A stretch of 64,000 bases of DNA from an uncultured Christensenellaceae bacterium (lineage in GTDB: Bacteria > Bacillota > Clostridia > Christensenellales > UBA3700). Shown here piece by piece: positions 1 through 64,000 of this stretch. A program made the translations under genes and the position numbers. Each line of letters opens with the position of its first letter. Positions within the stretch are counted from its first letter, which is position 1. The stretch covers positions 47,706 through 111,705 of the forward strand of contig CAJUMY010000004.1 of the NCBI GenBank assembly GCA_910587685.1, given 5' to 3'. The notes under the pieces are model-generated. The model made no database searches, was not told the DNA's origin, and saw nothing but the letters and a program-made list of their open reading frames with translations.

Positions 1-245
1 GACTGTCGTAATGACTGCGCTCGTATATAGATCGCTTAATGATTTTATGTACAAGTGAGTAAGGTTTGACTTCGCGTTCAGAAGTTTTATGAAGATAGCG
101 AAAAAATAAAGGAACGTTGTCCGCTACGTTTGAATATAACTAAATACGATAACGTAATTTAGCTTTGACAAAACGATATGATGGTATTTTTTCAATGCGA
201 CTATTGGAAAATTTACGAAAAATCATAGTTTTTTAATAAAAGGTC

Positions 246-273
246 TTTACAAACGATAAAATTATGCTATACT
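246..273 (+). promoter_or_regulatory. sigma70-like promoter candidate upstream of the tmRNA region (TTTACA-16-TATACT)
   Basis: -35 TTTACA 246..251 and -10 TATACT 268..273, read directly. It lies ~175 nt upstream of the tmRNA 5' end. Confidence 0.35.
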
Positions 274-448
274 ATATGAGCGATGATAAATACGTTATCG
301 TTTGAAAAAATCACGTTACTCGGTGATCGTAAGTTTCGGCTCTTTCGTCAAAGAGGCGGAAAGCTGTTGAAAGATTTTACGATGCTTACCCGAAGAGCCG
401 TAGTTTATTAATACTCACTAAGATCGATACTTGATTTAGCGTCAATGC

Positions 449-798
449 GGGGTTGTTCCGAATTCGACAGCGATTCAAGAGATATCATAAGCATACCGAA
501 GGCTCGTCTTCGTTAAAACGGAAAATTAAAATTAAACGCTAAAAACAACAATCAAATGGCTTTTGCCGCTTAAGTTCGGCAGCCTGTCGCTCGCAATGAC
601 CCACGGGTTGCGTTAGCGGCATCAGTTTAGTGGGAAGGGCAACGCGAAGCGTCTCGAATGCGTTGCAAGACTAGAGACTCGCTATCGGCTCGCCCGTAGG
701 TAGGCTATCCCGATAGGACTGATATATGCCTAATATGTATGTAGAAAGTGGTATTGATTAGTCGTTGGACAGGGGTTTAACTCCCCTCAGCTCCACCA
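449..798 (+). ncRNA. ssrA: tmRNA (transfer-messenger RNA, SsrA)
   Basis: 5' end is GGGGUUGUUCCGAAUUCGACAG. Internal tag frame GCU AAA AAC AAC AAU CAA AUG GCU UUU GCC GCU UAA gives AKNNNQMAFAA* (538..573). 3' tRNA-like end is GGACAGGGGUUUAACUCCCCUCAGCUCCACCA, and the acceptor pairing includes G3:U. A terminator hairpin follows. Confidence 0.9.
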
Positions 799-806
799 AA
801 AATTTT

Positions 807-845
807 GTCGCATTTTATCGAAAGATAAAATGCGACGTTTTTTTC
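807..845 (+). terminator. intrinsic terminator after ssrA
   Basis: 13-bp stem GTCGCATTTTATC / GATAAAATGCGAC with a GAAA loop, followed by GTTTTTTTC. Confidence 0.7.
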
Positions 846-1007
846 TATACCGATACCATTTTGCGGTATGTCGAGGTAAGTTTTTCAAAACTATTGAAAA
901 AAATAGTCAGACAAGCTATAAGAAAAAATATAAAATGGAACGATTTATCTATGAAGTTTTGCAAATTTCGGGCGTTGTATTTTTGATAAATGATAAGGAG
1001 GGTCTTT

Positions 1008-1358
1008 ATGAAAATCGGAGAGGTATGTTTATTAACAAACGACGTTATTCGTTTATCGAATTTTTATAAGATGCTATTTAACGTCGATAATCATTGCGAT
1101 GATGACGTTCACCAATTTATTTTTTCCGAAGAAACGACGCTCACTATCTATAACGACGGAATACAGCGAAAAACCAATCTTCAAAATATTTGTCTTGCAT
1201 TCACGGTAGATGACTTAGATACTGAATACGGGAGATTGAAAGAGCTTGGCGTTGAGATCGTTTCACCGCCGACAACGCGGCCTTGGGGAGCAAAGAACAT
1301 GAGCTTTTTAGACCCTGATAAAAACTTGATTATTTTTAGAAGTTTTCCCAAACAATAA
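1008..1358 (+). CDS. VOC/glyoxalase-bleomycin resistance family protein
   Basis: ATG at 1008 sits 7 nt after an AGGAGG RBS. The protein is ~116 aa with a VOC-like pattern (ICLAFTVDDLD...LKELGVEIVSPPTTRPWGAKNMSFLDPDKNLI). Confidence 0.7.
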   Translation: MKIGEVCLLTNDVIRLSNFYKMLFNVDNHCDDDVHQFIFSEETTLTIYNDGIQRKTNLQNICLAFTVDDLDTEYGRLKELGVEIVSPPTTRPWGAKNMSFLDPDKNLIIFRSFPKQ

Positions 1359-1546
1359 GTCGGAAGTTACATAAACAATAGTTAGTTACAGGAGTCTTAA
1401 TGTATTCAAATAATACTTTTCCTGCAATATCAACGAAGAAACTTACTTATAAACGAGAAACTCAACGGACAGCCGAGAGAGGTTAGTCCAGTCCATTATG
1501 ACTAACTTTTACCGTACGCCGACAGGTCGTCATCGGCAAAATTTTT

Positions 1547-2056
1547 ATGTTTTGCATAGTTCCTTTTACCGCGATAACTCAAGCGTCGCAACCGATAGCC
1601 GGTTATAACTACAGCGCAGGAAGACCCGATAGGATAAGATTCGCAATGAGATATACGATGCTGTTTTCGCTAATAGCTTCGTTGATACCGCTGATCCTTT
1701 GCGAACTTGCGCCGAAAGCGTTAGCGAGTATCATCGCGACCGACGGCGAGGTAATAAATAATTCGATACCGGCGCTTAGATGGACTGCCGCGGCATTCCC
1801 GTTTCTTTTTCTGCCGTCTGCAGTCGGCATACTTTTGCAATCGACGGGTAAGAAAATCATAGCCGCGTTACTTTTCGCCGAGAGTTTTGCATTTATTCCG
1901 CCGTTCGCTTTTCTTTTCGGTTATTTTATCGGCGCGGCGCATGTATGGATAGCATTCCCCGTTGCAGGGGCAGCGGCAAGCGCTGTCGCCGCAGTCGTAC
2001 TCATTGCGGTTTGGAAGAGAATAGGTAGAACGCCGACTGTCGAATCGGCGATCTGA
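1547..2056 (+). pseudogene. C-terminal remnant of a MATE-family efflux transporter
   Basis: The 169-aa ORF matches only the last ~4 TM helices of ~450-aa MATE proteins (QPIAGYNYSAGRPDRI motif). No N-terminal half exists upstream, and 1359..1546 is non-coding. Confidence 0.55.
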
Positions 2057-2278
2057 AAAATATTGATTTACCGATAAAGAATAACGCCGTTGTTATATCG
2101 ACGTTATGAAAGGAATAAATGAGCGTGAGGATTTGTTTTTTTAAGTCGTCGTTATTTATTTTTTTTGATCGTCCAATTTTAACGGTCAAAAGATCGAGCC
2201 GATGAATATCGCTTACGTCATTCATATTGCAATTGAAGACTAAACGGCAATGAGCTTGCCTGTAGGTCTATCCGGATA

Positions 2279-2791
2279 TTATTTTTGATGCGACTCGCCC
2301 TCTTTGTATTTAGAAAATGATAGGTAGTGAGAACGGGACGTTGCTTCCTTGTAGTATTGATCGACTCCGACTTCTTTTATTCTCCCGTTACCCGATATCC
2401 AATCGCTCAATACATTGTCGGAAATTGAAAATAAATTTTTACCTTTATCGCAGGGAAATTCGGTACACTCTCCGCAAAAATCTACGCCGTGAGCTACCGT
2501 ACATTCCCGAATGAAACAGTCCTTGATGCAATATTTGCCGTGTTCGCCGCTCCTGCAACCGTTGCATGGAGCTTTCGCTGTTTCCTCGAGCCGCTTTAGA
2601 AAGCATTTGTCTTTTTTAATGGATTTACCGTATCTTTTACGCGACGTTCTATAGCGAAACTCATAATATCCTAAGTGATAATTTAATAATTTTTTAGCGG
2701 TTTCGGCTATTACGCCGTTCTTTTTCGCGGGGCAAGTGTAGCAACAGAATGAACAAGGCGCGATAGCGTCGAGTATAGTCTCTTTATCCAT
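2279..2791 (-). CDS. Cys-rich protein, DUF3795-like
   Basis: 170 aa with several CxxC / CxxxC clusters (CSFCCYTCP, CNGCRSGEHGKYC, CGECTEFPC). The family assignment is from memory only. Confidence 0.45.
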   Translation of the reverse strand: MDKETILDAIAPCSFCCYTCPAKKNGVIAETAKKLLNYHLGYYEFRYRTSRKRYGKSIKKDKCFLKRLEETAKAPCNGCRSGEHGKYCIKDCFIRECTVAHGVDFCGECTEFPCDKGKNLFSISDNVLSDWISGNGRIKEVGVDQYYKEATSRSHYLSFSKYKEGESHQK

Positions 2792-2983
2792 ATTTTCCCT
2801 CGTATCGAAATGAAGTCGTTCGTATCTTTATGCTAGCATATCTATTTTGCTTTGTCAATAACGGAGAGAAGAGCCTAATGAGGGAGAGGAATAAAAGCTC
2901 TGCCAAATTACAGCGAAGCGAAATTTTGCGAGTGGTCGGAGAAAAGCGAGTCTGTTGAAGAAAGAGTCGATTCGTTTTGTAAA

Positions 2984-3020
2984 AATAACTATCCACCAGC
3001 TAAGCTGGTGGATAGTTATT
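2984..3020. repeat. perfect 37-bp palindrome (18-bp arms)
   Basis: AATAACTATCCACCAGCT-A-AGCTGGTGGATAGTTATT, read directly. It lies between divergently oriented transcription units. Confidence 0.85.
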
Positions 3021-3064
3021 ACCGTTAGTTTGAAAATACGCAGCGCGTAATTCCTTCGATTGTG

Positions 3065-3093
3065 TTGACATACTCTTTGCGGCGTGGTATTAT
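3065..3093 (+). promoter_or_regulatory. sigma70-like promoter of the que operon (TTGACA-17-TATTAT)
   Basis: -35 TTGACA 3065..3070, 17-bp spacer, -10 TATTAT 3088..3093. Confidence 0.55.
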
Positions 3094-3106
3094 ATATCTA
3101 ATTAAT

Positions 3107-3150
3107 CGGACAGTTCGTTTGCGCCATCCTGTCGTTAAACAAAACCAGGG
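3107..3150 (+). promoter_or_regulatory. preQ1-I riboswitch aptamer
   Basis: 5-bp stem GACAG/CUGUC with a C-containing loop, followed by the A-rich tail GUUAAACAAAACCAGG. This resembles the Thermoanaerobacter preQ1-I aptamer (...CCCAGUUAACAAAACAAGG) as I recall it. It sits directly upstream of queDE-folE-queCF. Confidence 0.6.
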
Positions 3151-3178
3151 CATCTTAAGAGGAAGAGTCTTTTTTGGC

Positions 3179-3209
3179 GCAGTCGTTTTGTCACGGCTGT
3201 ATTTTTTTT
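3179..3209 (+). terminator. candidate expression-platform terminator of the preQ1 riboswitch
   Basis: Stem GCAGUCG/CGGCUGU (7 bp, 2 G:U) followed by AUUUUUUUU, just before the queD RBS. Confidence 0.45.
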
Positions 3210-3224
3210 GCAAAGGGAGAGGAT

Positions 3225-3644
3225 ATGTATTATTTAAAAACTTCCGCTTGTTTTGACAGCGCGCACTTTCTTCACGGATACAACGGCAAGTGCGCAAATA
3301 TCCACGGTCACCACTGGATTGTGAAAGTAAAGATAAACGGTGACAAATTGCAGGAAAGCGGCGAAAAGCGCGGTATGCTTTTGGACTTCGGCGATTTTAA
3401 GCAGGCGGTAAAAGAGCTTGCAAAAGGCTTTGACCACACGTTTATTTACGAAAAAAACACTCTTAAACCTGCGACTGTTGTCGCGCTTAAAGAAGAGGGG
3501 TTTTCATTGGTTGAAACGGATTTCAGACCCACTGCCGAAAACTTTGCCGCGCACATATTCGCCGAACTTTACAACAAAGGCTTGCCTGTTTCCTGCGTGG
3601 CTGTTTACGAGTCGCCCGAAAACTGCGCGGTGTACGGTGAGTGA
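3225..3644 (+). CDS. queD: 6-carboxy-5,6,7,8-tetrahydropterin synthase
   Basis: RBS AGGGAGAGG precedes the ATG at 3225. N-terminus MYYLKTSACFDSAHFLHGYNGKCANIHGHHW is the typical QueD His/Cys motif. Confidence 0.85.
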   Translation: MYYLKTSACFDSAHFLHGYNGKCANIHGHHWIVKVKINGDKLQESGEKRGMLLDFGDFKQAVKELAKGFDHTFIYEKNTLKPATVVALKEEGFSLVETDFRPTAENFAAHIFAELYNKGLPVSCVAVYESPENCAVYGE

Positions 3645-3645
3645 T

Positions 3646-4311
3646 ATGTTTTGTTTTAAAGTTGCCGAAAAGTTTGTAAGCATAAACGGCGAAGGTCCGC
3701 GCGCGGGCGAGCTTGCCGTGTTTCTGCGGTTTTGTGGCTGCAATCTTAATTGTAGCTATTGCGATACGCGCTGGGCAAATACCGCCGACGTAAAATACGA
3801 GCTTGCTTCCGCGGGAGAGCTTGTTGAATATGTGAAATCGACGGGCGTAAAAAACGTTACCCTGACGGGCGGCGAGCCGATTTTACAGGCGGATATTGCG
3901 CGGCTTATAGCGCTGCTGGGAGCGTCGGGCGCAGACGTCGAAATAGAAACTAACGGAAGCGTGCCGTTGGAAGAAATCGTTTCCCTTTCGCCTCGTCCCG
4001 CCGTTACCGCCGATTATAAACTTCCTTCAAGCGGAATGGAAAAATATATGCTGATAGAAAACTTTTCTTGCCTTACGCTACGTGACGCGGTCAAGTTTGT
4101 GGTCGGGGATATGCGCGATTTGGCGCGCGCGGAAGAGATCATAAACGAGTACGGACTTATAGACAGGTGCCGCGTTTATTTTAGTCCCGTGTTCGGAAAA
4201 ATCAAGCCTGAGGAAATAGTGGAGTTTATGAAAGAGCGTAAACTTAACGGCGTACGCTTGCAATTACAGTTACATAAAATGATCTGGAAACCCGATATGC
4301 GCGGGGTATAG
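3646..4311 (+). CDS. queE: 7-carboxy-7-deazaguanine synthase (radical SAM)
   Basis: Start MFCFKVAEKFVSINGEGPRAGELAVFLRFCGCNLNCSYCDT carries the CxxxCxxC radical-SAM cluster. The longer ORF-track start at 3418 overlaps queD and is rejected. Confidence 0.85.
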   Translation: MFCFKVAEKFVSINGEGPRAGELAVFLRFCGCNLNCSYCDTRWANTADVKYELASAGELVEYVKSTGVKNVTLTGGEPILQADIARLIALLGASGADVEIETNGSVPLEEIVSLSPRPAVTADYKLPSSGMEKYMLIENFSCLTLRDAVKFVVGDMRDLARAEEIINEYGLIDRCRVYFSPVFGKIKPEEIVEFMKERKLNGVRLQLQLHKMIWKPDMRGV

Positions 4312-4319
4312 GAGAAAGT

Positions 4320-4892
4320 ATGGATATTAAAGAAATAGAACAACATATCCGCGGGTTATTGGTCGCCATAGGCGAAGATCCCGATAGGGAAGGTCTGCGC
4401 GAAACGCCTTCCCGCGTAGCGCGAATGTACGAAGAAGCGTTTGAAGGTATAAAATACACCAACCGCGAAATTGCGGAAATGTTTGGAAAAACTTTCGAAG
4501 TTCCGTCCGACCCGAATTCGGACGGCGCAGTGGTCATAAAGGACATAAGTGTGTTCAGCTATTGCGAGCATCATATGGCGCTTATGTACGATATGAAAGT
4601 CGACGTGGCATACGTCCCGCGCGGAAGAGTTCTGGGACTGAGCAAAATCGCGCGCATTTGCGACATGGCGGCAAAGCGGCTGCAATTGCAGGAGCGTCTG
4701 GGACGGGACATTGCGGAGATAATTTCGCTTGCGGCTTTATCGCCCGACGTCGGCGTAAGGATAGAAGGTTGCCACAGCTGTATGACTTCGCGCGGAATAA
4801 AAAACGTATCGTCAAAAACGGTTACTAAAACTTACTTCGGCTCGTTCAAAGACGACGTTTCACTACAAAATCTTTTGGGGGACAGGGTATGA
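4320..4892 (+). CDS. folE: GTP cyclohydrolase I
   Basis: 190 aa with REGLRETPSRVARMYEE and SYCEHHM motifs, embedded in the que operon. Confidence 0.85.
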   Translation: MDIKEIEQHIRGLLVAIGEDPDREGLRETPSRVARMYEEAFEGIKYTNREIAEMFGKTFEVPSDPNSDGAVVIKDISVFSYCEHHMALMYDMKVDVAYVPRGRVLGLSKIARICDMAAKRLQLQERLGRDIAEIISLAALSPDVGVRIEGCHSCMTSRGIKNVSSKTVTKTYFGSFKDDVSLQNLLGDRV

Positions 4893-5575
4893 AAGCACTA
4901 GTTTTATTAAGCGGCGGCGTTGACAGCGCAACCTGTCTCGGAATGGCGGTTCAGAAATACGGCGCGACGGAAGTTTCCGCCCTTTCCGTTTATTACGGTC
5001 AGACTCACAGTAAGGAACTTGACGCCGCGCAAAAAATTGCTGACTTTTACGGCGTTGTTTTAAAGAGGCTTGACCTTTCGGTCATATTCGAAGGTTCGGA
5101 CTGTTCGCTCTTGGCGGAGTCGCCCAATGAGATACCACTGCAAAGCTATGCCGAACAGCTTTCTGAAACGGGCGGCAAACCCGTTTCAACCTACGTCCCT
5201 TTCAGGAACGGGCTGTTTCTTTCGGCGGCGGCAAGCGTGGCGCTGTCGCACGGGTGCGAAGTGATATATTACGGCGCGCACAGCGACGATGCGGCGGGTA
5301 ACGCCTATCCCGATTGCAGCGAGAAGTTCAATTCCGCGATGGGCGAAGCTATTTATACGGGGAGTGGCGGGCAGCTTAAAATTCTTGCGCCCTTTGTAAA
5401 CTTAAATAAATCGCAGGTTGTAAAAATGGGGCTAGGACTCGGCGTTCCGTATAAATATACCTGGAGCTGTTATTCGGGAGGCGGAAAACCTTGCGGAGTA
5501 TGCGCTACCTGTCGCGACCGCGCCACCGCTTTTAAAGCCAATGGAATAGAAGATCCTGCAATAAAAGGAGAATGA
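4889..5575 (+). CDS. queC: 7-cyano-7-deazaguanine synthase
   Basis: N-terminal PP-loop motif LLSGGVDS and a C-terminal Cys cluster ([18 protein letters not shown]). Overlaps folE by 4 nt. Confidence 0.9.
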
Positions 5576-5576
5576 T

Positions 5577-6068
5577 ATGTCAAGAGAAAAACAGAATGAA
5601 GGTATTAGCCTGCTCGGGAACAATAACACTAAATATCCGCAGACTTACGACCCGTTCGTTTTGGAAACGTTTGCAAATAAACACCCCGGAAGGGACTATT
5701 TTGTAAAGTTCAACTGTCCCGAATTCACAAGCCTTTGTCCCATTACGGGTCAGCCCGATTTTGCTACGATCTACATTTCGTACGTACCGCGCGAAAAGAT
5801 GGTTGAAAGCAAGTCTTTAAAGCTGTATCTTTTCGGGTTCAGAAACCGCGGCGATTTCCATGAAGACTGCGTGAATATAATTATGAATGACCTTATTGAT
5901 TTGATGGATCCTTCATATATCGAAGTATGGGGTAAATTTCTGCCCCGTGGCGGAATTTCCATAGATCCATACTGTAACTATGGCAAAAGCGGGACCAAGT
6001 GGGAACAGGTAGCCTGGGATAGACTTTCACACCACGATATGTATCCTGAAAAAATCGACAACAGATAA
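5577..6068 (+). CDS. queF: NADPH-dependent 7-cyano-7-deazaguanine reductase
   Basis: 163 aa with the [14 protein letters not shown] catalytic-Cys motif and ESKSLKLYL. Confidence 0.9.
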
Positions 6069-6096
6069 AAAGCGGACGCTCGTCCGCTTTTATTTT
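6067..6096 (+). terminator. intrinsic terminator of the que operon
   Basis: AAAAGCGGACG-CT-CGTCCGCTTTTATTTTATT. Confidence 0.75.
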
Positions 6097-6185
6097 ATTC
6101 AGATTACGCTCCTTTTGCGTGTTTCTTGGTGGACTTATGTTATTCGCGTAATGCAAAGAGCAGTGCCGTCGAAGCAAAGCGAAGA

Positions 6186-6906
6186 CTAATGTTCGTTGGA
6201 CTGAGGGGAAACAAAAAAGATACTGTGAGCAGGGCGTAAGCCGGTGTCACGGTATCTTGGTGGTGCACCAAGTGATTTAATATCCGAATTTTTTGTTGCT
6301 TCAATTTCAGAAAGGGATACTGTCTGCGTTCCGTCTTTGAAGTTAAAAGTGATAGTAAATTTATCGTCAAACAGGTAAATTGAGTTCACAAACCCGTCTA
6401 TAAGCCGACGTTTACCTTCAAGCGTGGTAATATCAAGATTTCTGAACTGCTCTATACCGAATTGTATTTGCTCTTTCGTAAGGAAGGGCTTTTTTATTTT
6501 TTCTTGCAAAATGGCGATTTCGATTTCTTTCTTTTTGCTTTCAAGTTGTGCGAGTCTGTCCTTCGTGGTGTCCGTGATAATGCCTTGCTCGATAGCGTTC
6601 ATAAGATTTTCGATGCGCTTTTCGGTGTCGGTAAGCTGTCCTTTCAAATGCGGTATTCTCGGATTTTCTTCGCCTTGCAATACAAATATTCTTTCGGTAA
6701 GGTATTCAACTAACTTATCGTCGTGCAGAACTTTCATAGCCTTTTCTACGACCAAATCTTCTATCCAATCTTTCCGCACAGCTTTCTTGTCGCAGATATG
6801 CACCTTCTTTGTGTTAGCGCATTTGTAGTAACGGTAAACCCTTGAAGTTCCCATACCGCTCTCACCAACCATATGAGTATTGCATTTTCCACAGAAAAGT
6901 TTACTA
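6186..6906 (-). pseudogene. large serine recombinase of the outer element, C-terminal half (gene split by insertion)
   Basis: The frame reads ...SKLFCGKCNTHMVGESGMGTSRVYRYYKC... (recombinase zinc-ribbon) followed by a coiled-coil. It continues the N-terminal half at 13598..14417 once 6907..13599 is removed. Confidence 0.75.
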
Positions 6907-6937
6907 ATATGCGCAAATGGACAATGTAGTTATTTGG

Positions 6938-8569
6938 TTAAGTTTCTTTGCCTAACAGTTTGTAGTAGATGTGGATTTCTCTTGCGCCCGTTTTGTCGTC
7001 GGGGCTTGCACCTATGGTTATATACTCTATAAGTTCAAGGCACAATTCCCGTGTAAGTTCGGGTACGTCGGTATAGCGTTTGAGCCTACGGATAAATTCG
7101 TCCACGTCGGCTTCGTTTTTGCTTACGACGGACAGCGCGTTTTCAAGGTCGGTTATTTCAGCTTTCAGCTCGTCTTGTTCTTCGGTGTACTTGGCAAGAA
7201 GTTTCAAACAAATATCTTCGGGTATCTTGCCCAACACTTTGTCCTCGTAAACCGATTGCGTCAGCCGTTCAAGCTCGTTAAACCGTTTCGTCTTTTGCGC
7301 AAGGTCTTTCTTGTCGGCGTTATACTTTGCCGCAGAGATTTGTTCTTTGTATTTCAAGAAGTCCGCTCGTGCCTTTTGCTCGTCGTCCAAGATTAGCTTT
7401 GCCTTTGCGCGTATATCGTTAAGCACCACTTGTTCTATATCCTCGCGCCGTATGTAGTGGTTATAGCAATAGAATTTTCCGAACCGCGAGTGATTGCCGC
7501 AAATGTAGTGGTAACGAATACGTCTTTCGGGATGCTCTTTGGACGGTTTCAAATCTTGCTGTCCGAGCTTCATTTTACCGCCGCAGTCCGCACAAAACAT
7601 CAGTCCCGATAAAACGTGCATTGTTCCTCTCGAAGTGTGCTTGCCGTGGCTTGCAACGGACTCCTCGATTTCTCGGCATTTATCCCAAAGCTCTTGCGTT
7701 ACGATAGGCTCGAACGCATTGGGGAATACGATAGGCTCGCGGTTTGTGCGCCGTCTGTTCTTGTAAGATACGGTAGTATAGCGCAAACGTATCAAATGAC
7801 CGAGATACATCGGGTTTTTGAGAATACTCCGAAGAATACTGTCCGCCCATAAGTTCTTGTTCGGCTTTTTGTTGGTTACGCCGAACTTCTCATACAGATA
7901 TACGGCGGGGATAGGGACTTTCTCGTTGTTGAGAACGGTATAGATTTCGTTTAACGTCTTTCCCGTCGCTCTCATCTCGAAAATGCGTCTTACAATCGTT
8001 GCCGCCGGCTCGTCGATTACGGGCAAGCATTTATCGCCCGTACCTTTTACATAACCGTAAGGCGCGTGAGTAGAACGATATTTGCCCGCTTTTGCGTTCG
8101 CTTCGGTTACCGCGCGAATTTTCTTTGACGTGTTTGCCGAGTGCCATTCGTTAAAGATGTTCATAATCGGCATCATATCCATTCCCGCGCTGTTTACGTT
8201 CGCCGTGTCTACGTTGTCCGAAATGGCGATAAAGCGGATATTGTATATTGGGAAAATATAATCGACGTACTGTCCCACAAAGATGTAGTTCCTGCCGAAA
8301 CGGGATAAATCTTTTACGATTATCGTGTCGATTTTGCCTGTCTTGGCGTCCTCTAACAGTCTTTGCACTTGCGGTCTGTCGAAGTTTGTTCCGCTGTACC
8401 CGTCGTCAACGTATTCGTCTATAACCGTCCAACCGCGCTCTTGCGCGTACTTGGTTAAGATATTGCGTTGGTTTTCGATTGACAGCGATTCGCCTTGACG
8501 CTCGTCGTCCTTGCTGAGTCGCATATATAGTCCGACTTTGTTATTCAGTTGTATTTGCTTTGATTTCAT
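6938..8569 (-). CDS. large serine recombinase (TnpX-like)
   Basis: 543 aa. N-terminal resolvase catalytic domain (GLYMRLSKDDE...SLSIENQR, DDGYSG), recombinase domain, Cys zinc ribbon (CADCGGKM...CGNHSRFGKFYC) and a C-terminal coiled coil. The stop lies 31 nt from the element end. Confidence 0.9.
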   Translation of the reverse strand: MKSKQIQLNNKVGLYMRLSKDDERQGESLSIENQRNILTKYAQERGWTVIDEYVDDGYSGTNFDRPQVQRLLEDAKTGKIDTIIVKDLSRFGRNYIFVGQYVDYIFPIYNIRFIAISDNVDTANVNSAGMDMMPIMNIFNEWHSANTSKKIRAVTEANAKAGKYRSTHAPYGYVKGTGDKCLPVIDEPAATIVRRIFEMRATGKTLNEIYTVLNNEKVPIPAVYLYEKFGVTNKKPNKNLWADSILRSILKNPMYLGHLIRLRYTTVSYKNRRRTNREPIVFPNAFEPIVTQELWDKCREIEESVASHGKHTSRGTMHVLSGLMFCADCGGKMKLGQQDLKPSKEHPERRIRYHYICGNHSRFGKFYCYNHYIRREDIEQVVLNDIRAKAKLILDDEQKARADFLKYKEQISAAKYNADKKDLAQKTKRFNELERLTQSVYEDKVLGKIPEDICLKLLAKYTEEQDELKAEITDLENALSVVSKNEADVDEFIRRLKRYTDVPELTRELCLELIEYITIGASPDDKTGAREIHIYYKLLGKET

Positions 8570-8740
8570 TTATTTTACTCCTCTGAATCAAAGCAGCCAA
8601 ATTCAATGTACGGGTATTATACCACAATACACCGAATTTGGCAAGCCCGATCCGATATGTGAAGGGCGGCTATGCTTATTAAATTTCAAAACCGCCCGAT
8701 AATAAAGTTAGTTTTTTAAGCCTGCGTCGCGGTACGCCCG

Positions 8741-8881
8741 ATTAACGGCTATTCTCCGTAAAACCTCGTCCACGTCCTTATCGCCGCAAAAGTGGCTTGT
8801 TACAATGTATCTTTTTCCCTCAATCATATACTCTCTTTGCGATGTGGGTGCGCCTGCAAACTCCTCGCGTAATTGTTCCAA
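8741..8881 (-). CDS. small TnpW-like ORF (start uncertain, possible frameshift)
   Basis: Hand translation from TTG 8881 gives MEQLREEFAGAPTSQREYMIEGKRYIVTSHFCGDKDVDEVFTENSR*. Past a run of five A (8759..8763), the alternative frame continues LRRIAVNRAYRDAGLKN* and looks more protein-like. It sits between the recombinase and the relaxase. Confidence 0.3.
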
Positions 8882-9116
8882 CGTCTTGTTCGTAGTTGTT
8901 CCTCCAAAAATTTAATCATTCATATTCAATTTTCATATTCGATTTCCTCCGCGATTCTATGCGCGTTATCTAAAACGCAACTTTATTTCTGTTTGCGCTG
9001 TCCGCTCTATGGCGGGAATTTCCGTATAAAAAAGCCGTGAACGCTCTTTCAGTCCTTTTAACTTCTCATATTCCTGTGGACGTATTCTTCACGGTCTTTG
9101 TTTGTATATTTAATTG

Positions 9117-10127
9117 TTACTTGCCGCCTTTGTCGCTTGTGTTGCGGTTTCCGTTAAAGGAAGTAGGCGGACTTTTCTTTGCCCTTGACTTTTTCAAAAG
9201 CGCGTCGAACTCGTCGGGATATGCGCTCATCATATCCGTTACCATTTTGAAAGCGGTGTCGTTTGCTTTGCCTTGCCGTTCAGCTTTTTGCAACTGCTCG
9301 AACAAATAGTCCGTATCTCTGTTCTTGATAGCGATATGCTCTTTGTACGCCGCGTTTTCTACACGCAAACTTTCTATTTCCGCTTCGACTGCCTTTTTCT
9401 TTTTCGGAATAGGCTTACTGCGCTCGGCTTCGATAGAACTTTCAATACCGCTTAAATATTCTTCGGCTTTGGTCTTGGCTTGCTTTTCCGTTTCTTCGGC
9501 TCTCTTTTCGGCACGGTCTATAATCGTCTTGGCTTTGAACTCTGCTGTGTCGATATGCTTTGCTTGGCTGCCTTCCTTGCCGCGTTCCAAACCCCATTTC
9601 TTGCCGACTTTTTCGTGAAAGTCCGTTTGCAATTCCCGTAAGCTCGCTCGCGTGAACAACTGCTTTGCGCTCAACTTGTTCCCGACGATAGGAATAAGAT
9701 TTAAGTGCAAATGCGGCGTTGTTTCGTCCGTGTGGACTACCGCCGAAATAATATTCTCTCTGCCGAATCTTTCGGCAAAATACTCCGTAGCGTCCTCAAA
9801 AAACCGTTGCCGTTCCCACGGCGTTAAGCCGATAAAGAAGTTACCGTCCGATCCGATAATAAACGAACACATCAACACCGCGTCGCTTCGTACTTTTCGC
9901 TTCAACGGCAGAGTGGAAATTCGTTCGTTGATGTATTCCATATAACTGCCTTGCGGATAAACGATGTGGTAGTTGTTGTGCGTTCTCGACAAATCTATTT
10001 GCGGGTTGTCCGGACTGTAATTCTCGTCGCGCTCGTTTTCCTTTTCGATAGGCGTTACGTTGTCGCGCTTTTTGTTGTTATACTTTTTCAGTGTGCAAAT
10101 CAGATAAGATATAGTTGTTTCCTCCAA
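9117..10127 (-). CDS. MobV-family relaxase (Mob/Pre, TnpZ-like)
   Basis: 336 aa. HTDETTPHLHLNLIP is the HxDExxPHxH motif of Mob_Pre relaxases. The C-terminus is a Lys/Glu-rich coiled coil. Confidence 0.85.
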   Translation of the reverse strand: MEETTISYLICTLKKYNNKKRDNVTPIEKENERDENYSPDNPQIDLSRTHNNYHIVYPQGSYMEYINERISTLPLKRKVRSDAVLMCSFIIGSDGNFFIGLTPWERQRFFEDATEYFAERFGRENIISAVVHTDETTPHLHLNLIPIVGNKLSAKQLFTRASLRELQTDFHEKVGKKWGLERGKEGSQAKHIDTAEFKAKTIIDRAEKRAEETEKQAKTKAEEYLSGIESSIEAERSKPIPKKKKAVEAEIESLRVENAAYKEHIAIKNRDTDYLFEQLQKAERQGKANDTAFKMVTDMMSAYPDEFDALLKKSRAKKSPPTSFNGNRNTSDKGGK

Positions 10128-10195
10128 AATAATTTTCTAATGTTATACCGCCGTAAATAAGCCCCGCAGGGCACACGAACTTATGTAGCGAAGCG

Positions 10196-10232
10196 GAATA
10201 AGTATAGTGTGCTATACCTATGGTATAGACGC
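10196..10232 (+). other. oriT-like site of the inner element (pMV158-type)
   Basis: TAAGTATAGTGTGCTATACCTATGGTATAG contains an inverted repeat around GTGTG. It closely resembles the pMV158 oriT AAGTATAGTGTG/TTATAC as I remember it, and lies ~70 nt upstream of the mob start. Confidence 0.5.
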
Positions 10233-10305
10233 CCGTCCGCGACGATATTTTGCTTCCCGTAACAGTACGGTTGGCGTGCGTGTTTGCTTTCCGTTTGCTT
10301 GCCGA

Positions 10306-10326
10306 TTAAGGCGGTCTGATTATCAT
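10306..10326 (-). CDS. conserved 6-codon mini-ORF MIIRPP* with RBS
   Basis: GGAGGTAA RBS 6 nt upstream of the ATG. A homologous mini-ORF (MIFKPP*) sits at the equivalent position of the second mob module (16425..16445). Confidence 0.3.
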   Translation of the reverse strand: MIIRPP

Positions 10327-10636
10327 AGTGATTACCTCCGAATTGTTAGTTTTATATCTTCGTCCACGCAAGAAAGAGCGGGAAAGATACCGTAAAAAAG
10401 GCGCGAAAAAAGCCGCTGAACGCTTAACGTATCACCGACTTCTAACCGTGTTTAGCAACGTCTGATTGCTCTATGGTGGTTAGCCATTCTATTGAATTGT
10501 TTGCATTATTTTAGCTCAAAAGATACTCCTTAACCAAAAAATTTGTAACACAAAATAGACCATCTACGCTATCCGACTTTCGCACTCTCAAAGAGATCTC
10601 GGATAACTCCGGCTGCACTCATTGTCATACAAAACT

Positions 10637-10802
10637 GTACGACAATAAAAGCCTATCACGGCTCACGAATTTTGCGTACACTTAAAAAACCTACGCTCTT
10701 TCCGTAAGCTAAGGCGAGGCGGCTATACCGCCCAAAACCTTCTGCTTTCTGTGGACGAACTCTTTAACGCCCACCGCAGAACTTCTACCCAAAAGGGTAC
10801 AC
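10637..10802 (-). repeat. ~165-bp conserved module, copy A (inverted relative to copy B at 16119..16283)
   Basis: The reverse complement aligns by eye with 16119..16283 with only scattered mismatches (e.g. GTTCTGCGGTGGGCGTTAAAGA, CAGAAGGTTTTGGGCGGTATA, CTTAGCTTACGGAAAGAGCGTAGGTTTTTT, GTACGCAAAATTCGT, GCCGTGATAGGCTTTTAT). Confidence 0.8.
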
Positions 10803-10830
10803 TGCCACAAACTACATTGTGGTAGTGCGC

Positions 10831-10859
10831 ATTATATCACAAACTTTTGTTCGTTGCAA
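10831..10859 (-). promoter_or_regulatory. strong promoter reading into module A (TTGCAA-17-TGnTATAAT)
   Basis: On the minus strand: -35 TTGCAA (10854..10859), 17-bp spacer, extended -10 TGATATAAT (10831..10839). Confidence 0.5.
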
Positions 10860-11097
10860 GCCTTTCACCGCCCATAAACGGGCGGTGAAACAAGTTTTTA
10901 TAGAAAGTTTTGTCGAAAAGTATAATCGAGCGATTATTTGTTTGAACCATTGTCTACCACTTGTTTTTTTGCATTGAATGTGATATAATGATTGTGCGAT
11001 AAACAGTAATTTAACGGAGATAGACCGATAAGGCGTAACTGTCTTATCGGTCTTTTATTCTAATAGAAATTATTTTGAGAAAATTACTTAAAAATGC

Positions 11098-11128
11098 TTG
11101 CTCGTTACGCCGCGTAATGAATTATAAT
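11098..11128 (+). promoter_or_regulatory. MerR-type promoter with 19-bp spacer and dyad operator
   Basis: -35 TTGCTC 11098..11103 and -10 TATAAT 11123..11128. The 19-bp spacer contains the palindrome TTACGC-C-GCGTAA (11105..11117). This geometry is typical of MerR-activated promoters. Confidence 0.55.
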
Positions 11129-11145
11129 ATATGCGAGGTATATTT

Positions 11146-11934
11146 ATGGCAAGATATAAAGCAATTCCGCAAGGCTATATGACGGTTGGCGAAGTCGCAA
11201 AGAAAATGGGTGTAACCGCTCGGGCGTTGCAATATTATGACCGCGAAGGGCTATTTAGTCCGTCTTGTATCAGCGAAGGCGGACGGCGTTTGTATAGTGA
11301 TAAAGATATTGTTAAGTTGCATCAAATACTTACTCTTAAATCGTTAGGGTTTTCATTTGATGAAATTAAAAATCGTTTGACTTCTATTGATACGCCACAA
11401 AAGGCAATAATAGCGTTGACCGAACAAAGCAATTCGATACAAACACAAATAAATACGCTTACGCAATCTTTACAAGCAATCGAATTATTAAAAAACGAAA
11501 TAGAACAAATGCAAACAGTTGACTTTTCAAAGTATGCCGATATAATTGTCAACTTGCAAATGGGAAATAAATATTACGGTTTAATTAAACATTTTGACGA
11601 TAATATGCTTGATTACTGTCATAAGAAATTCGATAAAGATACGGGTGTCGCGTTTATAAATAAGTTTAACTTTATTGTCAGTAAAATAGAAAAATGCGTT
11701 GAAAACGACATAGCACCCGACAGCGAACATGGACAACTTATTGCAAAAGAATTTTGGCAACTTATAACAGAGTTCACGGGCGGCGATATGAGTATATTAT
11801 CACAACTGATGAATTTCGGTAACGCGCAAGCGGGTATCGATATGCAAAACGTTCTAAATACTTTTATCCAGCCTGCACTGGGCGTTTATTTTGAGAATTT
11901 GGGTATTAACCCTTTCGAGGTAAAAAATGAATAA
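11146..11934 (+). CDS. MerR-family transcriptional regulator
   Basis: N-terminal HTH YMTVGEVAKKMGVTARALQYYDREGLFSP...GGRRLYSDKDI. GAGGT RBS precedes the ATG at 11146. Has a ~190-aa C-terminal effector domain. Confidence 0.85.
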   Translation: MARYKAIPQGYMTVGEVAKKMGVTARALQYYDREGLFSPSCISEGGRRLYSDKDIVKLHQILTLKSLGFSFDEIKNRLTSIDTPQKAIIALTEQSNSIQTQINTLTQSLQAIELLKNEIEQMQTVDFSKYADIIVNLQMGNKYYGLIKHFDDNMLDYCHKKFDKDTGVAFINKFNFIVSKIEKCVENDIAPDSEHGQLIAKEFWQLITEFTGGDMSILSQLMNFGNAQAGIDMQNVLNTFIQPALGVYFENLGINPFEVKNE

Positions 11935-12739
11935 TATAATCGCGGTCAATGAATTAAAAAAGAGTTACGGCGCGAACTCCGTATTGAAAGGTATAAATTT
12001 AACCGTGCATAAAGGCGAAATCTTTGCTTTGCTCGGCGTAAACGGTGCGGGAAAAACTACGGCTTTGGAATGTATTGAGGGCTTACGCACTTACGATAGC
12101 GGAAATATAACCGTAAACGGGAAAATCGGTATTCAATTACAATCGTCCGCTTTACAAGCCTATATTAAACCTATGGAAGCCGTTAAACTGTTTGCGAATT
12201 GGCATAAAACCGTACCCGATAAAGAAATGTTAAATGCTTTCGGAATACCCGAATTGTCCAAAAAGAAATATGCCGATTTATCAACGGGACAAAAACGCCG
12301 CTTACACCTTGCGCTTGCCCTTATAGGCAACCCCGATATTATTTTTCTTGACGAACCGACGGCGGGGCTTGACGTTGAAGGGCGCGTATCGCTACACGAG
12401 CAAATCCGCGCATTAAAATCACAAGGTAAAACAATAATTCTTGCAAGCCACGATATGGCGGAAGTTGAAGAATTATGCGACAGAGTAGCAGTTTTACGGG
12501 ACGGGAATATTGCTTTTATCGGAACGGTTGACGAATTTACCGCTATGGGCGGCAAAAGGCATATTATACGCATTAAAACTGCCGACGGGCAAAATGAATA
12601 CGAAACGGAAAATATAACAGAAACTTTGTTTACGCTATTATCGGAATACAAGCAAAAAGGAATACCGATTTCCGAAATTCAGACCGACAGAGTGTCGCTT
12701 GAACAAAATTTTATAAACATTGTGAGAGGTGCGGAATAA
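11927..12739 (+). CDS. ABC transporter ATP-binding protein
   Basis: Walker A GVNGAGKTT, signature LSTGQKRRL, Walker B IIFLDEPTAGLD. Overlaps merR by 8 nt. Confidence 0.9.
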   Translation: MNNIIAVNELKKSYGANSVLKGINLTVHKGEIFALLGVNGAGKTTALECIEGLRTYDSGNITVNGKIGIQLQSSALQAYIKPMEAVKLFANWHKTVPDKEMLNAFGIPELSKKKYADLSTGQKRRLHLALALIGNPDIIFLDEPTAGLDVEGRVSLHEQIRALKSQGKTIILASHDMAEVEELCDRVAVLRDGNIAFIGTVDEFTAMGGKRHIIRIKTADGQNEYETENITETLFTLLSEYKQKGIPISEIQTDRVSLEQNFINIVRGAE

Positions 12740-13449
12740 TGAAAGCATTACTGTACGGAATTGGTTTGCAATTCAAGTTTGACATACGCAGTAAAGGTAT
12801 GCTTATTGCTTGTTATCTCGTGCCGCTTATATTTTTCCTGTTTATGGGCGGGATTTTCACTTCTATTGATCCAAACGCTACAAAAACACTTACCTCGTCT
12901 ATGACGGTATTTACAATCATAATGAGCGCATTGTTCGGCTTACCGCCCGCAGTTGCGGAAATCTACGGAACAGATGTTAAAAAGGTCTATAAGGCAAACG
13001 GCGCACCTATTTGGTTCGGCGTTATATCGCAATTTATTTCGTCTTTTATACATACGCTTATTTGTTGTCTTATAGTATTTGCTCTTTCGCCTTTAATTTT
13101 CAAAGCGGAGTTGCCATCTAATTTATTGTGGTATTTCTTATCACTTGTAGCATTACTTGCGGTAACTCTTGCTATCGGTTGTGTTTTCGGGCTTTTGATT
13201 AAACAGCAAGCAAAGTTGACAATGGTAGCAATGGCAATATTTTTGCCTTCCACTATGCTGTCGGGCATTATGTTTCCCGCAGATATGTTGCCACAATTTA
13301 TGCAATATATTGCCTATGCTTTCCCCGCGACAATAGCATTTAAGGCAATGACGAGTTTTCAAGTTTGGCATTTACCCGTATTGTTCGGTATATTTATTTT
13401 ACTTTGCGACGTTATCGCTCTACTGTTAAAAATTAAAGTCAAAAGATAG
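12739..13449 (+). CDS. ABC-2 type transporter permease
   Basis: 236 aa with ~6 hydrophobic helices. Its start overlaps the ATPase stop (ATGA-type coupling). Confidence 0.75.
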   Translation: MKALLYGIGLQFKFDIRSKGMLIACYLVPLIFFLFMGGIFTSIDPNATKTLTSSMTVFTIIMSALFGLPPAVAEIYGTDVKKVYKANGAPIWFGVISQFISSFIHTLICCLIVFALSPLIFKAELPSNLLWYFLSLVALLAVTLAIGCVFGLLIKQQAKLTMVAMAIFLPSTMLSGIMFPADMLPQFMQYIAYAFPATIAFKAMTSFQVWHLPVLFGIFILLCDVIALLLKIKVKR

Positions 13450-13597
13450 ATTTCCTTAAATAAAATTTCAATTTAGCGTTCTAAATGTGTTGATAAAAAG
13501 TCGAGATTCCATAAGGAGTCCCGACTTTTGCTTTTACATTGATTTGTCCGCTTTAATTCTAATTTAGATTTTGTGTGTCCATTTGCGTAAACTACAT

Positions 13598-14417
13598 TAA
13601 GGGTAAGTAAATAATCATCTTCGGCTTTATGTCTTGCAGGTGCTTTCTTGTTTTTTGCCAAACGCTGTTGCACTCTCTCGAAAACATCTTCCGATACAAG
13701 CGGTGGAATAATGTTCGGTACTGTTACATCTCGGAATTTATATTCGCCCAAATACCTGCGGTTAGATAACATACGCTGAACGCCCGTGCCGTTAATCTTG
13801 CCGCCCCGATAAGAGCGGATTTTCTTTTTGTCAAGGTAGTCAACGATATACTTAATTGTATGACCGTCGGCGTACATTGTAAATATCTCTTGAAGGATAG
13901 GTGCAAAGGTTTCGTGCGGCTCGAACTTTCTTTCCGCATTTAGTTTATAGCCGAAAGTAATTTGTCCGCCGTTGTTTATGCCTTTGAGTACGTTTTCAGT
14001 CATACCACGCACAACCTTTTCGGCAAGCTCGGCAGAATAGTATTCCGCCATACCTTCCAAAACCGATTCAAGGAGTATGCCTTCCGAGCCTTCGGCAATA
14101 GCTTCTTTTGCGGATACAACTTTTACACCGTTTTTGCGGAGTAGTGCTTTGTAGTGTGCGCTGTCGTAACGGTTACGGGAAAAGCGGTCTAACTTCCAAA
14201 CTATAATGCAATCGAAAGCGTGTTTATAGCTGTCCTTAATCATTTGCTGAAATTCGGGACGGTTATCCGATTTAGCGGAAAGCGCACGGTCTATGTAAGA
14301 CTTGATAACGTCAATTCCTGCGTGTTCGGCAAATTCCATACACTCACGAAGCTGACCTTCGATAGACGCTTCCGTTTGGTTGTCTGAACTGTATCTTGCG
14401 TAAATGACTGCTCTCAT
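13598..14417 (-). pseudogene. large serine recombinase of the outer element, N-terminal half
   Basis: MRAVIYARYSSDNQTEASIEGQ... is the resolvase catalytic Ser domain. The homologous sequence ends at ...AEDDYLLTL (codon 273, 13601..13599). The ORF then runs into inner-element DNA to a stop at 13473. Confidence 0.8.
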
Positions 14418-14418
14418 T

Positions 14419-15516
14419 TTAACCTCTGTTCAATTTGTATTTTTCAGATAAAATATTGGTTGCATTTTTATGTTTGCTTAAAATAAATATATCCTTAATA
14501 TTTGATAATGTATTTGGGTCGTCTAGGTCATCTGTAGTTAAAGATAGCATGCTCGTTTGCCCTATAATTTTAGTTGTAGTTTTATCATTATCTATAACTT
14601 GTTTTATATCTTCTGTTAAAAAATAATCCTCCGCATAGAGTAAGACGATATAATTTATAACAGACAATTTTTCTTCTTCGGAAAGCTTCTTAAATTTTTT
14701 GTAAAAACTCCTATATCGAGTTTCATTATTATTGACAAAAAGAATAATTGCTGTTTTATTCTCAAGAGGAAAAATGCAAACATGTAATTCTTTTGTTTTA
14801 TATTTTGGATTATAGCAGTATATATCATTTATAATGTTACCGTCAAAATCAAGATAAAGTGTTATTTGTCCTTGATACGCAATTGGTGTAACATAATCTA
14901 ATAGTTTATAATAAATCAGATAATATCCATCATTATCATCCTTTTTTAATAACGATTTAGCTTTTCTAATAGAAGTATAATATTCTTCATAATCCATTTC
15001 TTTTATGGCTTGAATACCTTCAATAAAGTTTTCTTTACCTATGGTTTTTTCTTTAAGAACATCATACATCTTTATTTCATCCATACGTTTGCTAATGGCT
15101 TTGAGACCATTTTTTAAGGCAATTTGAGCTAAAATCTTTGAAGAAGGTTTTTCGTTATAAGCTTTTGGATTTTCGTATTCTTGAAATACAACGCTATCAC
15201 ATTCACGGCAAATGAGTCTAAATGTGCCTGCCTCATTTATACCGTTTTCAGATTTTATGTAAAACGGATATTTAACTATTGAGTTGCAAGTACAAACTTT
15301 TCCGTCCTTTTCTATATTTCTTAAACAAAACGCAGGGACAGTATGTGAGTTGCAAAAAGAAGTTTGTTCTTTGCCACAAATCAAGCAAGAAGAAGGTTTT
15401 GCACGATTTTTTGCCTCTCGCATAATGCGGCTCATAGTTTTGTTTATCTCAATCTTATCGCCGGTAAACTCACTATTCAATTTGTCACTATTTTCTTTTA
15501 AATTGAGTGCTTTCAT
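14419..15516 (-). CDS. orphan Cys-rich protein (365 aa), function unknown
   Basis: Long AT-rich ORF with N-terminal CLICG...CNSH and CRECD clusters. The stop is 1 nt from the recombinase ATG, and the gene is co-oriented with the upstream XRE gene. Confidence 0.6.
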   Translation of the reverse strand: MKALNLKENSDKLNSEFTGDKIEINKTMSRIMREAKNRAKPSSCLICGKEQTSFCNSHTVPAFCLRNIEKDGKVCTCNSIVKYPFYIKSENGINEAGTFRLICRECDSVVFQEYENPKAYNEKPSSKILAQIALKNGLKAISKRMDEIKMYDVLKEKTIGKENFIEGIQAIKEMDYEEYYTSIRKAKSLLKKDDNDGYYLIYYKLLDYVTPIAYQGQITLYLDFDGNIINDIYCYNPKYKTKELHVCIFPLENKTAIILFVNNNETRYRSFYKKFKKLSEEEKLSVINYIVLLYAEDYFLTEDIKQVIDNDKTTTKIIGQTSMLSLTTDDLDDPNTLSNIKDIFILSKHKNATNILSEKYKLNRG

Positions 15517-15583
15517 TAATCATTATAATCCTTGGTGTGTTATTTCATTTGGTTTAATTATTTCTCGTCATTAGACCAAAGCA

Positions 15584-15943
15584 TTATTCTTTTCCTTCTA
15601 AAATTTTCAATAGCGTTTCTTTCAATTTAGCATTTGCAGGAGAGGAAGGGTCGAAGCACATTTCGACAAACGCTTGCATTTGCTCGTTGTCTTGCCAAAC
15701 CTTCGGCTGAAAATCATAGAGCTTCCCTTGTGGACTATCGCACCTACCGTATATATAGTCAAGTGATACGTCGAAGTAATCCGCATACCATAAAAGAATA
15801 TTGCTCGGAACTTCCGATTGACTATTCTCATAACGGTTGACCGCAGACTGTACCATTTTGCCGTTTGCCTTTGCGATCTTTGCTTGTGATACTTTTGTGT
15901 TCTCGCGTAATGCTTTTAAGCGTTGACCTATAACTTTATTCAT
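15584..15943 (-). CDS. XRE-family helix-turn-helix regulator
   Basis: IGQRLKALRENTKVSQAKIAKANGKMVQSAVNRYENSQ is a typical HTH_XRE N-terminus. Confidence 0.8.
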   Translation of the reverse strand: MNKVIGQRLKALRENTKVSQAKIAKANGKMVQSAVNRYENSQSEVPSNILLWYADYFDVSLDYIYGRCDSPQGKLYDFQPKVWQDNEQMQAFVEMCFDPSSPANAKLKETLLKILEGKE

Positions 15944-16063
15944 TGAATCACCTCAAAAGAGAGTATAACACACTAGAAAGATAATGTCAATATAATATCT
16001 GGGTTAATTTAATCTTTTCGACAAAACTTCCCACAAATCGCAAACATTTGTTTATATAATTTA

Positions 16064-16092
16064 TTGACTTGCTACTGCCATTGTGATAAAAT
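16064..16092 (+). promoter_or_regulatory. strong promoter reading into module B (TTGACT-17-TGnTAAAAT)
   Basis: -35 TTGACT 16064..16069, 17-bp spacer ending in TGA, -10 TAAAAT 16087..16092. Confidence 0.5.
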
Positions 16093-16118
16093 TCATACTA
16101 TACGATATAAGTCGTATT

Positions 16119-16283
16119 GTACCCTTTTGAGGGTAGAGTTCTGCGGTGGGCGTTAAAGAATTTGCCCATAGGATGCAGAAGGTTTTGGGCGGTATAACCG
16201 CCTTGCCTTAGCTTACGGAAAGAGCGTAGGTTTTTTAGTTGTACGCAAAATTCGTATGCCGTGATAGGCTTTTATAAGTGTAC
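16119..16283 (+). repeat. ~165-bp conserved module, copy B
   Basis: See copy A (10637..10802). Same order relative to its promoter, mini-ORF, oriT and mob gene. Confidence 0.8.
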
Positions 16284-16318
16284 AATTTTTTAGCTATAAC
16301 GACGTTCAATATCAACAT

Positions 16319-16357
16319 TGAATCCGTGCGGAGCGTAATGCCGAGCGGATTTTTTGT
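16319..16357 (+). terminator. possible terminator/attenuator downstream of module B
   Basis: AATCCG...CGGATT stem (6 bp plus a weak inner stem) followed by TTTTTT. The loop is rather large. Confidence 0.35.
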
Positions 16358-16424
16358 CGTTGTATTTTTAGCTATCTACCACCTTTTGCGTGGACGAGAT
16401 AAATATATTTTGGAGGTAAACACA

Positions 16425-16445
16425 ATGATTTTCAAACCGCCATAA
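16425..16445 (+). CDS. conserved 6-codon mini-ORF MIFKPP* with RBS
   Basis: GGAGGTAA RBS 6 nt upstream. Homologous to 10306..10326. Confidence 0.3.
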   Translation: MIFKPP

Positions 16446-16494
16446 TACGGCAAGCAAACGGAAAGCAACTGCATAGGAAACAACTTATCGCCGA

Positions 16495-16522
16495 GCATAA
16501 GTGTAGCTCACTACACTTAGCA
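16495..16522 (-). other. oriT-like site of the outer element
   Basis: The minus strand reads AAGTGTAGTGAGCTACACTT, an inverted repeat homologous to AAGTATAGTGTGCTATAC of copy A. It lies ~100 nt upstream of the mob start. Confidence 0.45.
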
Positions 16523-16615
16523 AGCTAAGTTGCGTTCGCCCTGCGGGGCTTTCGACCGCACGACAAAACAGAGATTTTAAGGAGGATTTTAAGTATAAGT
16601 TATTTAGTATGCCAT

Positions 16616-17605
16616 ATGGAAAAGTATAAACGGCAAGACGTTACGCCCGTTGAAAAAGAGAACGAAAGAGATGAGAACTATCAAGGCACTAATCCGCAAA
16701 TAGACAGCGAGAGAACAAACGGAAACTATCACTTGATATATCCACAGGGCAAGTACATAGAGATGATTAACAAGCGGCTTGATACTCTTACACTCAAAAG
16801 GAAAATTCGCTCGGACGCTATCCTAATGAACTCGTTTGTAATCGGATCGGACGGAGAGTTTTTCAAGGGTATGCGAGCTTGGGAACAACACGCTTTCTTT
16901 GAAGATTGCACCCGCTTCTTTATGGAAAAGTACGGCTATGAAAATATGCTGTCCGCGGTAGTCCACGTGGACGAAACAACACCGCACCTGCACTTAAATT
17001 TCGTGCCTATCAATGACGGACGATTGAGTAGCAAAAGCCTATTCGACAGACAGAAACTTGCGGAACTGCAAACCGAGCTATGGGAACAAGTCGGAAAGAA
17101 ATACGGTTTACAACGTGGTAAGGAAAACAGTCAGGCAACGCATATTACAGCCGCAGAACATAAGGCAAAAGTCATTGTGCAATCGGCGGAACAAAAGCGA
17201 GATGAGATTGACAGACAGACCGAGCAAAAGCAAGACGAACTTGACGGACTTACCCAAACGATTGAAGCGGTAACGCAAGCGATAGGCAAGCCTATACCAA
17301 AAAAGAAGAAACAAGCTGCGGACGAAATCACGGCTTTAAGAGCAAGGAACGCCGTACTCGAAGAAGAAGTCAAGCGAGCAAACAAAGACCGTACAGACCT
17401 ATTCAGAGAGTACACAAGAGAGAAACGACGAGCGGACGAATACGAAAAGACCGTACAAGAAGTTGCGGAAATCAAGGCGGTACTGCCCGAAGGTTACGAC
17501 CAACTGTTACAGGACGTGCAGTATGAAAAAGCCGAAAGATACGAAAGAGAACGGCAACGAAATCTCGCCCGTATTCACGGACGATACAGCGACCACCAAA
17601 TGTAA
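16616..17605 (+). CDS. MobV-family relaxase (second copy)
   Basis: HVDETTPHLHLNFVP motif. The N-terminal ~190 aa are clearly homologous to 9117..10127 (VTPVEKENERDENY..., RSDAILMNSFVIGSDGEFF...). Confidence 0.85.
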   Translation: MEKYKRQDVTPVEKENERDENYQGTNPQIDSERTNGNYHLIYPQGKYIEMINKRLDTLTLKRKIRSDAILMNSFVIGSDGEFFKGMRAWEQHAFFEDCTRFFMEKYGYENMLSAVVHVDETTPHLHLNFVPINDGRLSSKSLFDRQKLAELQTELWEQVGKKYGLQRGKENSQATHITAAEHKAKVIVQSAEQKRDEIDRQTEQKQDELDGLTQTIEAVTQAIGKPIPKKKKQAADEITALRARNAVLEEEVKRANKDRTDLFREYTREKRRADEYEKTVQEVAEIKAVLPEGYDQLLQDVQYEKAERYERERQRNLARIHGRYSDHQM

Positions 17606-17645
17606 ACTTAATAACCGCTTATAAGGAGGAAAACGCCAACAGTTA

Positions 17646-17834
17646 ATGTCAAGACGGAAAAAGAACACCACAGGGATACCCGATTTTGAAATCGATTCCC
17701 TTGCAAGAGCATTATTGCCCGCTATACAAGCCTACTTTGAAACCGAAGAAGGACAAAGAGAGTTTGCGGCGTGGCAAGCCGAAAGGCAACAAAAACAACT
17801 GAATAATAAATTGAATAATAAAGAATCCCGTTAA
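17646..17834 (+). CDS. small hypothetical protein (62 aa) of the mobilisation module
   Basis: ORF directly downstream of mob, preceded by an AGGAGGA RBS region and followed by a strong terminator. Confidence 0.45.
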   Translation: MSRRKKNTTGIPDFEIDSLARALLPAIQAYFETEEGQREFAAWQAERQQKQLNNKLNNKESR

Positions 17835-17964
17835 ATCGTATAGGGATAGCCGTTGAAAAAGACGGATAAGGAAAACCGCTATATAGTGAAGCGGTATATA
17901 AATGAAAGATACATAAAAACAATGTTAAAAGGTTGCGCCGAATATTAGAAACCTATATAACGGC

Positions 17965-17998
17965 AAGAGGCAGAGCTAAAAGCTCTGCCTCTTTTTAT
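17965..17998 (+). terminator. intrinsic terminator
   Basis: AAGAGGCAGAGCT-AAA-AGCTCTGCCTCTT followed by TTTAT. Confidence 0.7.
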
Positions 17999-18004
17999 AT
18001 ATGG

Positions 18005-19095
18005 GTGAATTATACTATCAAGTGCAACAGGTGAGAATAAAAAAAGAGTTCATATAAATCAATGTGTTATAATTAGTTTGCAACAACAAAAAACACAGGA
18101 GAAATATATGAACTACACCCATCTTACCATAGAAGAACGCGCTTGTCTACGAAAATATTACGTTGAAGGAAAAAGTTACAGAGAAATAGCACGGTTGCTC
18201 GGGAGGAACGTAAGCACAATCTCGCGCGAGATTGCTCGCAATTACACTCACCGTTACGCCATAAATACATACTACCCGCACACAGCGCAAAAGTAATATC
18301 TGCTTCGCCGCTCATTCTGTCACATGGGAATGTTTTGGAATAAAGAAGTAATTGCTTACATAAATGAAAAGTTACAGTTAACGTGGTCACCGGAACAAAT
18401 AGCGAGTACGCCGTGTCATTTAAAGATGCCTACATTTAAAACGATATATCGTTGGATATATGAAAAGTATTTGGCAGGCGGGAACGTTAAAGTATTACGG
18501 AAGAAAGGCAAAACGAGGAAACGGCTTGGAAACGGCGGAAGATTTACAATGGGGAAAAGTATACGAAAACGAGATAAAAGCGTATATAAACGCAAAGAAT
18601 TCGGACATTGGGAAGCAGATACGGTAGTATCCGGACGAGGAAAGACGAAAGCCTGTTTTGCAACGCTTGCGGAAAGAAAGACAAGATTTTATATAGCAAT
18701 TAAGATACCGAACAGAAACGGTGAAACAATGGCGAGAGCAATAATACAAGCATTGGGCAAGCTGCCGAAAGGAGCAGTTAAGACGATAACTTGTGACAGA
18801 GGCAGCGAATTTGCTAATTGGCGACAGGTTGAAAAAGAACTTAATTGTGATATGTATTTTGCAGACCCGTATTGTGCTTGGCGGAAAGGAACGAATGAGA
18901 ACCTGAACGGTTTATTGAGAGAATTTTATCCCAAGGGCAGAAATCTTTCTCGCGTTTCTAAAAAAACGCTCGAAAAAAATCTGGCGTTAATTAACGCCAG
19001 ACCGAAAAAGGTTTTGGGCTTTAAAAAACCCGTTTATTTATTTAACTTTTTTTTAACTAAGTGTTGCACTTAGTTTGACAATTCACTATATGAGT
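18005..19095 (+). mobile_element. IS30-family insertion sequence
   Basis: Imperfect terminal inverted repeats GTGAATTATACTATCAAGTGCAACA (left) and TGTTGCACTTAGTTTGACAATTCAC (right). TATATG occurs in both flanks but is not flush with the IR ends. Contains an IS30 transposase. Confidence 0.75.
18108..19073 (+). pseudogene. IS30-family transposase with an in-frame TAA stop
   Basis: The N-terminal HTH part (MNYTHLTIEERACLRKYY...TAQK) and the DDE part (...WSPEQIAS...HWEADTV...DRGSEF...NENLNGLLREF) are in the same frame. They are separated only by TAA at 18294..18296. Confidence 0.8.
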
Positions 19096-19279
19096 ATAAC
19101 TTTAAGTTATATTTAATAAATCATAATAATTCTCTATTTTTCGGTGTAACACAAAACTACTTAATTATAGACACATTCTAACTTGTTGACCATCCATTTG
19201 GGCTAGCACTAACTTCAATAAAAAAGTTGTAAAAATTTTATTTTATCCTTATTGTTGATTTGCAAACTACAACTAGCAC

Positions 19280-19308
19280 TTGCAATTTTTGCAATTGTTT
19301 GCTACAAT
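19280..19308 (+). promoter_or_regulatory. promoter candidate of the AT-rich cargo operon (TTGCAA-17-TACAAT)
   Basis: -35 TTGCAA 19280..19285, 17-bp spacer, -10 TACAAT 19303..19308. TTGCAA occurs three times in 35 bp. Confidence 0.4.
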
Positions 19309-19349
19309 ATTTATTGTCGAAAAATAAAATATTGTGTCGATAAAATTTA

Positions 19350-19772
19350 ATGAGGGCTGTCATTGTGATAAATTGTCTTTTAGCCGCTTTAGAGTGGAGT
19401 GATGTTGCTGATGCTGTGTATGTATTAGTGGGTGCTATTTTAGGGATGGCATCGTCCTTGCTTATTGGCTGGGGAGCCAAACGATATGGAATACGCCGAT
19501 TAAAAAAGATGTTACGAGTGGAATTAAATGGCATCAAGCAAGAGGTAGAGGACAATATTGCAGACAGTGGCGAAATTATTCTTCCTTCACCGATTTGGAA
19601 TTTTATTGGACAAACATCTACATTATTGGATTTAAAAGTAAGCGACTATAAAAAGGTAGTAGCGATCCATGGCGCAATTATTGCGTTTAAGGAAACAGAA
19701 AGCAATAGTGCCACTCGTAGTGAAGCCAATAGACGTAATTTTATCAAGGAAATAAACGAGAATACATTTTGA
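19350..19772 (+). CDS. small membrane-anchored protein (140 aa), unknown function
   Basis: One clear N-terminal TM helix (AVYVLVGAILGMASSLLIGWGA) followed by a soluble charged domain. Lies 17 nt upstream of the NTPase gene. Confidence 0.5.
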   Translation: MRAVIVINCLLAALEWSDVADAVYVLVGAILGMASSLLIGWGAKRYGIRRLKKMLRVELNGIKQEVEDNIADSGEIILPSPIWNFIGQTSTLLDLKVSDYKKVVAIHGAIIAFKETESNSATRSEANRRNFIKEINENTF

Positions 19773-19789
19773 TTGAATAGGTAAAACAT

Positions 19790-22700
19790 ATGAGTACGAA
19801 GCATATTAGGATAATTAAAAAACTTGATGATATTCTTGGTTCTCTTCTAGAGAAAACCAAAATCCTGTGTAGCAATGTAAATCTATTTGGTGGAAGTATA
19901 TCTAATGCCTCTCTATATGGTATTTATATTCCGATGCCAACAAATTTCAAGCTTAATGTAGCGATTAAAAATCACGAAATTGAATGTATCGAGGAAGAGA
20001 GAGTATATCGGGATGATACGCTAAAATATTCTAAAGGTATAAATGAGAACATAAAAAAGCTTGGAGGTCAAGTATCAAGCATTTTAAGAGATGGGTTGGC
20101 TAATCATGTGAAAAATGGAGATGAATATAATTTTCCGGATCCCCATGATAGACCCCTGATTATGAGTGCACCTTGGGCAGATGGCTATAAAAAGAACTAT
20201 TGGACGCTGAATGTTTTTGATATAGTATCTATTTACGATCGAGTAGCGTTATTGGGGAAGCCCGGGACAGGTAAAAGTACGGCGTTGAAGTATCTGGCTT
20301 CTACGCTGATTGAAAATATTCTAACGAACGAACAGATGACAAGTGTTGATGTCTTGTCTGATAAACTTTTTGCTGAGAATTATATCCCCATTTATATTGA
20401 ATTCAGAAAATTGGCTAACTGGTGGAATGAAGAGGTTGAGGCAACAAGAATAGGAAATGAAGAGAGAATTAATCTTGGTCTAATTACGCGGTATCTGTAT
20501 AGTCAAGCGGGAATAAGTTATATCAATGGAACGAGATTGCCGAGCCAGAATAAATATATTTTTATGTTCGATGGGATAGACGAAATCCCTCAGGGCATAA
20601 ATAATATTGATCATGCCTTTTCTCAGAGTGCGCTAAATTATCTCGTGGGTGAAATTGCCAGGACATATGGGGGCGAGAATAAAGAGGTTAAAATTTTATT
20701 CTCTTCAAGAATAGACGAGTTCAATAGCTATTCGTTCAACAATTTTGAAGTTGCAGAGCTGGTTTCGATGAATGAATATATAGCGATTGATTTAATTGAT
20801 AGAATAAAAACATTATGCAATGATGAATGTACGGATCCTAGGGGGTTATTGGCAGAATTAAAGGAAAAAGGATTTGGCGATGACATCGTTTTCAATCCGA
20901 TGCTGTTGTCTCTATTATCATTTGTTGCTATAGATAAAGGTAAAGGGAAATTGCCGGACAATAAATGCGAGGTATTGCGAGAGAGTATAGAATTATTACT
21001 TAAAAGATGGGCGACAAAGGGTGAAAATAAACCGGCTTTCTTCAGTCAATTTGAACAGGAGGGCAATTTATACGGACAAGCTATCTTTAAGGAGTTAGAG
21101 AAATTTGCCTACGAGTCGGAAGAAAATGGTCAAATTAGCATTGCGGTTCTATATAGTTTTATGCGTAGAGAACAAAGTAACGCAAATTCAATCATGGACT
21201 ATTTATCAAAAACGGCAGGGTTGATTGTCGAAGATACAGAGTTATCGGCTAAATTTGCACACAAAAGTTTCAGATCGTATTTAGCTGCGTCATATATTTG
21301 TAATCAAGCCAATGTCGTTGAATTGTTGCTGAAAGAAGTTGATAAAAGCATAGCTATTGGTGGAATTAATGAAACATTGACGCTAGCTGTGGAGATATTA
21401 TTAGATGATAATTCTCAAGGTTACACGTTAGAGTCGTTTGTTTCGCAGAGTCTGGATAAGTATAGCGATTATGATTTATGCGTTTGGTTTATTGGTAAGA
21501 TTGTAAGCGGCAGAGAGGGGAAATTTTATAAAGAAAGGATTATTCACAATACATATATTACAACGAAATTATTAGAAAAATTGGGGTCAGTATTTCATGA
21601 ATCCAATCAAATACCACCGAATAAGCGTATAGAGTGTGGATATTTTCTTGGTCAACTCGGTGATCAGCGAGAAGGTATCGGAAACACCGAAGCTAATTTA
21701 TCGGACATCGTTTGGTGCCCTGTAAATAAGTGCGAATTAGAATTTGGTCTTACGAAGGTCGCACGTGATATGGTGTCAAAAACTCCGTGGGGTGCCGATA
21801 TTGATTTTTCAAGGGAATGCACGAAAAAGGGCGAAACCATCAAAATGGATATTGATGAATTTGAAATATCCAAATATCCCGTTACTGTGGCGCAATTTAC
21901 AGCATTTTTACAAGACAATGACGGATATAAAAATAAAAGGTGGTATACATGGTCAGGGGCAAGTTTAGACTATTATAACGGTGTTGTGATTAAGACAATT
22001 CCAAAAGAAAATGCCACTGATTACTATTTCGATTTTTATTTGCCCAAATTATTTCGAATACCAAATCTGCCTATCACTCACGTCCCGTTCTTTGTTGCCA
22101 TAGCATTTTGTAAGTGGTTAACAGAAAAAATGAATGACGGAACAGAGGTGCGGTTGCCTACTGAAATGGAGTGGGAGACCGCTGTGAAAATGCGGGGAGG
22201 TCAAGTATATGAATGGGGCGATGATGGTGTCAATTCAGATTGGCAAGATCAATTTGTTACCAATAATTGTAACTGCCTGGGCACCAAAATATATCGAGTG
22301 TGTCCAGTGGGGTCATTCAATGATACTAAGGAGAGGACGCCGGTTGATTTAACAGGAAATGTTTGGGAATGGACATCGTCCTACTTTACTGACACACTTG
22401 GAATAGTAAGTGTAAACACAACTATTAACACAATCGAAAATAAACATCTGACAACGGACAACGCCAAAAACTTACTCATTACCGCTAGAGGGGGGTCGCT
22501 GCATAATGGTTTGAATGGCTTGCGCGTTTCATTCCGCGGAAGAGATCCGATTCTTGCCGATGCTGCCGATCGTCATTCATTTAGGGTCGTACGCACAAAA
22601 CCGCGAACGATAAGTTATTATGAAGAGAGAAAACTAGCGAAGGGAAATAATAAGAATGGAGTGGCAGAAGGTTACGGGCTTCCTGTAAATCGAGGTGACA

Positions 22701-22960
22701 AAATCACTATAATGTATAGGATTAGTCGGAATAAAGAACTTATACAGCCGCAATCCGATTTTACATTTGTTTTGGGAGATGGTATAGTTCATCAGGCTTT
22801 GGAAAAAGAGATCATGAACAATCACAGAAGGGCATGCAATTTTACAAAGCATTATTTAGGTAAGGATCTTTTTAATGCAAGTGGGTTTAAAAATATTATT
22901 GCGCCCAATGATGAATTGGAAGTGTTCATACACATAAAAGACACTATGGAAATCAATTAA
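19790..22960 (+). CDS. NACHT/STAND P-loop NTPase fused to FGE-sulfatase (SUMF1)-like and FKBP-like C-terminal domains
   Basis: Walker A LLGKPGTGKST (aa 154-164) and NACHT-like Walker B IFMFDGIDEIP. FGE-sulfatase motifs YPVTVAQFTAFL, LTGNVWEWTSS and ARGGS (aa ~640-937). The last ~95 aa follow the FKBP pattern (GDKITIMY / FTFVLGDGIV / IIAPNDELEVFIHI). Confidence 0.8.
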   Translation: MSTKHIRIIKKLDDILGSLLEKTKILCSNVNLFGGSISNASLYGIYIPMPTNFKLNVAIKNHEIECIEEERVYRDDTLKYSKGINENIKKLGGQVSSILRDGLANHVKNGDEYNFPDPHDRPLIMSAPWADGYKKNYWTLNVFDIVSIYDRVALLGKPGTGKSTALKYLASTLIENILTNEQMTSVDVLSDKLFAENYIPIYIEFRKLANWWNEEVEATRIGNEERINLGLITRYLYSQAGISYINGTRLPSQNKYIFMFDGIDEIPQGINNIDHAFSQSALNYLVGEIARTYGGENKEVKILFSSRIDEFNSYSFNNFEVAELVSMNEYIAIDLIDRIKTLCNDECTDPRGLLAELKEKGFGDDIVFNPMLLSLLSFVAIDKGKGKLPDNKCEVLRESIELLLKRWATKGENKPAFFSQFEQEGNLYGQAIFKELEKFAYESEENGQISIAVLYSFMRREQSNANSIMDYLSKTAGLIVEDTELSAKFAHKSFRSYLAASYICNQANVVELLLKEVDKSIAIGGINETLTLAVEILLDDNSQGYTLESFVSQSLDKYSDYDLCVWFIGKIVSGREGKFYKERIIHNTYITTKLLEKLGSVFHESNQIPPNKRIECGYFLGQLGDQREGIGNTEANLSDIVWCPVNKCELEFGLTKVARDMVSKTPWGADIDFSRECTKKGETIKMDIDEFEISKYPVTVAQFTAFLQDNDGYKNKRWYTWSGASLDYYNGVVIKTIPKENATDYYFDFYLPKLFRIPNLPITHVPFFVAIAFCKWLTEKMNDGTEVRLPTEMEWETAVKMRGGQVYEWGDDGVNSDWQDQFVTNNCNCLGTKIYRVCPVGSFNDTKERTPVDLTGNVWEWTSSYFTDTLGIVSVNTTINTIENKHLTTDNAKNLLITARGGSLHNGLNGLRVSFRGRDPILADAADRHSFRVVRTKPRTISYYEERKLAKGNNKNGVAEGYGLPVNRGDKITIMYRISRNKELIQPQSDFTFVLGDGIVHQALEKEIMNNHRRACNFTKHYLGKDLFNASGFKNIIAPNDELEVFIHIKDTMEIN

Positions 22961-22973
22961 GGAGATATATATT

Positions 22974-23717
22974 ATGGCTAAAAAATTAGTAGGTAAAGTT
23001 GCAATTGTTACAGGATCTTCTTCGGGCATCGGCGAGGGTATAGCTAAAAAATTTGCCGAAGAAGGTGCAAACGTCGTGGTTGTTTCTAACCGCGCAGTCG
23101 AAAATGGGAAAGCGGTATGTGAACAACTTTGCAAAATGGGAAGCGATGCGATCTATTGCCAAATGGATGTTTCTAACCCTGACGACATAGAGCGTTTATT
23201 TAGCACAGTTATGAAAAAATACGGACATTTGGACATCTTGGTGAATAATGCTGGGGGTCAAGTCGCAAGTCCGTTCGGCAAGACGACCTTTGAAATGCTG
23301 GACCAAGATATGCGCGTGAATGCTTTCGGTCCATTCGTTTTATCGCAGAAAGCCGCCGAATGTATGGGCGAAAAGGGATGGATAATCAACACCTCAAGTT
23401 TTCGCTCAATAGATCCTCGTCCGCCCATCCTTGGATACTGTGCGTCAAAAGCTGCATTGAACAATATCACACAAGCGCTGGCATTGCAATTGGCACCGCG
23501 TATTTTTGTAAATGCGGTTTTGCCCGGATTTGTGGAGACCGAAAATTATAAAAAGTTTGATGCTGCGTTGAAAGAAAGTTGGGTACAACAAACACCCATC
23601 AAGAGGTTTGTAACGCCGGAAGAACTTGCTGAAGTTTATTTGTTGTTGGCAACAACAGAAATCTTAACGGGTACATTAATCGTTGCAGATGGTGGTTTTT
23701 CCTTGCTTGGGAGATAA
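22974..23717 (+). CDS. short-chain dehydrogenase/reductase (classical SDR)
   Basis: TGSSSGIGEGIA, NNAG and S...YCASK motifs. The AAGGAG RBS overlaps the stop of the upstream gene. Confidence 0.85.
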   Translation: MAKKLVGKVAIVTGSSSGIGEGIAKKFAEEGANVVVVSNRAVENGKAVCEQLCKMGSDAIYCQMDVSNPDDIERLFSTVMKKYGHLDILVNNAGGQVASPFGKTTFEMLDQDMRVNAFGPFVLSQKAAECMGEKGWIINTSSFRSIDPRPPILGYCASKAALNNITQALALQLAPRIFVNAVLPGFVETENYKKFDAALKESWVQQTPIKRFVTPEELAEVYLLLATTEILTGTLIVADGGFSLLGR

Positions 23718-23725
23718 TCGGTTTT

Positions 23726-24607
23726 ATGTTTAAAAATGCTCCGAAAAGAATCGATGTTCATGCACACGCGTTGATATCTAAAGAGATAAGCATACCACGT
23801 TTAGATGGTACCGTTTTGCATGACTATAAAGAATTGTGTAATCTTTACGATAACAACGGGATTGCTATGGGTATCATAATGCCCATAGTGAGCCCGGAGT
23901 TTCAATCTTTTTTGGTAACAAATGAGGATGCGTGGTTTATGTCTAGCAATTCTGCAAACCGATTAAAATGGTGTTGCAATATCGATCCTCGCATGGAGTG
24001 TTTTTCAGACAAGACAGACTTTTCCAGAATGTTACGGTTCTACAAAAGCAAGGGCGCTGTCGGGGTTGGAGAGCTTATGGCCAATTACTCATTGGACGAT
24101 CCTATTATGGACAATTTATTGTTCCATTGTGCAGAGTGCGATATGCCCGTAACAATTCATTGGGCAGAGGTGCTTAATAGAGGGTATGGCATTTATGGCG
24201 GTGGAAATATGGTTTTACTTGAGAGAACCTTAAAAAAATATCCCAAATTAACCATAATAGGGCATTCGGTTCCTTTCTGGGATTTATTATATGAAAAAGC
24301 TGGGGGGAGACGTCTTGTCCAACTTATGAGAGAGTGTCCCAATTTATATTGCGACACTTCGGCAAATAGTGGTTATAATGCAGCGAGTAAAAATACTCCA
24401 TATTTTTATGAGTTTTTAAACGAATTTCAGGATAGAATCTTGTTCGGATTGGACATTTGTTATATTGGCGAAAATCTTTACAAAAAAACTATTAAGTTTT
24501 ATGATGACGCATTAAATAACAATTTTATTACCAGAGAAATTTATGATAAAATTAATTACATAAATGCCGTTAAGCTATATAAATTGAATATACACGAGGA
24601 AAGATAA
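23726..24607 (+). CDS. amidohydrolase-fold metal-dependent hydrolase/decarboxylase family protein
   Basis: RIDVHAHAL N-terminal metal-binding motif and a TIM-barrel-sized 293 aa. The family-level call is from pattern only. Confidence 0.6.
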   Translation: MFKNAPKRIDVHAHALISKEISIPRLDGTVLHDYKELCNLYDNNGIAMGIIMPIVSPEFQSFLVTNEDAWFMSSNSANRLKWCCNIDPRMECFSDKTDFSRMLRFYKSKGAVGVGELMANYSLDDPIMDNLLFHCAECDMPVTIHWAEVLNRGYGIYGGGNMVLLERTLKKYPKLTIIGHSVPFWDLLYEKAGGRRLVQLMRECPNLYCDTSANSGYNAASKNTPYFYEFLNEFQDRILFGLDICYIGENLYKKTIKFYDDALNNNFITREIYDKINYINAVKLYKLNIHEER

Positions 24608-25905
24608 TGGATTCATATAAAATATTAATTATCGGATTGGGACCTGTTGGATTAGCTACGGCAATCGGATTTGCGTATGCGGGGCATGACGTTGTTTGCT
24701 ATGATATTGATAAAGAACGTATTAACTCATTGAAAAATGGCGCGACTCCATTTTTTGAGCAGAATTTACAATATTATTTAGATAAACATGGAGACAAACT
24801 TCATTTCACAGATAATTTAGAGGAAGCATTTAGCGAGACTAACGTTTTCTTTATATGTGTTGGTACACCTCTTGGGCAAAATAATAGTGCAGACATGGCA
24901 GCTTTTTGGAATGCAATAAATGATATTGTAAAAAACGCAAAATGTGATTCAATAATTGTTATAAAATCCACGGTCCCTATTGGTACAAATAAGAAAGTTG
25001 TTCACTACATAGAGACATTGCATTTAAAACATGAATTTGGCGTTGTATCCAATCCCGAATTTTTGGCTCAGGGCACCTCGGTAGAAGATACTATTAAAGC
25101 TACACGTATTATTATAGGTTGTAATGCTCCATATTTGCGTGATTTAATGTTAGACATCTATGATAAATTTGATGGCGAGAAGATAGTTACTACTCCTGAG
25201 AGTGCAGAATTAATTAAATATGAAGCGAATTGCTATTTAGCTATGCGTGTTTCATTTGTTAATGATTTGGCACATACTTGTGATTTGGTTGGTGCTGATG
25301 TCGAGTCGGTCTTAAAAGGTGTTTCAATGGATCCGAGAATTGGTACACATTATTTCTCACCGGGATTAGGTTACGGCGGATCATGTTTTCCTAAAGACAC
25401 AATTTGTTTTCATAACCAAATTCAAGCTGAATATGGTTATGAGTTGGAACTAATTGAAGCAACTATAGACGTAAATAAAAGGCATCCTTTACGTTTGTGC
25501 AGAAAAATAATGGCAAATTGTGGTGGTGATTTAATAAATAAAAAAATAAGTATATTAGGATTATCGTTTAAGAAAGATACAGACGATGTAAGGGATTCTT
25601 TAGCTGTTAATATAGTTTCATATCTTGTATCAAACGGTGCAAATGTTACTGTATGGGATCCCGAAGCTATGAGAAATGCAAAGAAAATATTTGCGGATAA
25701 AGTAACTTATGCTAATTCGCTTAACGAAGCAATCGATGCAAGTGATACGATTTTTATTGCTACTGATTGGGATGACATAGTTAATATCCCTTTTGATAAG
25801 TTAAAAAATAAAAATGTATATGATGGCAGGAATTGTTATTTGAATCGTCAGGAAGAGATAAAGTTCAACTATTATTATGTCGGTGGTTCAATCAGTGATA
25901 AATAA
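24607..25905 (+). CDS. UDP-glucose/GDP-mannose (nucleotide-sugar) 6-dehydrogenase family
   Basis: N-terminal Rossmann motif ILIIGLGPVGLATAIGFA and catalytic GGSCFPKD. 432 aa. Confidence 0.85.
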   Translation: MDSYKILIIGLGPVGLATAIGFAYAGHDVVCYDIDKERINSLKNGATPFFEQNLQYYLDKHGDKLHFTDNLEEAFSETNVFFICVGTPLGQNNSADMAAFWNAINDIVKNAKCDSIIVIKSTVPIGTNKKVVHYIETLHLKHEFGVVSNPEFLAQGTSVEDTIKATRIIIGCNAPYLRDLMLDIYDKFDGEKIVTTPESAELIKYEANCYLAMRVSFVNDLAHTCDLVGADVESVLKGVSMDPRIGTHYFSPGLGYGGSCFPKDTICFHNQIQAEYGYELELIEATIDVNKRHPLRLCRKIMANCGGDLINKKISILGLSFKKDTDDVRDSLAVNIVSYLVSNGANVTVWDPEAMRNAKKIFADKVTYANSLNEAIDASDTIFIATDWDDIVNIPFDKLKNKNVYDGRNCYLNRQEEIKFNYYYVGGSISDK

Positions 25906-27040
25906 AGATATTGCCAAAAAAATTCGTGTTGTTGTCGTTGGTGGAATAAGAACACATTACATAAAAATTAATGCTATCCAAAAAGAATACGCAAAACTTC
26001 CTCTTGAGTTGCAAAACCAATTTGAGGTTATTTATGTGAATGTTGGACAGCATTATGATTATGCTCTAACTTGTCATATTGAGGCGTTAGGTGTTCATTT
26101 TGATTATACTTTACAGCATGAATCTAAAGCCTCGTATGATATTTTATCATCAATATTTAAACAGTTCGGTAATTTATTGGATGACATATCCCAAAGCGGA
26201 AAAATTGACTATGTTGTTGTTATGGGTGATGTTGCTACAACAGCGGTATCCGCTATGGTTGCAATTGTTAAGGCGATTAAAGTAGTCCATATAGAAGGCG
26301 GTGTACGGGTTAAAAGGGGCAATGGGAATGAGGAATTTTATAGGACTATTGCCGATCATTGCTCAACACTTTGTTTTGCAAGCACGCATGAGGATTACAC
26401 CAATTTGATTAAAGAGGCTTTTAGTACTCGTGCCTATTTCTCTGGAGATATTATGTATGATTTTGTAAAAGATTACTTTAAAAACAAATCTTTTACAGAG
26501 TTTAACTACATCATAGGTAACAAGCTCAAAAGCTATAAAATAACTAATAACTCGTATATTTTATCATCCTTGCATCATGTCGAGAATATAGAGGTTGACT
26601 TATTGCAGAATTTATTTAACGCTTTTTTCCAGAGTCAATTCGATAGTATTTTTATAGCTCATCCTAGAATTAAAAAGTTGATTGCTGACAACCGAATTGA
26701 TACACAAAAGACCCTCGTTGTTGACGCTATACCATACCAAGAAAATCTGAAAGCAATTAAGAGTAGTGTTTTTTGCTTTACCGATTCTGGGGGTATACAA
26801 AGAGAGGCGTACTACTTTAATAAGCGCTGCATTGTATGTAGCGATTTAACCGTTTGGGATTCGATTATCAAAACGGGAAGCAACATCACAATTGGCAAAA
26901 CCATGGAAGAGGTAAACCGTGGGCTTCGGTGGGCAGAAGAGAATGCTAATGCCAATTATGAATATGATGGTTGCTTTGGAGATGGACAGGCAGTTAAAAC
27001 TATTTTTGGGAAGATTTTAGAACATTATGAAACTATCTGA
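25877..27040 (+). CDS. UDP-N-acetylglucosamine 2-epimerase-like (Epimerase_2 family)
   Basis: The pattern VVVMGDVATTAVSAMVA...VVHIEGGVR...FTDSGGIQREAYYF mirrors WecB motifs. The start is uncertain (29-nt overlap with the upstream gene). Confidence 0.6.
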   Translation: MSVVQSVINKDIAKKIRVVVVGGIRTHYIKINAIQKEYAKLPLELQNQFEVIYVNVGQHYDYALTCHIEALGVHFDYTLQHESKASYDILSSIFKQFGNLLDDISQSGKIDYVVVMGDVATTAVSAMVAIVKAIKVVHIEGGVRVKRGNGNEEFYRTIADHCSTLCFASTHEDYTNLIKEAFSTRAYFSGDIMYDFVKDYFKNKSFTEFNYIIGNKLKSYKITNNSYILSSLHHVENIEVDLLQNLFNAFFQSQFDSIFIAHPRIKKLIADNRIDTQKTLVVDAIPYQENLKAIKSSVFCFTDSGGIQREAYYFNKRCIVCSDLTVWDSIIKTGSNITIGKTMEEVNRGLRWAEENANANYEYDGCFGDGQAVKTIFGKILEHYETI

Positions 27041-27914
27041 TTTTATTTGTTGTGATTTGGAGATTGAGCAAGATTGTGATTTCGATGCACTAATAAAAAT
27101 AGACGATCGGTTTGATGGTCGCGCTTTAACATTTGTAGAAAATGAAAAATATATTGATAAGGTTATAGATAGTAAAAGCATCGTTGGTATAATCATAGCA
27201 AAAGAGCTAAAAGGTAAAATAAAAAACAAACAATTAGGTATTGCCTATTCTTCTGTACCAAAGGCGTCGCTTATACGTATCAATAATATGATGCTCCCTC
27301 ATTTTAATGAAACACAGATTGGTAATAGCTGTAAAATATCTCCAAGCGCAAACATTAGTCCTGATGGAGTCGTAATTGGAGATAATGTTGTTATCGAAGA
27401 TAATGTAACTATTTATTCGGGTACCGTTATTGGATCAAATTGCATTATAGGTAGTCATAGCGTTATTGGAAGTGATTGTTACGAGAGATGCTTAGATGAA
27501 AATGGCAATCATGTGATTGCCACGCATAAAGGTGGCGTTATTATCAGAGATAATACTATAATTGAACAAAGAGTAATTATTGATAAGGCCTTGTTTAATT
27601 GGGATAATACCGAAATTGGTTGTAAATGTTTTGTGGGTCGCGATGCTTGCATCGCCCATGGTTGCAAATTATTTGAAAATGTTTACATTTACCATAGAGC
27701 ATTTTTATGCGGCAATGTTATTGTGGAAAGAAATAGTAAAATTGGGATAGGAGCTATTGTTGCTAACAGAGTTCATATTGGAGAAAATGCAGACATTAAG
27801 CTAGGTAGTGTTGTAACTAAAAATGTTGAGAATAATTCGGCAGTGTCGGGCAATTTTGCCATTCCGCACTCTGTCTTGATTGAAACGATAAAAAAATTAG
27901 CAAAGAGCCAATGA
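27027..27914 (+). CDS. LpxD-like left-handed beta-helix acyl/acetyltransferase
   Basis: N-terminal LpxD-like domain (ALTFVENEKYIDKV...) followed by hexapeptide repeats (IGDNVVIEDNVTIYSGTVIGSNCIIGSHSVIG). Confidence 0.7.
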   Translation: MKLSDFICCDLEIEQDCDFDALIKIDDRFDGRALTFVENEKYIDKVIDSKSIVGIIIAKELKGKIKNKQLGIAYSSVPKASLIRINNMMLPHFNETQIGNSCKISPSANISPDGVVIGDNVVIEDNVTIYSGTVIGSNCIIGSHSVIGSDCYERCLDENGNHVIATHKGGVIIRDNTIIEQRVIIDKALFNWDNTEIGCKCFVGRDACIAHGCKLFENVYIYHRAFLCGNVIVERNSKIGIGAIVANRVHIGENADIKLGSVVTKNVENNSAVSGNFAIPHSVLIETIKKLAKSQ

Positions 27915-28007
27915 AATGTTTTACAGAATATGTGTGGATACCTATCCTCCTGTGATAACTGTATTACATCAATATTAATAGAAATTTGTTGCTATTAAAT
28001 CCAAGAG

Positions 28008-28046
28008 AAAACCGAGAGTTGAAAAACTCCCGGTTTTATTTTTTTA
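28008..28046 (+). terminator. intrinsic terminator ending the cargo operon
   Basis: AACCGAGAG-TTGAAAAA-CTCCCGGTT (one mismatch) followed by TTATTTTTTT. Confidence 0.55.
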
Positions 28047-28167
28047 CCGACGATTAAGGCTATAAAGAGTAAGAGGTTACTCAGTATTTATTTTATAAAT
28101 CTTTTAAGAAAAGAGATAATCCGAACCATTCGCTTGTAACAAGTAAACAATTCGGATTATACTCTTT

Positions 28168-28244
28168 TGGTGCACCCTAAGGGATTCGAACCCCTAACCT
28201 TTCGGTCCGTAGCCGAATGCTCTATCCAGTTGAGCTAAGAGTGC
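28168..28244 (-). tRNA. tRNA-Arg (anticodon ACG)
   Basis: The reverse complement GCACUCUUAGCUCAACUGGAUAGAGCAUUCGGCUACGGACCGAAAGGUUAGGGGUUCGAAUCCCUUAGGGUGCACCA folds as a cloverleaf. Anticodon loop CUACGGA, encoded CCA. Confidence 0.9.
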
Positions 28245-28267
28245 AAAAATATTGATTTGACTTAGTT

Positions 28268-28296
28268 ATTCTATAATAAAATAAGTCGATTGTCAA
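28268..28296 (-). promoter_or_regulatory. promoter candidate for tRNA-Arg (TTGACA-17-TAGAAT)
   Basis: On the minus strand: -35 TTGACA (28291..28296), 17-bp spacer, -10 TAGAAT (28268..28273). Confidence 0.4.
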
Positions 28297-28620
28297 CATA
28301 TTGGACGGTCTTTTTTGATATGATTTGTAGAAAAGTAAGTTTGATTTTAACTGTAGGCGACTATAGGACGCATTTTGCAGAGTTTATATAAGAGCCGTTA
28401 TAAGGATCGCGTAAGCGAATATTAATAAAATTCCGATATTGACAGGGTATTAAGAGCTATGCTATAATTATCGAGATATTAGTTTTGGTAATATCTTGGA
28501 GCAAAACATCATTATATGTATTTTGATTTGCATATTTATAACAGAAGAAAACGTTGTCTTTGTATGAATCAAGACAATGCAAAAAAGCTAAAATTTCCGA
28601 TTGCAGAAGGATATTGATAT

Positions 28621-29501
28621 ATGAAAAAAATAGTTACGTTTGCAGTTATTCTTGTCCTCGCGTTGACGCTTTCCGCATGTAGCGGCGAAGCGATAACGCC
28701 GAACGAGCCGTACGATATGAACGACGGGATCGAAATGGGAGAATATAAAGAAACCGCATTCACTGTCGCGTCATACAATATTAAGGGCGGCGACGCGACG
28801 CTTGGATCCGTAAAAGGCATAAATGAAAATATCGTAAACGTCGGCGCGGATATAGCGGGACTTCAGGAGGTTGACCACCTTTCGGAGAGAAGCGGCAAAA
28901 AAGACTTCTTACAGATATCAGAGAAGGCGTAATGAATAACGTATCGTATTTCCCAATGATGTTAAAAGGATTCGGAGAGACTTACGGCATAGCGTCCGTG
29001 TCGAAAACGCCTATTTCAAGATCTCACTCATTTAAGCTGCCTTATCCGTATAAATACGAAAGAAGCGACGTTGAGAAGAGAATAATCATGCGTTCGCTCG
29101 TTAAGATAGACGGCGTTCAGATAGCCTTTTACAATACGCATCTTTCGTATGAGAACGTGAAAATGCCGAACGGGCAAAGTCTTAGGCAAGCTCAAATCGA
29201 GTATATTCTGGAGCTGCTCGAGAGCGACCCGTGTCCGTATAAAATAGTTGTCGGAGATTTTAACTCGCTGAGTTTTGAAGAATTCGACGTTTTGCTAAAG
29301 GAAGGATATAATATAGTAAATAATAACGATAACAGGCTCGATACGTACAGAGGAGACGACGCGGAATTTTTAGCTATAGATAACGTCGTATATTCGGAGT
29401 CTTTGGAACTTATAGAGTCGGGGAAGAACGACAGCGACTGCTCCGATCACAATATGATTTACGCTACGTTTAAGACGGTCATGCGAGCAGAAAACATATA
29501 G
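28621..29501 (+). pseudogene. endonuclease/exonuclease/phosphatase (EEP) family lipoprotein, frameshifted
   Basis: Lipoprotein signal MKKIVTFAVILVLALTLSAC. EEP motifs are split over two frames: SYNIKG and GLQEV in ORF1, GDFNS and CSDHN in ORF2. ORF1's TAA overlaps ORF2's ATG at 28930..28934. Confidence 0.65.
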
Positions 29502-29806
29502 TAGTAAAAACGCAATAAGGTTGATCATCGGTTGCGTTTTATGGTTCGAGATTTTATCATTGCCGTAAAGCGTATGAATTAGGTCTATTTCGATATTGCG
29601 ACAAATATTCGAATATCAACGGGTAACGGCGGCGAGGCATTATTATTTGATCAGATGCCGATAACGTAAAAAAGTTGATAGCGGAGCTCAAAAGGGTTCG
29701 GAAAAGGATTTGATTGCGACTTAGCGTCGATTATTTTTATTGTGAAGGGTATAGGTTTGAAAAACCGTCGGTATAGCGTTATGCTCCGACGGTTTTAACG
29801 GTGATT

Positions 29807-30013
29807 TCATTTTTCAAGTTCGAACAAATCGTTCGGTTCAATTCCGAAATGTTTATGGAGAAGATATATACTGTCGTATCCCGGTTTCTTATTGCCCAAA
29901 AGCCATTGGCTGACGGTTGTTTGATTGACGCCGAGAATATCCGCAAATTCTTGCTGACTGAATTTGTTTTCCGACATTATTTCTTTTATGATTTCTATAT
30001 ATGGATAAGTCAT
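29807..30013 (-). CDS. XRE-family HTH protein (68 aa)
   Basis: FSQQEFADILGVNQTTVSQWLLGNKKP is a typical HTH_XRE. A hairpin terminator lies at ~29760..29800. Confidence 0.8.
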   Translation of the reverse strand: MTYPYIEIIKEIMSENKFSQQEFADILGVNQTTVSQWLLGNKKPGYDSIYLLHKHFGIEPNDLFELEK

Positions 30014-30032
30014 GATATGATTATATGCAATT

Positions 30033-30059
30033 TTAGGTCACAAGTAATAAATTAGGTCA
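30033..30059. promoter_or_regulatory. direct repeat TTAGGTCA x2, possible XRE operator
   Basis: TTAGGTCA at 30033..30040 and 30052..30059, in the divergent promoter region next to the XRE gene. Confidence 0.3.
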
Positions 30060-30065
30060 AAAGTC

Positions 30066-30185
30066 TTGACAATGTGACAATAATCGTGTATAATCAATAG
30101 CAGAAAAACATTATTTGGCTACATATACTCTCAGCCTGTAATGCTAATTAAAACCAACTGCGTTTATTAGTGTTGGTTGTTTTGC
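30066..30185 (+). ncRNA. candidate short transcript (consensus promoter + hairpin terminator, ~85 nt)
   Basis: TTGACA (30066..30071)-17-TATAAT (30089..30094). Hairpin AACCAAC...GTTGGTT (30152..30178) followed by GTTTT. There is no RBS-preceded ORF inside. Confidence 0.25.
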
Positions 30186-31113
30186 GGGAACGTCGATTTA
30201 TTCGGCGTTTTCGTATTTTATAAAGATTTAATACGTAAAGGCGGAGATTTCCGTGACGGTATCGAAAATATTATTGCGCTCTAAGTTCTTGTTTGCATTT
30301 TTTACGAGCGTATTTGGCAAATAGTTGATAACATAAAATTTACGTATTTCAATCGCGCTTAACAAAGGAGACTATATGCTTTTAGCGGAGTACGAAATGC
30401 GGGCAGTCGCGGCTAAGATATATGCCTGCGGCGTCGGGATAATTTGATATCAGCGCGATGACAAATAAATAAAATAGTATTGTCGATATTTTGCCGATAA
30501 GAGAAAATTTATTTAATATACCATTGATAAAAGCGGAGATCTGTTATATATCTCCGCTTTTACTGTTTAGAAGTTTCGTCGGTTGAAGAGCGGACGCAAT
30601 TACAGTTTGATTTTTTTATCATCTATAGTTTTTGGATAAAGAAAGACGGCTTTCGCCGTCTTTCTTTACAAACTAAAATCAGGAGTGTTTATGAAAACAA
30701 TGTGCAAAACATTGGCATATCTCTTTTTGTCGTCGAGAGCGTCGCTGTCGAAGCGGTTTATCGGTTAGCTTTACCTTGGCTCGGGCGGTAAGCTCCGACA
30801 GCTTGAACTCTCATTTGAACATTCTATTAAAAGGGGGGTAGGTTATATATGTCTTCTCACCGAGCCTTTTCGTAACAGGAACTTCTTTTCCTTTACGTAT
30901 ATAATGATAACGCCGCTTTATGAACTTTCAAAAGGACGTTAATGAAGAACATGTGAAAATAATTCATCGAATGTAAATATTTTGGAAAGTAATATTCGGG
31001 TAGTATATATTTTGTGTAAAAAGCCTATTTGGCGTTAAAAATCGCCAAAGAAAGTTGTAAAGCGTATAAATCGGCGTTTATGGGTAATAAATCACACGTT
31101 TAAGGAGATTGAA

Positions 31114-32547
31114 ATGGACGTACTTGAAAGAGCAGCGGAAGTTGAAAGCAAAATGTCGGGATCAGAAGACGTGATAAGACTCGATTTTAAGATAGCGGGC
31201 AAAAGCGCCGTCATATTCTATATAGACGCGATGATAGACAAGATGGCGTTCGAGATTGGCGTTATGAAGCCGCTCAAAGGTATCGAAGAAATCTCGATGC
31301 CTTATGAAAAGAGTTTCAATAGGGTCGTGACTTCGTCGATGCCTATATACGTAGAGGATTTCGAAAAGGCGATAGAAAAGTTGGCGTCGTCCGATATGAT
31401 GATGCTGGTTGAGGGAAGCGACGACTCGTATATAATATCTCTTCGCTCCTTTGCGATGAGAGTGCCGAACGAACCTCCGAGGGAGACGGTCCTAAAGGGT
31501 CCGAGAGAAGGATTCGTAGAAGATATCAAGACGAATATGACTCTCATAAGGCGAAGATTGAAAACGCCTGATTTGGCATTTGAAAATATGACCGCCGGCA
31601 AATATACAAAAACGCCGATATCGATATGTTATATAAAGGGTATCGCGGAAGAAAAGGTCGTCGAAGAGGTCAAGAGCAGGATAAAAGAAATAAACACGGA
31701 CGGCATACTCGATTCGTCGTACGTTGCAAGATATATAGAAGAGAGGAAGTATTCGATATTCAACGAAGTGGGTTCAGTTGAAAAGCCCGACGTTCTCACC
31801 GGAAAACTTCTCGAAGGACGAGTCGGCGTACTGGTAGACGGCTCGCCGATAGTTCTCACGGTTCCGCTAGTATTTTTAGAGCAGTTCCAATCGGCGGAAG
31901 ACTACTACGTCAAGAGCTTCAGAGCGACGTTCACGAGACTCGTGAGGATATTCGCATTCTTCCTTGCGATACTTCTGCCCGCGGGTTACGTAGCGCTTCA
32001 GGAGTTTCAATATCAGGTATTCCCGCTCAAGGTGCTTGCGTCGCTCATGAATACGATATTCGGAGTACCGCTGCCGCCGACGCTCGAGATGATATTCGTA
32101 CTGCTCATTTTCGAAATACTCAACGAAGCGGCGATACGAATGCCGAAGCATATCGGAACGTCTCTTTCCGTGGTCGGAGCGATAGTTCTCGGAGAAGCCG
32201 CGGTAAGCGCAGGACTCCTTTCGACGCCCACGATACTCGTCGTCGCGCTCTCATCTATCGGAATGTACACCGTTCCCGACGAAGCGGATTCTTCGAGTAT
32301 TCTCAGAATGTCGTTCGTGATAGTTTCGGGAGTTCTCGGACTTTACGGTCTCGTCATATCGTGCGTTGCGCTTGTAGCGTATCTTGTCAGCATTAAAGGA
32401 TTCGGAACGTCGTATCTTGCGCCTTTCTCTCCTTCGCTGCCCGCCGATATTAAGGATACCTTCATAATGCAGAACGAGCTCGATATGAAAAAACGCCCGT
32501 ACACTATACCGACTAATAACAGAACGAGGAAAAGGAATAATGGATAA
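31114..32547 (+). CDS. gerAA: spore germination protein, GerA/GerKA family (A subunit)
   Basis: 477 aa. GPREGFVEDIKTNMTLIRRRLKTPDL motif followed by C-terminal TM helices. AAGGAG RBS. Confidence 0.85.
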   Translation: MDVLERAAEVESKMSGSEDVIRLDFKIAGKSAVIFYIDAMIDKMAFEIGVMKPLKGIEEISMPYEKSFNRVVTSSMPIYVEDFEKAIEKLASSDMMMLVEGSDDSYIISLRSFAMRVPNEPPRETVLKGPREGFVEDIKTNMTLIRRRLKTPDLAFENMTAGKYTKTPISICYIKGIAEEKVVEEVKSRIKEINTDGILDSSYVARYIEERKYSIFNEVGSVEKPDVLTGKLLEGRVGVLVDGSPIVLTVPLVFLEQFQSAEDYYVKSFRATFTRLVRIFAFFLAILLPAGYVALQEFQYQVFPLKVLASLMNTIFGVPLPPTLEMIFVLLIFEILNEAAIRMPKHIGTSLSVVGAIVLGEAAVSAGLLSTPTILVVALSSIGMYTVPDEADSSSILRMSFVIVSGVLGLYGLVISCVALVAYLVSIKGFGTSYLAPFSPSLPADIKDTFIMQNELDMKKRPYTIPTNNRTRKRNNG

Positions 32548-33754
32548 GAGTTTGTTTACGGTAGGAAAGAGTATATATAAAAGGCAGCTCGCCGTAATAC
32601 TTTTCATAATATCGTTAAGTTACAAAATAGTCATGTTGCCGAAATATATGTCTATAGCGGCGTCGAGAGACTCTGCGCTCGTCATGGTCGTCATGATGGC
32701 AATAGAGACCGTTATGTTCTTTTTGGTATATGCGACTATCACCCGCTCGTCGATACTCGACGCGGGGTTCAACAAGTGGTTTTTGAAGGCGATGCTTGCG
32801 CTTCTTCTCTTCTCGAGCTCTATAAAACTCGTCGCGCTTCTTCCCGAAACGCTCGACTATATCAGCTCCATACTTTTCGAAGAGGGCAAGTGGTTCTTCA
32901 TCATAGTGTCGCTCCTCCCGGTGATAGGATATATAGCGTATAAGGGAATGAATACCATTGCAAGACTCAGCGAGATAATAATATGGTTCGTTATTCTCGC
33001 TATCGCTTTTACCGTGCTGTTTATGAAGGTCAATCTTGATTTTGCCAATCTATTCCCGATACTCGACGACGGCGTAGAGCCGTTAGGTAATGCGATAGAC
33101 AAGCATTTTTTGTGGTTCGGCGACTTTACGCCGCTCCTCATAGTGCGGCTTGCTAGGGAGGATAAAACGCGATTTGAGCGTGCATATCCGCCGCTTTCGA
33201 TGATACTTCTCGATTTTGCCGTCATAGGATTCTTCGTCGCGTTCATCGCTATATACGGGAACGTCGCGTCGTATATCGATCACGCCTTTTCAAATATCGG
33301 CGTTTATAACAAAATATCCGATATGCTGGGAGGCGTCGATTTCCCTATCATAATAGTTTGGCTCATGATGTCGATAATCAAGCTCTCGTTTCTTCTTTAT
33401 ACGGTGACGGAGTGTACGGCTGGCATAATTAAGGAAAAAATGAGCGATAAGGGAAAACTTATCATCGTAACGGCGGCTCTTGTTATAGTTTCGCTTATCC
33501 TGATATTCGCCATCGACAATATCGACACGTCTTACGAATTCGCGACTAGCGATATAAGATACTTCGTTATGGCTAGCGAATATTTAGTGCCGTTGATAGC
33601 GTTCATAGCTACGGCGGTCAAGTCCAAAAAGAGCAAGGAAGAAGTAAGCGATAACAGCGGTCGCAAGAACGAAATAGCCGTACGACAAAATTTCGAAATA
33701 GCAGAAGTATTGAAAGAACCTGCGTTCGGAGGTAAAAATGAAGAAAATAATTAA
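32540..33754 (+). CDS. gerAB: spore germination protein, GerAB-type permease (B subunit)
   Basis: ~10-TM polytopic protein. Overlaps the A subunit by 8 nt. Confidence 0.75.
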   Translation: MDKSLFTVGKSIYKRQLAVILFIISLSYKIVMLPKYMSIAASRDSALVMVVMMAIETVMFFLVYATITRSSILDAGFNKWFLKAMLALLLFSSSIKLVALLPETLDYISSILFEEGKWFFIIVSLLPVIGYIAYKGMNTIARLSEIIIWFVILAIAFTVLFMKVNLDFANLFPILDDGVEPLGNAIDKHFLWFGDFTPLLIVRLAREDKTRFERAYPPLSMILLDFAVIGFFVAFIAIYGNVASYIDHAFSNIGVYNKISDMLGGVDFPIIIVWLMMSIIKLSFLLYTVTECTAGIIKEKMSDKGKLIIVTAALVIVSLILIFAIDNIDTSYEFATSDIRYFVMASEYLVPLIAFIATAVKSKKSKEEVSDNSGRKNEIAVRQNFEIAEVLKEPAFGGKNEENN

Positions 33755-34874
33755 AAACAAATGGATACTTTTCGTCATACTCATTGTGGCGTTCGTTGTG
33801 CTCGATTTGCAGGTCAAGAACGCGCCGCTGGCGAACAGGGGCATAGTGCTCGGGATAGGAGTCGACCGCGACGGCAGGGAGTATTCGGTAACAGCTGAGT
33901 TTTTATCGCCGTCTAACGGGGGCGTTCAGAATTATCAGAAGAATACAATGCTTCTCACTGAAAAGGGAAAGACGCTCGACGAAGCGTTCGAAAAGATGAA
34001 TAAGACTCTCGGAATAAGAGTGTCGCTCAAGCATACCGTCCTTATCGTGCTCGGAGAAGATATAATGAAAGAGGGCGATTACGCGCCGCTTATCAATCTT
34101 CTTGAAGGCAATTCGGTATTTGACGATACGCCGATAGTGGGAGTGCGGGGCAAAGCGCAGGAGATATTCAACGCAAAGCCGCCGATGTATACTACCGTAT
34201 CGTATAGAATATCGGAGACGCTGAGAAGTCCCGATATCGAGGCGGGGGTCATCATAACGAACGTCAAAGATTTTTTTAGGATGATAACTTGCGAATGCGA
34301 GACGGCGTGCATACCGCTCGTCGACGTGATAGAGGGCGGAGCTAGCGAAACCGACAACGACGGCAATAAGGTGGAGACCGACAGCATAGAGCTCGGCGAG
34401 ATAGCGGTTCTCAAAAGGTCGGGGCTCAAACTCGTGCTCAATAACGGCGAAAGCGACGGACTCAGTTACGTGATATCGAATGTCAACGAGGGTAATATAT
34501 TCATAGAAAGAGACGGAGACAGACCGCCATTTGACGTCATTATCGTCGATACCGTGAGCTCGAAGAAGTTTGATAAAAAGACGAAGACCTATACCGTAGA
34601 CGTTAAGATGTGGGTCAGAGAAGGCAACAGTATGGAGACTGATATTACCGACAGCAGCGTAAAGATCACGGAGAGCATGAAGAAGGCCGTTGGAGAGACC
34701 GTAGCAAAAGAGATAATGCAGTGTTTCGAGACGTGCAAAGCAAAGCAGGCTGACGTTTTCGATATAGCCGGAGTACTTTATAAGTCGATGGGGAAAAAGT
34801 ACAAGGATACCTTCGGCGACAACTATCTTGAAAATATCAATTTTAACGTCAACGTAAAGATAATCGTAAAATGA
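33738..34874 (+). CDS. gerAC: Ger(x)C-family spore germination protein (C subunit)
   Basis: N-terminal signal/anchor followed by a soluble domain (GIVLGIGVDRD...). Third gene of the tricistronic operon. Confidence 0.75.
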   Translation: MKKIIKNKWILFVILIVAFVVLDLQVKNAPLANRGIVLGIGVDRDGREYSVTAEFLSPSNGGVQNYQKNTMLLTEKGKTLDEAFEKMNKTLGIRVSLKHTVLIVLGEDIMKEGDYAPLINLLEGNSVFDDTPIVGVRGKAQEIFNAKPPMYTTVSYRISETLRSPDIEAGVIITNVKDFFRMITCECETACIPLVDVIEGGASETDNDGNKVETDSIELGEIAVLKRSGLKLVLNNGESDGLSYVISNVNEGNIFIERDGDRPPFDVIIVDTVSSKKFDKKTKTYTVDVKMWVREGNSMETDITDSSVKITESMKKAVGETVAKEIMQCFETCKAKQADVFDIAGVLYKSMGKKYKDTFGDNYLENINFNVNVKIIVK

Positions 34875-35147
34875 GCGGACATATAATATACTTTTGATTA
34901 TATTTGCGGATAAAAAACGCGTTTTGAAATCTCTGCTCATCGACAGTATTTAAGTATATTGATAATATAGAAAGATCGTTTCGTATCTAGACTAATATGA
35001 TAGCGGTCGACAGTTTTGTTTTTGATAGATATGCCGAGGTCAGACCTCGGCATTTTTATGATGATTTTAGAAGCTGCCGATAATATAAGCGGCGATAAGG
35101 CGTCATAACCGTTTTTCACGCGCATAAAATAGTATGCGAGGTGAAGA

Positions 35148-35426
35148 ATGGAAGACATTGAAAAGAACGTGCTCAAAAAGCATACGGTTACCGTTAAATA
35201 TCAGGAGAGCGTTACGCTCAGCGCAGTAAAGAACGTGATATCTTTCGACGAAAAAGAGATCACCGCGCAGCTTGCCGACGAAAACGTCACTCTCGAAGGA
35301 GAAAAATTCAATATCGAAAAGCTCGATACCGATAACGGAGAACTGATAGTTACAGGCGTGTTGAAACAGCTGAGATATTCCAAAGGTAAAGAAAAGAGAT
35401 CTTTTCTCAAAAAGGTATTTAAGTAA
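35148..35426 (+). CDS. yabP: sporulation protein YabP
   Basis: 92 aa. The pattern VTLSAVKNVISFDEKEITAQL...LEGEKFNIEKLDTDNGELIVTGVLKQLRY is typical of YabP, and the gene is followed by yabQ. Confidence 0.75.
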   Translation: MEDIEKNVLKKHTVTVKYQESVTLSAVKNVISFDEKEITAQLADENVTLEGEKFNIEKLDTDNGELIVTGVLKQLRYSKGKEKRSFLKKVFK

Positions 35427-35792
35427 GTGATCTTCAACGATGCTTTGAGCGCCGCGCTTGCTTTTCTCATACTACTTGCGTGCGGAGTATTTGCGGGACT
35501 CATATACGATCTTTCATATATCGCGAGAAGTATCGCGCAAAACGCCGCGATACGCTTTCTTGTCGACTTCTTTTATGTTATAATAGCGGGGATAACGTTT
35601 CTTATCGGCATAATTATCGCTGATAAAGGGCGTATCGAATACTATTATATTCTTGCAGAAGCGATCGGTATAGCTATCGGAGCGATTCCGAAAAGATTCA
35701 TTAAAAAGAAGATCCCGAAGCTCGTCGAAAGTCATATTCGGCGTAAAGATAAGATCAAGACGAGCAAATTTTACCGAAAGCTCACGAAGTGA
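35427..35792 (+). CDS. yabQ: spore cortex biosynthesis protein YabQ
   Basis: Small multi-TM protein starting (GTG) immediately after the yabP stop. The yabP-yabQ pairing is conserved. Confidence 0.6.
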   Translation: MIFNDALSAALAFLILLACGVFAGLIYDLSYIARSIAQNAAIRFLVDFFYVIIAGITFLIGIIIADKGRIEYYYILAEAIGIAIGAIPKRFIKKKIPKLVESHIRRKDKIKTSKFYRKLTK

Positions 35793-35798
35793 GGCGAC

Positions 35799-36680
35799 AT
35801 GCACGCAATTATCGACGTAGGAAGCAATTCCGTTAGATTGATGTTGGGAAGCGGAGAAAGAACGCTTTCAAAAAGCATTGCGACGACAAGACTCGGAGAG
35901 GGTCTTGCTGTTACCGGCAGGCTCAGCGAAAAGAGGATAGCCGATACTCTCGAGGCGATAAATATTTTTATCGATAAAGCAGTTAGTTTCGGAGTCTCTT
36001 TGGAAAACGTCTTTATCTTTGCGACGGAGAGCGTTCGCTCGGCGTCTAACGGCGGCGATTTTGCTAGCGCGGTTTACGAGTTGTCCGGAATAAAGATAGA
36101 CGTCGTTGGCGGAGAGCTTGAAGCCAAACTCGGTTTTAACGGCGCGTATAGCGGCGGAGCGGTTGCGGCTGTCGTAGATATAGGCGGCGCAAGCACGGAG
36201 ATAACGGTCGGAGACGCCGACGGGATAATCTATTCTTGCTCTAGACCTATAGGGTGCGTGAGGATAAGGGATAGATGCGGCGAGGACGAGGGCGCGATAA
36301 CGGAATATGTAGACGACGTTATTTCATCGTACGGAGATATTCCGAACGTCTATAGGGCGGTATTCGTAGCAGGCACGGCGTCTACGGTCGCTATGATGTG
36401 TCTTGAAGAAGACGTGTACGATGCGTCCAAAGTTCAGGATCTGTACGTTACGAAGGACAGGCTCTGCGAGCTGACGGCTATCGTCAAGAATACGCCGCTA
36501 AGTATTAGAAGTAATATAAAAGGGCTTCCCGAGAAGAGGAGCGATATTATTTACGGCGGTATGGCGCTCGTAAAGGCAATACTCGAAAGACTCGGTCTCG
36601 ACGGTTTTTATTTCAGCGACAGAGACAATCTCGAGGGATATCGCGATCATATCAGGAAAGAGGGCAGACTGAAAGACTAA
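35799..36680 (+). CDS. Ppx/GppA-family phosphatase
   Basis: The N-terminus AIIDVGSNSVRLML is the ASKHA/Ppx-GppA signature. 293 aa. Confidence 0.75.
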   Translation: MHAIIDVGSNSVRLMLGSGERTLSKSIATTRLGEGLAVTGRLSEKRIADTLEAINIFIDKAVSFGVSLENVFIFATESVRSASNGGDFASAVYELSGIKIDVVGGELEAKLGFNGAYSGGAVAAVVDIGGASTEITVGDADGIIYSCSRPIGCVRIRDRCGEDEGAITEYVDDVISSYGDIPNVYRAVFVAGTASTVAMMCLEEDVYDASKVQDLYVTKDRLCELTAIVKNTPLSIRSNIKGLPEKRSDIIYGGMALVKAILERLGLDGFYFSDRDNLEGYRDHIRKEGRLKD

Positions 36681-36877
36681 AGCGAAGAAAATGATTCGTG
36701 TTATCCATTATTTCGACTGATTTAAGAATAAATTATATATTGTTGAATATAATTAAATATACAAAAAACCGATAAGTTACGCCGTTTTTTAAGTTTTTTT
36801 ATGATTTTGACAAATTGTTGCCGAAAATCATTGACAAAACTATAATTATAGGATAGAATAACTAAGCATTTAGATGT

Positions 36878-36954
<77 letters not shown>

Positions 36955-36958
36955 TTTT

Positions 36959-37035
36959 GGCGGCGTAGCTTAGTTGGTTAGAGCGGCCGGTTCATACCCG
37001 GCAGGTCATTGGTTCGACTCCGATCGCCGCTACCA
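36959..37035 (+). tRNA. elongator tRNA-Met (CAU)
   Basis: GGCGGCGUAGCUUAGUUGGUUAGAGCGGCCGGUUCAUACCCGGCAGGUCAUUGGUUCGACUCCGAUCGCCGCUACCA. An Ile2 (lysidine) identity is not formally excluded. Confidence 0.8.
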
Positions 37036-37363
37036 CAAAAATCAACCCGAAACTTAATGTTTCGGGTATTTTTATGCCTATTCAAAAAAGTTTTGAACGG
37101 AAGTACGCGACTGAGAGCAATTTTATTGCGGTAGGAGACAGTTTGATTGTATTTTTTTGTTGCTCTGATCATGACTTTTGATAAATCAAGGTTTTATATG
37201 TCCATAAATTTTTCGATCGTTTGTGATTTTTAAGATAAATTTATAAATTTAAGTTAATTTTCAACAAATTTTTTATTCGTTTTCAATAATTACAAAATTA
37301 TTATAAAAACCCTATTAACAGCTAGGTGAAAATATGCTATTGTTTGATTAGGAGGAAAATTAT

Positions 37364-37768
37364 ATGGAAAACATTATGAAAAAATCAGTAGCAATCATAG
37401 CTTTAGCGGCTCTTATCATCGCGGTGACTTGTTGTTTTGCCTTTTCGCTTCCGTTAAATGCGGAGGAAAGCGTTGTTTGGGACAAGATAGAGATCGAGCC
37501 TTCGCAAGTAGGAGAGTCTTCGAATACTTATAATATTAATCTTTCCGAAATAAGATCCGAATATAGATACGTCTATATTTACGTCGTAGGCGCAGGCGGA
37601 GCGGGCGGTAACGGTAAGAAGCAGGCTGTAGGCAACGGCGGCGGAATAATAAAAAATGACGGAGCTGACGCCAATTACGGCGCGGGCGGCGGCGGAGCAG
37701 GTCACGCTGCGGCTAACGGAGGCAAGGGCGGAAACGGATATGTAGAAGTATTCGGCAGCAATATGTGA
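37364..37768 (+). CDS. small secreted glycine-rich protein
   Basis: Signal/anchor MKKSVAIIALAALIIAVTCCFAF, then YVYIYVVGAGGAGGNG...GAGGGGAGHAAANGGKGGNGYVEVF. AGGAGGA RBS. Confidence 0.55.
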   Translation: MENIMKKSVAIIALAALIIAVTCCFAFSLPLNAEESVVWDKIEIEPSQVGESSNTYNINLSEIRSEYRYVYIYVVGAGGAGGNGKKQAVGNGGGIIKNDGADANYGAGGGGAGHAAANGGKGGNGYVEVFGSNM

Positions 37769-37863
37769 TAAGAAGCGGCAAAGAATTTAGTTTTCATCAC
37801 AGAATATTACGGTCATAGACAAGGGACGGCAAATTGCCGTCCCTTATTTTCATAGTTTTCGCA

Positions 37864-38232
37864 TTAAGGCGTCTTTTGAAAGAGATGCCGTTTTCGGTAT
37901 TCCGTCGGCGTTACGCCTTGAATTTTTTTGAACGTATTCATAAAGTAGTATTGATTGGAAAATCCGCACCTAGCCGCGATCTCCTCTATCGGCGCCGTTC
38001 CGAAAGATAAAAGACGAGAGGCTTCGGTTATACGCTTTTTATCACGTATTGCTGAGGCGTTGTCATGGAAATTGGTTTTGAAGAGCCGTATCAGATGCTG
38101 TTGAGATATGCCGAAGCGGCTCGCAAGATCGGATAATGCGTCGGGAGAGGCGTAATTTTTTTCCACGTAATCGAGTATCGTAACGAATAGCGGATGATAC
38201 GCGTATGAAAGTTCGCTGTCGAAGTTTGGCTT
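37864..38232 (-). pseudogene. AraC-family regulator remnant (DNA-binding half only)
   Basis: Only the C-terminal HTH_AraC domain is intact (...LDYVEKNYASPDALSDLASRFGISQQHLIRLFK...GFSNQYYFMNTFKK). The frame hits a stop at 38233 and no ligand-binding domain lies upstream. Confidence 0.6.
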
Positions 38233-38318
38233 TCAATATGCAATATAGTCATCGATAACGCGCTCGTATCAAATATACCGCCATATATATCGGAGTATAT
38301 AATATTATATGATTTTAC

Positions 38319-38347
38319 TTGACACGCCCTATAGTATATGTTAAAAT
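38319..38347 (+). promoter_or_regulatory. promoter of the polyamine operon leader (TTGACA-17-TAAAAT)
   Basis: -35 TTGACA 38319..38324, 17-bp spacer, -10 TAAAAT 38342..38347. Confidence 0.5.
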
Positions 38348-38351
38348 TCAC

Positions 38352-38723
38352 TCGTATGGGAAAGTGATTTGATCAGACTGGCCATGCAAATATTCTACGA
38401 CCTGCCCGAAAGGGTTCAAGGCATACGGACAGCCGAGGTCAACTGCCGATTGGCGGAGCGTAAGCGTCTGCCTGTTGATTGAGTTAAAAGCTCAAATTTT
38501 ATAAGTTGGTTCCTTTATAACCGGAGCGCTCGACGCGCCATAACTTGTGAAACGGTCAATATGAGTAGTAAAAGTAAGAGATATTTGCTATATAGACTCT
38601 GAGATGAATCGGTCTCCTATGCGAGAAACTGACGTCTTTCGCCGCCTTAGGCAGAAGCGTCGTGATTTGTCGAATTATGATATTGTCCTTTTCAAGTAAC
38701 GGCTAGAGCCGTTACTTTTTTTT
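38352..38723 (+). promoter_or_regulatory. ~370-nt untranslated leader ending in an intrinsic terminator (candidate riboswitch/attenuator)
   Basis: No convincing ORF. Terminator AGTAACGGC-TAGA-GCCGTTACT plus TTTTTTT at 38695..38723, 33 nt before the speD ATG. Confidence 0.4.
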
Positions 38724-38755
38724 CGCCGAGAGGCGGTATGCGGAGGAATATCTAT

Positions 38756-39517
38756 ATGGAACAGAAGCTGAAACTGTACGGATTCAATAACTTGACTAAG
38801 GCGTTGAGTTTTAATATTTACGACGTGTGTTACGCAAAGACTGCCAGAGAACAGCATGATTACGTAACGTATATCAACGAGCAGTATAACTCCGAGAGAC
38901 TTACGAATATTCTTCTCAATCTTACCGATATGATAGGCGCGAAGGTGCTCAATATATCTTCGCAGGATTACGAACCGCAGGGGGCGTCGGTGACGCTGCT
39001 CCTTGCCGAAGAGCATATGATACCGGTCCAGGGAGAGACCACTCTCGCGCATCTCGATAAGAGTCACGTTACGGTGCATACTTATCCCGAGTATCACCCC
39101 GAGACCTGTCTTGCGACGTTCAGAGTCGATATAGACGTTGCTACGTGCGGAGAGATAACGCCGCTTTCAACGCTTGACTATCTCATCGGTTCTTTCGATT
39201 CCGATATCATTACCATGGACTATAGGATCAGGGGCTTTACCCGCGATCTTTCGGGAAAGAAACTCTTTCTCGATCATAAGATCAAGTCTATACAGGACTT
39301 TATCGACGAGAAAACGCTCGCGAAATACGACGCCGTCGATATCAACGTATACGATACAAATCTCTTCCATACGAAGATGCTCATAAAAGAGATAGACCTT
39401 CAGAACTATCTTTTCAAGTCCGACGTATACGAGCTTTCGCCGAAGACGAGACTCGATATTACCGACAGCTTACGCCGTGAGATGATAGAGATATTCAGCG
39501 GAAGGAATATCTTCTAG
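38756..39517 (+). CDS. speD: S-adenosylmethionine decarboxylase proenzyme (E. coli SpeD type)
   Basis: MEQKLKLYGFNNLTKALSFNIYDVCYAKT...DYEPQGASVTLL closely parallels E. coli SpeD. GGAGGA RBS. Confidence 0.85.
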   Translation: MEQKLKLYGFNNLTKALSFNIYDVCYAKTAREQHDYVTYINEQYNSERLTNILLNLTDMIGAKVLNISSQDYEPQGASVTLLLAEEHMIPVQGETTLAHLDKSHVTVHTYPEYHPETCLATFRVDIDVATCGEITPLSTLDYLIGSFDSDIITMDYRIRGFTRDLSGKKLFLDHKIKSIQDFIDEKTLAKYDAVDINVYDTNLFHTKMLIKEIDLQNYLFKSDVYELSPKTRLDITDSLRREMIEIFSGRNIF

Positions 39518-39529
39518 ACGGAGGGGAGA

Positions 39530-40990
39530 ATGTACGACGAGAGACTCTCGCAGCAAAGAGCGCCCATATACGAGGCGCTTCAGAGACTGAAAAGACAAAG
39601 AATAGTGCCCTTCGACGTTCCCGGACATAAAAGAGGAAGGGGAAATCCCGAACTTACAGAACTTTTCGGCGAAAAGTGCGTGACGATGGACGTCAATTCA
39701 ATGAAGCCGCTCGATTTTCTCTGCCAGCCGGTGTCGGTCATCAGAGACGCCGAGATACTTGCCGCAGAGGCGTTCGGCGCGAAGCACGCGTTTTTAATGG
39801 TTGGCGGAACTACGTCTTCCGTGCAGAGCATGGTGCTCTCGGCGCTCAAGAGAGGAGATAAGATAATCCTTCCGAGAAACGTCCATAGGAGCGTCATATG
39901 CGCGCTGGTCGTATGCGGAGCTATTCCCGTTTACGTCGATCCCGACACCGATCCGCGGCTTGGTATACCGCTCGGAATGAGCGTTGAAGTGCTTGAAAAG
40001 ACCATTAAGGAGAATCCGGACGCGAAGGCGGTCCTCGTGAACAATCCGACGTATTACGGTATCTGTTCGGATATAAAGAGCATCGTTGAGCTCGCGCATG
40101 AGAACGGTATGCTTTGTCTTGCGGACGAAGCGCACGGCACTCACTTTTATTTCGACGACGAGCTGCCGATCGCTGCTATGCATGCTGGCGCAGATATGGC
40201 GGCAGTATCTATGCATAAGTCGGGCGGAAGTCTCACTCAAAGCTCGATATTACTTGTCGGAGAGGGCGTAAGCCCGGGATATGTACGCCAAATAATCAAT
40301 CTTACCCAGACAACCAGCGGATCTTATCTTCTGCTTGCGAGCCTAGATATAGCGAGGAGAAATCTGGCGCTGAGGGGCAAGGATATATTTAGACGCGTAC
40401 ACAAAATGGCAGAGTACGCAAGAAGCGAAATAAACGCTATCGGCGGATATTACGCTTACGGCAGGGAAATAATCAATAAAGACAGCGTTTACGATTTCGA
40501 CACGACGAAACTCTCGGTATTTACGCTCGATACGGGGCTTGCGGGAATCGAGGTGTACGATATTCTTAGAGACGAATACGACATACAGATAGAGTTCGGC
40601 GATCTCGGCAATATACTCGCGTATCTCTCTATAGGCGACAGGTATCAGGAATTGGAGAGGCTTGTGAGCGCGCTTGCGGATATATATCATAATGCGGGCG
40701 GCAATAAAAAGGGAGTTTTTTTCCACGAATATATCCCGCCTATCGTAGCGGTATCTCCGCAGGAAGCGTTTTACGCGGAAAAAGAGGCGGTCGAGCTCGA
40801 TAAGAGCGTCGGCAGGATATGCAGCGAATTCGTTATGTGTTATCCGCCGGGGATACCGATACTCGCGCCGGGCGAAATGATAACGGATAGCGTGCTCGAA
40901 TATATCCGTTACGCCAAGGAAAAGGGTTGCTCTATGAGCGGTCCCGAAGACGCGGATCTCGCGACGCTCAACGTTATGAAAGGAGTGTGA
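39530..40990 (+). CDS. speA: Orn/Lys/Arg decarboxylase family (Bacillus SpeA-type arginine decarboxylase)
   Basis: 486 aa, PLP fold type I. The SMHKSGGSLTQSS lysine motif is present, and the gene lies in a polyamine operon. Confidence 0.75.
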   Translation: MYDERLSQQRAPIYEALQRLKRQRIVPFDVPGHKRGRGNPELTELFGEKCVTMDVNSMKPLDFLCQPVSVIRDAEILAAEAFGAKHAFLMVGGTTSSVQSMVLSALKRGDKIILPRNVHRSVICALVVCGAIPVYVDPDTDPRLGIPLGMSVEVLEKTIKENPDAKAVLVNNPTYYGICSDIKSIVELAHENGMLCLADEAHGTHFYFDDELPIAAMHAGADMAAVSMHKSGGSLTQSSILLVGEGVSPGYVRQIINLTQTTSGSYLLLASLDIARRNLALRGKDIFRRVHKMAEYARSEINAIGGYYAYGREIINKDSVYDFDTTKLSVFTLDTGLAGIEVYDILRDEYDIQIEFGDLGNILAYLSIGDRYQELERLVSALADIYHNAGGNKKGVFFHEYIPPIVAVSPQEAFYAEKEAVELDKSVGRICSEFVMCYPPGIPILAPGEMITDSVLEYIRYAKEKGCSMSGPEDADLATLNVMKGV

Positions 40991-40998
40991 AGGATATT

Positions 40999-41856
40999 AT
41001 GGAATTATGGTTCTCCGAGTTGCACGCCGACAGCGTTAAACTGTCGATAAGAGTGGACAGGCAGGTCGCGTCGATCAATAGCGATTATCAGCGTATAGAT
41101 ATATTCGATTCCGAACAGTTCGGAAGATTCTTGACGCTTGACGGATATATGATGCTGACGGAAAAGGATGAATTCATATATCACGAGATGATAACGCACG
41201 TACCGATGGCGGTCCATCCGTCGATAAAGAACGTACTTGTCATAGGCGGCGGAGACGGCGGAGCCGTAAGAGAACTGCTCAAGTACGATAGCGTCGAGAA
41301 CGTCGATCTTGTCGAAATAGACGGCGAAGTCATAGATGCGTGCAAAAAGTATATGCCGTTCACTGCGGGCCGTCTTGACGATGAGCGAGTCAATATATAC
41401 GTCGAGGACGGGATAAGATACATAAGAAACAAGAGAGATACATACGATCTCATAATAGTAGATTCGACCGATCCGTTCGGACCGGGGGAAGGACTTTTCA
41501 CAAGGGAGTTTTACGGCAACTGCCAAAGAGCGCTCAAAGAGGACGGGATACTCGTCAATCAGCATGAAAGCCCTTTTTACGACAACGACAGAGAGGCGTG
41601 CAAGAGAATGCACCGCCATATCAGCGAAGGATTTAGAATAAGCAAAGTATTTCAGGCGCATATTCCGACGTACCCTTCGGGGCACTGGCTTTTCGGGTTC
41701 GCTTCGAAGAAGTATCATCCGATAAAAGATATAAGGGAAGACGAGTGGAATAAACTCGGCATAAAGACCAAATATTATACGACGAAATTGCACAAGGGCG
41801 CGTTCTATCTGCCCAAATACGTGGAGGAACTTCTAAAAGATGTTGAAAAGGAATGA
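40999..41856 (+). CDS. speE: spermidine synthase (aminopropyltransferase)
   Basis: MELWFSE...YHEMITHVPM...VLVIGGGDGGAVRELLKY...DLIIVDSTDPFGPGEGLF motifs. Confidence 0.85.
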   Translation: MELWFSELHADSVKLSIRVDRQVASINSDYQRIDIFDSEQFGRFLTLDGYMMLTEKDEFIYHEMITHVPMAVHPSIKNVLVIGGGDGGAVRELLKYDSVENVDLVEIDGEVIDACKKYMPFTAGRLDDERVNIYVEDGIRYIRNKRDTYDLIIVDSTDPFGPGEGLFTREFYGNCQRALKEDGILVNQHESPFYDNDREACKRMHRHISEGFRISKVFQAHIPTYPSGHWLFGFASKKYHPIKDIREDEWNKLGIKTKYYTTKLHKGAFYLPKYVEELLKDVEKE

Positions 41857-42694
41857 GGAAACTTTTATAGCTTGCGACGCGGAGTACGGCGACGCCGAAG
41901 TAGTTATATTCGGCGCTCCTTTCGATTCGACTACTTCTTTCCGCCCCGGCGCGAGATTCGGTCCCAAAGCGATGAGAAGCGAATCTTTCGGTATCGAGAC
42001 GTATTCGCCGTATCTCGATAAGGATATGACGGACTATAGTTTTTTCGACAGCGGAGATCTGGAACTCAGTTTCGGACGCGTCGAATCGGCTCTTAACGAC
42101 ATAGAAGAGAGAGTGAGAACGATACTCGCAGCCGGCAAGATACCGTTCATGTTCGGCGGCGAACATCTCGTGACACTGCCGGCGGTGAGAGCGGTACATA
42201 ATAAGTATTCGGATGTACATATAATACACTTTGACGCTCACGCCGACTTAAGAGACGACTATCTCGGAGCTAAACTTTCGCACGCTTCGGTAATGCGCAG
42301 ATGCTGGGAGATAGTTGGAGATAACAGGATATATCAGTTCGGTATACGTTCCGGAGACAGAGAGGAATTCGAGTGGGGAAAGGAACGTGTCGAGACTCAT
42401 AAATTTTCTTTCGACGGACTCGATGGCGTCGTCGAGAGATTGAAGGGCAAGAACGTCTACTTTACGCTTGATCTGGACGTGCTCGATCCGTCGGAATTTT
42501 CGGGAACGGGAACGCCTGAGGCGGGCGGAGTTAGATTCAACGAACTTAGAGAGGCTGTGAAGCTGATATTCGAGAACGTCAATATAGTAGGACTCGACGC
42601 AGTCGAGCTGAGTCCGCATTACGACGTCAGCGGAGTTTCGACGGCGGCGGCGTGTAAAATAGTAAGGGAAATGCTGCTTTCAATGATGAAATAG
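41840..42694 (+). CDS. speB: agmatinase
   Basis: Ureohydrolase motifs FGGEHLVT, HFDAHADL and TLDLDVLDP. 284 aa. Confidence 0.85.
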   Translation: MLKRNEETFIACDAEYGDAEVVIFGAPFDSTTSFRPGARFGPKAMRSESFGIETYSPYLDKDMTDYSFFDSGDLELSFGRVESALNDIEERVRTILAAGKIPFMFGGEHLVTLPAVRAVHNKYSDVHIIHFDAHADLRDDYLGAKLSHASVMRRCWEIVGDNRIYQFGIRSGDREEFEWGKERVETHKFSFDGLDGVVERLKGKNVYFTLDLDVLDPSEFSGTGTPEAGGVRFNELREAVKLIFENVNIVGLDAVELSPHYDVSGVSTAAACKIVREMLLSMMK

Positions 42695-42791
42695 TATGGC
42701 GGCGTTACCGATCGAATAGGTTATAGATCATAGATATAAAGTAAAGATAAAAATAATTATTGATTGCCTTAAGGCATAGAAAGGAGAAACG

Positions 42792-43994
42792 ATGGGAAGA
42801 GCATTAATAATCGGATGCGGCGGAGTTGCTTCCGTTGCTATACACAAGTGTTGTCAGAACAGCGACGTGTTCGAAGAGATATGTATAGCGTCGAGAACGG
42901 TGTCGAAGTGCGACGCGTTGAAGGCGAAACTCGAGCCTACGACCAAGACCAAGATAACTACGGCTAAAGTCAACGCCGACAGCGTTAACGAGCTTATCGA
43001 ACTTATAAACGCTTATAAGCCCGACGTGGTTCTCAATCTTGCTCTTCCGTATCAAGATCTTAAGATAATGGACGCGTGCCTTGCGACGAAGACGCACTAC
43101 GTCGATACCGCCAATTACGAGCCCGAGGATACCGCTAAGTTCGAGTACAGCTGGCAGTGGGCTTATAGAGAGAAGTTCGAAAAGGCAGGCATCACGGCGC
43201 TGCTCGGCAGCGGATTCGATCCGGGAGTCACGGGAGTATTTTCGGCGTACGCAATGAAGCACCATTTCGACGAAATAAATTATATAGATATTCTCGACTG
43301 TAACGGCGGAGACCACGGCTATCCGTTCGCGACCAACTTCAATCCCGAAATAAATATAAGGGAAGTCAGCGCGAAAGGCTCGTACTGGGAGAAAGGAAAG
43401 TGGGTCGAGACCGAGCCTATGGAGATAAAGAGAGTATATAACTTCGAGGGCGTCGGCGAGAAAGATATGTATCTTCTTCATCACGAAGAGCTCGAGTCGC
43501 TCGCGCTCAATATCAAGGGCATCGAGAGAATAAGATTCTTCATGACTTTCGGTCAGAGTTATCTCACGCATCTCAAGTGTCTCGAGAACGTCGGAATGAC
43601 CTCGATAGAACCCATAATATACGAAGGAAAGGAGATAATTCCGCTCCAGTTCTTAAAGGCCGTTCTTCCCGATCCCGCTTCGCTCGGCGAAAGGACGCGC
43701 GGAAAAACGAATATCGGCTGTATCTTCATAGGAAAGAAGGACGGCAAGGAAAAGAAGTATTATCTTTATAACGTATGCGACCATCAGGAGTGCTATAGAG
43801 AGGTAGGTTCGCAAGCCATTTCGTACACTACGGGCGTGCCCGCGATGATAGGCGCGATGCTCGTTATGACGGGAGTATGGAACAAGGCGGGAGTTCATAA
43901 TATCGAGGAGTTCGATCCCGATCCGTTCATGGACGCTCTTAACAAGTGGGGACTTCCGTGGAAGGAATCCTTCGATCCCGTATTGGTCGACTGA
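42792..43994 (+). CDS. carboxy(nor)spermidine dehydrogenase (saccharopine dehydrogenase family)
   Basis: 400 aa. N-terminus ALIIGCGGVASVAIHKC. Paired with the downstream decarboxylase, as in the alternative spermidine pathway. Confidence 0.75.
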   Translation: MGRALIIGCGGVASVAIHKCCQNSDVFEEICIASRTVSKCDALKAKLEPTTKTKITTAKVNADSVNELIELINAYKPDVVLNLALPYQDLKIMDACLATKTHYVDTANYEPEDTAKFEYSWQWAYREKFEKAGITALLGSGFDPGVTGVFSAYAMKHHFDEINYIDILDCNGGDHGYPFATNFNPEINIREVSAKGSYWEKGKWVETEPMEIKRVYNFEGVGEKDMYLLHHEELESLALNIKGIERIRFFMTFGQSYLTHLKCLENVGMTSIEPIIYEGKEIIPLQFLKAVLPDPASLGERTRGKTNIGCIFIGKKDGKEKKYYLYNVCDHQECYREVGSQAISYTTGVPAMIGAMLVMTGVWNKAGVHNIEEFDPDPFMDALNKWGLPWKESFDPVLVD

Positions 43995-43996
43995 TA

Positions 43997-45154
43997 ATGA
44001 AAGGATATATGGAAAAAGTCATAAAAGCTATAGAGGGTGCGTCGTTGCGCACCCCTTATTATCTTATAGATATAGAGAGATTGAAGGAAAATCTACGCAT
44101 ACTGAGACGCGTAAGAGAGGAGAGCGGAGCTAAGATACTGCTTGCGCAGAAAGCGTTCTCTATGTATTCGGCGTATCCGATCATAAGGGAATACCTCGAC
44201 GGAACTACGGCGAGCGGACTTTACGAGGCGAGACTCGGCAAAGAGGAGTTCGGCAAAGAGACGCACGTCTTTTCGCCTGCGTACAGAGACGACGAGTTCG
44301 ACGAAATACTCTCTTATGCCGACGACGTGGTTTTCAACAGCGTGAAACAGGTAGACAAATTCGCGAAAAGGGCTAAGATAGCGGGAAAGAGCGTAGGACT
44401 TAGGATAAATCCCGAATTTTCGACGCAGGAAGGACACGCTATCTACGATCCGTGCGCGCCTTTCTCAAGGCTCGGGGCGACGGAAAAGAATTTTGACGAA
44501 AGAATAATACCGATTCTTGACGGACTGCACTTTCATACCCTTTGCGAACAGAACTTCGACGATCTTAGGAGAACGTTTTCGGCGTTCGAGAGTAAGTTCG
44601 GAAAGTATTTCAAGAATATGAAGTGGCTCAACTTCGGCGGAGGTCACCATATCACGAGAGACGGTTACGACGTAGACGGACTAATTGCTTTCGTGAAAGA
44701 TGTAAGGAATAAGTACGGCGTCGAAGTCTATCTAGAGCCCGGAGAAGCCGTCGTCTTGAACGCGGGATATCTTGTCTCGAGCGTTCTTGAAATAATAAAT
44801 AACGGTAAAGACGTGGCAATACTCGATACGTCCGCGGCGTGTCATATGCCCGACGTTATCGAGATGCCCTACAGGCCGCCCGTTTACGGTAGCGGAGAGG
44901 ATAACGAGAAGATGTATAACGCGAGATTCGGCGGACCGACGTGTCTTGCGGGGGATATCATAGGCGACTATTCCTTTGATAAAGAGCTCAATGAGGGCGA
45001 TAAGATAGTATTTATGGATATGGCTCTTTATACTATGGTCAAGAATAATACGTTCAACGGAATGGCTCTGCCTTCTATAGCGACGCTCGAACAAAACGGG
45101 GACGTTAAGATAGTAAAAGAGTTCGGATACGACGATTTTAAGTCGAGACTGTGA
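43997..45154 (+). CDS. nspC: carboxy(nor)spermidine decarboxylase
   Basis: Fold-type III PLP decarboxylase pattern (TPYYLIDIERLKENL..., NFGGGHH, YLEPGEAVV). The start could be 43997 or 44009. The ORF-track start at 43946 overlaps the upstream gene. Confidence 0.75.
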   Translation: MKGYMEKVIKAIEGASLRTPYYLIDIERLKENLRILRRVREESGAKILLAQKAFSMYSAYPIIREYLDGTTASGLYEARLGKEEFGKETHVFSPAYRDDEFDEILSYADDVVFNSVKQVDKFAKRAKIAGKSVGLRINPEFSTQEGHAIYDPCAPFSRLGATEKNFDERIIPILDGLHFHTLCEQNFDDLRRTFSAFESKFGKYFKNMKWLNFGGGHHITRDGYDVDGLIAFVKDVRNKYGVEVYLEPGEAVVLNAGYLVSSVLEIINNGKDVAILDTSAACHMPDVIEMPYRPPVYGSGEDNEKMYNARFGGPTCLAGDIIGDYSFDKELNEGDKIVFMDMALYTMVKNNTFNGMALPSIATLEQNGDVKIVKEFGYDDFKSRL

Positions 45155-45291
45155 TATCGTGGAAATTCGGCGTTATCTTGCCAAAGAACGGCTTTATGAA
45201 GAATATTCTCGGCGACGAAAATACAGACGGAGCTTCGCAGGCTATTTGGCGAGAGCGACGCGGATAAACTTTACGTCAAGGCGGAAAACAT

Positions 45292-45660
45292 ATGGATACA
45301 AAAGGACTAATGACCTACGCGCTTACTAAACCTTGCGCTTATGCCGATATGCCGCTTAGCGACGGCAACGTGCTCATAAAGGTAGGGAAACACTATTTTG
45401 CGAGTTTCTTCGTGCTTAGCGGCAAAGAATGTATGACCGTTAAAGGCGAAGCCGATTACCATACGGCTCTTCGAAGCAAGTATCCCGAATACGTATATAA
45501 AGGATGGCATTGTCCGCCCGTTCAGGCGAAGTATAACAGCACGGTCGTTATCGATTCGGATATTCCTTACGGCGAGCTCGTAAATATGATAGACGTCTCG
45601 TACGAATATAATCTTTCGAAGTTTTCAAAGAAGGAGAAAGAGCGGTTTTGTTTAGATTGA
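45292..45660 (+). CDS. MmcQ/YjbR-family protein
   Basis: 122 aa with YALTKPCAYADMPLSDGNVLIKVGKHYFA...GWHCP. Family assignment from pattern memory. Confidence 0.5.
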   Translation: MDTKGLMTYALTKPCAYADMPLSDGNVLIKVGKHYFASFFVLSGKECMTVKGEADYHTALRSKYPEYVYKGWHCPPVQAKYNSTVVIDSDIPYGELVNMIDVSYEYNLSKFSKKEKERFCLD

Positions 45661-45829
45661 GCGTGTAATTTGTCGAAAACTGAATATAGACTGAAATTAA
45701 GAAATTTTTAATAGATATTTAACGCTATTTTCACAAAAAACAGCAATACTCATATTATAAACACTTGATATTAGGGGGTAACTGTGGTAAAATAGTATGG
45801 CTAACAAGTGTTAGATGGAGGAATAGATA

Positions 45830-46126
45830 ATGAACATAAGTTTTATGTTATCCGCTATAAGCAGTATACCTTACGAGGTAAAGGAAGTGCTTAATCCGTT
45901 GCTTCTTATACTCATGGCGATAGTATCCGTAGCTACTATAGTAGTAGTGCTGATGCAATCGAGCGTTGAGTCTAATATGGGCGCGATCACGGGAGACAGA
46001 CCTTCGACAAATATGGAAGAGCAGAGAGCTAAGAGCAGGGAATCGAAGCTGAAAAAGGCGACCGTTTCAATGGGTGCTTTCCTTCTGGTCATCTCTATCA
46101 TATATTTTGTCATTCAGTTGTTCTGA
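45830..46126 (+). CDS. secG: preprotein translocase subunit SecG
   Basis: Two-TM, 98-aa protein with the VVVLMQSS...GAITG motif. Shows the conserved secG-rnr-smpB synteny. Confidence 0.75.
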   Translation: MNISFMLSAISSIPYEVKEVLNPLLLILMAIVSVATIVVVLMQSSVESNMGAITGDRPSTNMEEQRAKSRESKLKKATVSMGAFLLVISIIYFVIQLF

Positions 46127-46149
46127 TAAAAGGTTAAAAAAGGTTTCTC

Positions 46150-46182
46150 GGGAGTTGTAGCCTAGCTACAGCTCCCTTTTTT
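46150..46182 (+). terminator. intrinsic terminator after secG
   Basis: GGGAGTTGTAG-CCTAG-CTACAGCTCCC followed by TTTTTT. Confidence 0.75.
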
Positions 46183-46356
46183 GAAGTGAGAGAATATAAG
46201 TTGCAACGCAGGGAAATAAAAGTTAGATAGGGAAAGAGGTCGTAGAGACATAGGAGTAAATATCATCAGAATCCGATAACGGCGCGTCTTGTCCGAAGTA
46301 AAGGATAGCTTCTTGATCTATTATTCTCTTCCGAGTATGAAAAGGAATCGATCGAT

Positions 46357-48420
46357 ATGGAATTTAACGTAAAAGACGGGCTTTTGCGTCTTTCGCCTAA
46401 AAGGCGAACGCTGAAAGAGCTCGCGGCAAGGCTCGGAATGAACGAGCCGAACGATATGATAGAGCTTAGTGAAACGCTTAAGGAATGTATTGAAGAGGGG
46501 TCTATCGTCGAGATCGACGGCAGGTATTCCGATCCAAAGCGTATAGGAGCGTATTTCGGCGCGCTGAGAGGCAACAAGAAGGGATTCGCGTTTTTGATAA
46601 GAGACGACGGCGGAGAAGACCTTTTCGTGCCGTATTCAAATATGAACGGCGCGATACACGGCGATAAAGTATTCGCAACTATAGTAAAAGGCGACGAAGC
46701 AAAGGTCGTTTCTATAGTAAAGAGGGGCGTCAGCGAAATAGTGGGAACGTATTATAGAAAGAATAACCGCGGATTCATCGTTCCCGACGGAAATAATTTT
46801 GCAGGGAACTTTTTCGTCGCTCCCATAAAGGGGAAAAAGATAGCCGGCAACAGCAAGGTCGTAGCCAAGCTGACGTTTAACGGGAAAGCGCGTCCCGAAG
46901 CCGTGATAACGGAAGTTATAGGAAAGAACGGCGAGAGGAGAAGCGACGTTCTCGCAATACTGAAATCGTACGGATTTTTTAATACCTTCGACGAGAGGGT
47001 CTATAGGGAGATAAAGACGCTTAATGGTATCAAGGAAGGCGAAAGAAAAGACTTCTGCGATATGCTCACGGTGACTATAGACGGCGACGATTCTAAAGAT
47101 CTCGACGATGCGATCTCGCTCGTAAAAAACGGCGAAAGTTATGATCTATACGTGCATATAGCGGATGTTTCGCATTACGTCAGACGCGGGAGCGTACTGG
47201 ATAAGGAGGCGTTAAAGCGCGCGACCAGCGTATATTTCCCGTCTTCTGTTTTCCCGATGCTGCCGCCGGAGATATCTAACGGGATATGTTCTTTGAACGA
47301 AGGGGAGAAGAGACTGACGCTGACGGCTCGAATGAGAGTGGATAAAAAGGGAGACGTTATCGACAGCGAACTTTACGAAAGCAGGATATTAAACGACGCC
47401 CGTATGACGTATAAAAACGTTGAAAAGATACTTTCGGGCGACAGGGAACTTCAAGGGCGATACGAACGAGTGACGCCTATGATATTTTTGATGAAGGAGC
47501 TCGCCGATATTCTCAGGAAGAAGCGAGAGAGCCGCGGTTATATAGATTTTGATACCAAGGAGTCCAAGATAACTCTTGACGAGAGAGGAGACGTTCTTTG
47601 CATAGAGCCCTATCCTTATCTTTCGAGCAACGGCATAATCGAAGAGTTCATGCTTCTTGCTAACGAGACTGTCGCGGAGTTTATGGCGAATCTCGAATAT
47701 CCTTTTATTTACCGTGTGCATGAGAGACCCGATTCGGATAAGATGCGCGACTTTGCAAAGTTTGCCGAGGGTTGCGGTCTGACGCTCGGAGTCAAAGAGG
47801 TACATTCCGGAGCGCTTAGAAAATTGCTGAAAGAAGCGGAAGGAAAACCTATCGAACCGATAATAAGCAAAGTGATGCTGCGGTCGATGAAAAAAGCCAG
47901 ATATACGACGGATAATCTCGGACATTTCGGGCTCGCGACTGATAATTACTGTCATTTTACTTCGCCGATAAGGCGCTATCCCGACCTTATGATACACAGG
48001 ATAGTTAAGATGATGCTGAACGGAAAACTCGACGGCGACGCGGCAAAGAGACTCGAAGCGGAGCTTCCCGATATAGCGGAGAAGTCTTCGGAGAGGGAGA
48101 GGAGCGCGGAGAGCGCCGAGAGGGATATCGACGACTACTACAAGGCTCTTTATATGAGCGATAAGGTAGGAGACGCATACGAAGGTACGGTAAGCGGAGT
48201 CACGGGATTTGCGATATTCGTAGAGCTCGACAACACGGTCGAAGGAGCGATAAGGATAGAAAATCTTCCCCGCGACAGGTATGTTTTCGAGGAAGACAAG
48301 TATAGGATAGTAGGTATCGAGCATAGTTACGCTCTTGGCGACAGGGTGAAGATAATAGTTTCGTCGACCGATCTCGACGCGCGACGGGTAAACTTCGAAA
48401 TAGATGAAGAAAACGCTTAA
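46357..48420 (+). CDS. rnr: ribonuclease R
   Basis: 687 aa. RNB domain motifs ([20 protein letters not shown]...[18 protein letters not shown]) and a C-terminal S1 domain. Confidence 0.9.
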
Positions 48421-48437
48421 ACGGGGACGCATATATT

Positions 48438-48893
48438 ATGGATATCAAAATAGTTGCAAGCAATAAAAAGGCTTATCACGATTATTTTATCGACTCGACT
48501 TACGAGACGGGGATAGTTCTCGTCGGCAGCGAAGTCAAGTCGATACGTCTCGGCGGAGTCAATTTGAAGGATTCTTTTTGTATAATAAAGAACGGCGAGA
48601 TATTCATTCTCAATATGCACGTTTCGCCTTATGAAAAGGGAAGCTATTTCAACGAAGACCCGAGACGCACGCGAAAACTGCTGATGAAAAGAGCGGAGAT
48701 AGACAAATTGCTCGGCAAAGTCAGCGCAAAAGGCTATACGCTCGTACCGACGAAGATATATTTCAAAGGCGGACTCGTTAAAGTGGAAGTGGGACTTGCA
48801 AGAGGTAAGGAACTTCACGACAAGAGAGATTCCATAAAAGAAAAGGATATGAAGAGAGATCTTCAGAGACAGCTTAAAAATTATAGAAAGTAA
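48438..48893 (+). CDS. smpB: SsrA-binding protein SmpB
   Basis: [13 protein letters not shown]...[13 protein letters not shown]...RTRKLLM motifs. 151 aa. Confidence 0.9.
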
Positions 48894-49224
48894 TTTCATA
48901 AATTGCGGTTTGTACATATCTGGAAAAGAGAACGACAGAATTTTTTACTATGCCTTATATAAGCTATAAATATGGAAGCGCCGCGTAAAAACGGCGTCAT
49001 ATCGTAGACAAAGGAAAGAAGAAATATTATAATATCTATTAATACGTTAGTATATAGAAGACGCTTCATACGGCAGTTAAAGTAAACGCTGTAACGCAAA
49101 ACGCCGAGATTTCCCCGAGCGTTCCTTAATACGGATATTAAAAGTGATTGCGGACGGAGTTCGCATATTGACAAAACGATATAAAGCGGCGTCAAGCCGC
49201 CGAGAACATAAAGGAGACATAAAA

Positions 49225-50493
49225 ATGAAAGACGAAACCAAATGCTTAAGAGCAGGCTATACGCCGAAGAACGGCGAGCCTAAGGTTATGCCGATAGTAC
49301 AGAGCACGACGTTCAGATTCGACACCGTCGAGGACGTCGCGGCAGTATTCGACGATCCCACGCTCGCGTACATCTATTCGCGTTTTGCCAACCCGACGGT
49401 AGACGCCGTTGAGAAGAAGATCGCCGCGCTTGAAGGCGGCGTTGCCGCGATGTGCACGTCCTCGGGACAGGCAGCTTCGATGATGTCGATACTCACTATC
49501 TGTAAAGCAGGCGATAGTTTCGTCGCTACGTCGAAGATATACGGCGGTACGATCAATCTCTTTGCGGTAACTCTCAAGAGATTCGGTATCGAGTGTATAT
49601 TCGTCGATCCCGATATAGATGAAAAGGAAGCAGTCAAATACTTTAAGCCCAATACGAGAGCAGTCTTCGGAGAGACCCTCGCCAATCCCGCTCTTGCGGT
49701 TCTCGATATAGAGAAGTGGGCGAGAATAGCTCACTCGCAGGGGCTTCCGCTCATAGTCGATAACACTTTCCCGACGCCTATCTTATGCAAGCCTTTTGAG
49801 TTCGGCGCGGATATAGTCGTTCATTCCACTACGAAGTACATGGACGGTCACGCGGTTCAGGGCGGCGGCGTAATAGTCGATTCGGGCAATTTCGACTGGA
49901 CGAACGGCAAATTCCCCGAGTTCACGGAAGCCGACGAGTCGTACCACGGAATAGTGTATACGAGAGATTACGGAAAGCTCGCGTATATTCTCAAGGCAAG
50001 GATGCAGCTCATGAGAGACTTCGGTTGCTATCCTTCGGCGCACTCCGCGTTTCTTCTCAATATGGGACTCGAGACGCTTGCCGTGAGAATGGAGAGATAT
50101 TGCGATAACGCGCTCAAAGTCGCGAAATTCTTCGAGTCTCACGAGATGGTCGAGAGCGTTTCATATCCTGCGCTTAAGGGCGACAGATATCACGAGCTTG
50201 CGAAGAAATACCTTGCGAAAGGTTCGAGCGGCGTTATAAGCATAGATATCAAGGGCGGAAGAGCCAACGCGAGCAAGTTCATCAATTCGCTCAAGATGGC
50301 GAATAACGAAGTGCACGTTGCCGATATATGTACCTGCGTGCTCCATCCTGCCAGCGAAACTCACAGACAGCTTACCGACGAACAGCTCGTCGCGGCAGGT
50401 ATAAATCCTGCGACTGTCAGAGTAAGTATCGGACTTGAGAATATCGACGATATTTTAGACGATTTCAAAAATGCGCTCGATTCGATAAAGTAA
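49225..50493 (+). CDS. metY: O-acetylhomoserine aminocarboxypropyltransferase/sulfhydrylase
   Basis: Cys/Met-metabolism PLP enzyme (YSRFANPT..., HSTTKYMDGH). AAAGGAGA RBS before the ATG at 49225. Confidence 0.85.
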   Translation: MKDETKCLRAGYTPKNGEPKVMPIVQSTTFRFDTVEDVAAVFDDPTLAYIYSRFANPTVDAVEKKIAALEGGVAAMCTSSGQAASMMSILTICKAGDSFVATSKIYGGTINLFAVTLKRFGIECIFVDPDIDEKEAVKYFKPNTRAVFGETLANPALAVLDIEKWARIAHSQGLPLIVDNTFPTPILCKPFEFGADIVVHSTTKYMDGHAVQGGGVIVDSGNFDWTNGKFPEFTEADESYHGIVYTRDYGKLAYILKARMQLMRDFGCYPSAHSAFLLNMGLETLAVRMERYCDNALKVAKFFESHEMVESVSYPALKGDRYHELAKKYLAKGSSGVISIDIKGGRANASKFINSLKMANNEVHVADICTCVLHPASETHRQLTDEQLVAAGINPATVRVSIGLENIDDILDDFKNALDSIK

Positions 50494-50658
50494 GGAACTA
50501 TATTTTCCGACGATAGATAGAGTTTGCTAAAGACAATATGAGAGTCAGCCGCTCGCTTCGGTTGGGCGGCAGAGAGAGGAGCTTAGCGTGTTCGCCGTTC
50601 GTAGATACGGCGGATGCGGAGCGCGCTCCTAATAAGAACATAAGAAGGAGGGACGCAT

Positions 50659-51561
50659 ATGCCGATAATAATTCCTAAGGATCTGCCGGCTTTTTCCGTT
50701 CTCACGAACGAAAATATCTTCGTTATGACGGAGTCGAGAGCTATGTCGCAGGATATAAGACCGATAGAGATAGCTATCGTGAATCTCATGCCTACGAAAA
50801 TAGAGACGGAGACGCAGCTCATGCGCCTTTTGGGAAATACGCTCCTTCAAGTCAACGTAACGCTCGTCGCTACCGAGAGCTACAAGAGCAAGAATACGTC
50901 GGAAGAGCATCTCAAGAGATTTTATAAGACTTTTGAGGAGATCAAGGACAAGCATTTCGACGGAATGATAATAACGGGCGCGCCGGTCGAGACTATGGAG
51001 TACGACGAGGTCAAGTATTGGGACGAGCTCAAGAGGATAATGGATTTTGCCGATTCCAACGTAACTTCCACGATCAATATCTGTTGGGGAGCGCAGGCGG
51101 CTCTGCACTATTATTACGGAATAGAAAAGGTTCCTTTTGCGAAAAAACTTTTCGGCGTATTTCCGTATACGGCGGAGAACGAGTACGAACTTTTGCTTAA
51201 GGGAATGGACGACGTATTCTATATTCCGATGTCGAGACATACTACAGTCGACGAGGATGCGGTGAGAGATAACGCCGAGCTCGAGGTCCTTGCGTCGAAT
51301 AAAGAGCAGGGGATAGCGATAATAAAGAGCAGAGACAACAGACGGTTTTTCTTCCTCGGACACTCCGAATACGACAGAGATACTTTGAAGACGGAGTATT
51401 TAAGAGACGTGGACAAAGGTCTCGATATAGATATGCCTGCCAATTATTTCAAAGACGGCAACGTCGATAACGTCGAGGTCAAATGGAAGAGTACTGCTAA
51501 TCTTCTCTTTTATAATTGGCTCAACTACTATGTATATCAGGTGACGCCGTATGAGTTTTAA
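50659..51561 (+). CDS. metA: homoserine O-acyltransferase (MetA family)
   Basis: MPIIIPKDLPA...RPIEIAIVNLMPTKIETETQLMRLL...ITGAPVE is typical MetA/HTS. AAGGAGG RBS. Confidence 0.9.
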   Translation: MPIIIPKDLPAFSVLTNENIFVMTESRAMSQDIRPIEIAIVNLMPTKIETETQLMRLLGNTLLQVNVTLVATESYKSKNTSEEHLKRFYKTFEEIKDKHFDGMIITGAPVETMEYDEVKYWDELKRIMDFADSNVTSTINICWGAQAALHYYYGIEKVPFAKKLFGVFPYTAENEYELLLKGMDDVFYIPMSRHTTVDEDAVRDNAELEVLASNKEQGIAIIKSRDNRRFFFLGHSEYDRDTLKTEYLRDVDKGLDIDMPANYFKDGNVDNVEVKWKSTANLLFYNWLNYYVYQVTPYEF

Positions 51562-52111
51562 CGCCTTTGGGCGTTTAACGGACGGGATTTTTAAGCCGTC
51601 GCTAAAATCTTAATGACAGTTTCTATATTATATTGATAATATAGATATAAAATATCGAATGAAAGGATCGCCGGATTGATTCGGCGGTCCTTTCGTATAC
51701 CGTTTTTTGATTTCATAACGCGTTTTTGAATTTTTCGTATTTAATTTTTTTACATCGCCTCCGTCTCGCAGCGATGTAAAAGACGTTCAACCTCCGTAAA
51801 AATATTGGCGAAAGCGACGTTTTATAAGAGATATAACGCCGCTCGAAGAACGCCGCGATCTATTCGTCCGTAAATGATGCCGCGCGGCGGCTTTTTTCAT
51901 GACTGGTTTTTACCCGTGATTTGCTCTTTATTGTTTTGGATAATTGCAGTTTTATTCCTCATACTAACGATATAAGAAAAATACAGGATCGATGATAAAA
52001 AAGTTTTAGATGATTTTATCGAAAAATTTTTGAAATTAACAGAATTTCAGTTTAATTTCAGCATGCGTTTTTATATTGATATTATCAGAAATTCTGTAAA
52101 GGAGGATTTTT

Positions 52112-55100
52112 ATGAAAAACAAGAAATTGGTCAGACTACTCGCAGTTGTCTTAGTGCTTGTAATGGCTATCAGCCTTTTTGCAGCATGTAAGCCTAAGCC
52201 CGCAGGAGACAAATTCATTGATTTTATCAATGCGTTTGAAGGTGCTTACGATCTCAACGGAGCAACGTCAATCAAACTTGATATCGACGCAGACCTGAAA
52301 CTTGAGAAGGAGAAGAAGAACTTCAATCTCATAGCAAAGGGAACTATCGATTTCACGACGATGAATAAGGACAATAACGAGTTCGTATTCAAGCTTCAAG
52401 ATTCCAGCGCATCTGCGGTAAAAGATATTCTCAATATCTATTATCAGGATAACAAAATGTATCTCAAGTCGGAGGATAACGTGTTCGCTATAAGGAACGC
52501 AAGTATGCTTGCTCTTATGGGACTCATCACTGGAAAGACTCCGTCCGCGGCTGCAAGCGGTCAGGCTCTCGACGAGTCGACGAGCGACATCGTTAAGATG
52601 ATAGGAGATATGCTTTTCGATACTAAGGATATCAAGTCGAAGAAGAAGAATAAGGTTTGGACTCTTAATATCGATACGGTAAAGGTATGGAACAACCTCA
52701 TGAACGGCGATTTCGGCGTTCTTATAAAGGGCGTTCTCGACAGCCTTAATCTCAACATTGCAGGCGAAGTGATCAACACCGAGAATCTTACTAAGCTCAT
52801 CAACGAAAATCCGATGACTATTAAGATAGATATAGATCTCAGAACCAAGAACGCTCCGACGATATTCATCGAAGCTAACAACGAAAAGCTTGGCAAAATC
52901 AACGTAAATCTCAACAAGATGGTAGTTGATAAGGGAAGCATCGCTCTCGATGCAAGCGACAAGCTCGATAAGGCTAATATAGACAAGGCTAAGGTCATCA
53001 ATCTTGCTAACGTAGACCTTAACGGTACGTTCGGTCTTTACAAGGACGTAGTAGCAGAAGACGGTACGACCGTTACCGGCATAAAGAAGTATATGACCTA
53101 TAACTGGTCTATCGAGGCTAACATCGATCCGTTCGCTATCATCAAAGCGGGTCAGGAATATCAGAGAGATCCCAACAAGAACGCTTATAAGTTCTGGGAA
53201 TCCGAACAGCTCAAGGGAAGCAAACTCTATATTCAGGTATACCACAAACACAGTGAAAGCGAGTGCGGAGACTTCTGCGTATCGAAACGCGATAAGGATA
53301 TCACCAACATAATAGACATAGCTTTCGATCCCGCGAACTTCGGCAACGGTAACATTTACGTTAATATCAATACGGATGCGGTTATCAGCGACAGTGCTCT
53401 TAACTCTATCCTCAATATGTTCAACATCACTACGCTTGCGGCAGGATTCATAAAGAGCGCTCTCAGCGAGAACGAGCTCCTCGTTATTGATCCGAGCGTT
53501 ATAGCAGAGCCGTATTCGACGAATTACGATTCCGCGCTCAATCTTCCTGCGGTACCGGGAGCAGATACTCCTGCGGCTCAGGCTGATATCAATATCGATT
53601 CTATCCTCGCGATAGTTACCGAAGTTATTCCGTTCCTTACCGACGGACTCAAGATGAACGAGAATGCTAACGCTCTTATCGACGTTAACGCTTCTATGAG
53701 CGATCTCTATAATATGCTTGAGGCTGTAGGTCTCGGCGACGTAGTAGCGAACGCGGGTATTTCTTTCGATCAGGTCAAGGATATAGTCGATCTGCTCCTT
53801 TCGGCAGGCGGCGATAAACTTTCCGAGATCAATATCACTATTGACAAACTCCAGTTCGGCAATACCGAGCTTGACAATCTCAACGCTTACGACAAGATGT
53901 TCAAAGATCCGGTGACCGGCGAGGACAGAGTTTGGGCAAGCAATAAGAAGCCGCTCGATCCGTTCAGACTCGACGAGATAAAGTGGAACGATAATATTAC
54001 CGATGCGTATGCTCCCGGAGATAACTTCTCGATATACGAGATGCCGAGGATCATCGGTAAGAAGATCGGCTATCAGTACTATACCGTCGGCGAAGACGAG
54101 CTCGTTAAAGAGAGCAAGAGCGTAGCTCAGATAGTTGGTTGGAAGGGACTCGACGAAGACCTCTTCGGCGTAGAGCAGAATATTACTCTCGTAGTTACTC
54201 CTATCGACGGATCGGGACTTCTCGGTAACGTTATAGACCTTCTCACGATGTCGCTCGTAACGAGTATGGCAGGTATGGAAGTTAAACTTCCGCTTCCTTG
54301 TTACGAAGTACCGTTCAAGATAACTCTTACGAACGTTAAGGATATCAATATAGTCGCGAACGCTGTACCTGAAGACGTATATTATATCCAGACTAATTCT
54401 ACCGAAGTAACCAATATTACAAAAGCTGAAGCGACTATCACTTACTCAAACAACGAGACTAAGACGATAGATATCGAAGCCGATACTAACCTCTATAAAG
54501 AGGGCGCTAAGTACTATATGACCAGCGTAGGCGACTACTACGTAGAGTTCTCGCTCGGCGGAAGATCGCTCAAGTACGACTTTGTTATGGCTACTCCCGA
54601 TGAGATCGAAATGCACAATTTCGGTACTAAGGAGAATCCGATAAAAGTCGGTCTCGGTCAGAAAACAAGCGTATATACGAAGGTCATATACAACGGAAAG
54701 ACTGACAATATGACGCTTCCTTCGTTCAACGGCGGTAAGCTCACGGTAACCTACTATGAGAGGAACGCAGCCGGCGAAATCGTTAAGGACGGCGAGACTC
54801 CGAAGATTGCTAAACAGTATGACGTATATACCGAAAGCTACTTCTTCGACAGCGCTATTGCTAAAGTAGTAGGCGACGACGAGGACGGCAACAAGGTATT
54901 CAACAAGAAAGGCAAGGCTAACTATACCGCTACTTGGAGAGGAATCAAACTCGACAGAGCTTATATCGAAGTAGTAGACGGTTACGAAATGCCTTACGTA
55001 CACGCAGAGATAGACCGTAACGGCGTAATAACTTTGACGTCGACGGCGAAGAAGGACTACACCGTAGATTATACTCTCAGTTTGGTCAATTCGGCGCTCG

Positions 55101-56050
55101 AGAGCGTTGCTACCGATAAGTATACGCTCGCTATAGCAGGCGGCAATGCTATCGAGAACAACAAGCTCAGCATCAGCGTCAAAGCAGGCGATTGGGTCGA
55201 GAACGGCGATACGTTCAAGTATACCATCGAAGATAAGGTCGCTATACAGTCTATAAGCGGATTCGTTCCGTCCGGAACCTACTATATCGTAATGACTCCT
55301 ACAGTTAAAGACGGTATTGCTCAGACTAATATGTCGGCGCTCAACAAGACTCATAGCGGTCACGGTAATATCAACAGAGTAACGTTCCCGTCTTCGAAGA
55401 AATTTACTAAAGATACTACGTTCGACGGACTCTTTACGATGAATTACTATACGAGCGACACTGAGTCGATCTTACTCCAGTTCAAGTTTATGGACGGTAA
55501 GTATTACTTCGTAAACGACGATAAATCTATCAAGATAGAGGCAAAGTTAAACGTATATGATTATTATGACGCGACCTCGAAGATAGAGCTCGAGGCTAAC
55601 GGTACTCTTAAGGACGACTTCTACAAGAGCTTCTCTGCGAAGAATACGAGTTGCGACATCAATTTCGACGTAACCGCAACGGTAGGCGGAGTAGAGTGCA
55701 AGTATACTAAGCATTACGTGAGCGCTTACTTTACCGGTAGAATGAACGGAACTTCCAAGTACGGTCAGTCTATCTCGGCTACTCTCGCAGGTCCCGGCGT
55801 ATACGTTGTCAACAACGGAACGGTAACCGAGTATAAGCTCTCTTACGACGCTGCTAAAGGCAAGTTCGTATTCAAATCCGGAACTACTTCTTATGATGCG
55901 GATATTGAAGTTCTTACCGAGGGCGTAAGCGTTGCAAACGGCAAGTTCGTAGGCGCTAAAGTCGGTAGCACTGTAGAAGCTGAATGGAGCGTTACTATTG
56001 GCGACGAGAAGTTTACTAAGAGCTATAAGTATTCGAGCCTTAAGGCGTAA
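52112..56050 (+). CDS. very large lipoprotein (1312 aa), unknown function
   Basis: Lipobox LFAAC at aa 22-26 after a basic/hydrophobic signal. Strong AAAGGAGG RBS. The mature part is long, acidic and Asn/Lys/Thr-rich, with no motif I recognise. Confidence 0.7.
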   Translation: MKNKKLVRLLAVVLVLVMAISLFAACKPKPAGDKFIDFINAFEGAYDLNGATSIKLDIDADLKLEKEKKNFNLIAKGTIDFTTMNKDNNEFVFKLQDSSASAVKDILNIYYQDNKMYLKSEDNVFAIRNASMLALMGLITGKTPSAAASGQALDESTSDIVKMIGDMLFDTKDIKSKKKNKVWTLNIDTVKVWNNLMNGDFGVLIKGVLDSLNLNIAGEVINTENLTKLINENPMTIKIDIDLRTKNAPTIFIEANNEKLGKINVNLNKMVVDKGSIALDASDKLDKANIDKAKVINLANVDLNGTFGLYKDVVAEDGTTVTGIKKYMTYNWSIEANIDPFAIIKAGQEYQRDPNKNAYKFWESEQLKGSKLYIQVYHKHSESECGDFCVSKRDKDITNIIDIAFDPANFGNGNIYVNINTDAVISDSALNSILNMFNITTLAAGFIKSALSENELLVIDPSVIAEPYSTNYDSALNLPAVPGADTPAAQADINIDSILAIVTEVIPFLTDGLKMNENANALIDVNASMSDLYNMLEAVGLGDVVANAGISFDQVKDIVDLLLSAGGDKLSEINITIDKLQFGNTELDNLNAYDKMFKDPVTGEDRVWASNKKPLDPFRLDEIKWNDNITDAYAPGDNFSIYEMPRIIGKKIGYQYYTVGEDELVKESKSVAQIVGWKGLDEDLFGVEQNITLVVTPIDGSGLLGNVIDLLTMSLVTSMAGMEVKLPLPCYEVPFKITLTNVKDINIVANAVPEDVYYIQTNSTEVTNITKAEATITYSNNETKTIDIEADTNLYKEGAKYYMTSVGDYYVEFSLGGRSLKYDFVMATPDEIEMHNFGTKENPIKVGLGQKTSVYTKVIYNGKTDNMTLPSFNGGKLTVTYYERNAAGEIVKDGETPKIAKQYDVYTESYFFDSAIAKVVGDDEDGNKVFNKKGKANYTATWRGIKLDRAYIEVVDGYEMPYVHAEIDRNGVITLTSTAKKDYTVDYTLSLVNSALESVATDKYTLAIAGGNAIENNKLSISVKAGDWVENGDTFKYTIEDKVAIQSISGFVPSGTYYIVMTPTVKDGIAQTNMSALNKTHSGHGNINRVTFPSSKKFTKDTTFDGLFTMNYYTSDTESILLQFKFMDGKYYFVNDDKSIKIEAKLNVYDYYDATSKIELEANGTLKDDFYKSFSAKNTSCDINFDVTATVGGVECKYTKHYVSAYFTGRMNGTSKYGQSISATLAGPGVYVVNNGTVTEYKLSYDAAKGKFVFKSGTTSYDADIEVLTEGVSVANGKFVGAKVGSTVEAEWSVTIGDEKFTKSYKYSSLKA

Positions 56051-56365
56051 TAGTAAAATCATAAATTACTAAAATCAATATGTTTCGAAACAAAGCGCGT
56101 CGATAAATTCGGCGCGGTTCTTTTTATTAGAGCAATGCGTAAGCGAGGTTTTGAAAAGCCCTATAGAAAACCAAGACGCGATGAGATATTCGGGTCGAGG
56201 CAAGAGAATGACAACAAAACTGCGATCGTTTGATTTAGTTTAAGACGCCGATTGCGGCGGTATAATAATAAAGTAATAGAATAAGGATGTAAAAAGGCGT
56301 ATTCCTTGCGGATACGCCTTAGTTTATATCGTATTTACATATACGGTAGTTTTAATATATACGAT

Positions 56366-56803
56366 TTATGATTTCGTAAGGATCAGAGTTATTTTCGAGC
56401 TGTTGCTTTCGACGGTCATAGTTATTTCGTTACCCGATATATCGCCGCTGTCCGTCGTCTTGACGAATCCGAGGAAGCGGGAGCTTTCAAAATATACTTT
56501 TCCGTTTTCGACGTACCATACGCCTTTTTGCTCAGTCTTTTTCTTTTTGAATTTGTTCGCTATAACGTAATACCCGTCGCTTTTGAGTTCGATATAGTTG
56601 TATTCGTAACTGTCGGCGGTGATTCCGTTCACCCCTGTTATTTCGCTGAGGTCATATCGTCCGAAATATTCTTTGGGAAGATTTTCATGCGGTTTCGGCT
56701 TGTTGAATACTCCAAGGAGAATGACTCCTATTATTACAAGTACGAGCAAAACAGCGGCGATTATCTTTATCGCAAGGTTGCTCTTTTCTTCGATTTCTAC
56801 CAT
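56366..56803 (-). CDS. membrane-anchored hypothetical protein (145 aa)
   Basis: N-terminal TM helix IIAAVLLVLVIIGVILLGVF followed by a small beta-rich domain. A stem-loop at 56293..56322 lies downstream. Confidence 0.5.
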   Translation of the reverse strand: MVEIEEKSNLAIKIIAAVLLVLVIIGVILLGVFNKPKPHENLPKEYFGRYDLSEITGVNGITADSYEYNYIELKSDGYYVIANKFKKKKTEQKGVWYVENGKVYFESSRFLGFVKTTDSGDISGNEITMTVESNSSKITLILTKS

Positions 56804-56815
56804 TATGGTCTCCTT

Positions 56816-57343
56816 TTAGTTTCGGTATACGGAATTTCCCTTCGAGTCGATGGCAACGACGACGGGAAAGTCCTCGACGGTCAGCTCTCTCGTAGCTTCG
56901 GCGAGCAGGTCGTCAAAGCACACCGTTTTGACCTCTTTGACGGTGTTCTTGTACAGCGCGCCCGCGCCTCCGATCGCCGCGAAGTACACGCTCTTATTTC
57001 TGACTATAGCTTCATAGTTTTCGTCGTTTCTGTCGCCTTTGCCTATTGTCGCGAGTAGTCCCGTATCGAGAAGATACGGGGTGTATTTATCCATTCTCGT
57101 TGTCGTGGTAGGTCCGCACGAACCTATGACTTCGCCTTTTCTGTTCGGGCAAGGTCCCATATAATATATTATTCTTCCGTTATAGTCGAACGGCATCTCT
57201 CCTCTTTTGATATATTCGAAGAGTCTCTTATGTCCGGCGTCTCTCATGACGAGTATTTTTCCCGTGATATATACTATATCGCCGGCGTTTAGCGTAGAAA
57301 GTTCGTCTTTGCCGAAAGGCATAGCGAGTTTTATAACGTTCAT
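56816..57343 (-). CDS. class I fumarate hydratase / Fe-S hydro-lyase, beta subunit
   Basis: Starts at MNVIKLAMPF (ATGA overlap with the alpha subunit). Motifs YITGKILVMRDAGHKRL, YYMGPCP, GPTTTTRMD, IGKG. Confidence 0.85.
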   Translation of the reverse strand: MNVIKLAMPFGKDELSTLNAGDIVYITGKILVMRDAGHKRLFEYIKRGEMPFDYNGRIIYYMGPCPNRKGEVIGSCGPTTTTRMDKYTPYLLDTGLLATIGKGDRNDENYEAIVRNKSVYFAAIGGAGALYKNTVKEVKTVCFDDLLAEATRELTVEDFPVVVAIDSKGNSVYRN

Positions 57344-58188
57344 ATTTCCTCGCCCTCCAGTATTATTTCTTTTGTTCTTGCGGCGTGACAGCATACGTTG
57401 ACGGCTACGGGAAGCGAAGAGATATGCGTCGGATATTTTTCTATGAATACCGCAAGGCACGTCGTGTTGCCCTTGAATCCCTGCGCGCCGATGCCGAGAG
57501 CGTTGATCCTTTTAAGAAGCTCTTTTTCGAGTCCGTCTAGTTCTTCGTCGTCGTTTTCCGAGCCTATTTTTCTTAGAAGAGCGTGCTTTGAAAGTATTGC
57601 CGACTTTTCGAAAGTGCCGCCGAGACCCACGCCTATTATCACGGGAGGGCAGGGATTCGAACCGCTTTTCCTTACTGTGTCTACGATAAGTTCGAGAGCG
57701 GTATCGAGTCCTTGCGCGGGATTGAGCATATACAGCTTTGACATATTCTCCGAGCCGAAACCTTTTAGTATGACGCCCAGCTTTACTTTATCTCCTTTAA
57801 CTATCGAGGTGTGGATAACGGCGGGCGTATTATCCTTCGTGTTGATTCTAGTCACGGGATCGAGCACCGATTTTCTTAGATAGACGTAGCCTTCTCTTAC
57901 TCCTTCGTTTATCGCGTCGTCTAAAAGGTCGCCCGTCAAGACGACTTCCTGTCCTATTTCCGCAAAGACTATACACATTCCCGTGTCCTGACATACGGGG
58001 GAAGAAGTCTTGCTTGCGAGAGCGATATTCTCGTTCATAAGTTTTAACGCGTACGACGCGAGCGGATTGGTTTCGTTCGCTTCGGCTCTTTTCATTGCTT
58101 CGACGCACGAGCTTTCAACGTGAACGCTTATATCGAGCACCGCGTCTCTTACCGCGTCTCTTATTTTAGAAGTATCGAGTTTTTTCAT
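57340..58188 (-). CDS. class I fumarate hydratase / Fe-S hydro-lyase, alpha subunit
   Basis: 282 aa with PVCQDTGM and the CCHA cluster-binding region. Confidence 0.85.
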   Translation of the reverse strand: MKKLDTSKIRDAVRDAVLDISVHVESSCVEAMKRAEANETNPLASYALKLMNENIALASKTSSPVCQDTGMCIVFAEIGQEVVLTGDLLDDAINEGVREGYVYLRKSVLDPVTRINTKDNTPAVIHTSIVKGDKVKLGVILKGFGSENMSKLYMLNPAQGLDTALELIVDTVRKSGSNPCPPVIIGVGLGGTFEKSAILSKHALLRKIGSENDDEELDGLEKELLKRINALGIGAQGFKGNTTCLAVFIEKYPTHISSLPVAVNVCCHAARTKEIILEGEEI

Positions 58189-58509
58189 TAGCGACCTCTT
58201 TTTTTATTTTATATATCGTTACGTTTTATTTTAACATAATTTACGGGTACACTCAAGCGTATTGAGAGATAAAGGGGAGGAAGAAATTCTTGGAAGATGC
58301 GGCGAGCGTTTTGGGTGAAATTCGCGGCGTATCGGGCAATATAAATCAATATAGTTGTCTCTTTATCGAAAATATGATAAAATAATAAAATACAAAAAAT
58401 CTTTTTTACGGTTTTTTGCGGCGTACGCTTTGAGTTTTGCGACTGCGTATTCGGCGAGATACGCCGATGCGGTACGAAGAGACTTCGAGCGTAAAGGAGG
58501 TTGCTCGTT

Positions 58510-59298
58510 ATGGAACTGTGCGCTCTCTCGAGCGGAAGCCGAGGCAATGCGACATTGATAAAAGACGGCGAAGACGCGCTCATTATCGACAACGGGCTTT
58601 CGGTCAATACGCTCGTCGAGAGGATGGAAGAGAGAGATCTGACGCCGAGCTCGGTCAAGGCTATACTCGTAACGCACGAGCACACCGATCATATAAAGGG
58701 CATTTTCGGCTTTGCAAGGAGATTCAATACTCCGATATTCATTAGCGAATACATCGGCGCCGGCATAACGGAAAGGGCGGAGTGCGCGGGTCTTGACGTA
58801 AGGACGATAAACGAGGCGGGATTTTCATTCGCGGGATTCGATATTGAGCCGTTCAGAGTTCCGCACGACGCTCTTTATACCGTGGGATATCGAATATCCA
58901 AAGGAAGAGAAAGCGTCGGTGTCGCAACTGACGTTGGCGTGATGACGGACAATATAGTGAAACATCTTTCGTCTTGCGATTTGGTGATGCTCGAGTCCAA
59001 TCACGATACGGATATGCTGATGCAAGGACGTTATCCTTATATGCTTAAGATGCGGATACGGTCGGATAAAGGACATCTTTCGAACGGAGAGTGCGCGGAT
59101 ACGCTTTTGAAACTAAGGGAAAGCGGCGTGAGGAAATTTATGCTCGCGCACTTATCCGAGGACAATAACAGCCCCGAGGTCGCTTTCGATGCCGTAAAGA
59201 GCGTATTCGACAAAGAAAAGCTCATAGAAGGCAGAGATTACATAACGCACGTCGCGTCTCAGCACACGGCGAGCAAAATAATATCCTGTAAGGGATGA
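58510..59298 (+). CDS. MBL-fold metallo-hydrolase (YycJ-like)
   Basis: MELCALSSGSRGNATLI...ILVTHEHTDHIKG motif. AAGGAGG RBS upstream of the ATG at 58510. Confidence 0.8.
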   Translation: MELCALSSGSRGNATLIKDGEDALIIDNGLSVNTLVERMEERDLTPSSVKAILVTHEHTDHIKGIFGFARRFNTPIFISEYIGAGITERAECAGLDVRTINEAGFSFAGFDIEPFRVPHDALYTVGYRISKGRESVGVATDVGVMTDNIVKHLSSCDLVMLESNHDTDMLMQGRYPYMLKMRIRSDKGHLSNGECADTLLKLRESGVRKFMLAHLSEDNNSPEVAFDAVKSVFDKEKLIEGRDYITHVASQHTASKIISCKG

Positions 59299-59487
59299 CC
59301 GCGTATAACGAATAGTGTGCATTTTGTGCGGGAATACCTCGGAAATATCGCCATATTATGAAAAAGTATAATATATGTATATATGATTTTGATATTATGC
59401 TCATATGACAGAGTCAATATCGAAGACGGCTGTTCATATGCCGCTATGCAGTAATTTAATAAGATCATTATTATCACGGAGAGAGAT

Positions 59488-60747
59488 ATGAAGAATAAGG
59501 AAAAGAAATTTTATCCGCCGAGAGGACTGAGACCGTTTGATAGCGGAGGCGTCTATCTCATGTCGATGGTCACGCTGTATATAGTCGAGGCATTTATGAT
59601 AATAATACTCGGCTTTTTCAAAAACGACGGGATAAACGTTGAGGAGAGCAAAGCGGTCGCGTACGTTACCATGCTCATAAATCAGCTCGCATTCGGATTG
59701 ACGCCTTTTATTTATACGCAGTTTAACGGTTTGAAGTTCACGAGGGAAATAAACTTTAAGAAGGGAATATCTCCGCTTCAAGCGTTCATTCTCGTTGTTA
59801 TGGCGCTCATGTCGATAGTCGCGTTCATGCCTGTCACTCAACTATTTATAATGTTGGTCACAAAGCTCGGATACAAATTCGAAATCGCAGTGCCGAACTA
59901 CACAAATACGTTCGGAATATTCGTAGTATCGGTGATATTCACCGCTCTTCTGCCCGCGATAGGAGAGGAGATACTCATGCGCGGCTTTGTCGCTAAGGGG
60001 CTGAGACGTTACGGAATACTTGCCGCGATGCTTATATCTTCGCTGATATTCGCCACCGCGCACGGCAATCTATTGCAACTCGTATATCAGTTCTTCCTCG
60101 GAGCAGTATTATTCACGGTATATTTTGCGACGAAGTCGATATACGCGTCCATGATAATACACTTTACCAACAATGCTACGGCGTTACTTATCGACTTTAT
60201 TTTATACAAGACGACGGGCAGTACCAATATAGAGATCCCGCTGAGTACGGGAATGACGGTGCTCGTGTTCATTGCGGTAAGCGCAGTCGGATGCGTATTA
60301 TTAACGCTCTTGATGCGGCTCTTTTTGAAGACTGCTAAGAGAAGACAGGACGATTACGTTGGCGGCAGAGAGATAGATTTCGGCGGTTCGCTTTTATACG
60401 CTCACGACGACGGCTCGAGAAAACGCGTATTTGTTTCGAAAAAATCGGGAGAAGCCAACGTCGTTAAAAGAAAAAGAGAAAAAGCAGATAATTTCATTAC
60501 GAAATATCTTGATTATTTAAGGTACTTGAACTATTCGTTCGAAGAAGAGGAATTGGAGAGAGCGAAGAAAGAGCTCGAGGAAAAGGACGTCAACGAAGCA
60601 GAGAACGAAAGAGACAAGGAGTACTACGGCGAACTTCTAAGGTCAAGGCGTGACAAGGAGATACGTTGGGATAGGAATCTCGTCATAATGGCGGTAGTCT
60701 TCAATCTGTTCTTGCTCGTTATCAACGCAATCGGCGCTTTCTCATGA
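59488..60747 (+). CDS. CPBP-family intramembrane glutamic endopeptidase (CAAX protease-like) with extended charged C-terminus
   Basis: Motifs GEEILMRGF, FATAHG and HFTNN within multiple TM helices. Has a ~120-aa Glu/Lys-rich tail and a final TM. Confidence 0.8.
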   Translation: MKNKEKKFYPPRGLRPFDSGGVYLMSMVTLYIVEAFMIIILGFFKNDGINVEESKAVAYVTMLINQLAFGLTPFIYTQFNGLKFTREINFKKGISPLQAFILVVMALMSIVAFMPVTQLFIMLVTKLGYKFEIAVPNYTNTFGIFVVSVIFTALLPAIGEEILMRGFVAKGLRRYGILAAMLISSLIFATAHGNLLQLVYQFFLGAVLFTVYFATKSIYASMIIHFTNNATALLIDFILYKTTGSTNIEIPLSTGMTVLVFIAVSAVGCVLLTLLMRLFLKTAKRRQDDYVGGREIDFGGSLLYAHDDGSRKRVFVSKKSGEANVVKRKREKADNFITKYLDYLRYLNYSFEEEELERAKKELEEKDVNEAENERDKEYYGELLRSRRDKEIRWDRNLVIMAVVFNLFLLVINAIGAFS

Positions 60748-60893
60748 TCTAAAGAAGCATCGCTAATCGAATTTTATTAAATTCGGGTCGATAATAAAAA
60801 GTATGATTTCGAGATAGGTTTGAGCCGGACGGGATACGTTAACGGCAAAAGCTCTTGAAAGAACGCGATCAATAGCTCTTAGGAAATATAGTT

Positions 60894-61358
60894 ATGATGA
60901 GTATCAATATTCTTGCCGTCGGGAAGATAAAAGAAAAGTTTTTTTCAGACGCTATAGCGGAGTATGCGAAAAGGCTCGCCCGTTTTGCAAAGTTTTCCAT
61001 AACCGAGATCGACGAGGAACTGCTCACTAAAGACGGTAATGACAGAGTAAGGAAAAGAGAGGGCGAACGGATAATTGCGAAGGCCAAAGGGCACGTCGCG
61101 CTTCTAGATATTTCGGGGAAGATAATATCGAGCGAAGAACTCGCGGATAACATCAAAACACTGGCGCTCGCGGGAAAGAGCGAGATAACGTTCGTGATCG
61201 GCGGCTCTTACGGCGTGTCTGACGACGTTAGAAAATTTGCCGACGAAAGAATATCTTTCGGGCGTATCACCTATCCGCATCAGTTGATGAGAGTTATTCT
61301 TACGGAACAGATATATCGCGCGTTTATGATCAACAGCGGAAGCGAATATCATAAATGA
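60894..61358 (+). CDS. rlmH: 23S rRNA (pseudouridine1915-N3)-methyltransferase
   Basis: SPOUT family: INILAVGKIKEKF...EYAKRL...TFVIGGSYG...ISFGRITYPHQLMRVIL. Confidence 0.9.
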   Translation: MMSINILAVGKIKEKFFSDAIAEYAKRLARFAKFSITEIDEELLTKDGNDRVRKREGERIIAKAKGHVALLDISGKIISSEELADNIKTLALAGKSEITFVIGGSYGVSDDVRKFADERISFGRITYPHQLMRVILTEQIYRAFMINSGSEYHK

Positions 61359-61553
61359 ACGCGGCTTCGATCGTCGGTTCATGAGACGTTGAAGGCAGTT
61401 TCGCGTATTGTCTAAGCGGAACGCGTACGCGGTCTCATGGCATGAACGATATATGAGAATATCAGACGCTTTATAGGAAAAGCTATATAAATTCGGCTGA
61501 TATAGTATCAAAGAGGACAAATTTGGCATATTCTTTTATGAAGAGGAGAGGAT

Positions 61554-62384
61554 ATGTACGGACTTTTGGAATACGAGAGGGACCTTAATGAGTTGAGAGC
61601 GCAAGGCGCAAGAGTATTTTCGATAGGAAAGACCGAGCTCGGAAGGGATATATACGCTGTGCAAAAGGGCAGCGTTGAAGGCGGACAGGTGCTCGTGCAG
61701 GCGAGCATGCACGCAAGAGAGTATCTTACGACTCCGCTGGTCATGACGCTCATGAAGGAATACTCCGGTAGCGGCGGGATATGGGCGGTGCCGATGGTGA
61801 ATATCGACGGCGTATTGCTGACGCAGGAAGGATTGTCAAGCGTGAGCGACGTCGGACGCAGGGCATTTTTACTCGAGGTGAACGGCGGAAACTATAATTT
61901 TTCGCTGTGGAAAGCAAACGCCAACGCAGTAGATCTCAACGTCAATTACAACGCTGATTGGTCCTACGGCGCCCAGAACGTCACGTATCCGTCGCCTGCA
62001 AATTACATAGGTCGGTATCCTATGTCTCAGAGCGAGAACGTAGCGCTCGCAAGGTTTACTCTGAGAGTTCAGCCGCGCGTTACGCTCAGCTATCATACGA
62101 AAGGAAACGTTATATATTGGGGATACAAATGCAATAACAGTTATCAGGACGAGATAATGCGTATTTCCGAGCTTACAGGCTATGAGATGCTTAGAAGCGA
62201 CGACAGCGCGGGCGGATATAAGGACTGGTTTTTAGCTACTACGCCGTATCTCGGAATTACGCTCGAGTGCGGAAATCCGCTTTTGAATTATCCGTTGCCT
62301 GCAAGCGAGCTTCCCAATATGATCGAGAGAAACAGAGGGATATTAGAGCTTTCGTCCGAGATAGCTAACGAAATAAATCCTTGA
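61554..62384 (+). CDS. M14-family zinc carboxypeptidase (gamma-D-glutamyl-diamino acid peptidase-like)
   Basis: HAREYLTT zinc-binding motif and M14 spacing. 276 aa. Confidence 0.7.
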   Translation: MYGLLEYERDLNELRAQGARVFSIGKTELGRDIYAVQKGSVEGGQVLVQASMHAREYLTTPLVMTLMKEYSGSGGIWAVPMVNIDGVLLTQEGLSSVSDVGRRAFLLEVNGGNYNFSLWKANANAVDLNVNYNADWSYGAQNVTYPSPANYIGRYPMSQSENVALARFTLRVQPRVTLSYHTKGNVIYWGYKCNNSYQDEIMRISELTGYEMLRSDDSAGGYKDWFLATTPYLGITLECGNPLLNYPLPASELPNMIERNRGILELSSEIANEINP

Positions 62385-62474
62385 GTTTAGATCCGCTATC
62401 ATACGCAAAAGGAAATTTGATATAAAAACTCGCAATAAAATATAACTTTAAGATATACATTTGTACGGAGAAGT

Positions 62475-62972
62475 ATGGAAGAGAAATTCATGTATCTTGC
62501 GATAGAAGAGGCTAAGAAGGGCGCCGAGTACGACGAAGTGCCCGTCGGCGCTGTCATAACGCTCGGCGGAGAGGTCATAGCCAAGGCGCACAATGAGAAA
62601 GAGGAGAGGAACTGCAGCGTCTACCACGCGGAGATAGTCGCGATAGAGAGAGCGGCAAAATTCCTTGACAACTGGTATCTTGACGGCGCGGATATATACG
62701 TGACTCTTGAGCCGTGCGCGATGTGCGCGGGAGCTATCATCAACAGCAGGATAAATAATATATATTTCGGAGCGTACGATATGAAAGCGGGATGTTGCGG
62801 CAGTCTTTACGATCTCCCTTCGGACAAGCGTTTTAATCATAGACCTAGCGTTACGGGCGGAATACTCGAAGAAGAATGCGCCTCTCTTTTGAGCGGCTAT
62901 TTCAAAGAAAAACGCGAAAAGAAAAGAGCTGAAAAGGAAAAAAAAGAGCAGGGAAACGGCGGCTCGATTTAG
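62475..62972 (+). CDS. tadA: tRNA adenosine(34) deaminase
   Basis: CDA motifs HAEIVAI and TLEPCAMCAGA. Has a Lys/Glu-rich C-terminal tail. Confidence 0.9.
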   Translation: MEEKFMYLAIEEAKKGAEYDEVPVGAVITLGGEVIAKAHNEKEERNCSVYHAEIVAIERAAKFLDNWYLDGADIYVTLEPCAMCAGAIINSRINNIYFGAYDMKAGCCGSLYDLPSDKRFNHRPSVTGGILEEECASLLSGYFKEKREKKRAEKEKKEQGNGGSI

Positions 62973-63101
62973 AAAAACGGCGTATCGAAAACCGTTTTTG
63001 CACTATCGAAACAAAGTTATCGCGTGTTGTTACGACCGCGTTATTTAGAGATAAAATATAAAAATGATAATACATATATAATAGTTTTTTGGAGATATGA
63101 T

Positions 63102-63665
63102 ATGATAATACTGGGACTTGGGAACATAGGCCGCGAATACGAAAGAACAAGACATAACGTCGGCTTTATGTGTATTGATATGTTAGCGGACAAGCTCGGC
63201 GTAAAATTCAAGGATAAAGAGTGCAAGTCGTTAACGGCGAGCGTCTTTAAGAAGGGAGAGAGGATAGTCCTTGCAAAACCCGAAACCTATATGAATCTTT
63301 CGGGCGAAGCGCTTGCGGAGCTCGTAGGGCGCTACAAAGAGGATATTTCGAACGTCATAGTCATATACGACGATATAGATCTCGACGAAGGCGCGATAAG
63401 AGTTCGAAAGGACGGCTCGGCGGGCACGCATAACGGTATGCGCAATATAGTCGAGAAGATGAAGAGCAAGGATATCAAGAGAATAAGAGTGGGAATAGGA
63501 CGCCCGAGCGGCGGTATGGATCTCGCGTCGTACGTTCTCGGTAGATTTTCAAAGGAATCGGCGCTGCTTCTTGACGAGAGATTCGACAGAATTACGAACG
63601 CTCTTATAAAGTACATCTCGGACGGCGATTTCGAGGATATGCAGCGTTCGCTCGGTTCGAAGTAA
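63102..63665 (+). CDS. pth: peptidyl-tRNA hydrolase
   Basis: MIILGLGNIGREYERTRHNVGF. GGAGA RBS before the ATG at 63102. The longer ORF-track start at 63024 is rejected. Confidence 0.9.
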   Translation: MIILGLGNIGREYERTRHNVGFMCIDMLADKLGVKFKDKECKSLTASVFKKGERIVLAKPETYMNLSGEALAELVGRYKEDISNVIVIYDDIDLDEGAIRVRKDGSAGTHNGMRNIVEKMKSKDIKRIRVGIGRPSGGMDLASYVLGRFSKESALLLDERFDRITNALIKYISDGDFEDMQRSLGSK

Positions 63666-63823
63666 CAGGGCTTTTCTCGGCAGGCGGCGCCGATCTTTCG
63701 GTTGCGGCAGCGCGCGATGATTTTTTGACGGCTTTTTAAGTGAAACGATTTTTTCGATTTTGAAAATACCGTTTTGCAGGCGGTAGCGTTTATTATATCA
63801 AAAGACATTCGGAGGTGAAAGAT

Positions 63824-64000
63824 ATGTTTGACGGAATACTCGATCTGAAGAGGCTCGGCGGAGAATTCGCAGAGCTTTATAACGCCGTTCAAGACGGAAA
63901 GAACGTTTACGCCATGAATCTCGACAGGGGAAGTAAAATGCACGTAGCGGCTTCGCTTGATAGGTTCGTCGTCTACGTGACCGGCGACAGAGTGTCGGCT
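63824..64000 (+). CDS. mfd: transcription-repair coupling factor, N-terminal fragment (runs off the window)
   Basis: GGAGGTGA RBS and an ATG at 63824. The ORF stays open to the window end, and pth-mfd synteny is conserved in Firmicutes. The sequence is too short for motif confirmation. Confidence 0.55.
   Translation, partial: MFDGILDLKRLGGEFAELYNAVQDGKNVYAMNLDRGSKMHVAASLDRFVVYVTGDRVSA

Follow-up and report, generated by a model that had tools for sequence, protein, structure and literature searches.

The window, a 64,000-nucleotide stretch of DNA, carries two mobile elements, one nested inside the large serine recombinase (LSR) gene of the other. The inner integrative mobilisable element (IME; 6903..13596, minus strand) encodes at its left end, as first annotated, a 543-aa LSR (6938..8569, minus strand) with Resolvase (PF00239, 104.9 bits), Recombinase (PF07508, 63.5 bits) and Zn_ribbon_recom (PF13408, 54.9 bits) domains, all above curated cutoffs, together with a DUF4368 domain (48.6 bits versus a cutoff of 25) and a match to PHROG integrase family phrog_95. 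The gene sits at the element's end and faces outward. A 336-aa MobV/Pre relaxase (9117..10127, minus strand) scores 168 bits against PF01076 and 176.5 bits against NCBIfam MobV (cutoff of 100), and between the relaxase and recombinase genes lies a conserved 57-aa ORF (8708..8881, minus strand) with no Pfam, NCBIfam or PHROG match but 60% identity to a 58-aa ORF in the same place in P0133-type elements. A conserved 175-nt stretch upstream of the mob gene (10628..10801) is a probable oriT, 88–92% identical to stretches upstream of the mob genes of the outer element and of loci L091 and L095. The cargo, on the plus strand, comprises a MerR-family regulator (11131..11934; Pfam MerR_1) and, from Pfam and NCBIfam profiles, an ABC transporter ATPase (11927..12739; DrrA-like, below the family cutoff) and an ABC-2 permease (12739..13449), a predicted regulated ABC-2 exporter; this block (11013..13462) is missing from a 4.8-kb sister element in L011. 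The inner ORFs (LSR, 57-aa ORF, MobV, MerR and two ABC proteins) thus supply an integrase and a relaxase, with no VirB4 or T4SS among them.

The interrupted gene belongs to a larger island and is read from the minus strand. Its 5′ part (codons 1–273, 13599..14417) carries the Resolvase and Recombinase domains, assigned with Pfam, and its 3′ part (codons 274–511 and the stop, 6186..6902) carries the zinc ribbon and the coiled-coil part; homologue alignment and the uninterrupted allele described below place both. The first-pass annotation had recognized the two halves correctly: the minus-strand ORF 13473..14417 has Resolvase and Recombinase domains and continues through ...AEDDYLLTL to codon 273 (13601..13599) before entering foreign sequence, and the minus-strand frame entering at about 6905 reads SKLFCGKCNTHMVGESG. 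Next to this gene lies an outer backbone (14419..17605), defined with Pfam and NCBIfam profiles and sequence comparison, which encodes a 365-aa protein (14419..15516, minus strand), an HTH regulator (15584..15943, minus strand), an oriT-like stretch (16017..16291) and a MobV relaxase (16616..17605, plus strand). The remainder of the island (18100..27914, plus strand) includes an IS30-like transposase with HTH_38 and rve domains (ending at 19073, plus strand) and sugar-modification cargo: an FGE-sulfatase-domain protein, an SDR, an amidohydrolase, a UDP-glucose dehydrogenase, a UDP-GlcNAc 2-epimerase and a hexapeptide transferase.

The outer island spans about 21.9 kb (6270..28167) at the 3′ end of a tRNA-Arg(ACG) gene (28168..28244, minus strand), far beyond the interval 6186..14417 originally described. 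It is bounded by a 9-nt repeat, TGGTGCACC, whose left copy (6261..6269) encodes G-A-P of the outer LSR and whose right copy (28168..28176) is the tRNA-Arg 3′ end (CCA and acceptor stem). Absence of the whole of 6270..28167 from a related contig, L096, with a 9-nt overlap, shows that the outer unit, too, was inserted at tRNA-Arg; homology with L091 stops at 6261. The host of the target gene is thus mobile in its own right, missing from L096, flanked by the 9-nt repeat at tRNA-Arg and equipped with its own MobV. Close to both ends lies an inverted repeat, ATCCGAATT (6282–6290) and AATTCGGAT (28149–28157). One empty-site contig and these short inverted repeats place the right end, and a small probability stays with tandem islands at the tRNA gene instead of a single outer element. 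The last codons of the outer LSR gene, after ...LGAP, are host DNA past the outer element's end.

An uninterrupted allele defines the nesting exactly. In L093, a metagenome contig with the same chromosomal context, the outer LSR gene is intact and encodes 511 aa; the contig matches window positions 1–6903 at 99.99% and 13597–20764 at 100%, with a 3-nt overlap, TTA (6901–6903 = 13597–13599). Because L093 joins 6903 to 13600 with TTA common to both sides, the insert, counted with one core copy and the shared A, measures 6,696 bp and can be placed at either 6904..13599 or 6901..13596. Exactly the segment assigned to the inner element is absent from L093, and its removal restores a 511-aa gene with 0 of 1,536 nucleotides mismatched. 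The first-pass annotation had deleted 6907..13599; this does leave an open 512-codon frame (Resolvase 3–146, Recombinase 172–256, Zn_ribbon_recom 275–328), but its left boundary is wrong by 3 nt, since the comparison with L093 starts the insert at 6904, and the frame holds one Ser codon too many. All 15 intact homologues aligned (62–96% identity) are collinear across the junction and, like L093, read DDYLLTL-KLFCGKC without the Ser. The rebuilt LSR scores above curated cutoffs for Resolvase (105 bits), Recombinase (66.1 bits) and the zinc ribbon (39.9 bits). A further empty allele at this target is found in L095, filled alleles occur in the window, L001 and others, and the junction is not a chance pattern because it recurs in at least ten independent assemblies from different samples. 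The inner and outer LSRs are paralogous and repeats can be misjoined in metagenome assemblies, but naturally separate genes, an assembly chimera or homologous recombination between paralogous recombinase genes have next to no probability, given that the two LSRs are only 24% identical, that the inner LSR ORF stops short of the junctions, where conserved inverted repeats are found, that the same junctions recur in those independent assemblies, that an intact gene exists at the same locus (L093) and that L095 is empty as well. The original proposal of an element nested within a recombinase gene is therefore borne out by L093.

The ends of the inner element reveal its crossover site. Imperfect terminal inverted-repeat arms, noted already in the first reading, lie at 6912..6923 (CGCAAATGGACA, conserved as TTGTCCATTTGCG in all family members) and 13576..13587 (TGTCCATTTGCG), each 9 nt from a core dinucleotide that reads TT on the plus strand and AA on the target sense strand. 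The recombinase-side core (6901..6902) is located by the TTA overlap in L093 and by L011, and the far core (13597..13598) by L093 and the far ends recovered from other copies. TA dinucleotides are indeed present at 6905–6906 and 13598–13599, as had been pointed out, but they are not the crossover: the two junctions of L011 have only AA in common, and arm-to-core spacing is 9 nt on both sides with an AA core as opposed to 5 and 10 nt with TA. AA is found in 30 of 30 LSR-type flanks and at each far end recovered, and every junction pair has AA as its core. Joining the ends gives attP, an imperfect palindrome of 44 bp in which the 12-nt arms flank the AA core at a distance of 9 nt on each side (GCGCATATTAGT-AA-TGTAGTTTACGC, with flanks). 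The attB in the LSR gene (TTACTTACCCTT-AA-ACTTTTCTGTGG) is the DNA for ...Y-L-L-T-x | K-L-x-C-G-x-C-G..., the first zinc knuckle of the zinc-ribbon domain, with the crossover at bases 1–2 of the Lys codon. Excision as a circle, with exact restoration of the target gene, would follow from these sites; the assembled sequences searched contained no circular (attP) junction.

Relatives of the inner element land in the same place in diverse LSR genes. A metagenome scan with the end motif and further look-ups yielded 37 distinct flanks; the scan pattern stopped at the core, and genome loci were picked by the inner LSR alone. LSR genes account for 31 of the 37 junctions, all at the codon preceding x-x-C-G-x-C of the zinc ribbon: 30 flanks read K-x-x-C-G-x-x, all of them except a remnant (L018) running on as an LSR zinc ribbon, and one is an inverted insertion in an LSR gene. 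Invariant flank positions are AA, TG at 10–11, GG at 13–14 and T at 19, with G at 20 in 29 of 30. Of the LSR targets, 26 were clustered, and they form 24 groups at 90% identity and 19 at 50%. A further copy of the inner element's 543-aa LSR, identical in protein sequence, is found inserted in another, unrelated LSR gene (L003), in a cluster of three LSRs next to TnpV and TraG-like genes, and close relatives in genome contigs adjoin LSR fragments that start at HMM position 272–274. Certain family copies look decayed (L021). The speculation in the first-pass annotation that LSR genes are a preferred target is thus substantiated, and the use of other elements' integrase genes as a landing site by this family is the best-supported result of the analysis. 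The family can land at the same codon of many integrase genes because LSR genes that otherwise differ widely still share the zinc-knuckle motif, and its specificity is strong but not absolute because 6 of the 37 flanks are AT-rich or other sites outside LSR genes. Those six flanks, the description of DUF4368 LSRs as ‘multi-targeting’ (PMC10083194) and the numerous GA sites used by Tn4451 (PMC5704250) would fit low-specificity transposition of the Tn4451 type that chanced on an LSR gene without preferring such genes. We consider this very improbable in the face of the 31 junctions at one codon, the 19 clusters at 50% identity among the targets and the invariant flank positions.

Insertion orientation follows the core dinucleotide. 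In the single inverted insertion (L003 with L144), the target has TT, within a Leu codon, and not AA at the same register. We predicted the orientation rule beforehand and L144, a contig from the same sample as L003, agreed: it carries the far end followed by TT-G CTT GTG TGC GGA GAG TGT (LLVCGECG) and, joined to the N-terminal part in L003, reads ...GKYALTE|LLVCGECGSPYRR. The pair conforms to the att-site rule for LSRs, whereby a non-palindromic core sets orientation and the half-sites are interchangeable. The att sequences offer direct tests with a natural polarity control (AA versus TT).

Taken together, these observations make it highly likely that the inner IME entered the LSR gene of a larger IME at tRNA-Arg by conservative site-specific recombination catalysed by its own DUF4368-type LSR, and that the LSR-gene motif is the family's landing site. 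The inner LSR would recombine attP with the zinc-knuckle attB at the AA core, and the element would later excise as a circle and leave the target gene exactly restored. Transfer would proceed through the MobV relaxase and oriT, with the aid of a helper conjugative system. With the inner element in place, the outer island would lack an intact recombinase and be unable to move: because the only recombinase gene found in it is split, that the outer element is inactivated and immobilised is a reasonable inference, and because conservative excision would restore the gene exactly, inactivation is probably reversible. LSR genes are abundant, horizontally mobile and not needed by the cell, which is the most likely reason for the evolution of this specificity; they would offer the inner element a safe harbour and a ride along, and silencing of the host element would be a reversible side effect.

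Targeting might instead be adaptive antagonism or control, in which a hyperparasite disables the integrases of rival or host elements, locking them in place or making their excision dependent on its own. Insertion always leaves the zinc ribbon and coiled coil on one side and the catalytic and recombinase domains on the other, and a protein split in this way should no longer function; the inner LSR gene itself lacks the invariant target positions (CT not AA, GCG not GGN); the inner and outer elements, whose oriT-like stretches are near-identical, may compete for the same helper; and IMEs inserted in traG of ICEs have prompted a similar proposal (PMC5357655, PMC5704250). We regard this alternative as rather unlikely. 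Any conserved and dispensable sequence would be an equally good landing site, simple selection against self-insertion would also be expected to keep the site out of the element's own gene, and the six non-LSR sites indicate that the element can live elsewhere. In a bolder reading, likewise rather doubtful, the clade of IMEs with DUF4368 LSRs at least about 75% identical to the inner LSR may be specialised hyperparasites of LSR-borne elements, recognizing zinc-knuckle DNA with AA-core polarity, immune to self-insertion as their own gene lacks the invariant positions, turning the host integrase reversibly off and governing the outer element's mobility. If so, some LSRs catalogued as ‘multi-targeting’ are really motif-specific.

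An IME family that uses the integrase gene of other elements as its attachment site brings a further level to the known interactions among mobile elements. Such a family could freeze resident islands, possibly reversibly, and build nested structures in gut and rumen Clostridia that mislead annotation by creating split ‘recombinase’ genes and apparent two-recombinase elements. It also illustrates how one recombinase can reach many genomes through a protein-constrained DNA motif. The family also bears on how LSRs considered as genome-engineering tools are sorted by specificity, as a concrete example in which an enzyme of the ‘multi-targeting’ kind may in fact recognize a motif.

Several known systems share features with this arrangement. 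Like skin in sigK, SPbeta in spsM and gin in gerE, the inner element is an LSR element that splits a coding sequence which precise excision would rebuild; in those cases the split gene serves host development and a developmental cue triggers excision, whereas the gene split here is part of another mobile element. Tn4451 and Tn4453, the TnpX mobilisable transposons of Clostridium, excise as a circle that does not replicate and at whose joint a promoter is formed. The inner element resembles them in size (about 6–7 kb), 2-bp crossover and small cargo, and in its MobV (TnpZ-like) relaxase with the conserved 175-nt stretch upstream, a putative oriT (RSA). An LSR gene at one end of an element that also encodes a Mob/Pre (MobV) relaxase is a further likeness; its DUF4368 domain makes this LSR a candidate for the TnpX/TndX clade, and the DUF4368 clade includes TndX-like enzymes (PMC10083194). 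The original label ‘Tn4451-like’ thus holds for architecture, but the element is neither a close relative nor a strict member of that group, because its core is AA and not GA, one coding motif is strongly preferred as against ‘numerous sites’, and Pfam and NCBIfam profiles find no TnpV, TnpY, TnpW or cat among the six inner ORFs scanned, the cargo being MerR with an ABC-2 exporter. Plasmid records hold no close sequence relative of the inner LSR, the best match having at most 37% aa identity.

The inner LSR also bears on the ‘multi-targeting’ DUF4368 clade of Durrant et al. 2022, defined operationally by one LSR cluster at ≥90% identity inserted in many target gene clusters at 50% identity (PMC10083194). 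With its DUF4368 domain it fits this definition, but the many targets counted here are LSR genes throughout, each hit at one and the same codon, and the enzyme is specific for a motif of a divergent gene family and not relaxed. The closest parallels are the serine-integrase IMEs nested in traG, maff2 and snf2 of Tn5252-superfamily ICEs, Tn6104 in Tn6103 of C. difficile and IME_Rho_tet in MAFF2 genes (PMC5357655, PMC5704250, PMC3158075, PMC12904643). These too are small and mobilisable, carrying a relaxase of their own and, at one end, an LSR that faces outward; they insert site-specifically in a conserved gene of another mobile element, with a 2-bp repeat and disruption of the gene, and recurrently at one fixed position with filled and empty alleles. 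Recombinase genes are absent from the target lists of those four papers, and a full-text literature search found no report of one as an IME target. In the present family it is the integrase gene that is hit, in the DNA for its first zinc knuckle, and the host is another IME at a tRNA gene, so that hosts are not only ICEs. The family described here is a new target specificity within a known class, the serine-integrase IMEs nested in genes of other elements.

The nesting observed at the split recombinase gene is real, and the interpretation first given to it is supported once three points are corrected: the left boundary, the core dinucleotide and the extent of the outer element. The 5′ part of the outer large serine recombinase (LSR) gene lies in a minus-strand ORF (13473..14417) with Resolvase and Recombinase domains; it can be followed through ...AEDDYLLTL to codon 273 (13601..13599), where unrelated sequence takes over, and the 3′ part enters in frame at about 6905 on the same strand, opens at the start of the zinc-ribbon domain (SKLFCGKCNTHMVGESG...) and ends at 6186. 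The first-pass annotation had proposed that deletion of 6907..13599 rebuilds a continuous recombinase of 512 codons. This deletion does leave an open frame with Resolvase (3-146), Recombinase (172-256) and Zn_ribbon_recom (275-328) domains, and BLASTP with the rebuilt protein returns intact LSRs by the thousand, at up to 98% identity. All 15 intact homologues aligned are collinear with it over the junction, but they read DDYLLTL-KLFCGKC, demonstrating that the Ser in the rebuilt protein is one surplus codon. Look-up of the neighbouring QueF protein identified a contig with the same chromosomal context as the window (L093, JGI 3300006131) in which the LSR gene is uninterrupted and encodes 511 aa. 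In blastn alignments, L093 2425-9327 corresponds to window 1-6903 (99.99%) and L093 9325-16492 to window 13597-20764 (100%); the two matches overlap by TTA, which sets the length of the insert at 6,696 bp (6904..13599, equivalently 6901..13596). Both this overlap and the homologue alignment displace the left boundary from 6907. Removal of the insert yields an outer LSR gene with 0 mismatches to L093 in 1,536 nt, and a second intact allele is present in L095, revealing a filled/empty polymorphism of the outer LSR gene with conservative junctions. Samples with the filled allele include SRR10078232, SRR10078212 and SRR10728524.

The element family also defines the point of strand exchange. Only AA is common to both junctions in L011, a locus with a 4.8-kb sister element, and AA is present at every far end recovered, indicating that the crossover dinucleotide is AA on the target sense strand (plus-strand TT at 6901-02 and 13597-98). 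The terminal inverted repeats reported from the initial reading are present as 12-nt arms at 6912-6923 (CGCAAATGGACA) and 13576-13587 (TGTCCATTTGCG), each exactly 9 nt from this core, whereas the TA core originally suggested would place the arms 5 and 10 nt away and is incorrect. An internal stretch, AACTACATTGTGGTAGTGCGCAT (10810..10832), resembles the recombinase-side end AACTACATTGTCCATTTGCGCAT at 17/23 positions; its reading as a former element boundary is unsupported, as it lies within the part common to the 4.8-kb sister element, and it does not mark the edge of the cargo block either. In P0133-type elements (L131-L138), whose LSR is 83% identical, the terminal ~27 nt (GGAACAATTATATTGTCCAT...) are tandemly duplicated just past the LSR stop, giving two candidate recombinase-binding arms.

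The strongest result concerns the target, as LSR genes had been put forward speculatively as preferred sites. Contigs L003 and L004, which come from a different sample, encode an LSR identical to the inner one over all 543 aa; there the element end adjoins a different LSR gene, in an LSR-gene cluster beside TnpV and TraG-like genes. Among 80 genome loci, relatives with at least 85% identity (L011, L012, L015, L016, L017 and L021) are each followed by a different LSR C-terminal fragment, which begins 33-48 nt past the stop of the inner-type LSR gene at profile position 272-274. A scan of metagenome contigs for the end motif TTGTCCATTTGCGCANNNNAGTAA yielded 30 more loci; as this motif ends at the core, it leaves the flank unbiased. 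Further sites came from looking up LSRs with 83% and 75% identity, and viral contigs scanned with the same motif gave no match. Among 37 distinct flanks, 30 read K-[LVMACIH]-x-C-G-x-x, 1 is inverted and 6 are other sequences, mostly AT-rich. All K-type flanks but one run on as an LSR zinc ribbon (29/30), the exception being a truncated remnant (L018, KHFCGKYAII...), and the upstream target halves read ...Y-L-L-T-(T/L) or F-L-L-S-G. Besides the AA core, these 30 flanks invariably have TG at positions 10-11, GG at 13-14 and T at 19, and G occupies position 20 in 29/30. The 26 targets clustered fall into 24 clusters at 90% and 19 clusters at 50% amino-acid identity, a divergence far above that of the elements, demonstrating that the insertions are independent. 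LSR relatives at 63-64% and 55-61% identity have no directly adjoining LSR fragment, confining this specificity to a clade of about 75% identity or more.

Several loci in this collection have features of their own. The copy at ~3999 in L021 is decayed, its far end lacking the last 11 nt and adjoining the target LSR at about residue 125 rather than 273; this arrangement points to a deletion that spans the junction. A ~2.7-kb member between matching ends (L129, 9058..11770, minus orientation) exemplifies a secondary site, AT-rich and non-coding but with an AA core, and may be a minimal element. In L141 and L142, the LSR is 63% identical to the inner one; behind its gene come a 144-aa ORF and then the SMODS and S_4TM genes of a CBASS-like defence pair, and the target of this element is not an LSR gene.

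In LSRs, the core dinucleotide sets the polarity of integration. In L003 the element lies in the opposite orientation to its target, and the target sense strand reads ...GKYALTE and then TT at the junction. Core-set polarity predicted that the other junction would carry, on one strand, the far end followed by TT and zinc-knuckle codons. Look-up of the cargo permease recovered contig L144 from the same sample, which reads ...TGTCCATTTGCG TAAACTACA TT G CTT GTG TGC GGA GAG TGT GGC, that is, LLVCGECGSPYRR, in accordance with the prediction. Joining the halves from L003 and L144 gives ...GKYALTE/LLVCGECGSPYRRITW with the insertion register unchanged, and the inversion is explained by a Leu codon (TT) in place of the Lys codon (AA) of the other targets.

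The element thus defined has symmetric conserved ends and a 2-bp core; it occupies a fixed register of a motif under protein-level constraint, with a polarity that depends on the core. It would excise as a circle and restore the target gene, with an expected attP joint of ...TTGTCCATTTGCGCATATTAGT-AA-TGTAGTTTACGCAAATGGACA... and a restored attB of ...TTACTTACCCTT-AA-ACTTTTCTGTGG...; the circular joint was found in none of the loci collected. The outer island would be immobile while its sole recombinase gene is split. At the equivalent place, the inner LSR gene reads GGA CTG ATG TTT TGT GCG GAC TGC (core CT, and GCG for GGN); as both AA core and invariant GG are lacking, it would not be expected to attract the element itself. 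LSR targeting may offer the element a safe harbour that is neutral for its host element, or may serve to control that host element.

The inner element is an integrative mobilisable element (IME). Its minus strand carries the gene for the 543-aa LSR (6938..8569), in which Resolvase, Recombinase, Zn_ribbon_recom and DUF4368 domains are present, the gene for a MobV/Pre relaxase (9117..10127) scoring above the NCBIfam cutoff and, between the two, a conserved 57-aa ORF. The element also encodes a MerR-family regulator, ABC ATPase and ABC-2 permease (11131..13449) that would serve in efflux. This cargo block (11013..13462) is absent from the 4.8-kb sister element in L011, and the remainder is 94-96% identical. 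About 175 nt upstream of the inner mob gene (10628-10801) are 88-92% identical to a stretch upstream of the outer mob gene (16017..16291), and the two relaxases are only 48% identical. Judged by sequence, this stretch is a probable oriT common to both elements, and its near-identity suggests that they use one helper; transfer would then proceed through MobV and oriT mobilised by a helper conjugative system. An Rfam scan of 5500-29000 matched tRNA only, with no match for the mob-upstream stretch or the repeat downstream of queF, and neither the 57-aa ORF nor the 365-aa ORF of the outer island has an informative match in PHROG, Pfam or NCBIfam.

The outer unit is much larger than first assigned (6186..14417). 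In L096, a locus without the island, the flanks are 99.2% identical and window 6270..28167 is missing. Each border carries a copy of a 9-nt repeat, TGGTGCACC, the left one at 6261-6269 and the right one at 28168-28176, where it forms the acceptor stem and CCA end of tRNA-Arg(ACG) (28168..28244, minus strand), and short inverted repeats lie 12 and 10 nt inside the borders (ATCCGAATT, 6282-6290; AATTCGGAT, 28149-28157). Together, these features indicate that the outer unit is most likely a single island of ~21.9 kb at the 3′ end of tRNA-Arg(ACG). It carries the LSR (only 24% identical to the inner LSR), the 365-aa protein, an HTH regulator, the oriT-like stretch, a MobV relaxase, an IS30-like insertion and a sugar-modification block. 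The left repeat codes G-A-P near the outer LSR C-terminus, within its reading frame, so that host DNA supplies the C-terminus, which varies from one integration site to the next; this border explains why homologue C-termini diverge after ...LGAP. The empty-site contigs L093 and L095 likewise contain the IS30-like transposase (HTH_38 and rve, two ORFs, 18100..19073). In a related genome (L097), the ~105 nt between queF and the tRNA-Arg site (6142..6246) are found three times in a tandem-like arrangement (including 8836-8940 and 9105-9205). The queuosine biosynthesis operon is preceded by a tmRNA gene (449..798, tag AKNNNQMAFAA).

Serine-integrase IMEs are known in rumA and in traG, maff2 and snf2 of Tn5252-type ICEs; Tn6104, Tn6105 and Tn6106 are nested in Tn6103, IME_Rho_tet inserts in MAFF2 genes, and Tn4451 uses numerous GA sites (PMC5704250, PMC5357655, PMC3158075, PMC12904643). 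The inner element works like these nested IMEs, but the target lists in those four papers include no recombinase gene, and a full-text search of the literature searchable here returned no report of LSR genes as integration targets. Its initial description as Tn4451-like holds for architecture and fails on three counts: the core is AA rather than GA, site preference is strong rather than low, and none of the accessory genes of that family was found in the six inner ORFs scanned with Pfam and NCBIfam. Against plasmids, the whole element has no megablast match and the inner LSR reaches at most 37% identity by tblastn, providing no route to a Tn4451 comparison. Durrant et al. describe the DUF4368 clade as 'multi-targeting', defined as an LSR cluster (90% identity) found in more than 3 target clusters (50% identity) (PMC10083194); the inner-element family would score as multi-targeting by this rule, yet it is motif-specific. 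We rate integration specificity as the novelty of this element, within the known class of nested serine-integrase IMEs.

Follow-up and report, generated by a model that had tools for sequence, protein, structure and literature searches.

What is the module that precedes, in inverted copies, both MobV relaxase genes of the 64 kb window (the whole stretch of DNA analysed here)? A sequence-only reading had offered three options: a conserved transcribed RNA (a regulatory RNA or a leader of mob), a lagging-strand (sso-type) origin, or a recombination or protein-binding region. We find that the module is a previously uncatalogued folded element lying 3′ of a strong promoter at the start of mobilization operons, and that it is most likely an RNA leader rather than a single-strand replication origin. 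The elements that host it are small integrative mobilizable elements of gut Clostridia.

A covariance model trained on the relatives detects two copies and no more in the window, A and B (Table 1), which form an inverted repeat (10628-10783 and 16137-16292) of 156 nt that is 88% complementary. Over the module segment the copies are 86.9% identical, with a longest identical run of 33 nt. Identity is only 52% for the promoter and 5′ hairpin, 53% for the further 150 nt upstream and 42% for the remainder of the leader; mobA and mobB share 60% nucleotide identity over the coding sequence (48% at the amino-acid level). The two conserved inverted copies amid diverged non-coding DNA described in the sequence-only reading are therefore real, and recent duplication, which would have left equal identity across the flanks and mob, is excluded. 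Stops occur in all six frames of the module, which has no open frame. Copies A and B are parts of two different elements lying side by side; homologous inversion between them is possible in principle, with nothing here showing such an event.

Table 1. Features of the two mobile elements, in coordinates of the window
Feature	Coordinates	Strand	Remarks
Large serine recombinase	6938-8569	-	same strand as mobA, after mobA
mobA, MobV relaxase	9117..10127	-	Mob_Pre PF01076
Predicted oriT, element A	10179..10235	+ (antisense to mobA)	inverted repeat ACTTAT...ATAAGT, then AAGTATAGTGTG at 10200-10211
Mini-ORF A	10306..10326	-	MIIRPP-stop; GGAGG ribosome-binding site
Module 2, second conserved leader block	10406..10492	-	ends in intrinsic terminator AGUCGGUGA...UCAGCGGCUUUUUU
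Module copy A	10629..10835	-	covariance-model match, 223 bits
Copy A 3′ domain, near-invariant	10651-10715	-	includes hairpin P4 and U-run, 10683-10710
Copy A P3	10717-10733	-	
Copy A P2	10740-10781	-	
Copy A P1	10786-10799	-	
Copy A P0 (5′ hairpin)	10805-10822	-	
Promoter A, extended -10, sigma-70 type	10831..10859	-	TTGCAA-17-TGnTATAAT; position conserved in relatives
Box TTCGACAAAAC, upstream of promoter A	10907..10917	-	conserved
XRE-type HTH gene	15584-15943	-	
Divergent near-consensus promoter	15962..15990	-	TTGACA-17-TATACT with TG; serves XRE-type gene
Box TTCGACAAAAC, upstream of promoter B	16017..16027	+	conserved
Promoter B, extended -10, sigma-70 type	16064..16092	+	TTGACT-17-TGnTAAAAT; position conserved in relatives
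Module copy B	16093..16291	+	covariance-model match, 220 bits
Copy B P0	16100-16117	+	
Copy B P1	16120-16135	+	
Copy B P2	16139-16180	+	
Copy B P3	16187-16203	+	
Copy B 3′ domain	16205-16269	+	P4 and U-run, 16210-16237
Copy B tail GTGTACAATTTTTT	up to 16291	+	
78-bp insertion	16298..16375	+	carries hairpin and T-run, 16321-16355
Mini-ORF B	16425..16445	+	MIFKPP-stop; GGAGG ribosome-binding site
Predicted oriT, element B	16495..16545	- (antisense to mobB)	ACTTAGcttgCTAAGTGTAGTGAG at 16530..16507
mobB, MobV relaxase	16616..17605	+	Mob_Pre PF01076; 48% identical to mobA

The search for further copies returned 41 related loci in Christensenellales/Clostridia assemblies. Module copies score 97-223 bits with the model, are 165-200 nt long and are conserved at 80-90%. 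In each of the 16 genome loci whose upstream DNA is intact, the module precedes the relaxase in the same orientation. It keeps this position and orientation in metagenome loci, both before MobV relaxases of 26-100% identity and before an unrelated relaxase pair, NikA-like (PF21983) and MobA/VirD2 (PF03432). Promoter, 3′-end and relaxase types are shuffled among loci, and in two of them (L151 and L161) homology between elements breaks exactly at the module edges, breakpoints that mark the module as a junction of mosaic exchange. Rfam (release 15) has no family matching the region at gathering thresholds, and in E-value mode it gives chance-level matches only (24 bits or less, far below thresholds).

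Near-consensus extended -10 promoters stand before both copies just as first described, with predicted transcription starts at about 10824 (copy A) and about 16099 (copy B). Such a promoter is found at a constant distance from the module in about 33 of 38 loci, the distance staying fixed while the -35 hexamer and spacer sequences vary. Module variants that have no promoter are found immediately 3′ of co-oriented genes. Upstream of the module promoter there is either a divergent XRE regulator gene or no gene; in element B the divergent promoter and the module promoter make up a back-to-back, switch-like region, and the conserved TTCGACAAAAC box found upstream of promoters A and B is a possible operator.

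The covariation check proposed in the sequence-only reading gave a positive result. Among the related loci pairing is kept in 92.7% of cells in the module helices, a share that falls to 38-49% once the partners are slid, and both-side changes occur in 14 pairs (54 cells), a level reached by none of 500 shuffles. These compensatory changes fall in P0, P2 and P3. Within the covarying helices 75 cells are G·U and only 6 are A·C; since the wobble is one-sided, the mob-sense strand is the constrained, folded strand, and a structure-blind MAFFT alignment shows the same trend. The module thus has the generic marks of a structured non-coding RNA, covariation above controls and no coding frame. P0, right at the predicted 5′ end, keeps its hairpin with lineage-specific sequence; a C(UUCG)G loop caps P1 in three lineages; and at loop positions the helices tolerate the insertion of entire additional hairpins, of 33 nt and about 115 nt. 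A natural variant in three assemblies (L124, L144 and L145) has no P1-P2, so that part of the fold is dispensable.

The 3′ domain of about 65 nt behaves differently from these helices. It can adopt two mutually exclusive folds, a short hairpin with U-run (terminator-like) or a long irregular hairpin, and since it is nearly invariant, covariation supports neither of them. The short form, P4 plus U-run, is flagged as terminator-like in both copies, with a weak stem (-7.5 kcal/mol). One promoter-less lineage (the L130 group) has lost the U-run, and another (L141) retains it. The invariant core might conceivably be catalytic, by self-cleavage or otherwise.

Further into the leader, the hairpin and T-run reported after copy B (16319-16357) is present, but it is part of a 78-bp insertion delimited by direct repeats of 11 bp, TTTTTAGCTAT (16287-16297 and 16365-16375). 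The insertion is missing in the close relatives L123, L125 and L127, so the hairpin is not the conserved module end. The leader of copy A and many relatives carry a second conserved block, module 2, which the leader of copy B does not have, and the shortest leaders (L123 type) have no terminators besides those within the module. B-type copies close with an irregular hairpin and then a U6 tail; in A-type copies no U-run stands behind the last hairpin. The distances from module to mob given earlier, about 330 and 510 nt, are right, and the mini-ORF and the oriT-like repeats ahead of mob are real. The mini-ORF lies 150-310 nt downstream of the module and its end, (R/K)-P-P-stop, is invariant. By carrying so small an ORF, with its strong ribosome-binding site and this ending, the leader resembles leader-peptide attenuators (TnaC, the Erm and Cat leaders, the tet(M) leader of Tn916), a likeness that concerns the mini-ORF and not the module itself. 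Sequences of the (R/K)-P-P-stop type are known to slow termination or elongation.

Of the three original options the mob leader is favoured because of the fixed-distance promoter, the compensatory changes, the sense-only wobbles and the constant co-orientation with the relaxase operon. We give about even weight to the reading that mobility operons have, in the module, a new structured leader RNA that acts in cis on elongation; control of transcription elongation is its probable function. Conservation, a folding constraint on the sense strand and the linkage to promoters and relaxase operons are shown here, whereas the RNA nature of the module, the choice between the two 3′ folds and the effect on elongation are inferred. 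Also in favour of this reading are the promoter-less variants behind co-oriented genes, the P0 hairpin of changing sequence at the predicted 5′ end, the C(UUCG)G loop on P1, the terminator-like P4 with further terminators and a leader peptide behind it, and the lack of an open frame. The module would form the 5′ domain of a mobility operon transcript ordered as leader, RPP-stop mini-ORF, oriT and relaxase, plus the serine recombinase in element A. The strong sigma-70 promoter (divergent, in element B, from the XRE repressor gene) would fire, the variable hairpin P0 would form at the RNA start, and P1, P2 and P3 would fold, followed by the near-invariant 3′ domain. The module would then set in cis whether RNA polymerase reads through the internal terminators and those downstream to reach the relaxase genes, a form of attenuation or antitermination comparable to canT (Tn916), conAn2 (pLS20) or put (HK022). 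Several observations weigh against this reading: the near-invariance of the 3′ domain, which leaves both of its folds without covariation support, the natural variant that has no P1-P2, the shortest leaders with terminators inside the module only, and the lost U-run of the L130 group. Moreover, an alternative fold drawing on downstream sequence would not on its own keep P4 from terminating, which leaves the switch logic incomplete.

Control of elongation by leader RNAs that act in cis is documented for Gram-positive conjugative elements (PMC11658703, PMC8191782). The nearest analogues are canT and conAn2, with put of phage HK022 and EAR as further cases. canT and conAn2 are structured, orientation-specific, non-coding stretches in the 5′ part of the transfer or DNA-processing operon of a Gram-positive mobile element; they precede intrinsic terminators that RNA polymerase has to overcome before the transfer genes are expressed, and act in cis (PMC11658703, PMC8191782). 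The module is placed likewise, in sense within the predicted transcribed 5′ region with terminators and relaxase genes downstream, a likeness in placement with no sequence or structure relation evident, and antitermination by the module is putative. canT needs about 340-450 nt, against the 165-200 nt of the module; conAn2 (260-600 nt) is conserved at 30-40% identity, against 80-90%, and works with the ConAn1 protein. No ConAn1-like gene was found with the module, nor any gene between promoter and module. The module also differs from canT and conAn2 in having its own terminator-like hairpin and in heading a mobilization operon of 1-3 genes rather than a 30-kb conjugation operon.

Could the module instead be a free-standing small RNA working in trans (on a target of the host or the element, or on a protein), read-through into mob being incidental? 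The transcript would then end after about 135 nt, at P4 plus U-run, or after about 190 nt, at the GUACAAUUUUUU tail. That both copies combine a strong promoter with an internal terminator-like hairpin and U-run would suit this, as would the U6 tail of B-type copies and an invariant 3′ domain serving as a binding surface, and two truncated loci (L156 and L161) retain promoter and module without a relaxase. We nevertheless consider it rather unlikely: every intact locus has the module co-oriented and directly 5′ of a relaxase operon, variants without a promoter are embedded in operons, the last hairpin of A-type copies is not followed by a U-run, and the P4 stem is weak.

An sso or leading-region single-stranded DNA signal, whose folded strand would recruit RNA polymerase or a primosome and prime the complementary strand after transfer or rolling-circle replication, is improbable. 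The exact MobM site of pMV158, AAGTATAGTGTG, occurs on the strand antisense to mob in nine loci. Similarity to the pMV158 oriT places the predicted nick of element A on the + strand, after 10211, and that of element B on the - strand, so the transferred strand would carry the complement of the module, the strand opposite to the one under folding constraint. In an ssoA the functional, folded strand is the displaced or transferred one. Folded sense-strand DNA predicts the same substitution pattern as RNA, and its exclusion rests on this inferred nick strand. It does resemble ssoA, ssoU and the ssoA of IMESag-rpsI in size, in strong folding (z = -4.6 and -4.1 for the two DNA strands), in conservation beyond the adjacent genes and as a portable cassette beside the oriT and mob of MobV elements (PMC5703833); no more than 0.3-0.6 kb separate it from the predicted nick, and it is in the first-entering region. 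However, in pT181-like and pMV158-like plasmids and in IMESag-rpsI the ssoA is located 3′ of mob and belongs to the coding strand, the one transferred; ssoU sits 5′ of the nick, again on the transferred strand; and the module has in front a conserved duplex promoter at fixed distance, which an sso does not need.

Sequence comparison with known sso agrees. The hallmark of ssoA is RSB (5′-TTTATGCCGAGAAAA-3′; 3779-3793 in the pT181-like and 1746-1760 in the pMV158-like reference plasmid) with CS-6 (5′-TAGCGT/A-3′) about 40 nt downstream in the loop of a long hairpin (PMC6395029). The strings TAGCGT/GAGCGT and ATGCCGTGA in the module recall CS-6 and RSB, but in reverse order, TAGCGT/GAGCGT coming about 35 nt before the RSB-like GCCGTGATAGG, and the majority variant matches 8 of 15 RSB positions in a hand alignment. 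The covariance model has no match in plasmids carrying ssoA or ssoU: cmsearch with filters off against pT181-like, pMV158-like, pC194, pE194 and pUB110 gave only gappy alignments (best 14.8 bits, 59-84 model positions skipped), those in the pT181-like and pMV158-like plasmids reaching at most 9.4 bits, none at the RSB sites. With the Frpo/ssi single-stranded promoters the module shares a place in the first-entering region and a transferred strand that is the template for sense RNA; unlike them, its wobble bias points to the RNA-sense strand, and in the transferred strand no hairpin was found that could turn the -35/-10 region into a duplex.

A duplex-DNA site (bound by the XRE regulator, the serine recombinase or an accessory protein of the relaxosome) or a mere stretch of homology kept up by frequent recombination between elements is the least plausible, for although the exact homology breaks at the module edges, the shuffling of types among loci and the invariant 3′ domain would fit it, and a junction of mosaic exchange at the edges stands, such recognition predicts neither pairing-preserving compensatory changes on helices that accept extra hairpins nor a one-strand wobble bias, and recombination alone leaves the kept promoter spacing and the P0 hairpin with changed sequences unexplained.

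Returning to the leader RNA, a bolder version is that it belongs to a new class of cis-acting RNA device, a portable cassette used across unrelated relaxases, whose 3′ domain binds a conserved host component, switches between terminator and long hairpin and, together with the RPP-stop peptide, gates relaxase and recombinase; we put this forward tentatively. If it is true, the ligand of the 3′ domain would be RNA polymerase, the ribosome, or a small-molecule or protein signal, and the gating of relaxase and recombinase would take place as soon as a new cell is entered or in response to a host signal.

The module, a folded element of ~165-200 nt, occurs twice in the window, in two different elements that lie head to head; the end of element A appears to fall near 11016. 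A repeat finder returned the copies as inverted arms, and pairwise alignment of upstream regions A and B gave a single near-identical block, from TGTACCC to GTACA, with diverged flanks, as the sequence-only reading had described. In global alignments made segment by segment, A and B are 86.9% identical in the module, 52% in the promoter and first hairpin, 53% in the 150 nt further upstream, 42% in the rest of the leader and 60% in the mob coding sequence (nt); the MobA and MobB proteins, both Mob_Pre (PF01076), are 48% identical to each other. That reading had taken equal identity across flanks and mob as the mark of a recent duplication; module identity instead lies far above both (86.9% vs 42-60%), which rules out this cause. 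The neighbouring segments are far less constrained than the module. A coding region is ruled out by stops in all six frames, indels that are not multiples of three and the lack of a conserved ORF. The longest identical run between the copies is 33 nt, and homologous inversion between them is conceivable from the sequence but unsupported.

Coordinates of features in the window, with strand where assigned
Feature	Position (strand)	Remarks
Inverted arms	10628-10783 / 16137-16292	156 nt, 88% complementary
TTCGACAAAAC box	A, 10907-10917(-); B, 16017-16027(+)	Possible operator
Second leader block	A, 10406-10492(-)	ATAGAATGGCTAACCACCATAGAGCAAT...GTTGCTAAACACGGTTAGAAGTCGGTGA...TCAGCGGCTTTTTT
78-bp insertion	B, 16298-16375(+)	Flanked by 11-bp direct repeat TTTTTAGCTAT
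Mini-ORF	A, 10306-10326(-); B, 16425-16445(+)	GGAGG ribosome-binding site
21-nt stretch	A, 10284-10304; B, 16448-16468	CGGCAAGCAAACGGAAAGCAA, 100% identical between copies
Predicted oriT region	A, 10179-10235(+); B, 16495-16545(-)	MobM-site/nick motif (AAGTATAGTGTG/C), antisense to mob
Recombinase/transposase cluster	6186-8569(-); 13473-14417(-); 18324-19073(+)	543-aa large serine recombinase and 228-aa fragment, 314-aa serine recombinase, rve integrase
RNA features	449-798; 28171-28244(-); 36878-37032; 38398-38449	tmRNA gene, three tRNA genes, match to small-RNA family SpF59 (ldcC)

Both window copies fold much better than their shuffled versions, whether as RNA (z = -4.4) or as DNA of either strand. 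The covariation that the sequence-only reading proposed to look for was found in alignments of two kinds. When 29 distinct copies are aligned by MAFFT, blind to structure, compensatory changes appear in helix P2 (TTCTGC/GCAGAA vs TTCCGC/GCGGAA), in its inner part (GTGGGCG/CGTCCAC, ATGGATA/TATCCAT, ATGAGC/GCTCAT) and in P3 (GGGCGG/CCGCC, AGGCAG/CTGCCT, GAACGG/CGTTC). In a 32-copy covariance-model alignment, standard pairs fill 92.7% of cells, against 38-49% when partners are slid 1-3 columns, and both-side changes occur at 14 pairs (54 cells), a level reached in none of 500 column shuffles. P0, P2 and P3 carry the support; P1, poorly aligned here, has one-sided changes only, and the 3′ domain is almost invariant, so that covariation cannot decide between its two possible folds. 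The covarying helices hold 75 G·U cells vs 6 A·C cells, from which it follows that pairing has been maintained by selection in the mob-sense strand, not in the complementary one. The covariance model, built from relatives, matches the window exactly twice and each related locus once.

Related loci (L numbers) were collected in two ways. A scan guided by protein sequence, over one genome per species, yielded 18, almost all from Christensenellales or other uncultured Clostridia of mouse, rabbit and rumen gut; by blastn, the module lies 300-650 nt upstream of the relaxase gene in 16/16 with intact upstream DNA, the other two having a truncated relaxase (L128) or lying at a contig end (L138). Scanning metagenomes with a DNA pattern added 25. 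Thirteen of these have a MobV relaxase downstream, 26-100% identical to those of the window, while in six (L146, L150, L154, L158, L159, L165) the module is followed by a NikA-like protein (PF21983) and a MobA/VirD2-type relaxase (PF03432), a system unrelated to MobV. Three are truncated remnants (L151, L156, L161), in two of which homology to element A ends exactly at the module 3′ end, and three lie at contig ends (L149, L157, L164). Both relaxase families share the whole upstream cassette, in the order TTCGACAAAAC box, promoter, variable hairpin, module, often the second conserved block with its terminator, mini-ORF and oriT repeats; the last are specific to each family. Blastn did not find the module in plasmid and phage collections, and the nearest plasmid relaxases are only ~32% identical over most of the protein length. 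In IMG/VR, an 18-mer pattern had no match, a 14-mer, too short for specificity, had matches taken as chance, and two further patterns gave five loci, none confirmed by the covariance model. Rfam has no family matching the module at gathering thresholds or in E-value mode. The module is a real, strongly constrained and previously uncatalogued structured element.

The near-consensus extended -10 promoter reported before each copy was confirmed, each having 10/12 matches and the TG extension. With at least 9/12 matches, TG and a spacer of 17 required in relatives, about 33 of 38 loci have such a promoter at constant distance upstream of the module; the -35 hexamers (TTGACT, TTGCAA, TTGCGA, TTGTAA, TTGACA) and the spacers vary by locus. 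In lineages with no recognisable promoter (L130/L121/L137; L141/L142), co-oriented genes end 0-50 nt before the module. The hairpin P0 falls at the predicted 5′ end, and its sequence changes from lineage to lineage. These data would fit a sense transcript that begins with the module. In element B and L146 the module promoter is back-to-back with that of a divergent XRE-type regulator gene, to judge by sequence the layout of a repressor-controlled switch, and the TTCGACAAAAC box, which nearly all loci have ~45 nt before the -35 hexamer, may be the regulator's operator. Inspection of the sequence by eye for the -35/-10 pairing of an Frpo-like single-strand promoter gave no complementary partner.

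Within the module, a terminator scan found an 8-bp hairpin and U-run in both window copies, of modest stability (-7.5 kcal/mol). Its nucleotides can instead join a long hairpin (GCCU/AGGC, GCUUACGGA/UUCGUGAGC, GCGUA/UACGC), which is the minimum-energy fold of the copy A 3′ half and the RNAalifold consensus. The hairpin and T-run noted after copy B exist, but they are not the module's terminator, since they sit in a 78-bp insertion which is shared with L122 and L147, is missing from the close relatives L123, L125 and L127, and resembles in sequence a small insertion with target-site duplication. The second leader block, of nested helices with an intrinsic terminator at the end, recurs in L146, L158, L159, L165 and others and is missing from copy B; it has no Rfam match and may be a separate attenuator or riboswitch-like unit. 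A mini-ORF, M-x-x-(R/K)-P-P-stop, is present in the leader of 33 loci, with the C-terminal (R/K)PP-stop invariant across both relaxase families (peptides include MIIRPP, MIFKPP, MTIRPP, MKIRPP and MSNRQTIRPP); the peptide looks like a ribosome-arrest or termination-stalling leader peptide. Directly 3′ of its stop, the 21-nt stretch consists of two CGGnAAGCAAA repeats, variants of which are found in nearly all related loci. Searched by eye for complementarity to the ribosome-binding site of the mini-ORF or to the repeat that follows this ORF, the 3′ domain gave no more than 4-bp or same-sense matches.

The element A operon runs through mobA into the large serine recombinase, so its leader would govern both DNA processing and integration/excision. 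In Tn916 and pLS20-like plasmids, the cis-acting RNAs canT and conAn2 decide polymerase passage of terminators (PMC11658703, PMC8191782); the module resembles them in being the leader part upstream of terminators in a transfer-gene operon. With this precedent, and a leader holding terminators and a mini-ORF, the best-supported mechanism is a cis-acting elongation-control leader RNA: the module would head a long leader RNA and control in cis RNA polymerase elongation into the mobility genes. The promoter at fixed distance, the compensatory changes and the sense-strand wobble bias support the transcribed RNA or mob leader first on the list of three options in the sequence-only reading. That the module works as RNA we consider likely; that it is a cis elongation switch is nearly an even call. 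Most likely, it serves mobilization operons of gut Clostridia as a leader RNA; a free small RNA that stops at one or other U-run appears unlikely.

The next option, a single-strand origin, depends on which strand is transferred. In pMV158 this is the coding strand, and MobM contacts 5′-AAGtaTAGTGTG-3′ beside a G/T nick (PMC5863519). Here element A and eight related loci carry the exact 12-mer AAGTATAGTGTG on their mob-antisense strand, where, as in pMV158, the inverted repeat ACTTAT...ATAAGT precedes it; element B has ACTTAGcttgCTAAGTGTAGTGAG on its antisense strand. From this placement of the motif we infer that, compared with pMV158 and IMESag-rpsI, these MobV elements have their oriT in inverted orientation. 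The strand passed on would then be the mob-antisense one, bearing the module's complement, and the leader would enter the recipient first and the relaxase gene last, unlike in pMV158. In NikA-type systems (R64, F), the relaxase operon usually enters last.

Elements of the sso type act only on the displaced or transferred strand (PMC5703833), whereas the predicted transferred strand is the one whose pairing is not protected, the constrained pairing being on the opposite strand. In ssoA, CS-6 lies ~40 nt after the RSB (PMC6395029); in the module, the strings resembling CS-6 and RSB come in the reverse order, with a weak match to the RSB. IMESag-rpsI is ordered oriT-mob-ssoA and is nicked on its coding strand (PMC5090054). 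In one pT181-like and one pMV158-like plasmid, the RSB is just downstream of mob on the coding strand. Run without filters, the covariance model gave at most 15 bits, with gappy alignments, in pT181-like, pMV158-like, pUB110, pC194 and pE194 DNA, and homology of the module to ssoA/ssoU was rejected on comparison with these five types. The module region would mimic the ssoU-oriT-mob layout of pUB110 (L171) if the nick were on the sense strand. It also shares an 11-nt match, CGGAAAGAGCG, with the pUB110 region just downstream of oriT, and the pUB110 hairpin GGTTTTGGTCGGCACTGCCGAC (1195-1225(-), 22 nt 5′ of the oriT repeat, on the transferred strand) resembles P3 (GGTTTTGGGCGGTATAGCCGCC); both resemblances were judged chance, since the loop is not constant among the copies of the module and the strands are related the other way round. 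Strand, string order and model search thus leave the sso option unsupported and very improbable. The remaining option, a duplex protein-binding or recombination site, found no support.

Natural variants indicate, at the sequence level, which module parts are dispensable. Optional hairpins occur at loop positions, of 33 nt after P1 (L136, L146, L149, L157, L158, L165) and of about 115 nt in the 3′ domain (L127, L132, L136); P1-P2 is deleted in L124, L144 and L145 (three assemblies), the P2 inner helix is missing in L149/L158, and in L158 the last hairpin and U-run are duplicated in tandem. P3 and the 3′ domain therefore seem to be the indispensable core. Promoter type, 3′-end type and relaxase type are reshuffled among loci, which, with breakpoints at the module edges, makes the module a frequent recombination junction between elements.

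The recombinase/transposase cluster of the window suggests that at least two mobilizable elements and an insertion sequence form a patchwork here. About 5 kb separate the first recombinase genes from the tmRNA gene, a gene type into which integrating elements commonly insert. In L146, whose element has the NikA/PF03432 relaxase, a Thg1-like protein (PF04446, tRNA-His guanylyltransferase family) is encoded between the XRE regulator and a large serine recombinase (2954-3694, - strand, in module-oriented coordinates, reverse of the stored locus).

Integrative mobilizable elements abound and are poorly understood, and to our knowledge the timing of their relaxase and recombinase expression is largely unknown. 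The ~200 nt of the module are kept at 80-90% identity while adjacent proteins fall to 26-50%; such conservation beside drifting proteins, and with unrelated relaxase families, suggests that the module contacts some conserved component of the host or of the transfer process. If it is an elongation-control leader RNA, the RNA-based control of conjugation operons recently discovered with canT and conAn2 would reach small mobilizable elements of gut Clostridia, and the module would offer both a compact, well-defined motif for mechanistic work and a sequence tag to find such elements in metagenomes.

Follow-up and report, generated by a model that had tools for sequence, protein, structure and literature searches.

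STAND NTPases that carry an FGE-sulfatase (FGS) domain have been described as conflict or antigen-receptor-type systems (PMC8195603; 10.1101/2022.07.19.500537; PMC13581612; PMC10907252). The nearest known systems are the bNACHT antiphage proteins (Kibby et al., 10.1101/2022.07.19.500537) and STAND sensors whose C-type-lectin domains are diversified by diversity-generating retroelements (DGRs) (Kaur et al. 2021, PMC8195603; Dore et al. 2024, PMC10907252; PMC13581612). Here we analyzed a 64 000-nt stretch of DNA from an uncultured Christensenellaceae bacterium (hereafter the window), in which a sequence-only reading had proposed a defence or conflict operon joining a NACHT/STAND NTPase to a set of nucleotide-sugar enzymes. 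Like bNACHT proteins, this NTPase combines a NACHT module with intact Walker motifs, a structure nearest to the NACHT modules of animal NLRs, and an FGS-type "antigen-receptor" C-terminal region. It differs from them in belonging to a strongly conserved operon of 5–8 genes, in having an FKBP-like end and no recognizable N-terminal effector, and in being known from its sequence alone. With the STAND–FGS sensors it shares the STAND and FGS core as well as profile-level relatives, which at E < 1e-100 carry N-terminal TIR_2, CHAT, PNP_UDP_1 (PNPase) or EAD8 domains; one relative with 25% identity is followed 3' by bAvd and a reverse transcriptase, i.e. a DGR. These relatives place the NTPase, by profile similarity, within the known NACHT–FGS conflict-system clade. 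In contrast to the described STAND–FGS systems, the operon contains neither an EAD/effector fusion nor a DGR, its hosts belong to the Firmicutes where theirs are multicellular cyanobacteria or actinobacteria, and its FGS domain shows conservation in place of hypervariability. Its nucleotide-sugar enzyme and membrane protein partners are unmentioned in PMC8195603, PMC10907252 and PMC13581612. The pairing of an NLR-like NTPase with UDP-sugar enzymes is undescribed among known immune or polysaccharide systems.

Seven plus-strand open reading frames (ORFs) span positions 19350–27914 of the window, with junctions of +17, +13, +8, −1, −29 and −14 nt from 5' to 3'; the ORF listing reproduced the span and the gaps given in the sequence-only reading. 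The ribosome-binding site (AAGGAG) of the short-chain dehydrogenase/reductase (SDR) gene indeed sits on the stop codon of the NTPase gene, the overlap reading TAAGGAG. The operon is closed by an intrinsic terminator with a hairpin and T8 run (28008..28046, plus strand; AAAACCGAGAGTTGAAAAACTCCCGGTTTTATTTTTTT), as had been claimed, which folds at −15.1 kcal/mol in RNAfold and was missed by the pattern scanner. That scan found no terminator-like site between the operon genes, including the NTPase–SDR junction (22960 to 22974) that the sequence-only reading had singled out. The candidate promoter fared less well: a TG-extended site (TTGCAA-17-TACAAT, 19280..19308, plus strand) is present in the 276-nt gap 5' of the first gene, but its 9/12 match is statistically undistinctive (53 such sites found in AT-rich DNA versus 43.8 ± 5.8 expected, i.e. 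no enrichment), and nothing but its position makes it plausible. Both the promoter and co-transcription of the seven genes are predictions. The composition of the operon is foreign relative to the rest of the window, in agreement with the earlier impression of an AT-rich block with its own codon usage. GC content is 36.7% in the block versus 44.8% in the remaining window; TTA accounts for 39% of leucine codons versus 5% elsewhere and CTC for 3% versus 43%, while AAA (74% versus 34%) and GAT (75% versus 47%) are likewise enriched.

The 1056-aa STAND NTPase (19790..22960, plus strand) consists of an N-terminal domain, a NACHT module, a helical spacer, an FGE/C-type-lectin domain and an FKBP-like end. 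The N-terminal domain (aa 1–110, 19790..20119) contains a conserved IYIPMPTN motif and has no assigned fold: it matched no PDB profile, and the AF2 model of the domain alone was too poor for use (pLDDT 47.6). It is predicted to be an alpha/beta unit rather than an HTH, and may have a direct effector role. The NACHT module (aa ~141–510, 20210..21319) contains Walker A (GKPGTGKST, aa 156–164, nt 20255–20281) and Walker B (FMFDGIDE, aa 258–265, nt 20561–20584) motifs that are invariant in the alignment of homologues. Pfam NACHT scored below threshold in the protein itself (18.9 versus a cut-off of 26.7 bits), but homologues do match NACHT and the best Foldseek matches are NLRC4, NLRP3 and NOD2 (E 1e-11); together with the invariant Walker motifs, this confirms the assignment. 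[quoted passage not shown] With ~70 residues invariant among homologues, no other large domain is as well conserved (40% identity across clades, versus 34% for the nucleotide-binding domain and 23% for the N-terminal domain, the least conserved part), a pattern that, judged from the alignments, is unlike that of fast-evolving antigen sensors. The C-terminal domain (aa ~960–1056, 22667..22957) is FKBP-like: all 20 PDB profile matches are FKBP peptidyl-prolyl isomerases, the best being a SlyD/FKBP12 chimera (E 0.002), and out-group L026 encodes FKBP_C as a separate protein (PF00254, E 2.5e-9). Domain and PDB profile searches revealed no recognizable effector domain in this NTPase subfamily, and domain searches detected no DNA-binding domain.

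The conserved first gene (19350..19772, plus strand) codes for a single-pass membrane protein. Its length is 140 aa, or 135 aa if translation starts, as is probable, at the GTG at 19365, which has a GAGG ribosome-binding site. A transmembrane helix (aa ~22–43) leads into a basic segment and then a helical domain in the cytoplasm; the protein had no matches in Pfam, NCBIfam or PADLOC. The NTPase gene is followed, on the same strand, by five enzyme genes. The classical SDR oxidoreductase (22974..23717), of the generic FabG/glucose-1-dehydrogenase type, retains the TGSSSGIG and NNAG motifs and an S141-Y155-K159 triad, and is the most conserved component (93% identity in lineage L007, 84% in L010). 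Next comes an Amidohydro_2-family metal hydrolase (23726..24607; Pfam E 5.7e-11) with invariant metal ligands (D10, H12, H14, H145, H180 and D243), for which neither a close solved structure nor a characterized relative was found. The TuaD/WecC-like UDP-sugar 6-dehydrogenase (24607..25905) contains the GGSCFPKD catalytic Cys motif. The non-hydrolysing UDP-HexNAc 2-epimerase (Epimerase_2; 25877..27040, possibly starting at 25895) contains HIEGG.R and DSGGIQ motifs; in the PDB it is matched best by an archaeal UDP-GlcNAc 2-epimerase and by WbpI-type UDP-GlcNAc3NAcA 2-epimerases. Last is a left-handed beta-helix (LbH) acyltransferase of LpxD architecture (27027..27914), in which hexapeptide repeats follow a UDP-binding-like domain at the N terminus. 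The domain calls of the sequence-only reading (NACHT, FGE-sulfatase, FKBP, SDR, Amidohydro_2, UDPG_MGDP_dh, Epimerase_2 and hexapeptide) were thus upheld. Curated NCBIfam equivalog cut-offs were all missed. Judged by their intact catalytic motifs, the SDR, dehydrogenase, epimerase and amidohydrolase are predicted to be active enzymes.

We compared ten lineages (the window, L007, L010, L012, L015, L016, L017, L018, L020 and L149), included at a full-length NTPase identity of at least 27% and ranging from 27% to 77% identity to the window NTPase. The family is rare and patchy, and its lineages sit on different mobile elements in DNA of 26–40% GC. All ten have a membrane protein 5' of the NTPase and enzyme genes 3' of it. 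A single ancestral operon may have given rise to all of them, so they do not count as ten independent origins. The membrane protein is homologous or iso-architectural in all lineages, lies directly 5' of the NTPase and often overlaps it (L149 version versus those of L018 and L020, E 1e-14). An oxidoreductase, Epimerase_2 and LbH acyltransferase were found in all six non-window lineages with at least 5 kb of downstream contig. The linkage of NTPase and enzymes was kept where gene order was altered (L018) and where accessory enzymes were lost: the dehydrogenase is missing in L012 and L017, and the amidohydrolase in L017 and L149. It was also kept in L149, where an aldo-keto reductase (AKR) replaces the SDR and the FKBP domain is split off as a 126-aa gene. 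The L149 enzymes are 68–77% identical to those of the window (69% for the acyltransferase) behind a divergent STAND–FGE protein with just 33% identity, indicating module exchange. Comparative sequence evidence shows a five-part invariant core of membrane protein, NTPase, SDR or AKR, UDP-HexNAc 2-epimerase and LpxD-like acyltransferase, with UDP-sugar 6-dehydrogenase and metal amidohydrolase as frequent accessories. That two unrelated cargo modules were fused by chance in this element might be read from the unequal identities of the components to their homologues and from the adjoining IS30 remnant. We give this almost no credence: it is excluded by the fact that the combination recurs in ten lineages across that GC range, is borne by different mobile elements, and outlasts rearrangement, gene replacement and domain fission. 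The proposal of a single unit held down to 27–33% NTPase identity, and the suggested co-occurrence check on homologues of the 1056-aa protein returned the enzymes and the small membrane protein in every lineage. The seven genes almost certainly form one conserved, horizontally mobile functional unit.

The enzymes resemble parts of polysaccharide pathways. The UDP-ManNAc(A) branch of capsule and teichuronic acid synthesis (cap5/8 O-P-H-like), as found in Staphylococcus equorum (L151), contains a homologous Epimerase_2, UDP-sugar 6-dehydrogenase and 295-aa LbH acyltransferase (37% identity) in the same local order. That complete capsule locus also has Wzz, CpsB, glycosyltransferases, Bac_transf and LytR, none of which the operon has, whereas the operon brings in an SDR or AKR together with an amidohydrolase, the NTPase and its membrane protein. 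In the UDP-ManNAc3NAcA pathway (WbpA/B/E/D/I), the epimerase is near WbpI-type enzymes and the dehydrogenase is WbpA/WecC-like, but the operon lacks a DegT-type aminotransferase and a Gfo/Idh/MocA 3-dehydrogenase. The acyltransferase aligns with LpxD of the early lipid A steps (LpxA/C/D), including the N-terminal domain, and deacetylation followed by re-acylation would make sense should the amidohydrolase work as LpxC does; LpxC, LpxA, LpxB and LpxK themselves are missing, and the host is Gram-positive. No glycosyltransferase, flippase, polymerase or exporter was found near the operon in any inspected locus (within 10 kb, seven loci), which bears out the earlier view that the locus is no ordinary one for capsule or O-antigen synthesis.

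In the reading that we prefer, the enzymes would start from UDP-GlcNAc and make a private UDP-sugar that is not exported. The product would probably be of the UDP-ManNAc(A) type with an N- or O-linked acyl group, reached through 2-epimerization, 6-oxidation and deacetylation (the latter two optional) and an acyl transfer like that of LpxD. The NTPase would sense this metabolite through its lectin-fold/FKBP end; infection would disturb its level, causing the NACHT module to oligomerize, and the translationally coupled membrane protein would act as executioner or anchor to stop the infected cell. The strong conservation of the FGE domain speaks for this ligand mechanism, as does the lack of a transferase or exporter in any locus, which suggests that the product stays intracellular. 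Two observations undercut it: variable enzyme content implies that the product differs between lineages, and a near-identical enzyme set appears to serve NTPases that are only 33% identical. We regard the specific ligand mechanism as a tentative proposal, with odds below even. Alternatively, the enzymes could be the effector arm, with an activated NTPase switching on or scaffolding the cassette to arrest the infected cell, either by an irreversible drain of UDP-GlcNAc or through a toxic amphiphilic acyl-UDP-sugar. UDP-GlcNAc is a precursor of peptidoglycan and teichoic acid, and such an arm would parallel the depletion of NAD+ or nucleotides by the TIR and PNPase effectors that are fused to related NTPases. 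The metabolite-degrading N-terminal effectors of NTPase relatives (TIR_2, PNP_UDP_1), the lack of a recognizable effector domain in this subfamily, the LpxD architecture of the acyltransferase, and enzymes that are catalytically intact by motif and start from an essential precursor are all in keeping with such an arm. We nevertheless consider it unlikely, in either chemistry: the enzymes are predicted to be co-transcribed with the sensor, and we found no protease to gate them and no adaptor domain common to NTPase and enzymes through which the latter might be recruited as effectors. Constitutively active enzymes would deplete the pool continually, three to five steps are needless for a simple drain, and a typical candidate for the executioner is already present in the conserved membrane protein.

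Two further explanations start from the sugar chemistry, and both strike us as improbable. The modified UDP-sugar could be fed to host transferases, remodelling the surface alongside a linked abortive-infection module. Phage receptors would then change along with the decoration of teichoic or teichuronic acids or of the capsule, and the NTPase and membrane protein would be a separate or guarding defence module travelling along. The closest non-system homologues of epimerase, dehydrogenase and acyltransferase do lie in the S. equorum capsule locus, the dehydrogenase is TuaD-like, and two lineages carry a NusG paralogue 5' of the system, which is typical of long biosynthetic operons such as those for polysaccharides rather than of defence systems. 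However, an initiating transferase and a LytR-type ligase are, like the glycosyltransferase, flippase and polymerase, absent within the same 10 kb of the seven loci, a mobile element could not count on compatible transferases across such different hosts, and strict NTPase linkage down to 27% identity would be unexpected for two independent modules. The operon might instead have no immune function and make a specialized sugar-derived metabolite or signal, with the STAND NTPase either regulating it as a sugar sensor or serving as an assembly factor; MalT and GutR are examples of sugar-responsive STAND regulators. The lectin-fold domain adjoining sugar enzymes, the high conservation of the FGE domain, the NusG paralogues and the lack of PADLOC matches suit such a role. 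Against it, no DNA-binding domain was detected and the N-terminal domain is predicted not to be an HTH, the nearest relatives bear death/immune effectors and DGRs, and the system is rare, patchy, borne by mobile elements and accessory in its species.

The operon is carried by an integrative mobilizable element whose backbone (13473..19073, mixed strands) comprises a serine recombinase (13473–14417, minus strand), an HTH protein (15584–15943, minus strand), a MobV relaxase (16616–17605, plus strand), an IS30-type transposase (18078–19073, plus strand) and a 365-aa protein of no assigned function. The upstream IS30 and recombinase/MobV module had been recognized correctly, except that the IS30 "copy" is broken up into a pair of ORFs and the recombinase is truncated by a nested element. 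Directly 3' of the operon, a tRNA-Arg(ACG) gene (28168..28244, minus strand) is probably the chromosomal flank of the element. Inspected instances of the system always lie on recombinase- or integrase-bearing elements. Thoeris, CBASS and viperins are metabolite-depleting or small-molecule-based defences that, like the operon, join a sensor to small-molecule chemistry and in many cases to a membrane effector. The operon, however, contains no cyclase, TIR, SMODS or radical-SAM component, and we found no report in the searchable literature of nucleotide-sugar chemistry in such systems. PADLOC models matched none of the seven proteins. Support for the defence label is indirect and comes from family membership, mobile carriage and neighbours: an Old/GajA/AriA-like gene lies 3' of the system in L010, and an Avs2-like STAND is found on a sister element from the same species, a defence-island context that is anecdotal (two loci and one sister element). 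Taken whole, the statement that joins conserved unit, defence and ligand mechanism is close to an even proposition, slightly on the doubtful side. In the source species, the NTPase occurs on 19 contigs versus 100–290 for core proteins and is thus accessory; on balance, we favour the view that the operon is an anti-phage or anti-invader system that travels as cargo of an integrative mobilizable element.

The seven plus-strand genes at window positions 19350–27914 constitute one conserved unit, as comparison of ten lineages shows, with an NLR-type switch from an immune-type clade. The sequence-only reading had described a tightly packed operon, and its seven ORFs were recovered with junctions of +17, +13, +8, −1, −29, and −14 nt; as proposed, the ribosome-binding site of the SDR gene includes the stop codon of the NTPase gene (TAAGGAG). 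Among the intergenic gaps, only that 5′ of the first gene (276 nt) could accommodate a promoter. The suggested promoter (TTGCAA-17-TACAAT with an extended −10 TG) is present as a modest 9/12 match, and it is plausible by position only, because promoter-like sites are not enriched in this AT-rich DNA (53 found versus 43.8 ± 5.8 expected). The terminator at 28008–28046, already noticed by eye and missed by a pattern scanner, is a clean hairpin followed by T8 (fold of −15.1 kcal/mol), and a scan of the operon detected no terminator-like sites between its genes. The suspected foreign composition was borne out: the operon block has a GC content of 36.7% versus 44.8%, and its codon use diverges from the comparison for leucine (TTA 39% vs. 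5%, CTC 3% vs. 43%) as well as for AAA (74% vs. 34%) and GAT (75% vs. 47%).

The host is an uncultured Clostridia bacterium, in which an integrative mobilizable element between queF and a tRNA-Arg gene carries the operon as cargo; it pairs a site-specific recombinase with a relaxase, has no conjugation genes, is foreign in composition, and varies in presence among strains. In order, the element encodes a serine recombinase, a 365-aa protein of unknown function, an HTH protein, a MobV relaxase, and a split IS30 transposase, followed by the operon. Within the species the NTPase is accessory, since it occurs on 19 contigs compared with 100–290 for core proteins. The system adjoins serine recombinases, a tyrosine integrase, or a resolvase in the other lineages, and in one of them (L010) it is followed by an Old/GajA/AriA-like ATPase. 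A sister element from the same species (L003:216–6084) carries different cargo between the recombinase and HTH genes. This cargo consists of two small ORFs and the genes for an 851-aa SMEK_N protein (Avs2-like match) and for a radical-SAM/SPASM protein that weakly matches a viperin model. The slot seems to be a site of variable defence cargo, and together with the L010 ATPase it fits, anecdotally, a defence-cargo element.

The left part of the carrier has itself been invaded. Its 511-aa serine recombinase is split into an N-terminal part (13473–14417) and a C-terminal part of 228 aa (6186–6872), the latter 100% identical to L001, by a 6.7-kb insertion at 6904–13596. This insertion is an integrative mobilizable element in its own right, with a serine recombinase (6938–8569), a MobV relaxase (9117–10127), and a MerR regulator with an ABC transporter (11131–13449); apparently, the second element targeted the recombinase gene of the first. 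The IS30-type transposase (18078–19073) consists of an HTH_38 ORF and a separate rve ORF, a split found in all related contigs, and the copy is probably decayed, as no convincing terminal inverted repeats were found at its ends. An rve fragment beside the system in the L017 lineage proved unrelated to the IS30 of the window. In two different hosts, the system-bearing elements adjoin a TRAM/tRNA(U5)-methyltransferase gene (L012:4199–8204 and L149:1–777), a hint that the accompanying serine recombinases may integrate at a common target. Elsewhere in the window, a tmRNA gene (449–798, tag AKNNNQMAFAA) lies near the start, and a queuosine precursor operon (3174–6068; PTPS, QueE-like radical SAM, GTP cyclohydrolase I, QueC, and QueF) ends right at the left edge of the mobile element. 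Downstream of the operon, a 103-aa lipoprotein-like ORF abuts a 189-aa ORF with a weak endonuclease/exonuclease/phosphatase match (28621–29501), and the pair looks like one frameshift-broken gene. An Rfam SpF59/ldcC RNA match (38398–38449, 44 bits vs. a gathering score of 37) is situated upstream of a class-V aminotransferase/arginine-decarboxylase-like gene.

The first gene encodes a product of 140 aa (probably 135 aa, from the GTG at 19365) with one hydrophobic helix, a basic stretch, and a helical cytoplasmic domain, and it matched no family in Pfam, NCBIfam, or PADLOC. The second encodes the 1056-aa NTPase, in which the Walker A (GKPGTGKST, aa 156–164) and Walker B (FMFDGIDE, aa 258–265) motifs are invariant in 10 homologues. 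Pfam NACHT scored 18.9 bits on the window protein, under the gathering cut-off of 26.7, and was matched in two of its homologues (P0008 and P0009). Its AlphaFold2 model (pLDDT 71) has a predicted NBD-HD-WHD fold like that of animal NLRs: the top 50 PDB matches in Foldseek were all NLRC4, NLRP3, NOD2, NAIP, or other NLRPs (best E 1.5e-11). C-terminal to the NTPase module, in the same polypeptide, is an FGE-sulfatase domain of C-type-lectin fold (PF03781, aa 685–935, E 1.5e-30), the best conserved large domain of the protein (40% across clades; NBD 34%, N-domain 23%). A catalytic FGE or EgtB role for this domain was rejected, as an RGGS segment stands there without the FGE cysteine pair; scores against NCBIfam EgtB, OvoA, and SenA were far under the cut-offs. 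The last ~100 residues are FKBP-like, with FKBP peptidyl-prolyl isomerases accounting for 20 of 20 PDB profile matches; the FKBP-like part is a gene of its own (126 aa) in the Clostridia MAG locus L149 and a separate protein in an out-group relative (L026, PF00254 at 2.5e-9). The N-terminus (aa 1–150) had no match in Pfam, NCBIfam, or a PDB profile search, and its AlphaFold2 model (pLDDT 47.6 for the domain alone) was left out of the fold search. An NCBIfam EruA match was dropped because it covered the P-loop only (E 1.6e-5, 23 bits vs. a cut-off of 1000). Reading the NTPase as a transcription regulator was likewise rejected, no HTH or other DNA-binding domain having been detected in it.

The NLR-like proteins of bacteria (NACHT/STAND) are now recognised to be ancestors or analogues of the immune receptors of animals and plants; the examples described so far work singly or together with nucleases, proteases, TIR domains, or pore-formers. 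Among 1.84 billion representatives, a profile search retrieved 1,602 relatives of the window NTPase at E ≤ 1e-30; ~100 of them reach E < 1e-100 with a match that runs from the N-domain to the FGE domain, many with added N-terminal domains, which among the relatives checked were TIR_2, CHAT protease, PNP_UDP_1 phosphorylase, and EAD8. A 25% relative (P0011) is a metallophosphatase-NACHT-FGE protein next to bAvd and a reverse transcriptase, that is, a diversity-generating retroelement (DGR). At its locus (L021:10001–18150), it is followed by bAvd and three reverse-transcriptase ORFs, probably a DGR diversifying the STAND sensor, with a BrnT/BrnA toxin-antitoxin pair and an IS110 upstream. Judged by its domains, the window NTPase is a member of the known "STAND NTPase-FGS" class of conflict systems, which was described computationally from sequence analysis (PMC8195603 section 7, Kaur et al. 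2021). Its FGS type has been termed an "antigen-receptor type" sensor in a study of bNACHT genes, which found these genes rarely in operons and such operons poorly conserved (bioRxiv 10.1101/2022.07.19.500537), and FGE-like sensors are counted among defence STANDs (PMC13581612) and DGR targets (PMC10907252). The window protein shares with this class the STAND NTPase and FGS in one polypeptide. It differs in that class members carry an N-terminal effector or effector-associated domain (EAD), the EAD being repeated on neighbouring effector genes, whereas no such domain was detected in the window NTPase, and blastp found no effector-associated domain common to its N-terminus and the operon partners below E 0.02. 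DGRs also frequently accompany the class, whereas in the ten lineages, the window included, the locus has neither a reverse transcriptase nor bAvd nearby.

The remaining five genes encode enzymes that look active from their sequences. In the classical SDR encoded by gene 3, the NAD site and the Ser-Tyr-Lys triad are intact; every metal ligand is invariant in the Amidohydro_2 enzyme of gene 4, which has no solved relative by sequence and only weak ACMSD-type matches in a profile search. Gene 5 encodes a TuaD/WecC-like UDP-sugar 6-dehydrogenase. The product of gene 6 is a non-hydrolysing UDP-HexNAc 2-epimerase, for which an archaeal UDP-GlcNAc 2-epimerase and WbpI-type enzymes were the best matches of solved structure. 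Gene 7 encodes an acyltransferase of LpxD architecture, on which LpxD models scored 94–96 bits vs. cut-offs of 207–242. The view that this is not a normal capsule or O-antigen locus held in all loci searched, in which nucleotide-sugar enzymes are present and polymer assembly and export genes are absent: no glycosyltransferase, initiating transferase, flippase, polymerase, exporter, or LytR-type ligase lies within ~10 kb of the operon in the window, L007, L010, L012, L017, L018, or L149. Staphylococcus equorum offers a contrast (L151): there, a 37% homologue of the acyltransferase belongs, along with an epimerase and a dehydrogenase, to a complete capsule locus, which holds the initiating and glycosyl transferases and the assembly, export, chain-length, and attachment factors that the NTPase-operon loci lack. 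The cassette thus resembles a UDP-ManNAc(A) branch of the capsule type, recruited and deprived of its export and polymerisation genes. Two established pathways were rejected as identities, since partner genes are absent and every equivalog cut-off was missed. For lipid A synthesis (Raetz pathway), the operon acyltransferase missed the LpxD cut-off and LpxA, LpxC, LpxB, and LpxK are absent from the loci; for UDP-ManNAc3NAcA synthesis (WbpABEDI), dehydrogenase-, epimerase-, and LbH-transferase-like genes are present, whereas no locus has the aminotransferase.

Close members of the NTPase family are truly rare in the collections scanned. The family comprises twelve 90%-identity clusters among 5.8 billion, and no close member was found among GTDB representative genomes (remote STAND-FGE relatives only, best 26%), JGI metagenome contigs (24–31% identity at most), IMG/VR viral contigs (matches to the FGE domain only), or PLSDB plasmids (≤26% by protein, nothing by DNA). 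We inspected every lineage having an available contig, followed by L149, which came from a search with the acyltransferase. The full gene set and its order are kept at NTPase identities to the window of 77% (L007) and 68% (L010), each with a NusG paralogue upstream. All five enzymes are present in changed order in L018 (36%), the dehydrogenase is missing from L012 (37%), and both dehydrogenase and amidohydrolase are missing from L017 (43%); the contigs of L015 (45%), L016 (42%), and L020 (36%) end after the first one or two enzyme genes. The 948-aa NTPase of L149 has 27–33% identity, is alignable end to end, and is followed by an acyltransferase, epimerase, and dehydrogenase with 69%, 76%, and 77% identity to those of the window. 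Here, an aldo-keto reductase stands where the SDR is expected, a small hexapeptide transferase is added, and a homologue of the membrane protein (E 1e-14) lies 5′ of the NTPase. In 10 of 10 lineages, a single-pass membrane protein is encoded directly 5′ of the NTPase, its gene often overlapping that of the NTPase. Five components therefore form the invariant core (membrane protein, NACHT-FGE(-FKBP) NTPase, oxidoreductase, 2-epimerase, and LpxD-like acyltransferase), with the dehydrogenase and amidohydrolase as accessories. Homologues of the 1056-aa protein accordingly keep the enzymes and membrane protein in divergent lineages, which supports the coupling proposed in the sequence-only reading; its alternative, a fortuitous fusion of two unrelated cargo modules, is excluded because the linkage has outlasted changes of gene order, replacement by a non-orthologous gene, the fission of a domain, and the exchange of modules. 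The out-group L026 (26%) has a STAND-FGE protein and the separate FKBP with no sugar enzymes, which makes the enzyme link specific to the subfamily of the window NTPase.

Some loci show further features. The NusG paralogue precedes the system in two lineages (L008:224–784 and L010:5079–9543), and in L010 and L011 a 1295-aa zinc-ribbon and LRR protein is encoded between NusG and the membrane-protein gene. In L026 (1169–6478, an Oscillospiraceae MAG), the STAND-FGE gene is apparently interrupted (ORFs 1169–3022 and 3523–4206) and is followed by the stand-alone FKBP_C gene and a convergent serpin gene, with a DDE transposase upstream.

The immune-type kinship of the NTPase and its mobile carrier suggest that the operon is probably a defence or conflict system, and the seven proteins had no match in PADLOC-DB v2 at E ≤ 0.01. 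Because no export route is encoded, the sugar product must act inside the cell. The mechanism we favour, doubtful as it is when taken as a whole, is a metabolite guard. The cassette would convert UDP-GlcNAc to a private acylated UDP-ManNAc(A)-type compound, which the lectin-fold/FKBP end of the NTPase would read; infection would disturb the level of this compound, the NACHT module would then oligomerise, and the translationally coupled membrane protein would execute or anchor the response. This guard model is favoured because conservation among the large domains is highest in the FGE domain, contrary to what a fast-evolving antigen sensor would show, because the NTPase and the enzymes have no common adaptor, and because sensor and enzymes are predicted to be constitutively co-transcribed. 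It is weakened by the differences in enzyme content between lineages and by a near-identical enzyme set serving NTPases only 33% identical.

The main rival makes the enzymes an effector arm that drains UDP-GlcNAc or produces a toxic acyl-UDP-sugar; it draws on the analogy of the TIR and PNPase effectors of NTPase relatives, which degrade metabolites, and we consider it unlikely, the lack of a shared adaptor speaking for the guard. Remodelling of the cell surface, for which transferases of the host would have to be borrowed, seems quite improbable, and a regulated metabolite pathway with no immune role, set beside an NTPase with conflict-system kin, rather improbable. Taken together, it is possible, at a chance well short of even, that this is an immune system built on nucleotide-sugar chemistry, in which the lectin-fold domain of a mobile NLR-like receptor monitors the private UDP-sugar of its own operon and perturbation triggers a membrane executioner, or in which the pathway is a weapon shutting off the supply of wall precursors.

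What appears to be new is the obligate coupling of the STAND NTPase-FGS class, itself known, to a nucleotide-sugar pathway and a membrane protein. Such a coupling was not found in the literature searched, a body outside which most subscription-journal papers lie, and epimerases, UDP-sugars, and hexapeptide transferases are not mentioned in PMC8195603, bioRxiv 10.1101/2022.07.19.500537, PMC13581612, or PMC10907252. A receptor is here linked to UDP-GlcNAc-type sugar remodelling and a small membrane protein, and the link is kept down to ~30% identity, through gene replacement and host transfer. The hypothesis is directly testable, since the whole system fits into a compact, clonable 8.8 kb and offers clear targets for mutation in Walker A K162, in the membrane protein, and at the catalytic residues of every enzyme. 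If it is true, a dedicated sugar-nucleotide pathway would be integral to a bacterial NLR system as a new class of immune signal or effector, a conceptual parallel with the sensing of sugar nucleotides and muropeptides in animals. If the link is functional, sugar-nucleotide chemistry would join the repertoire of immune signalling and effectors, and bacterial STANDs would gain a first candidate small-molecule ligand for their enigmatic FGE/C-type-lectin "antigen receptor" domains; a sugar product serving as signal or weapon could be categorically new. If the system is not immune, it would still represent an unrecognised conserved gene cluster making an unknown UDP-sugar in gut and environmental Firmicutes.
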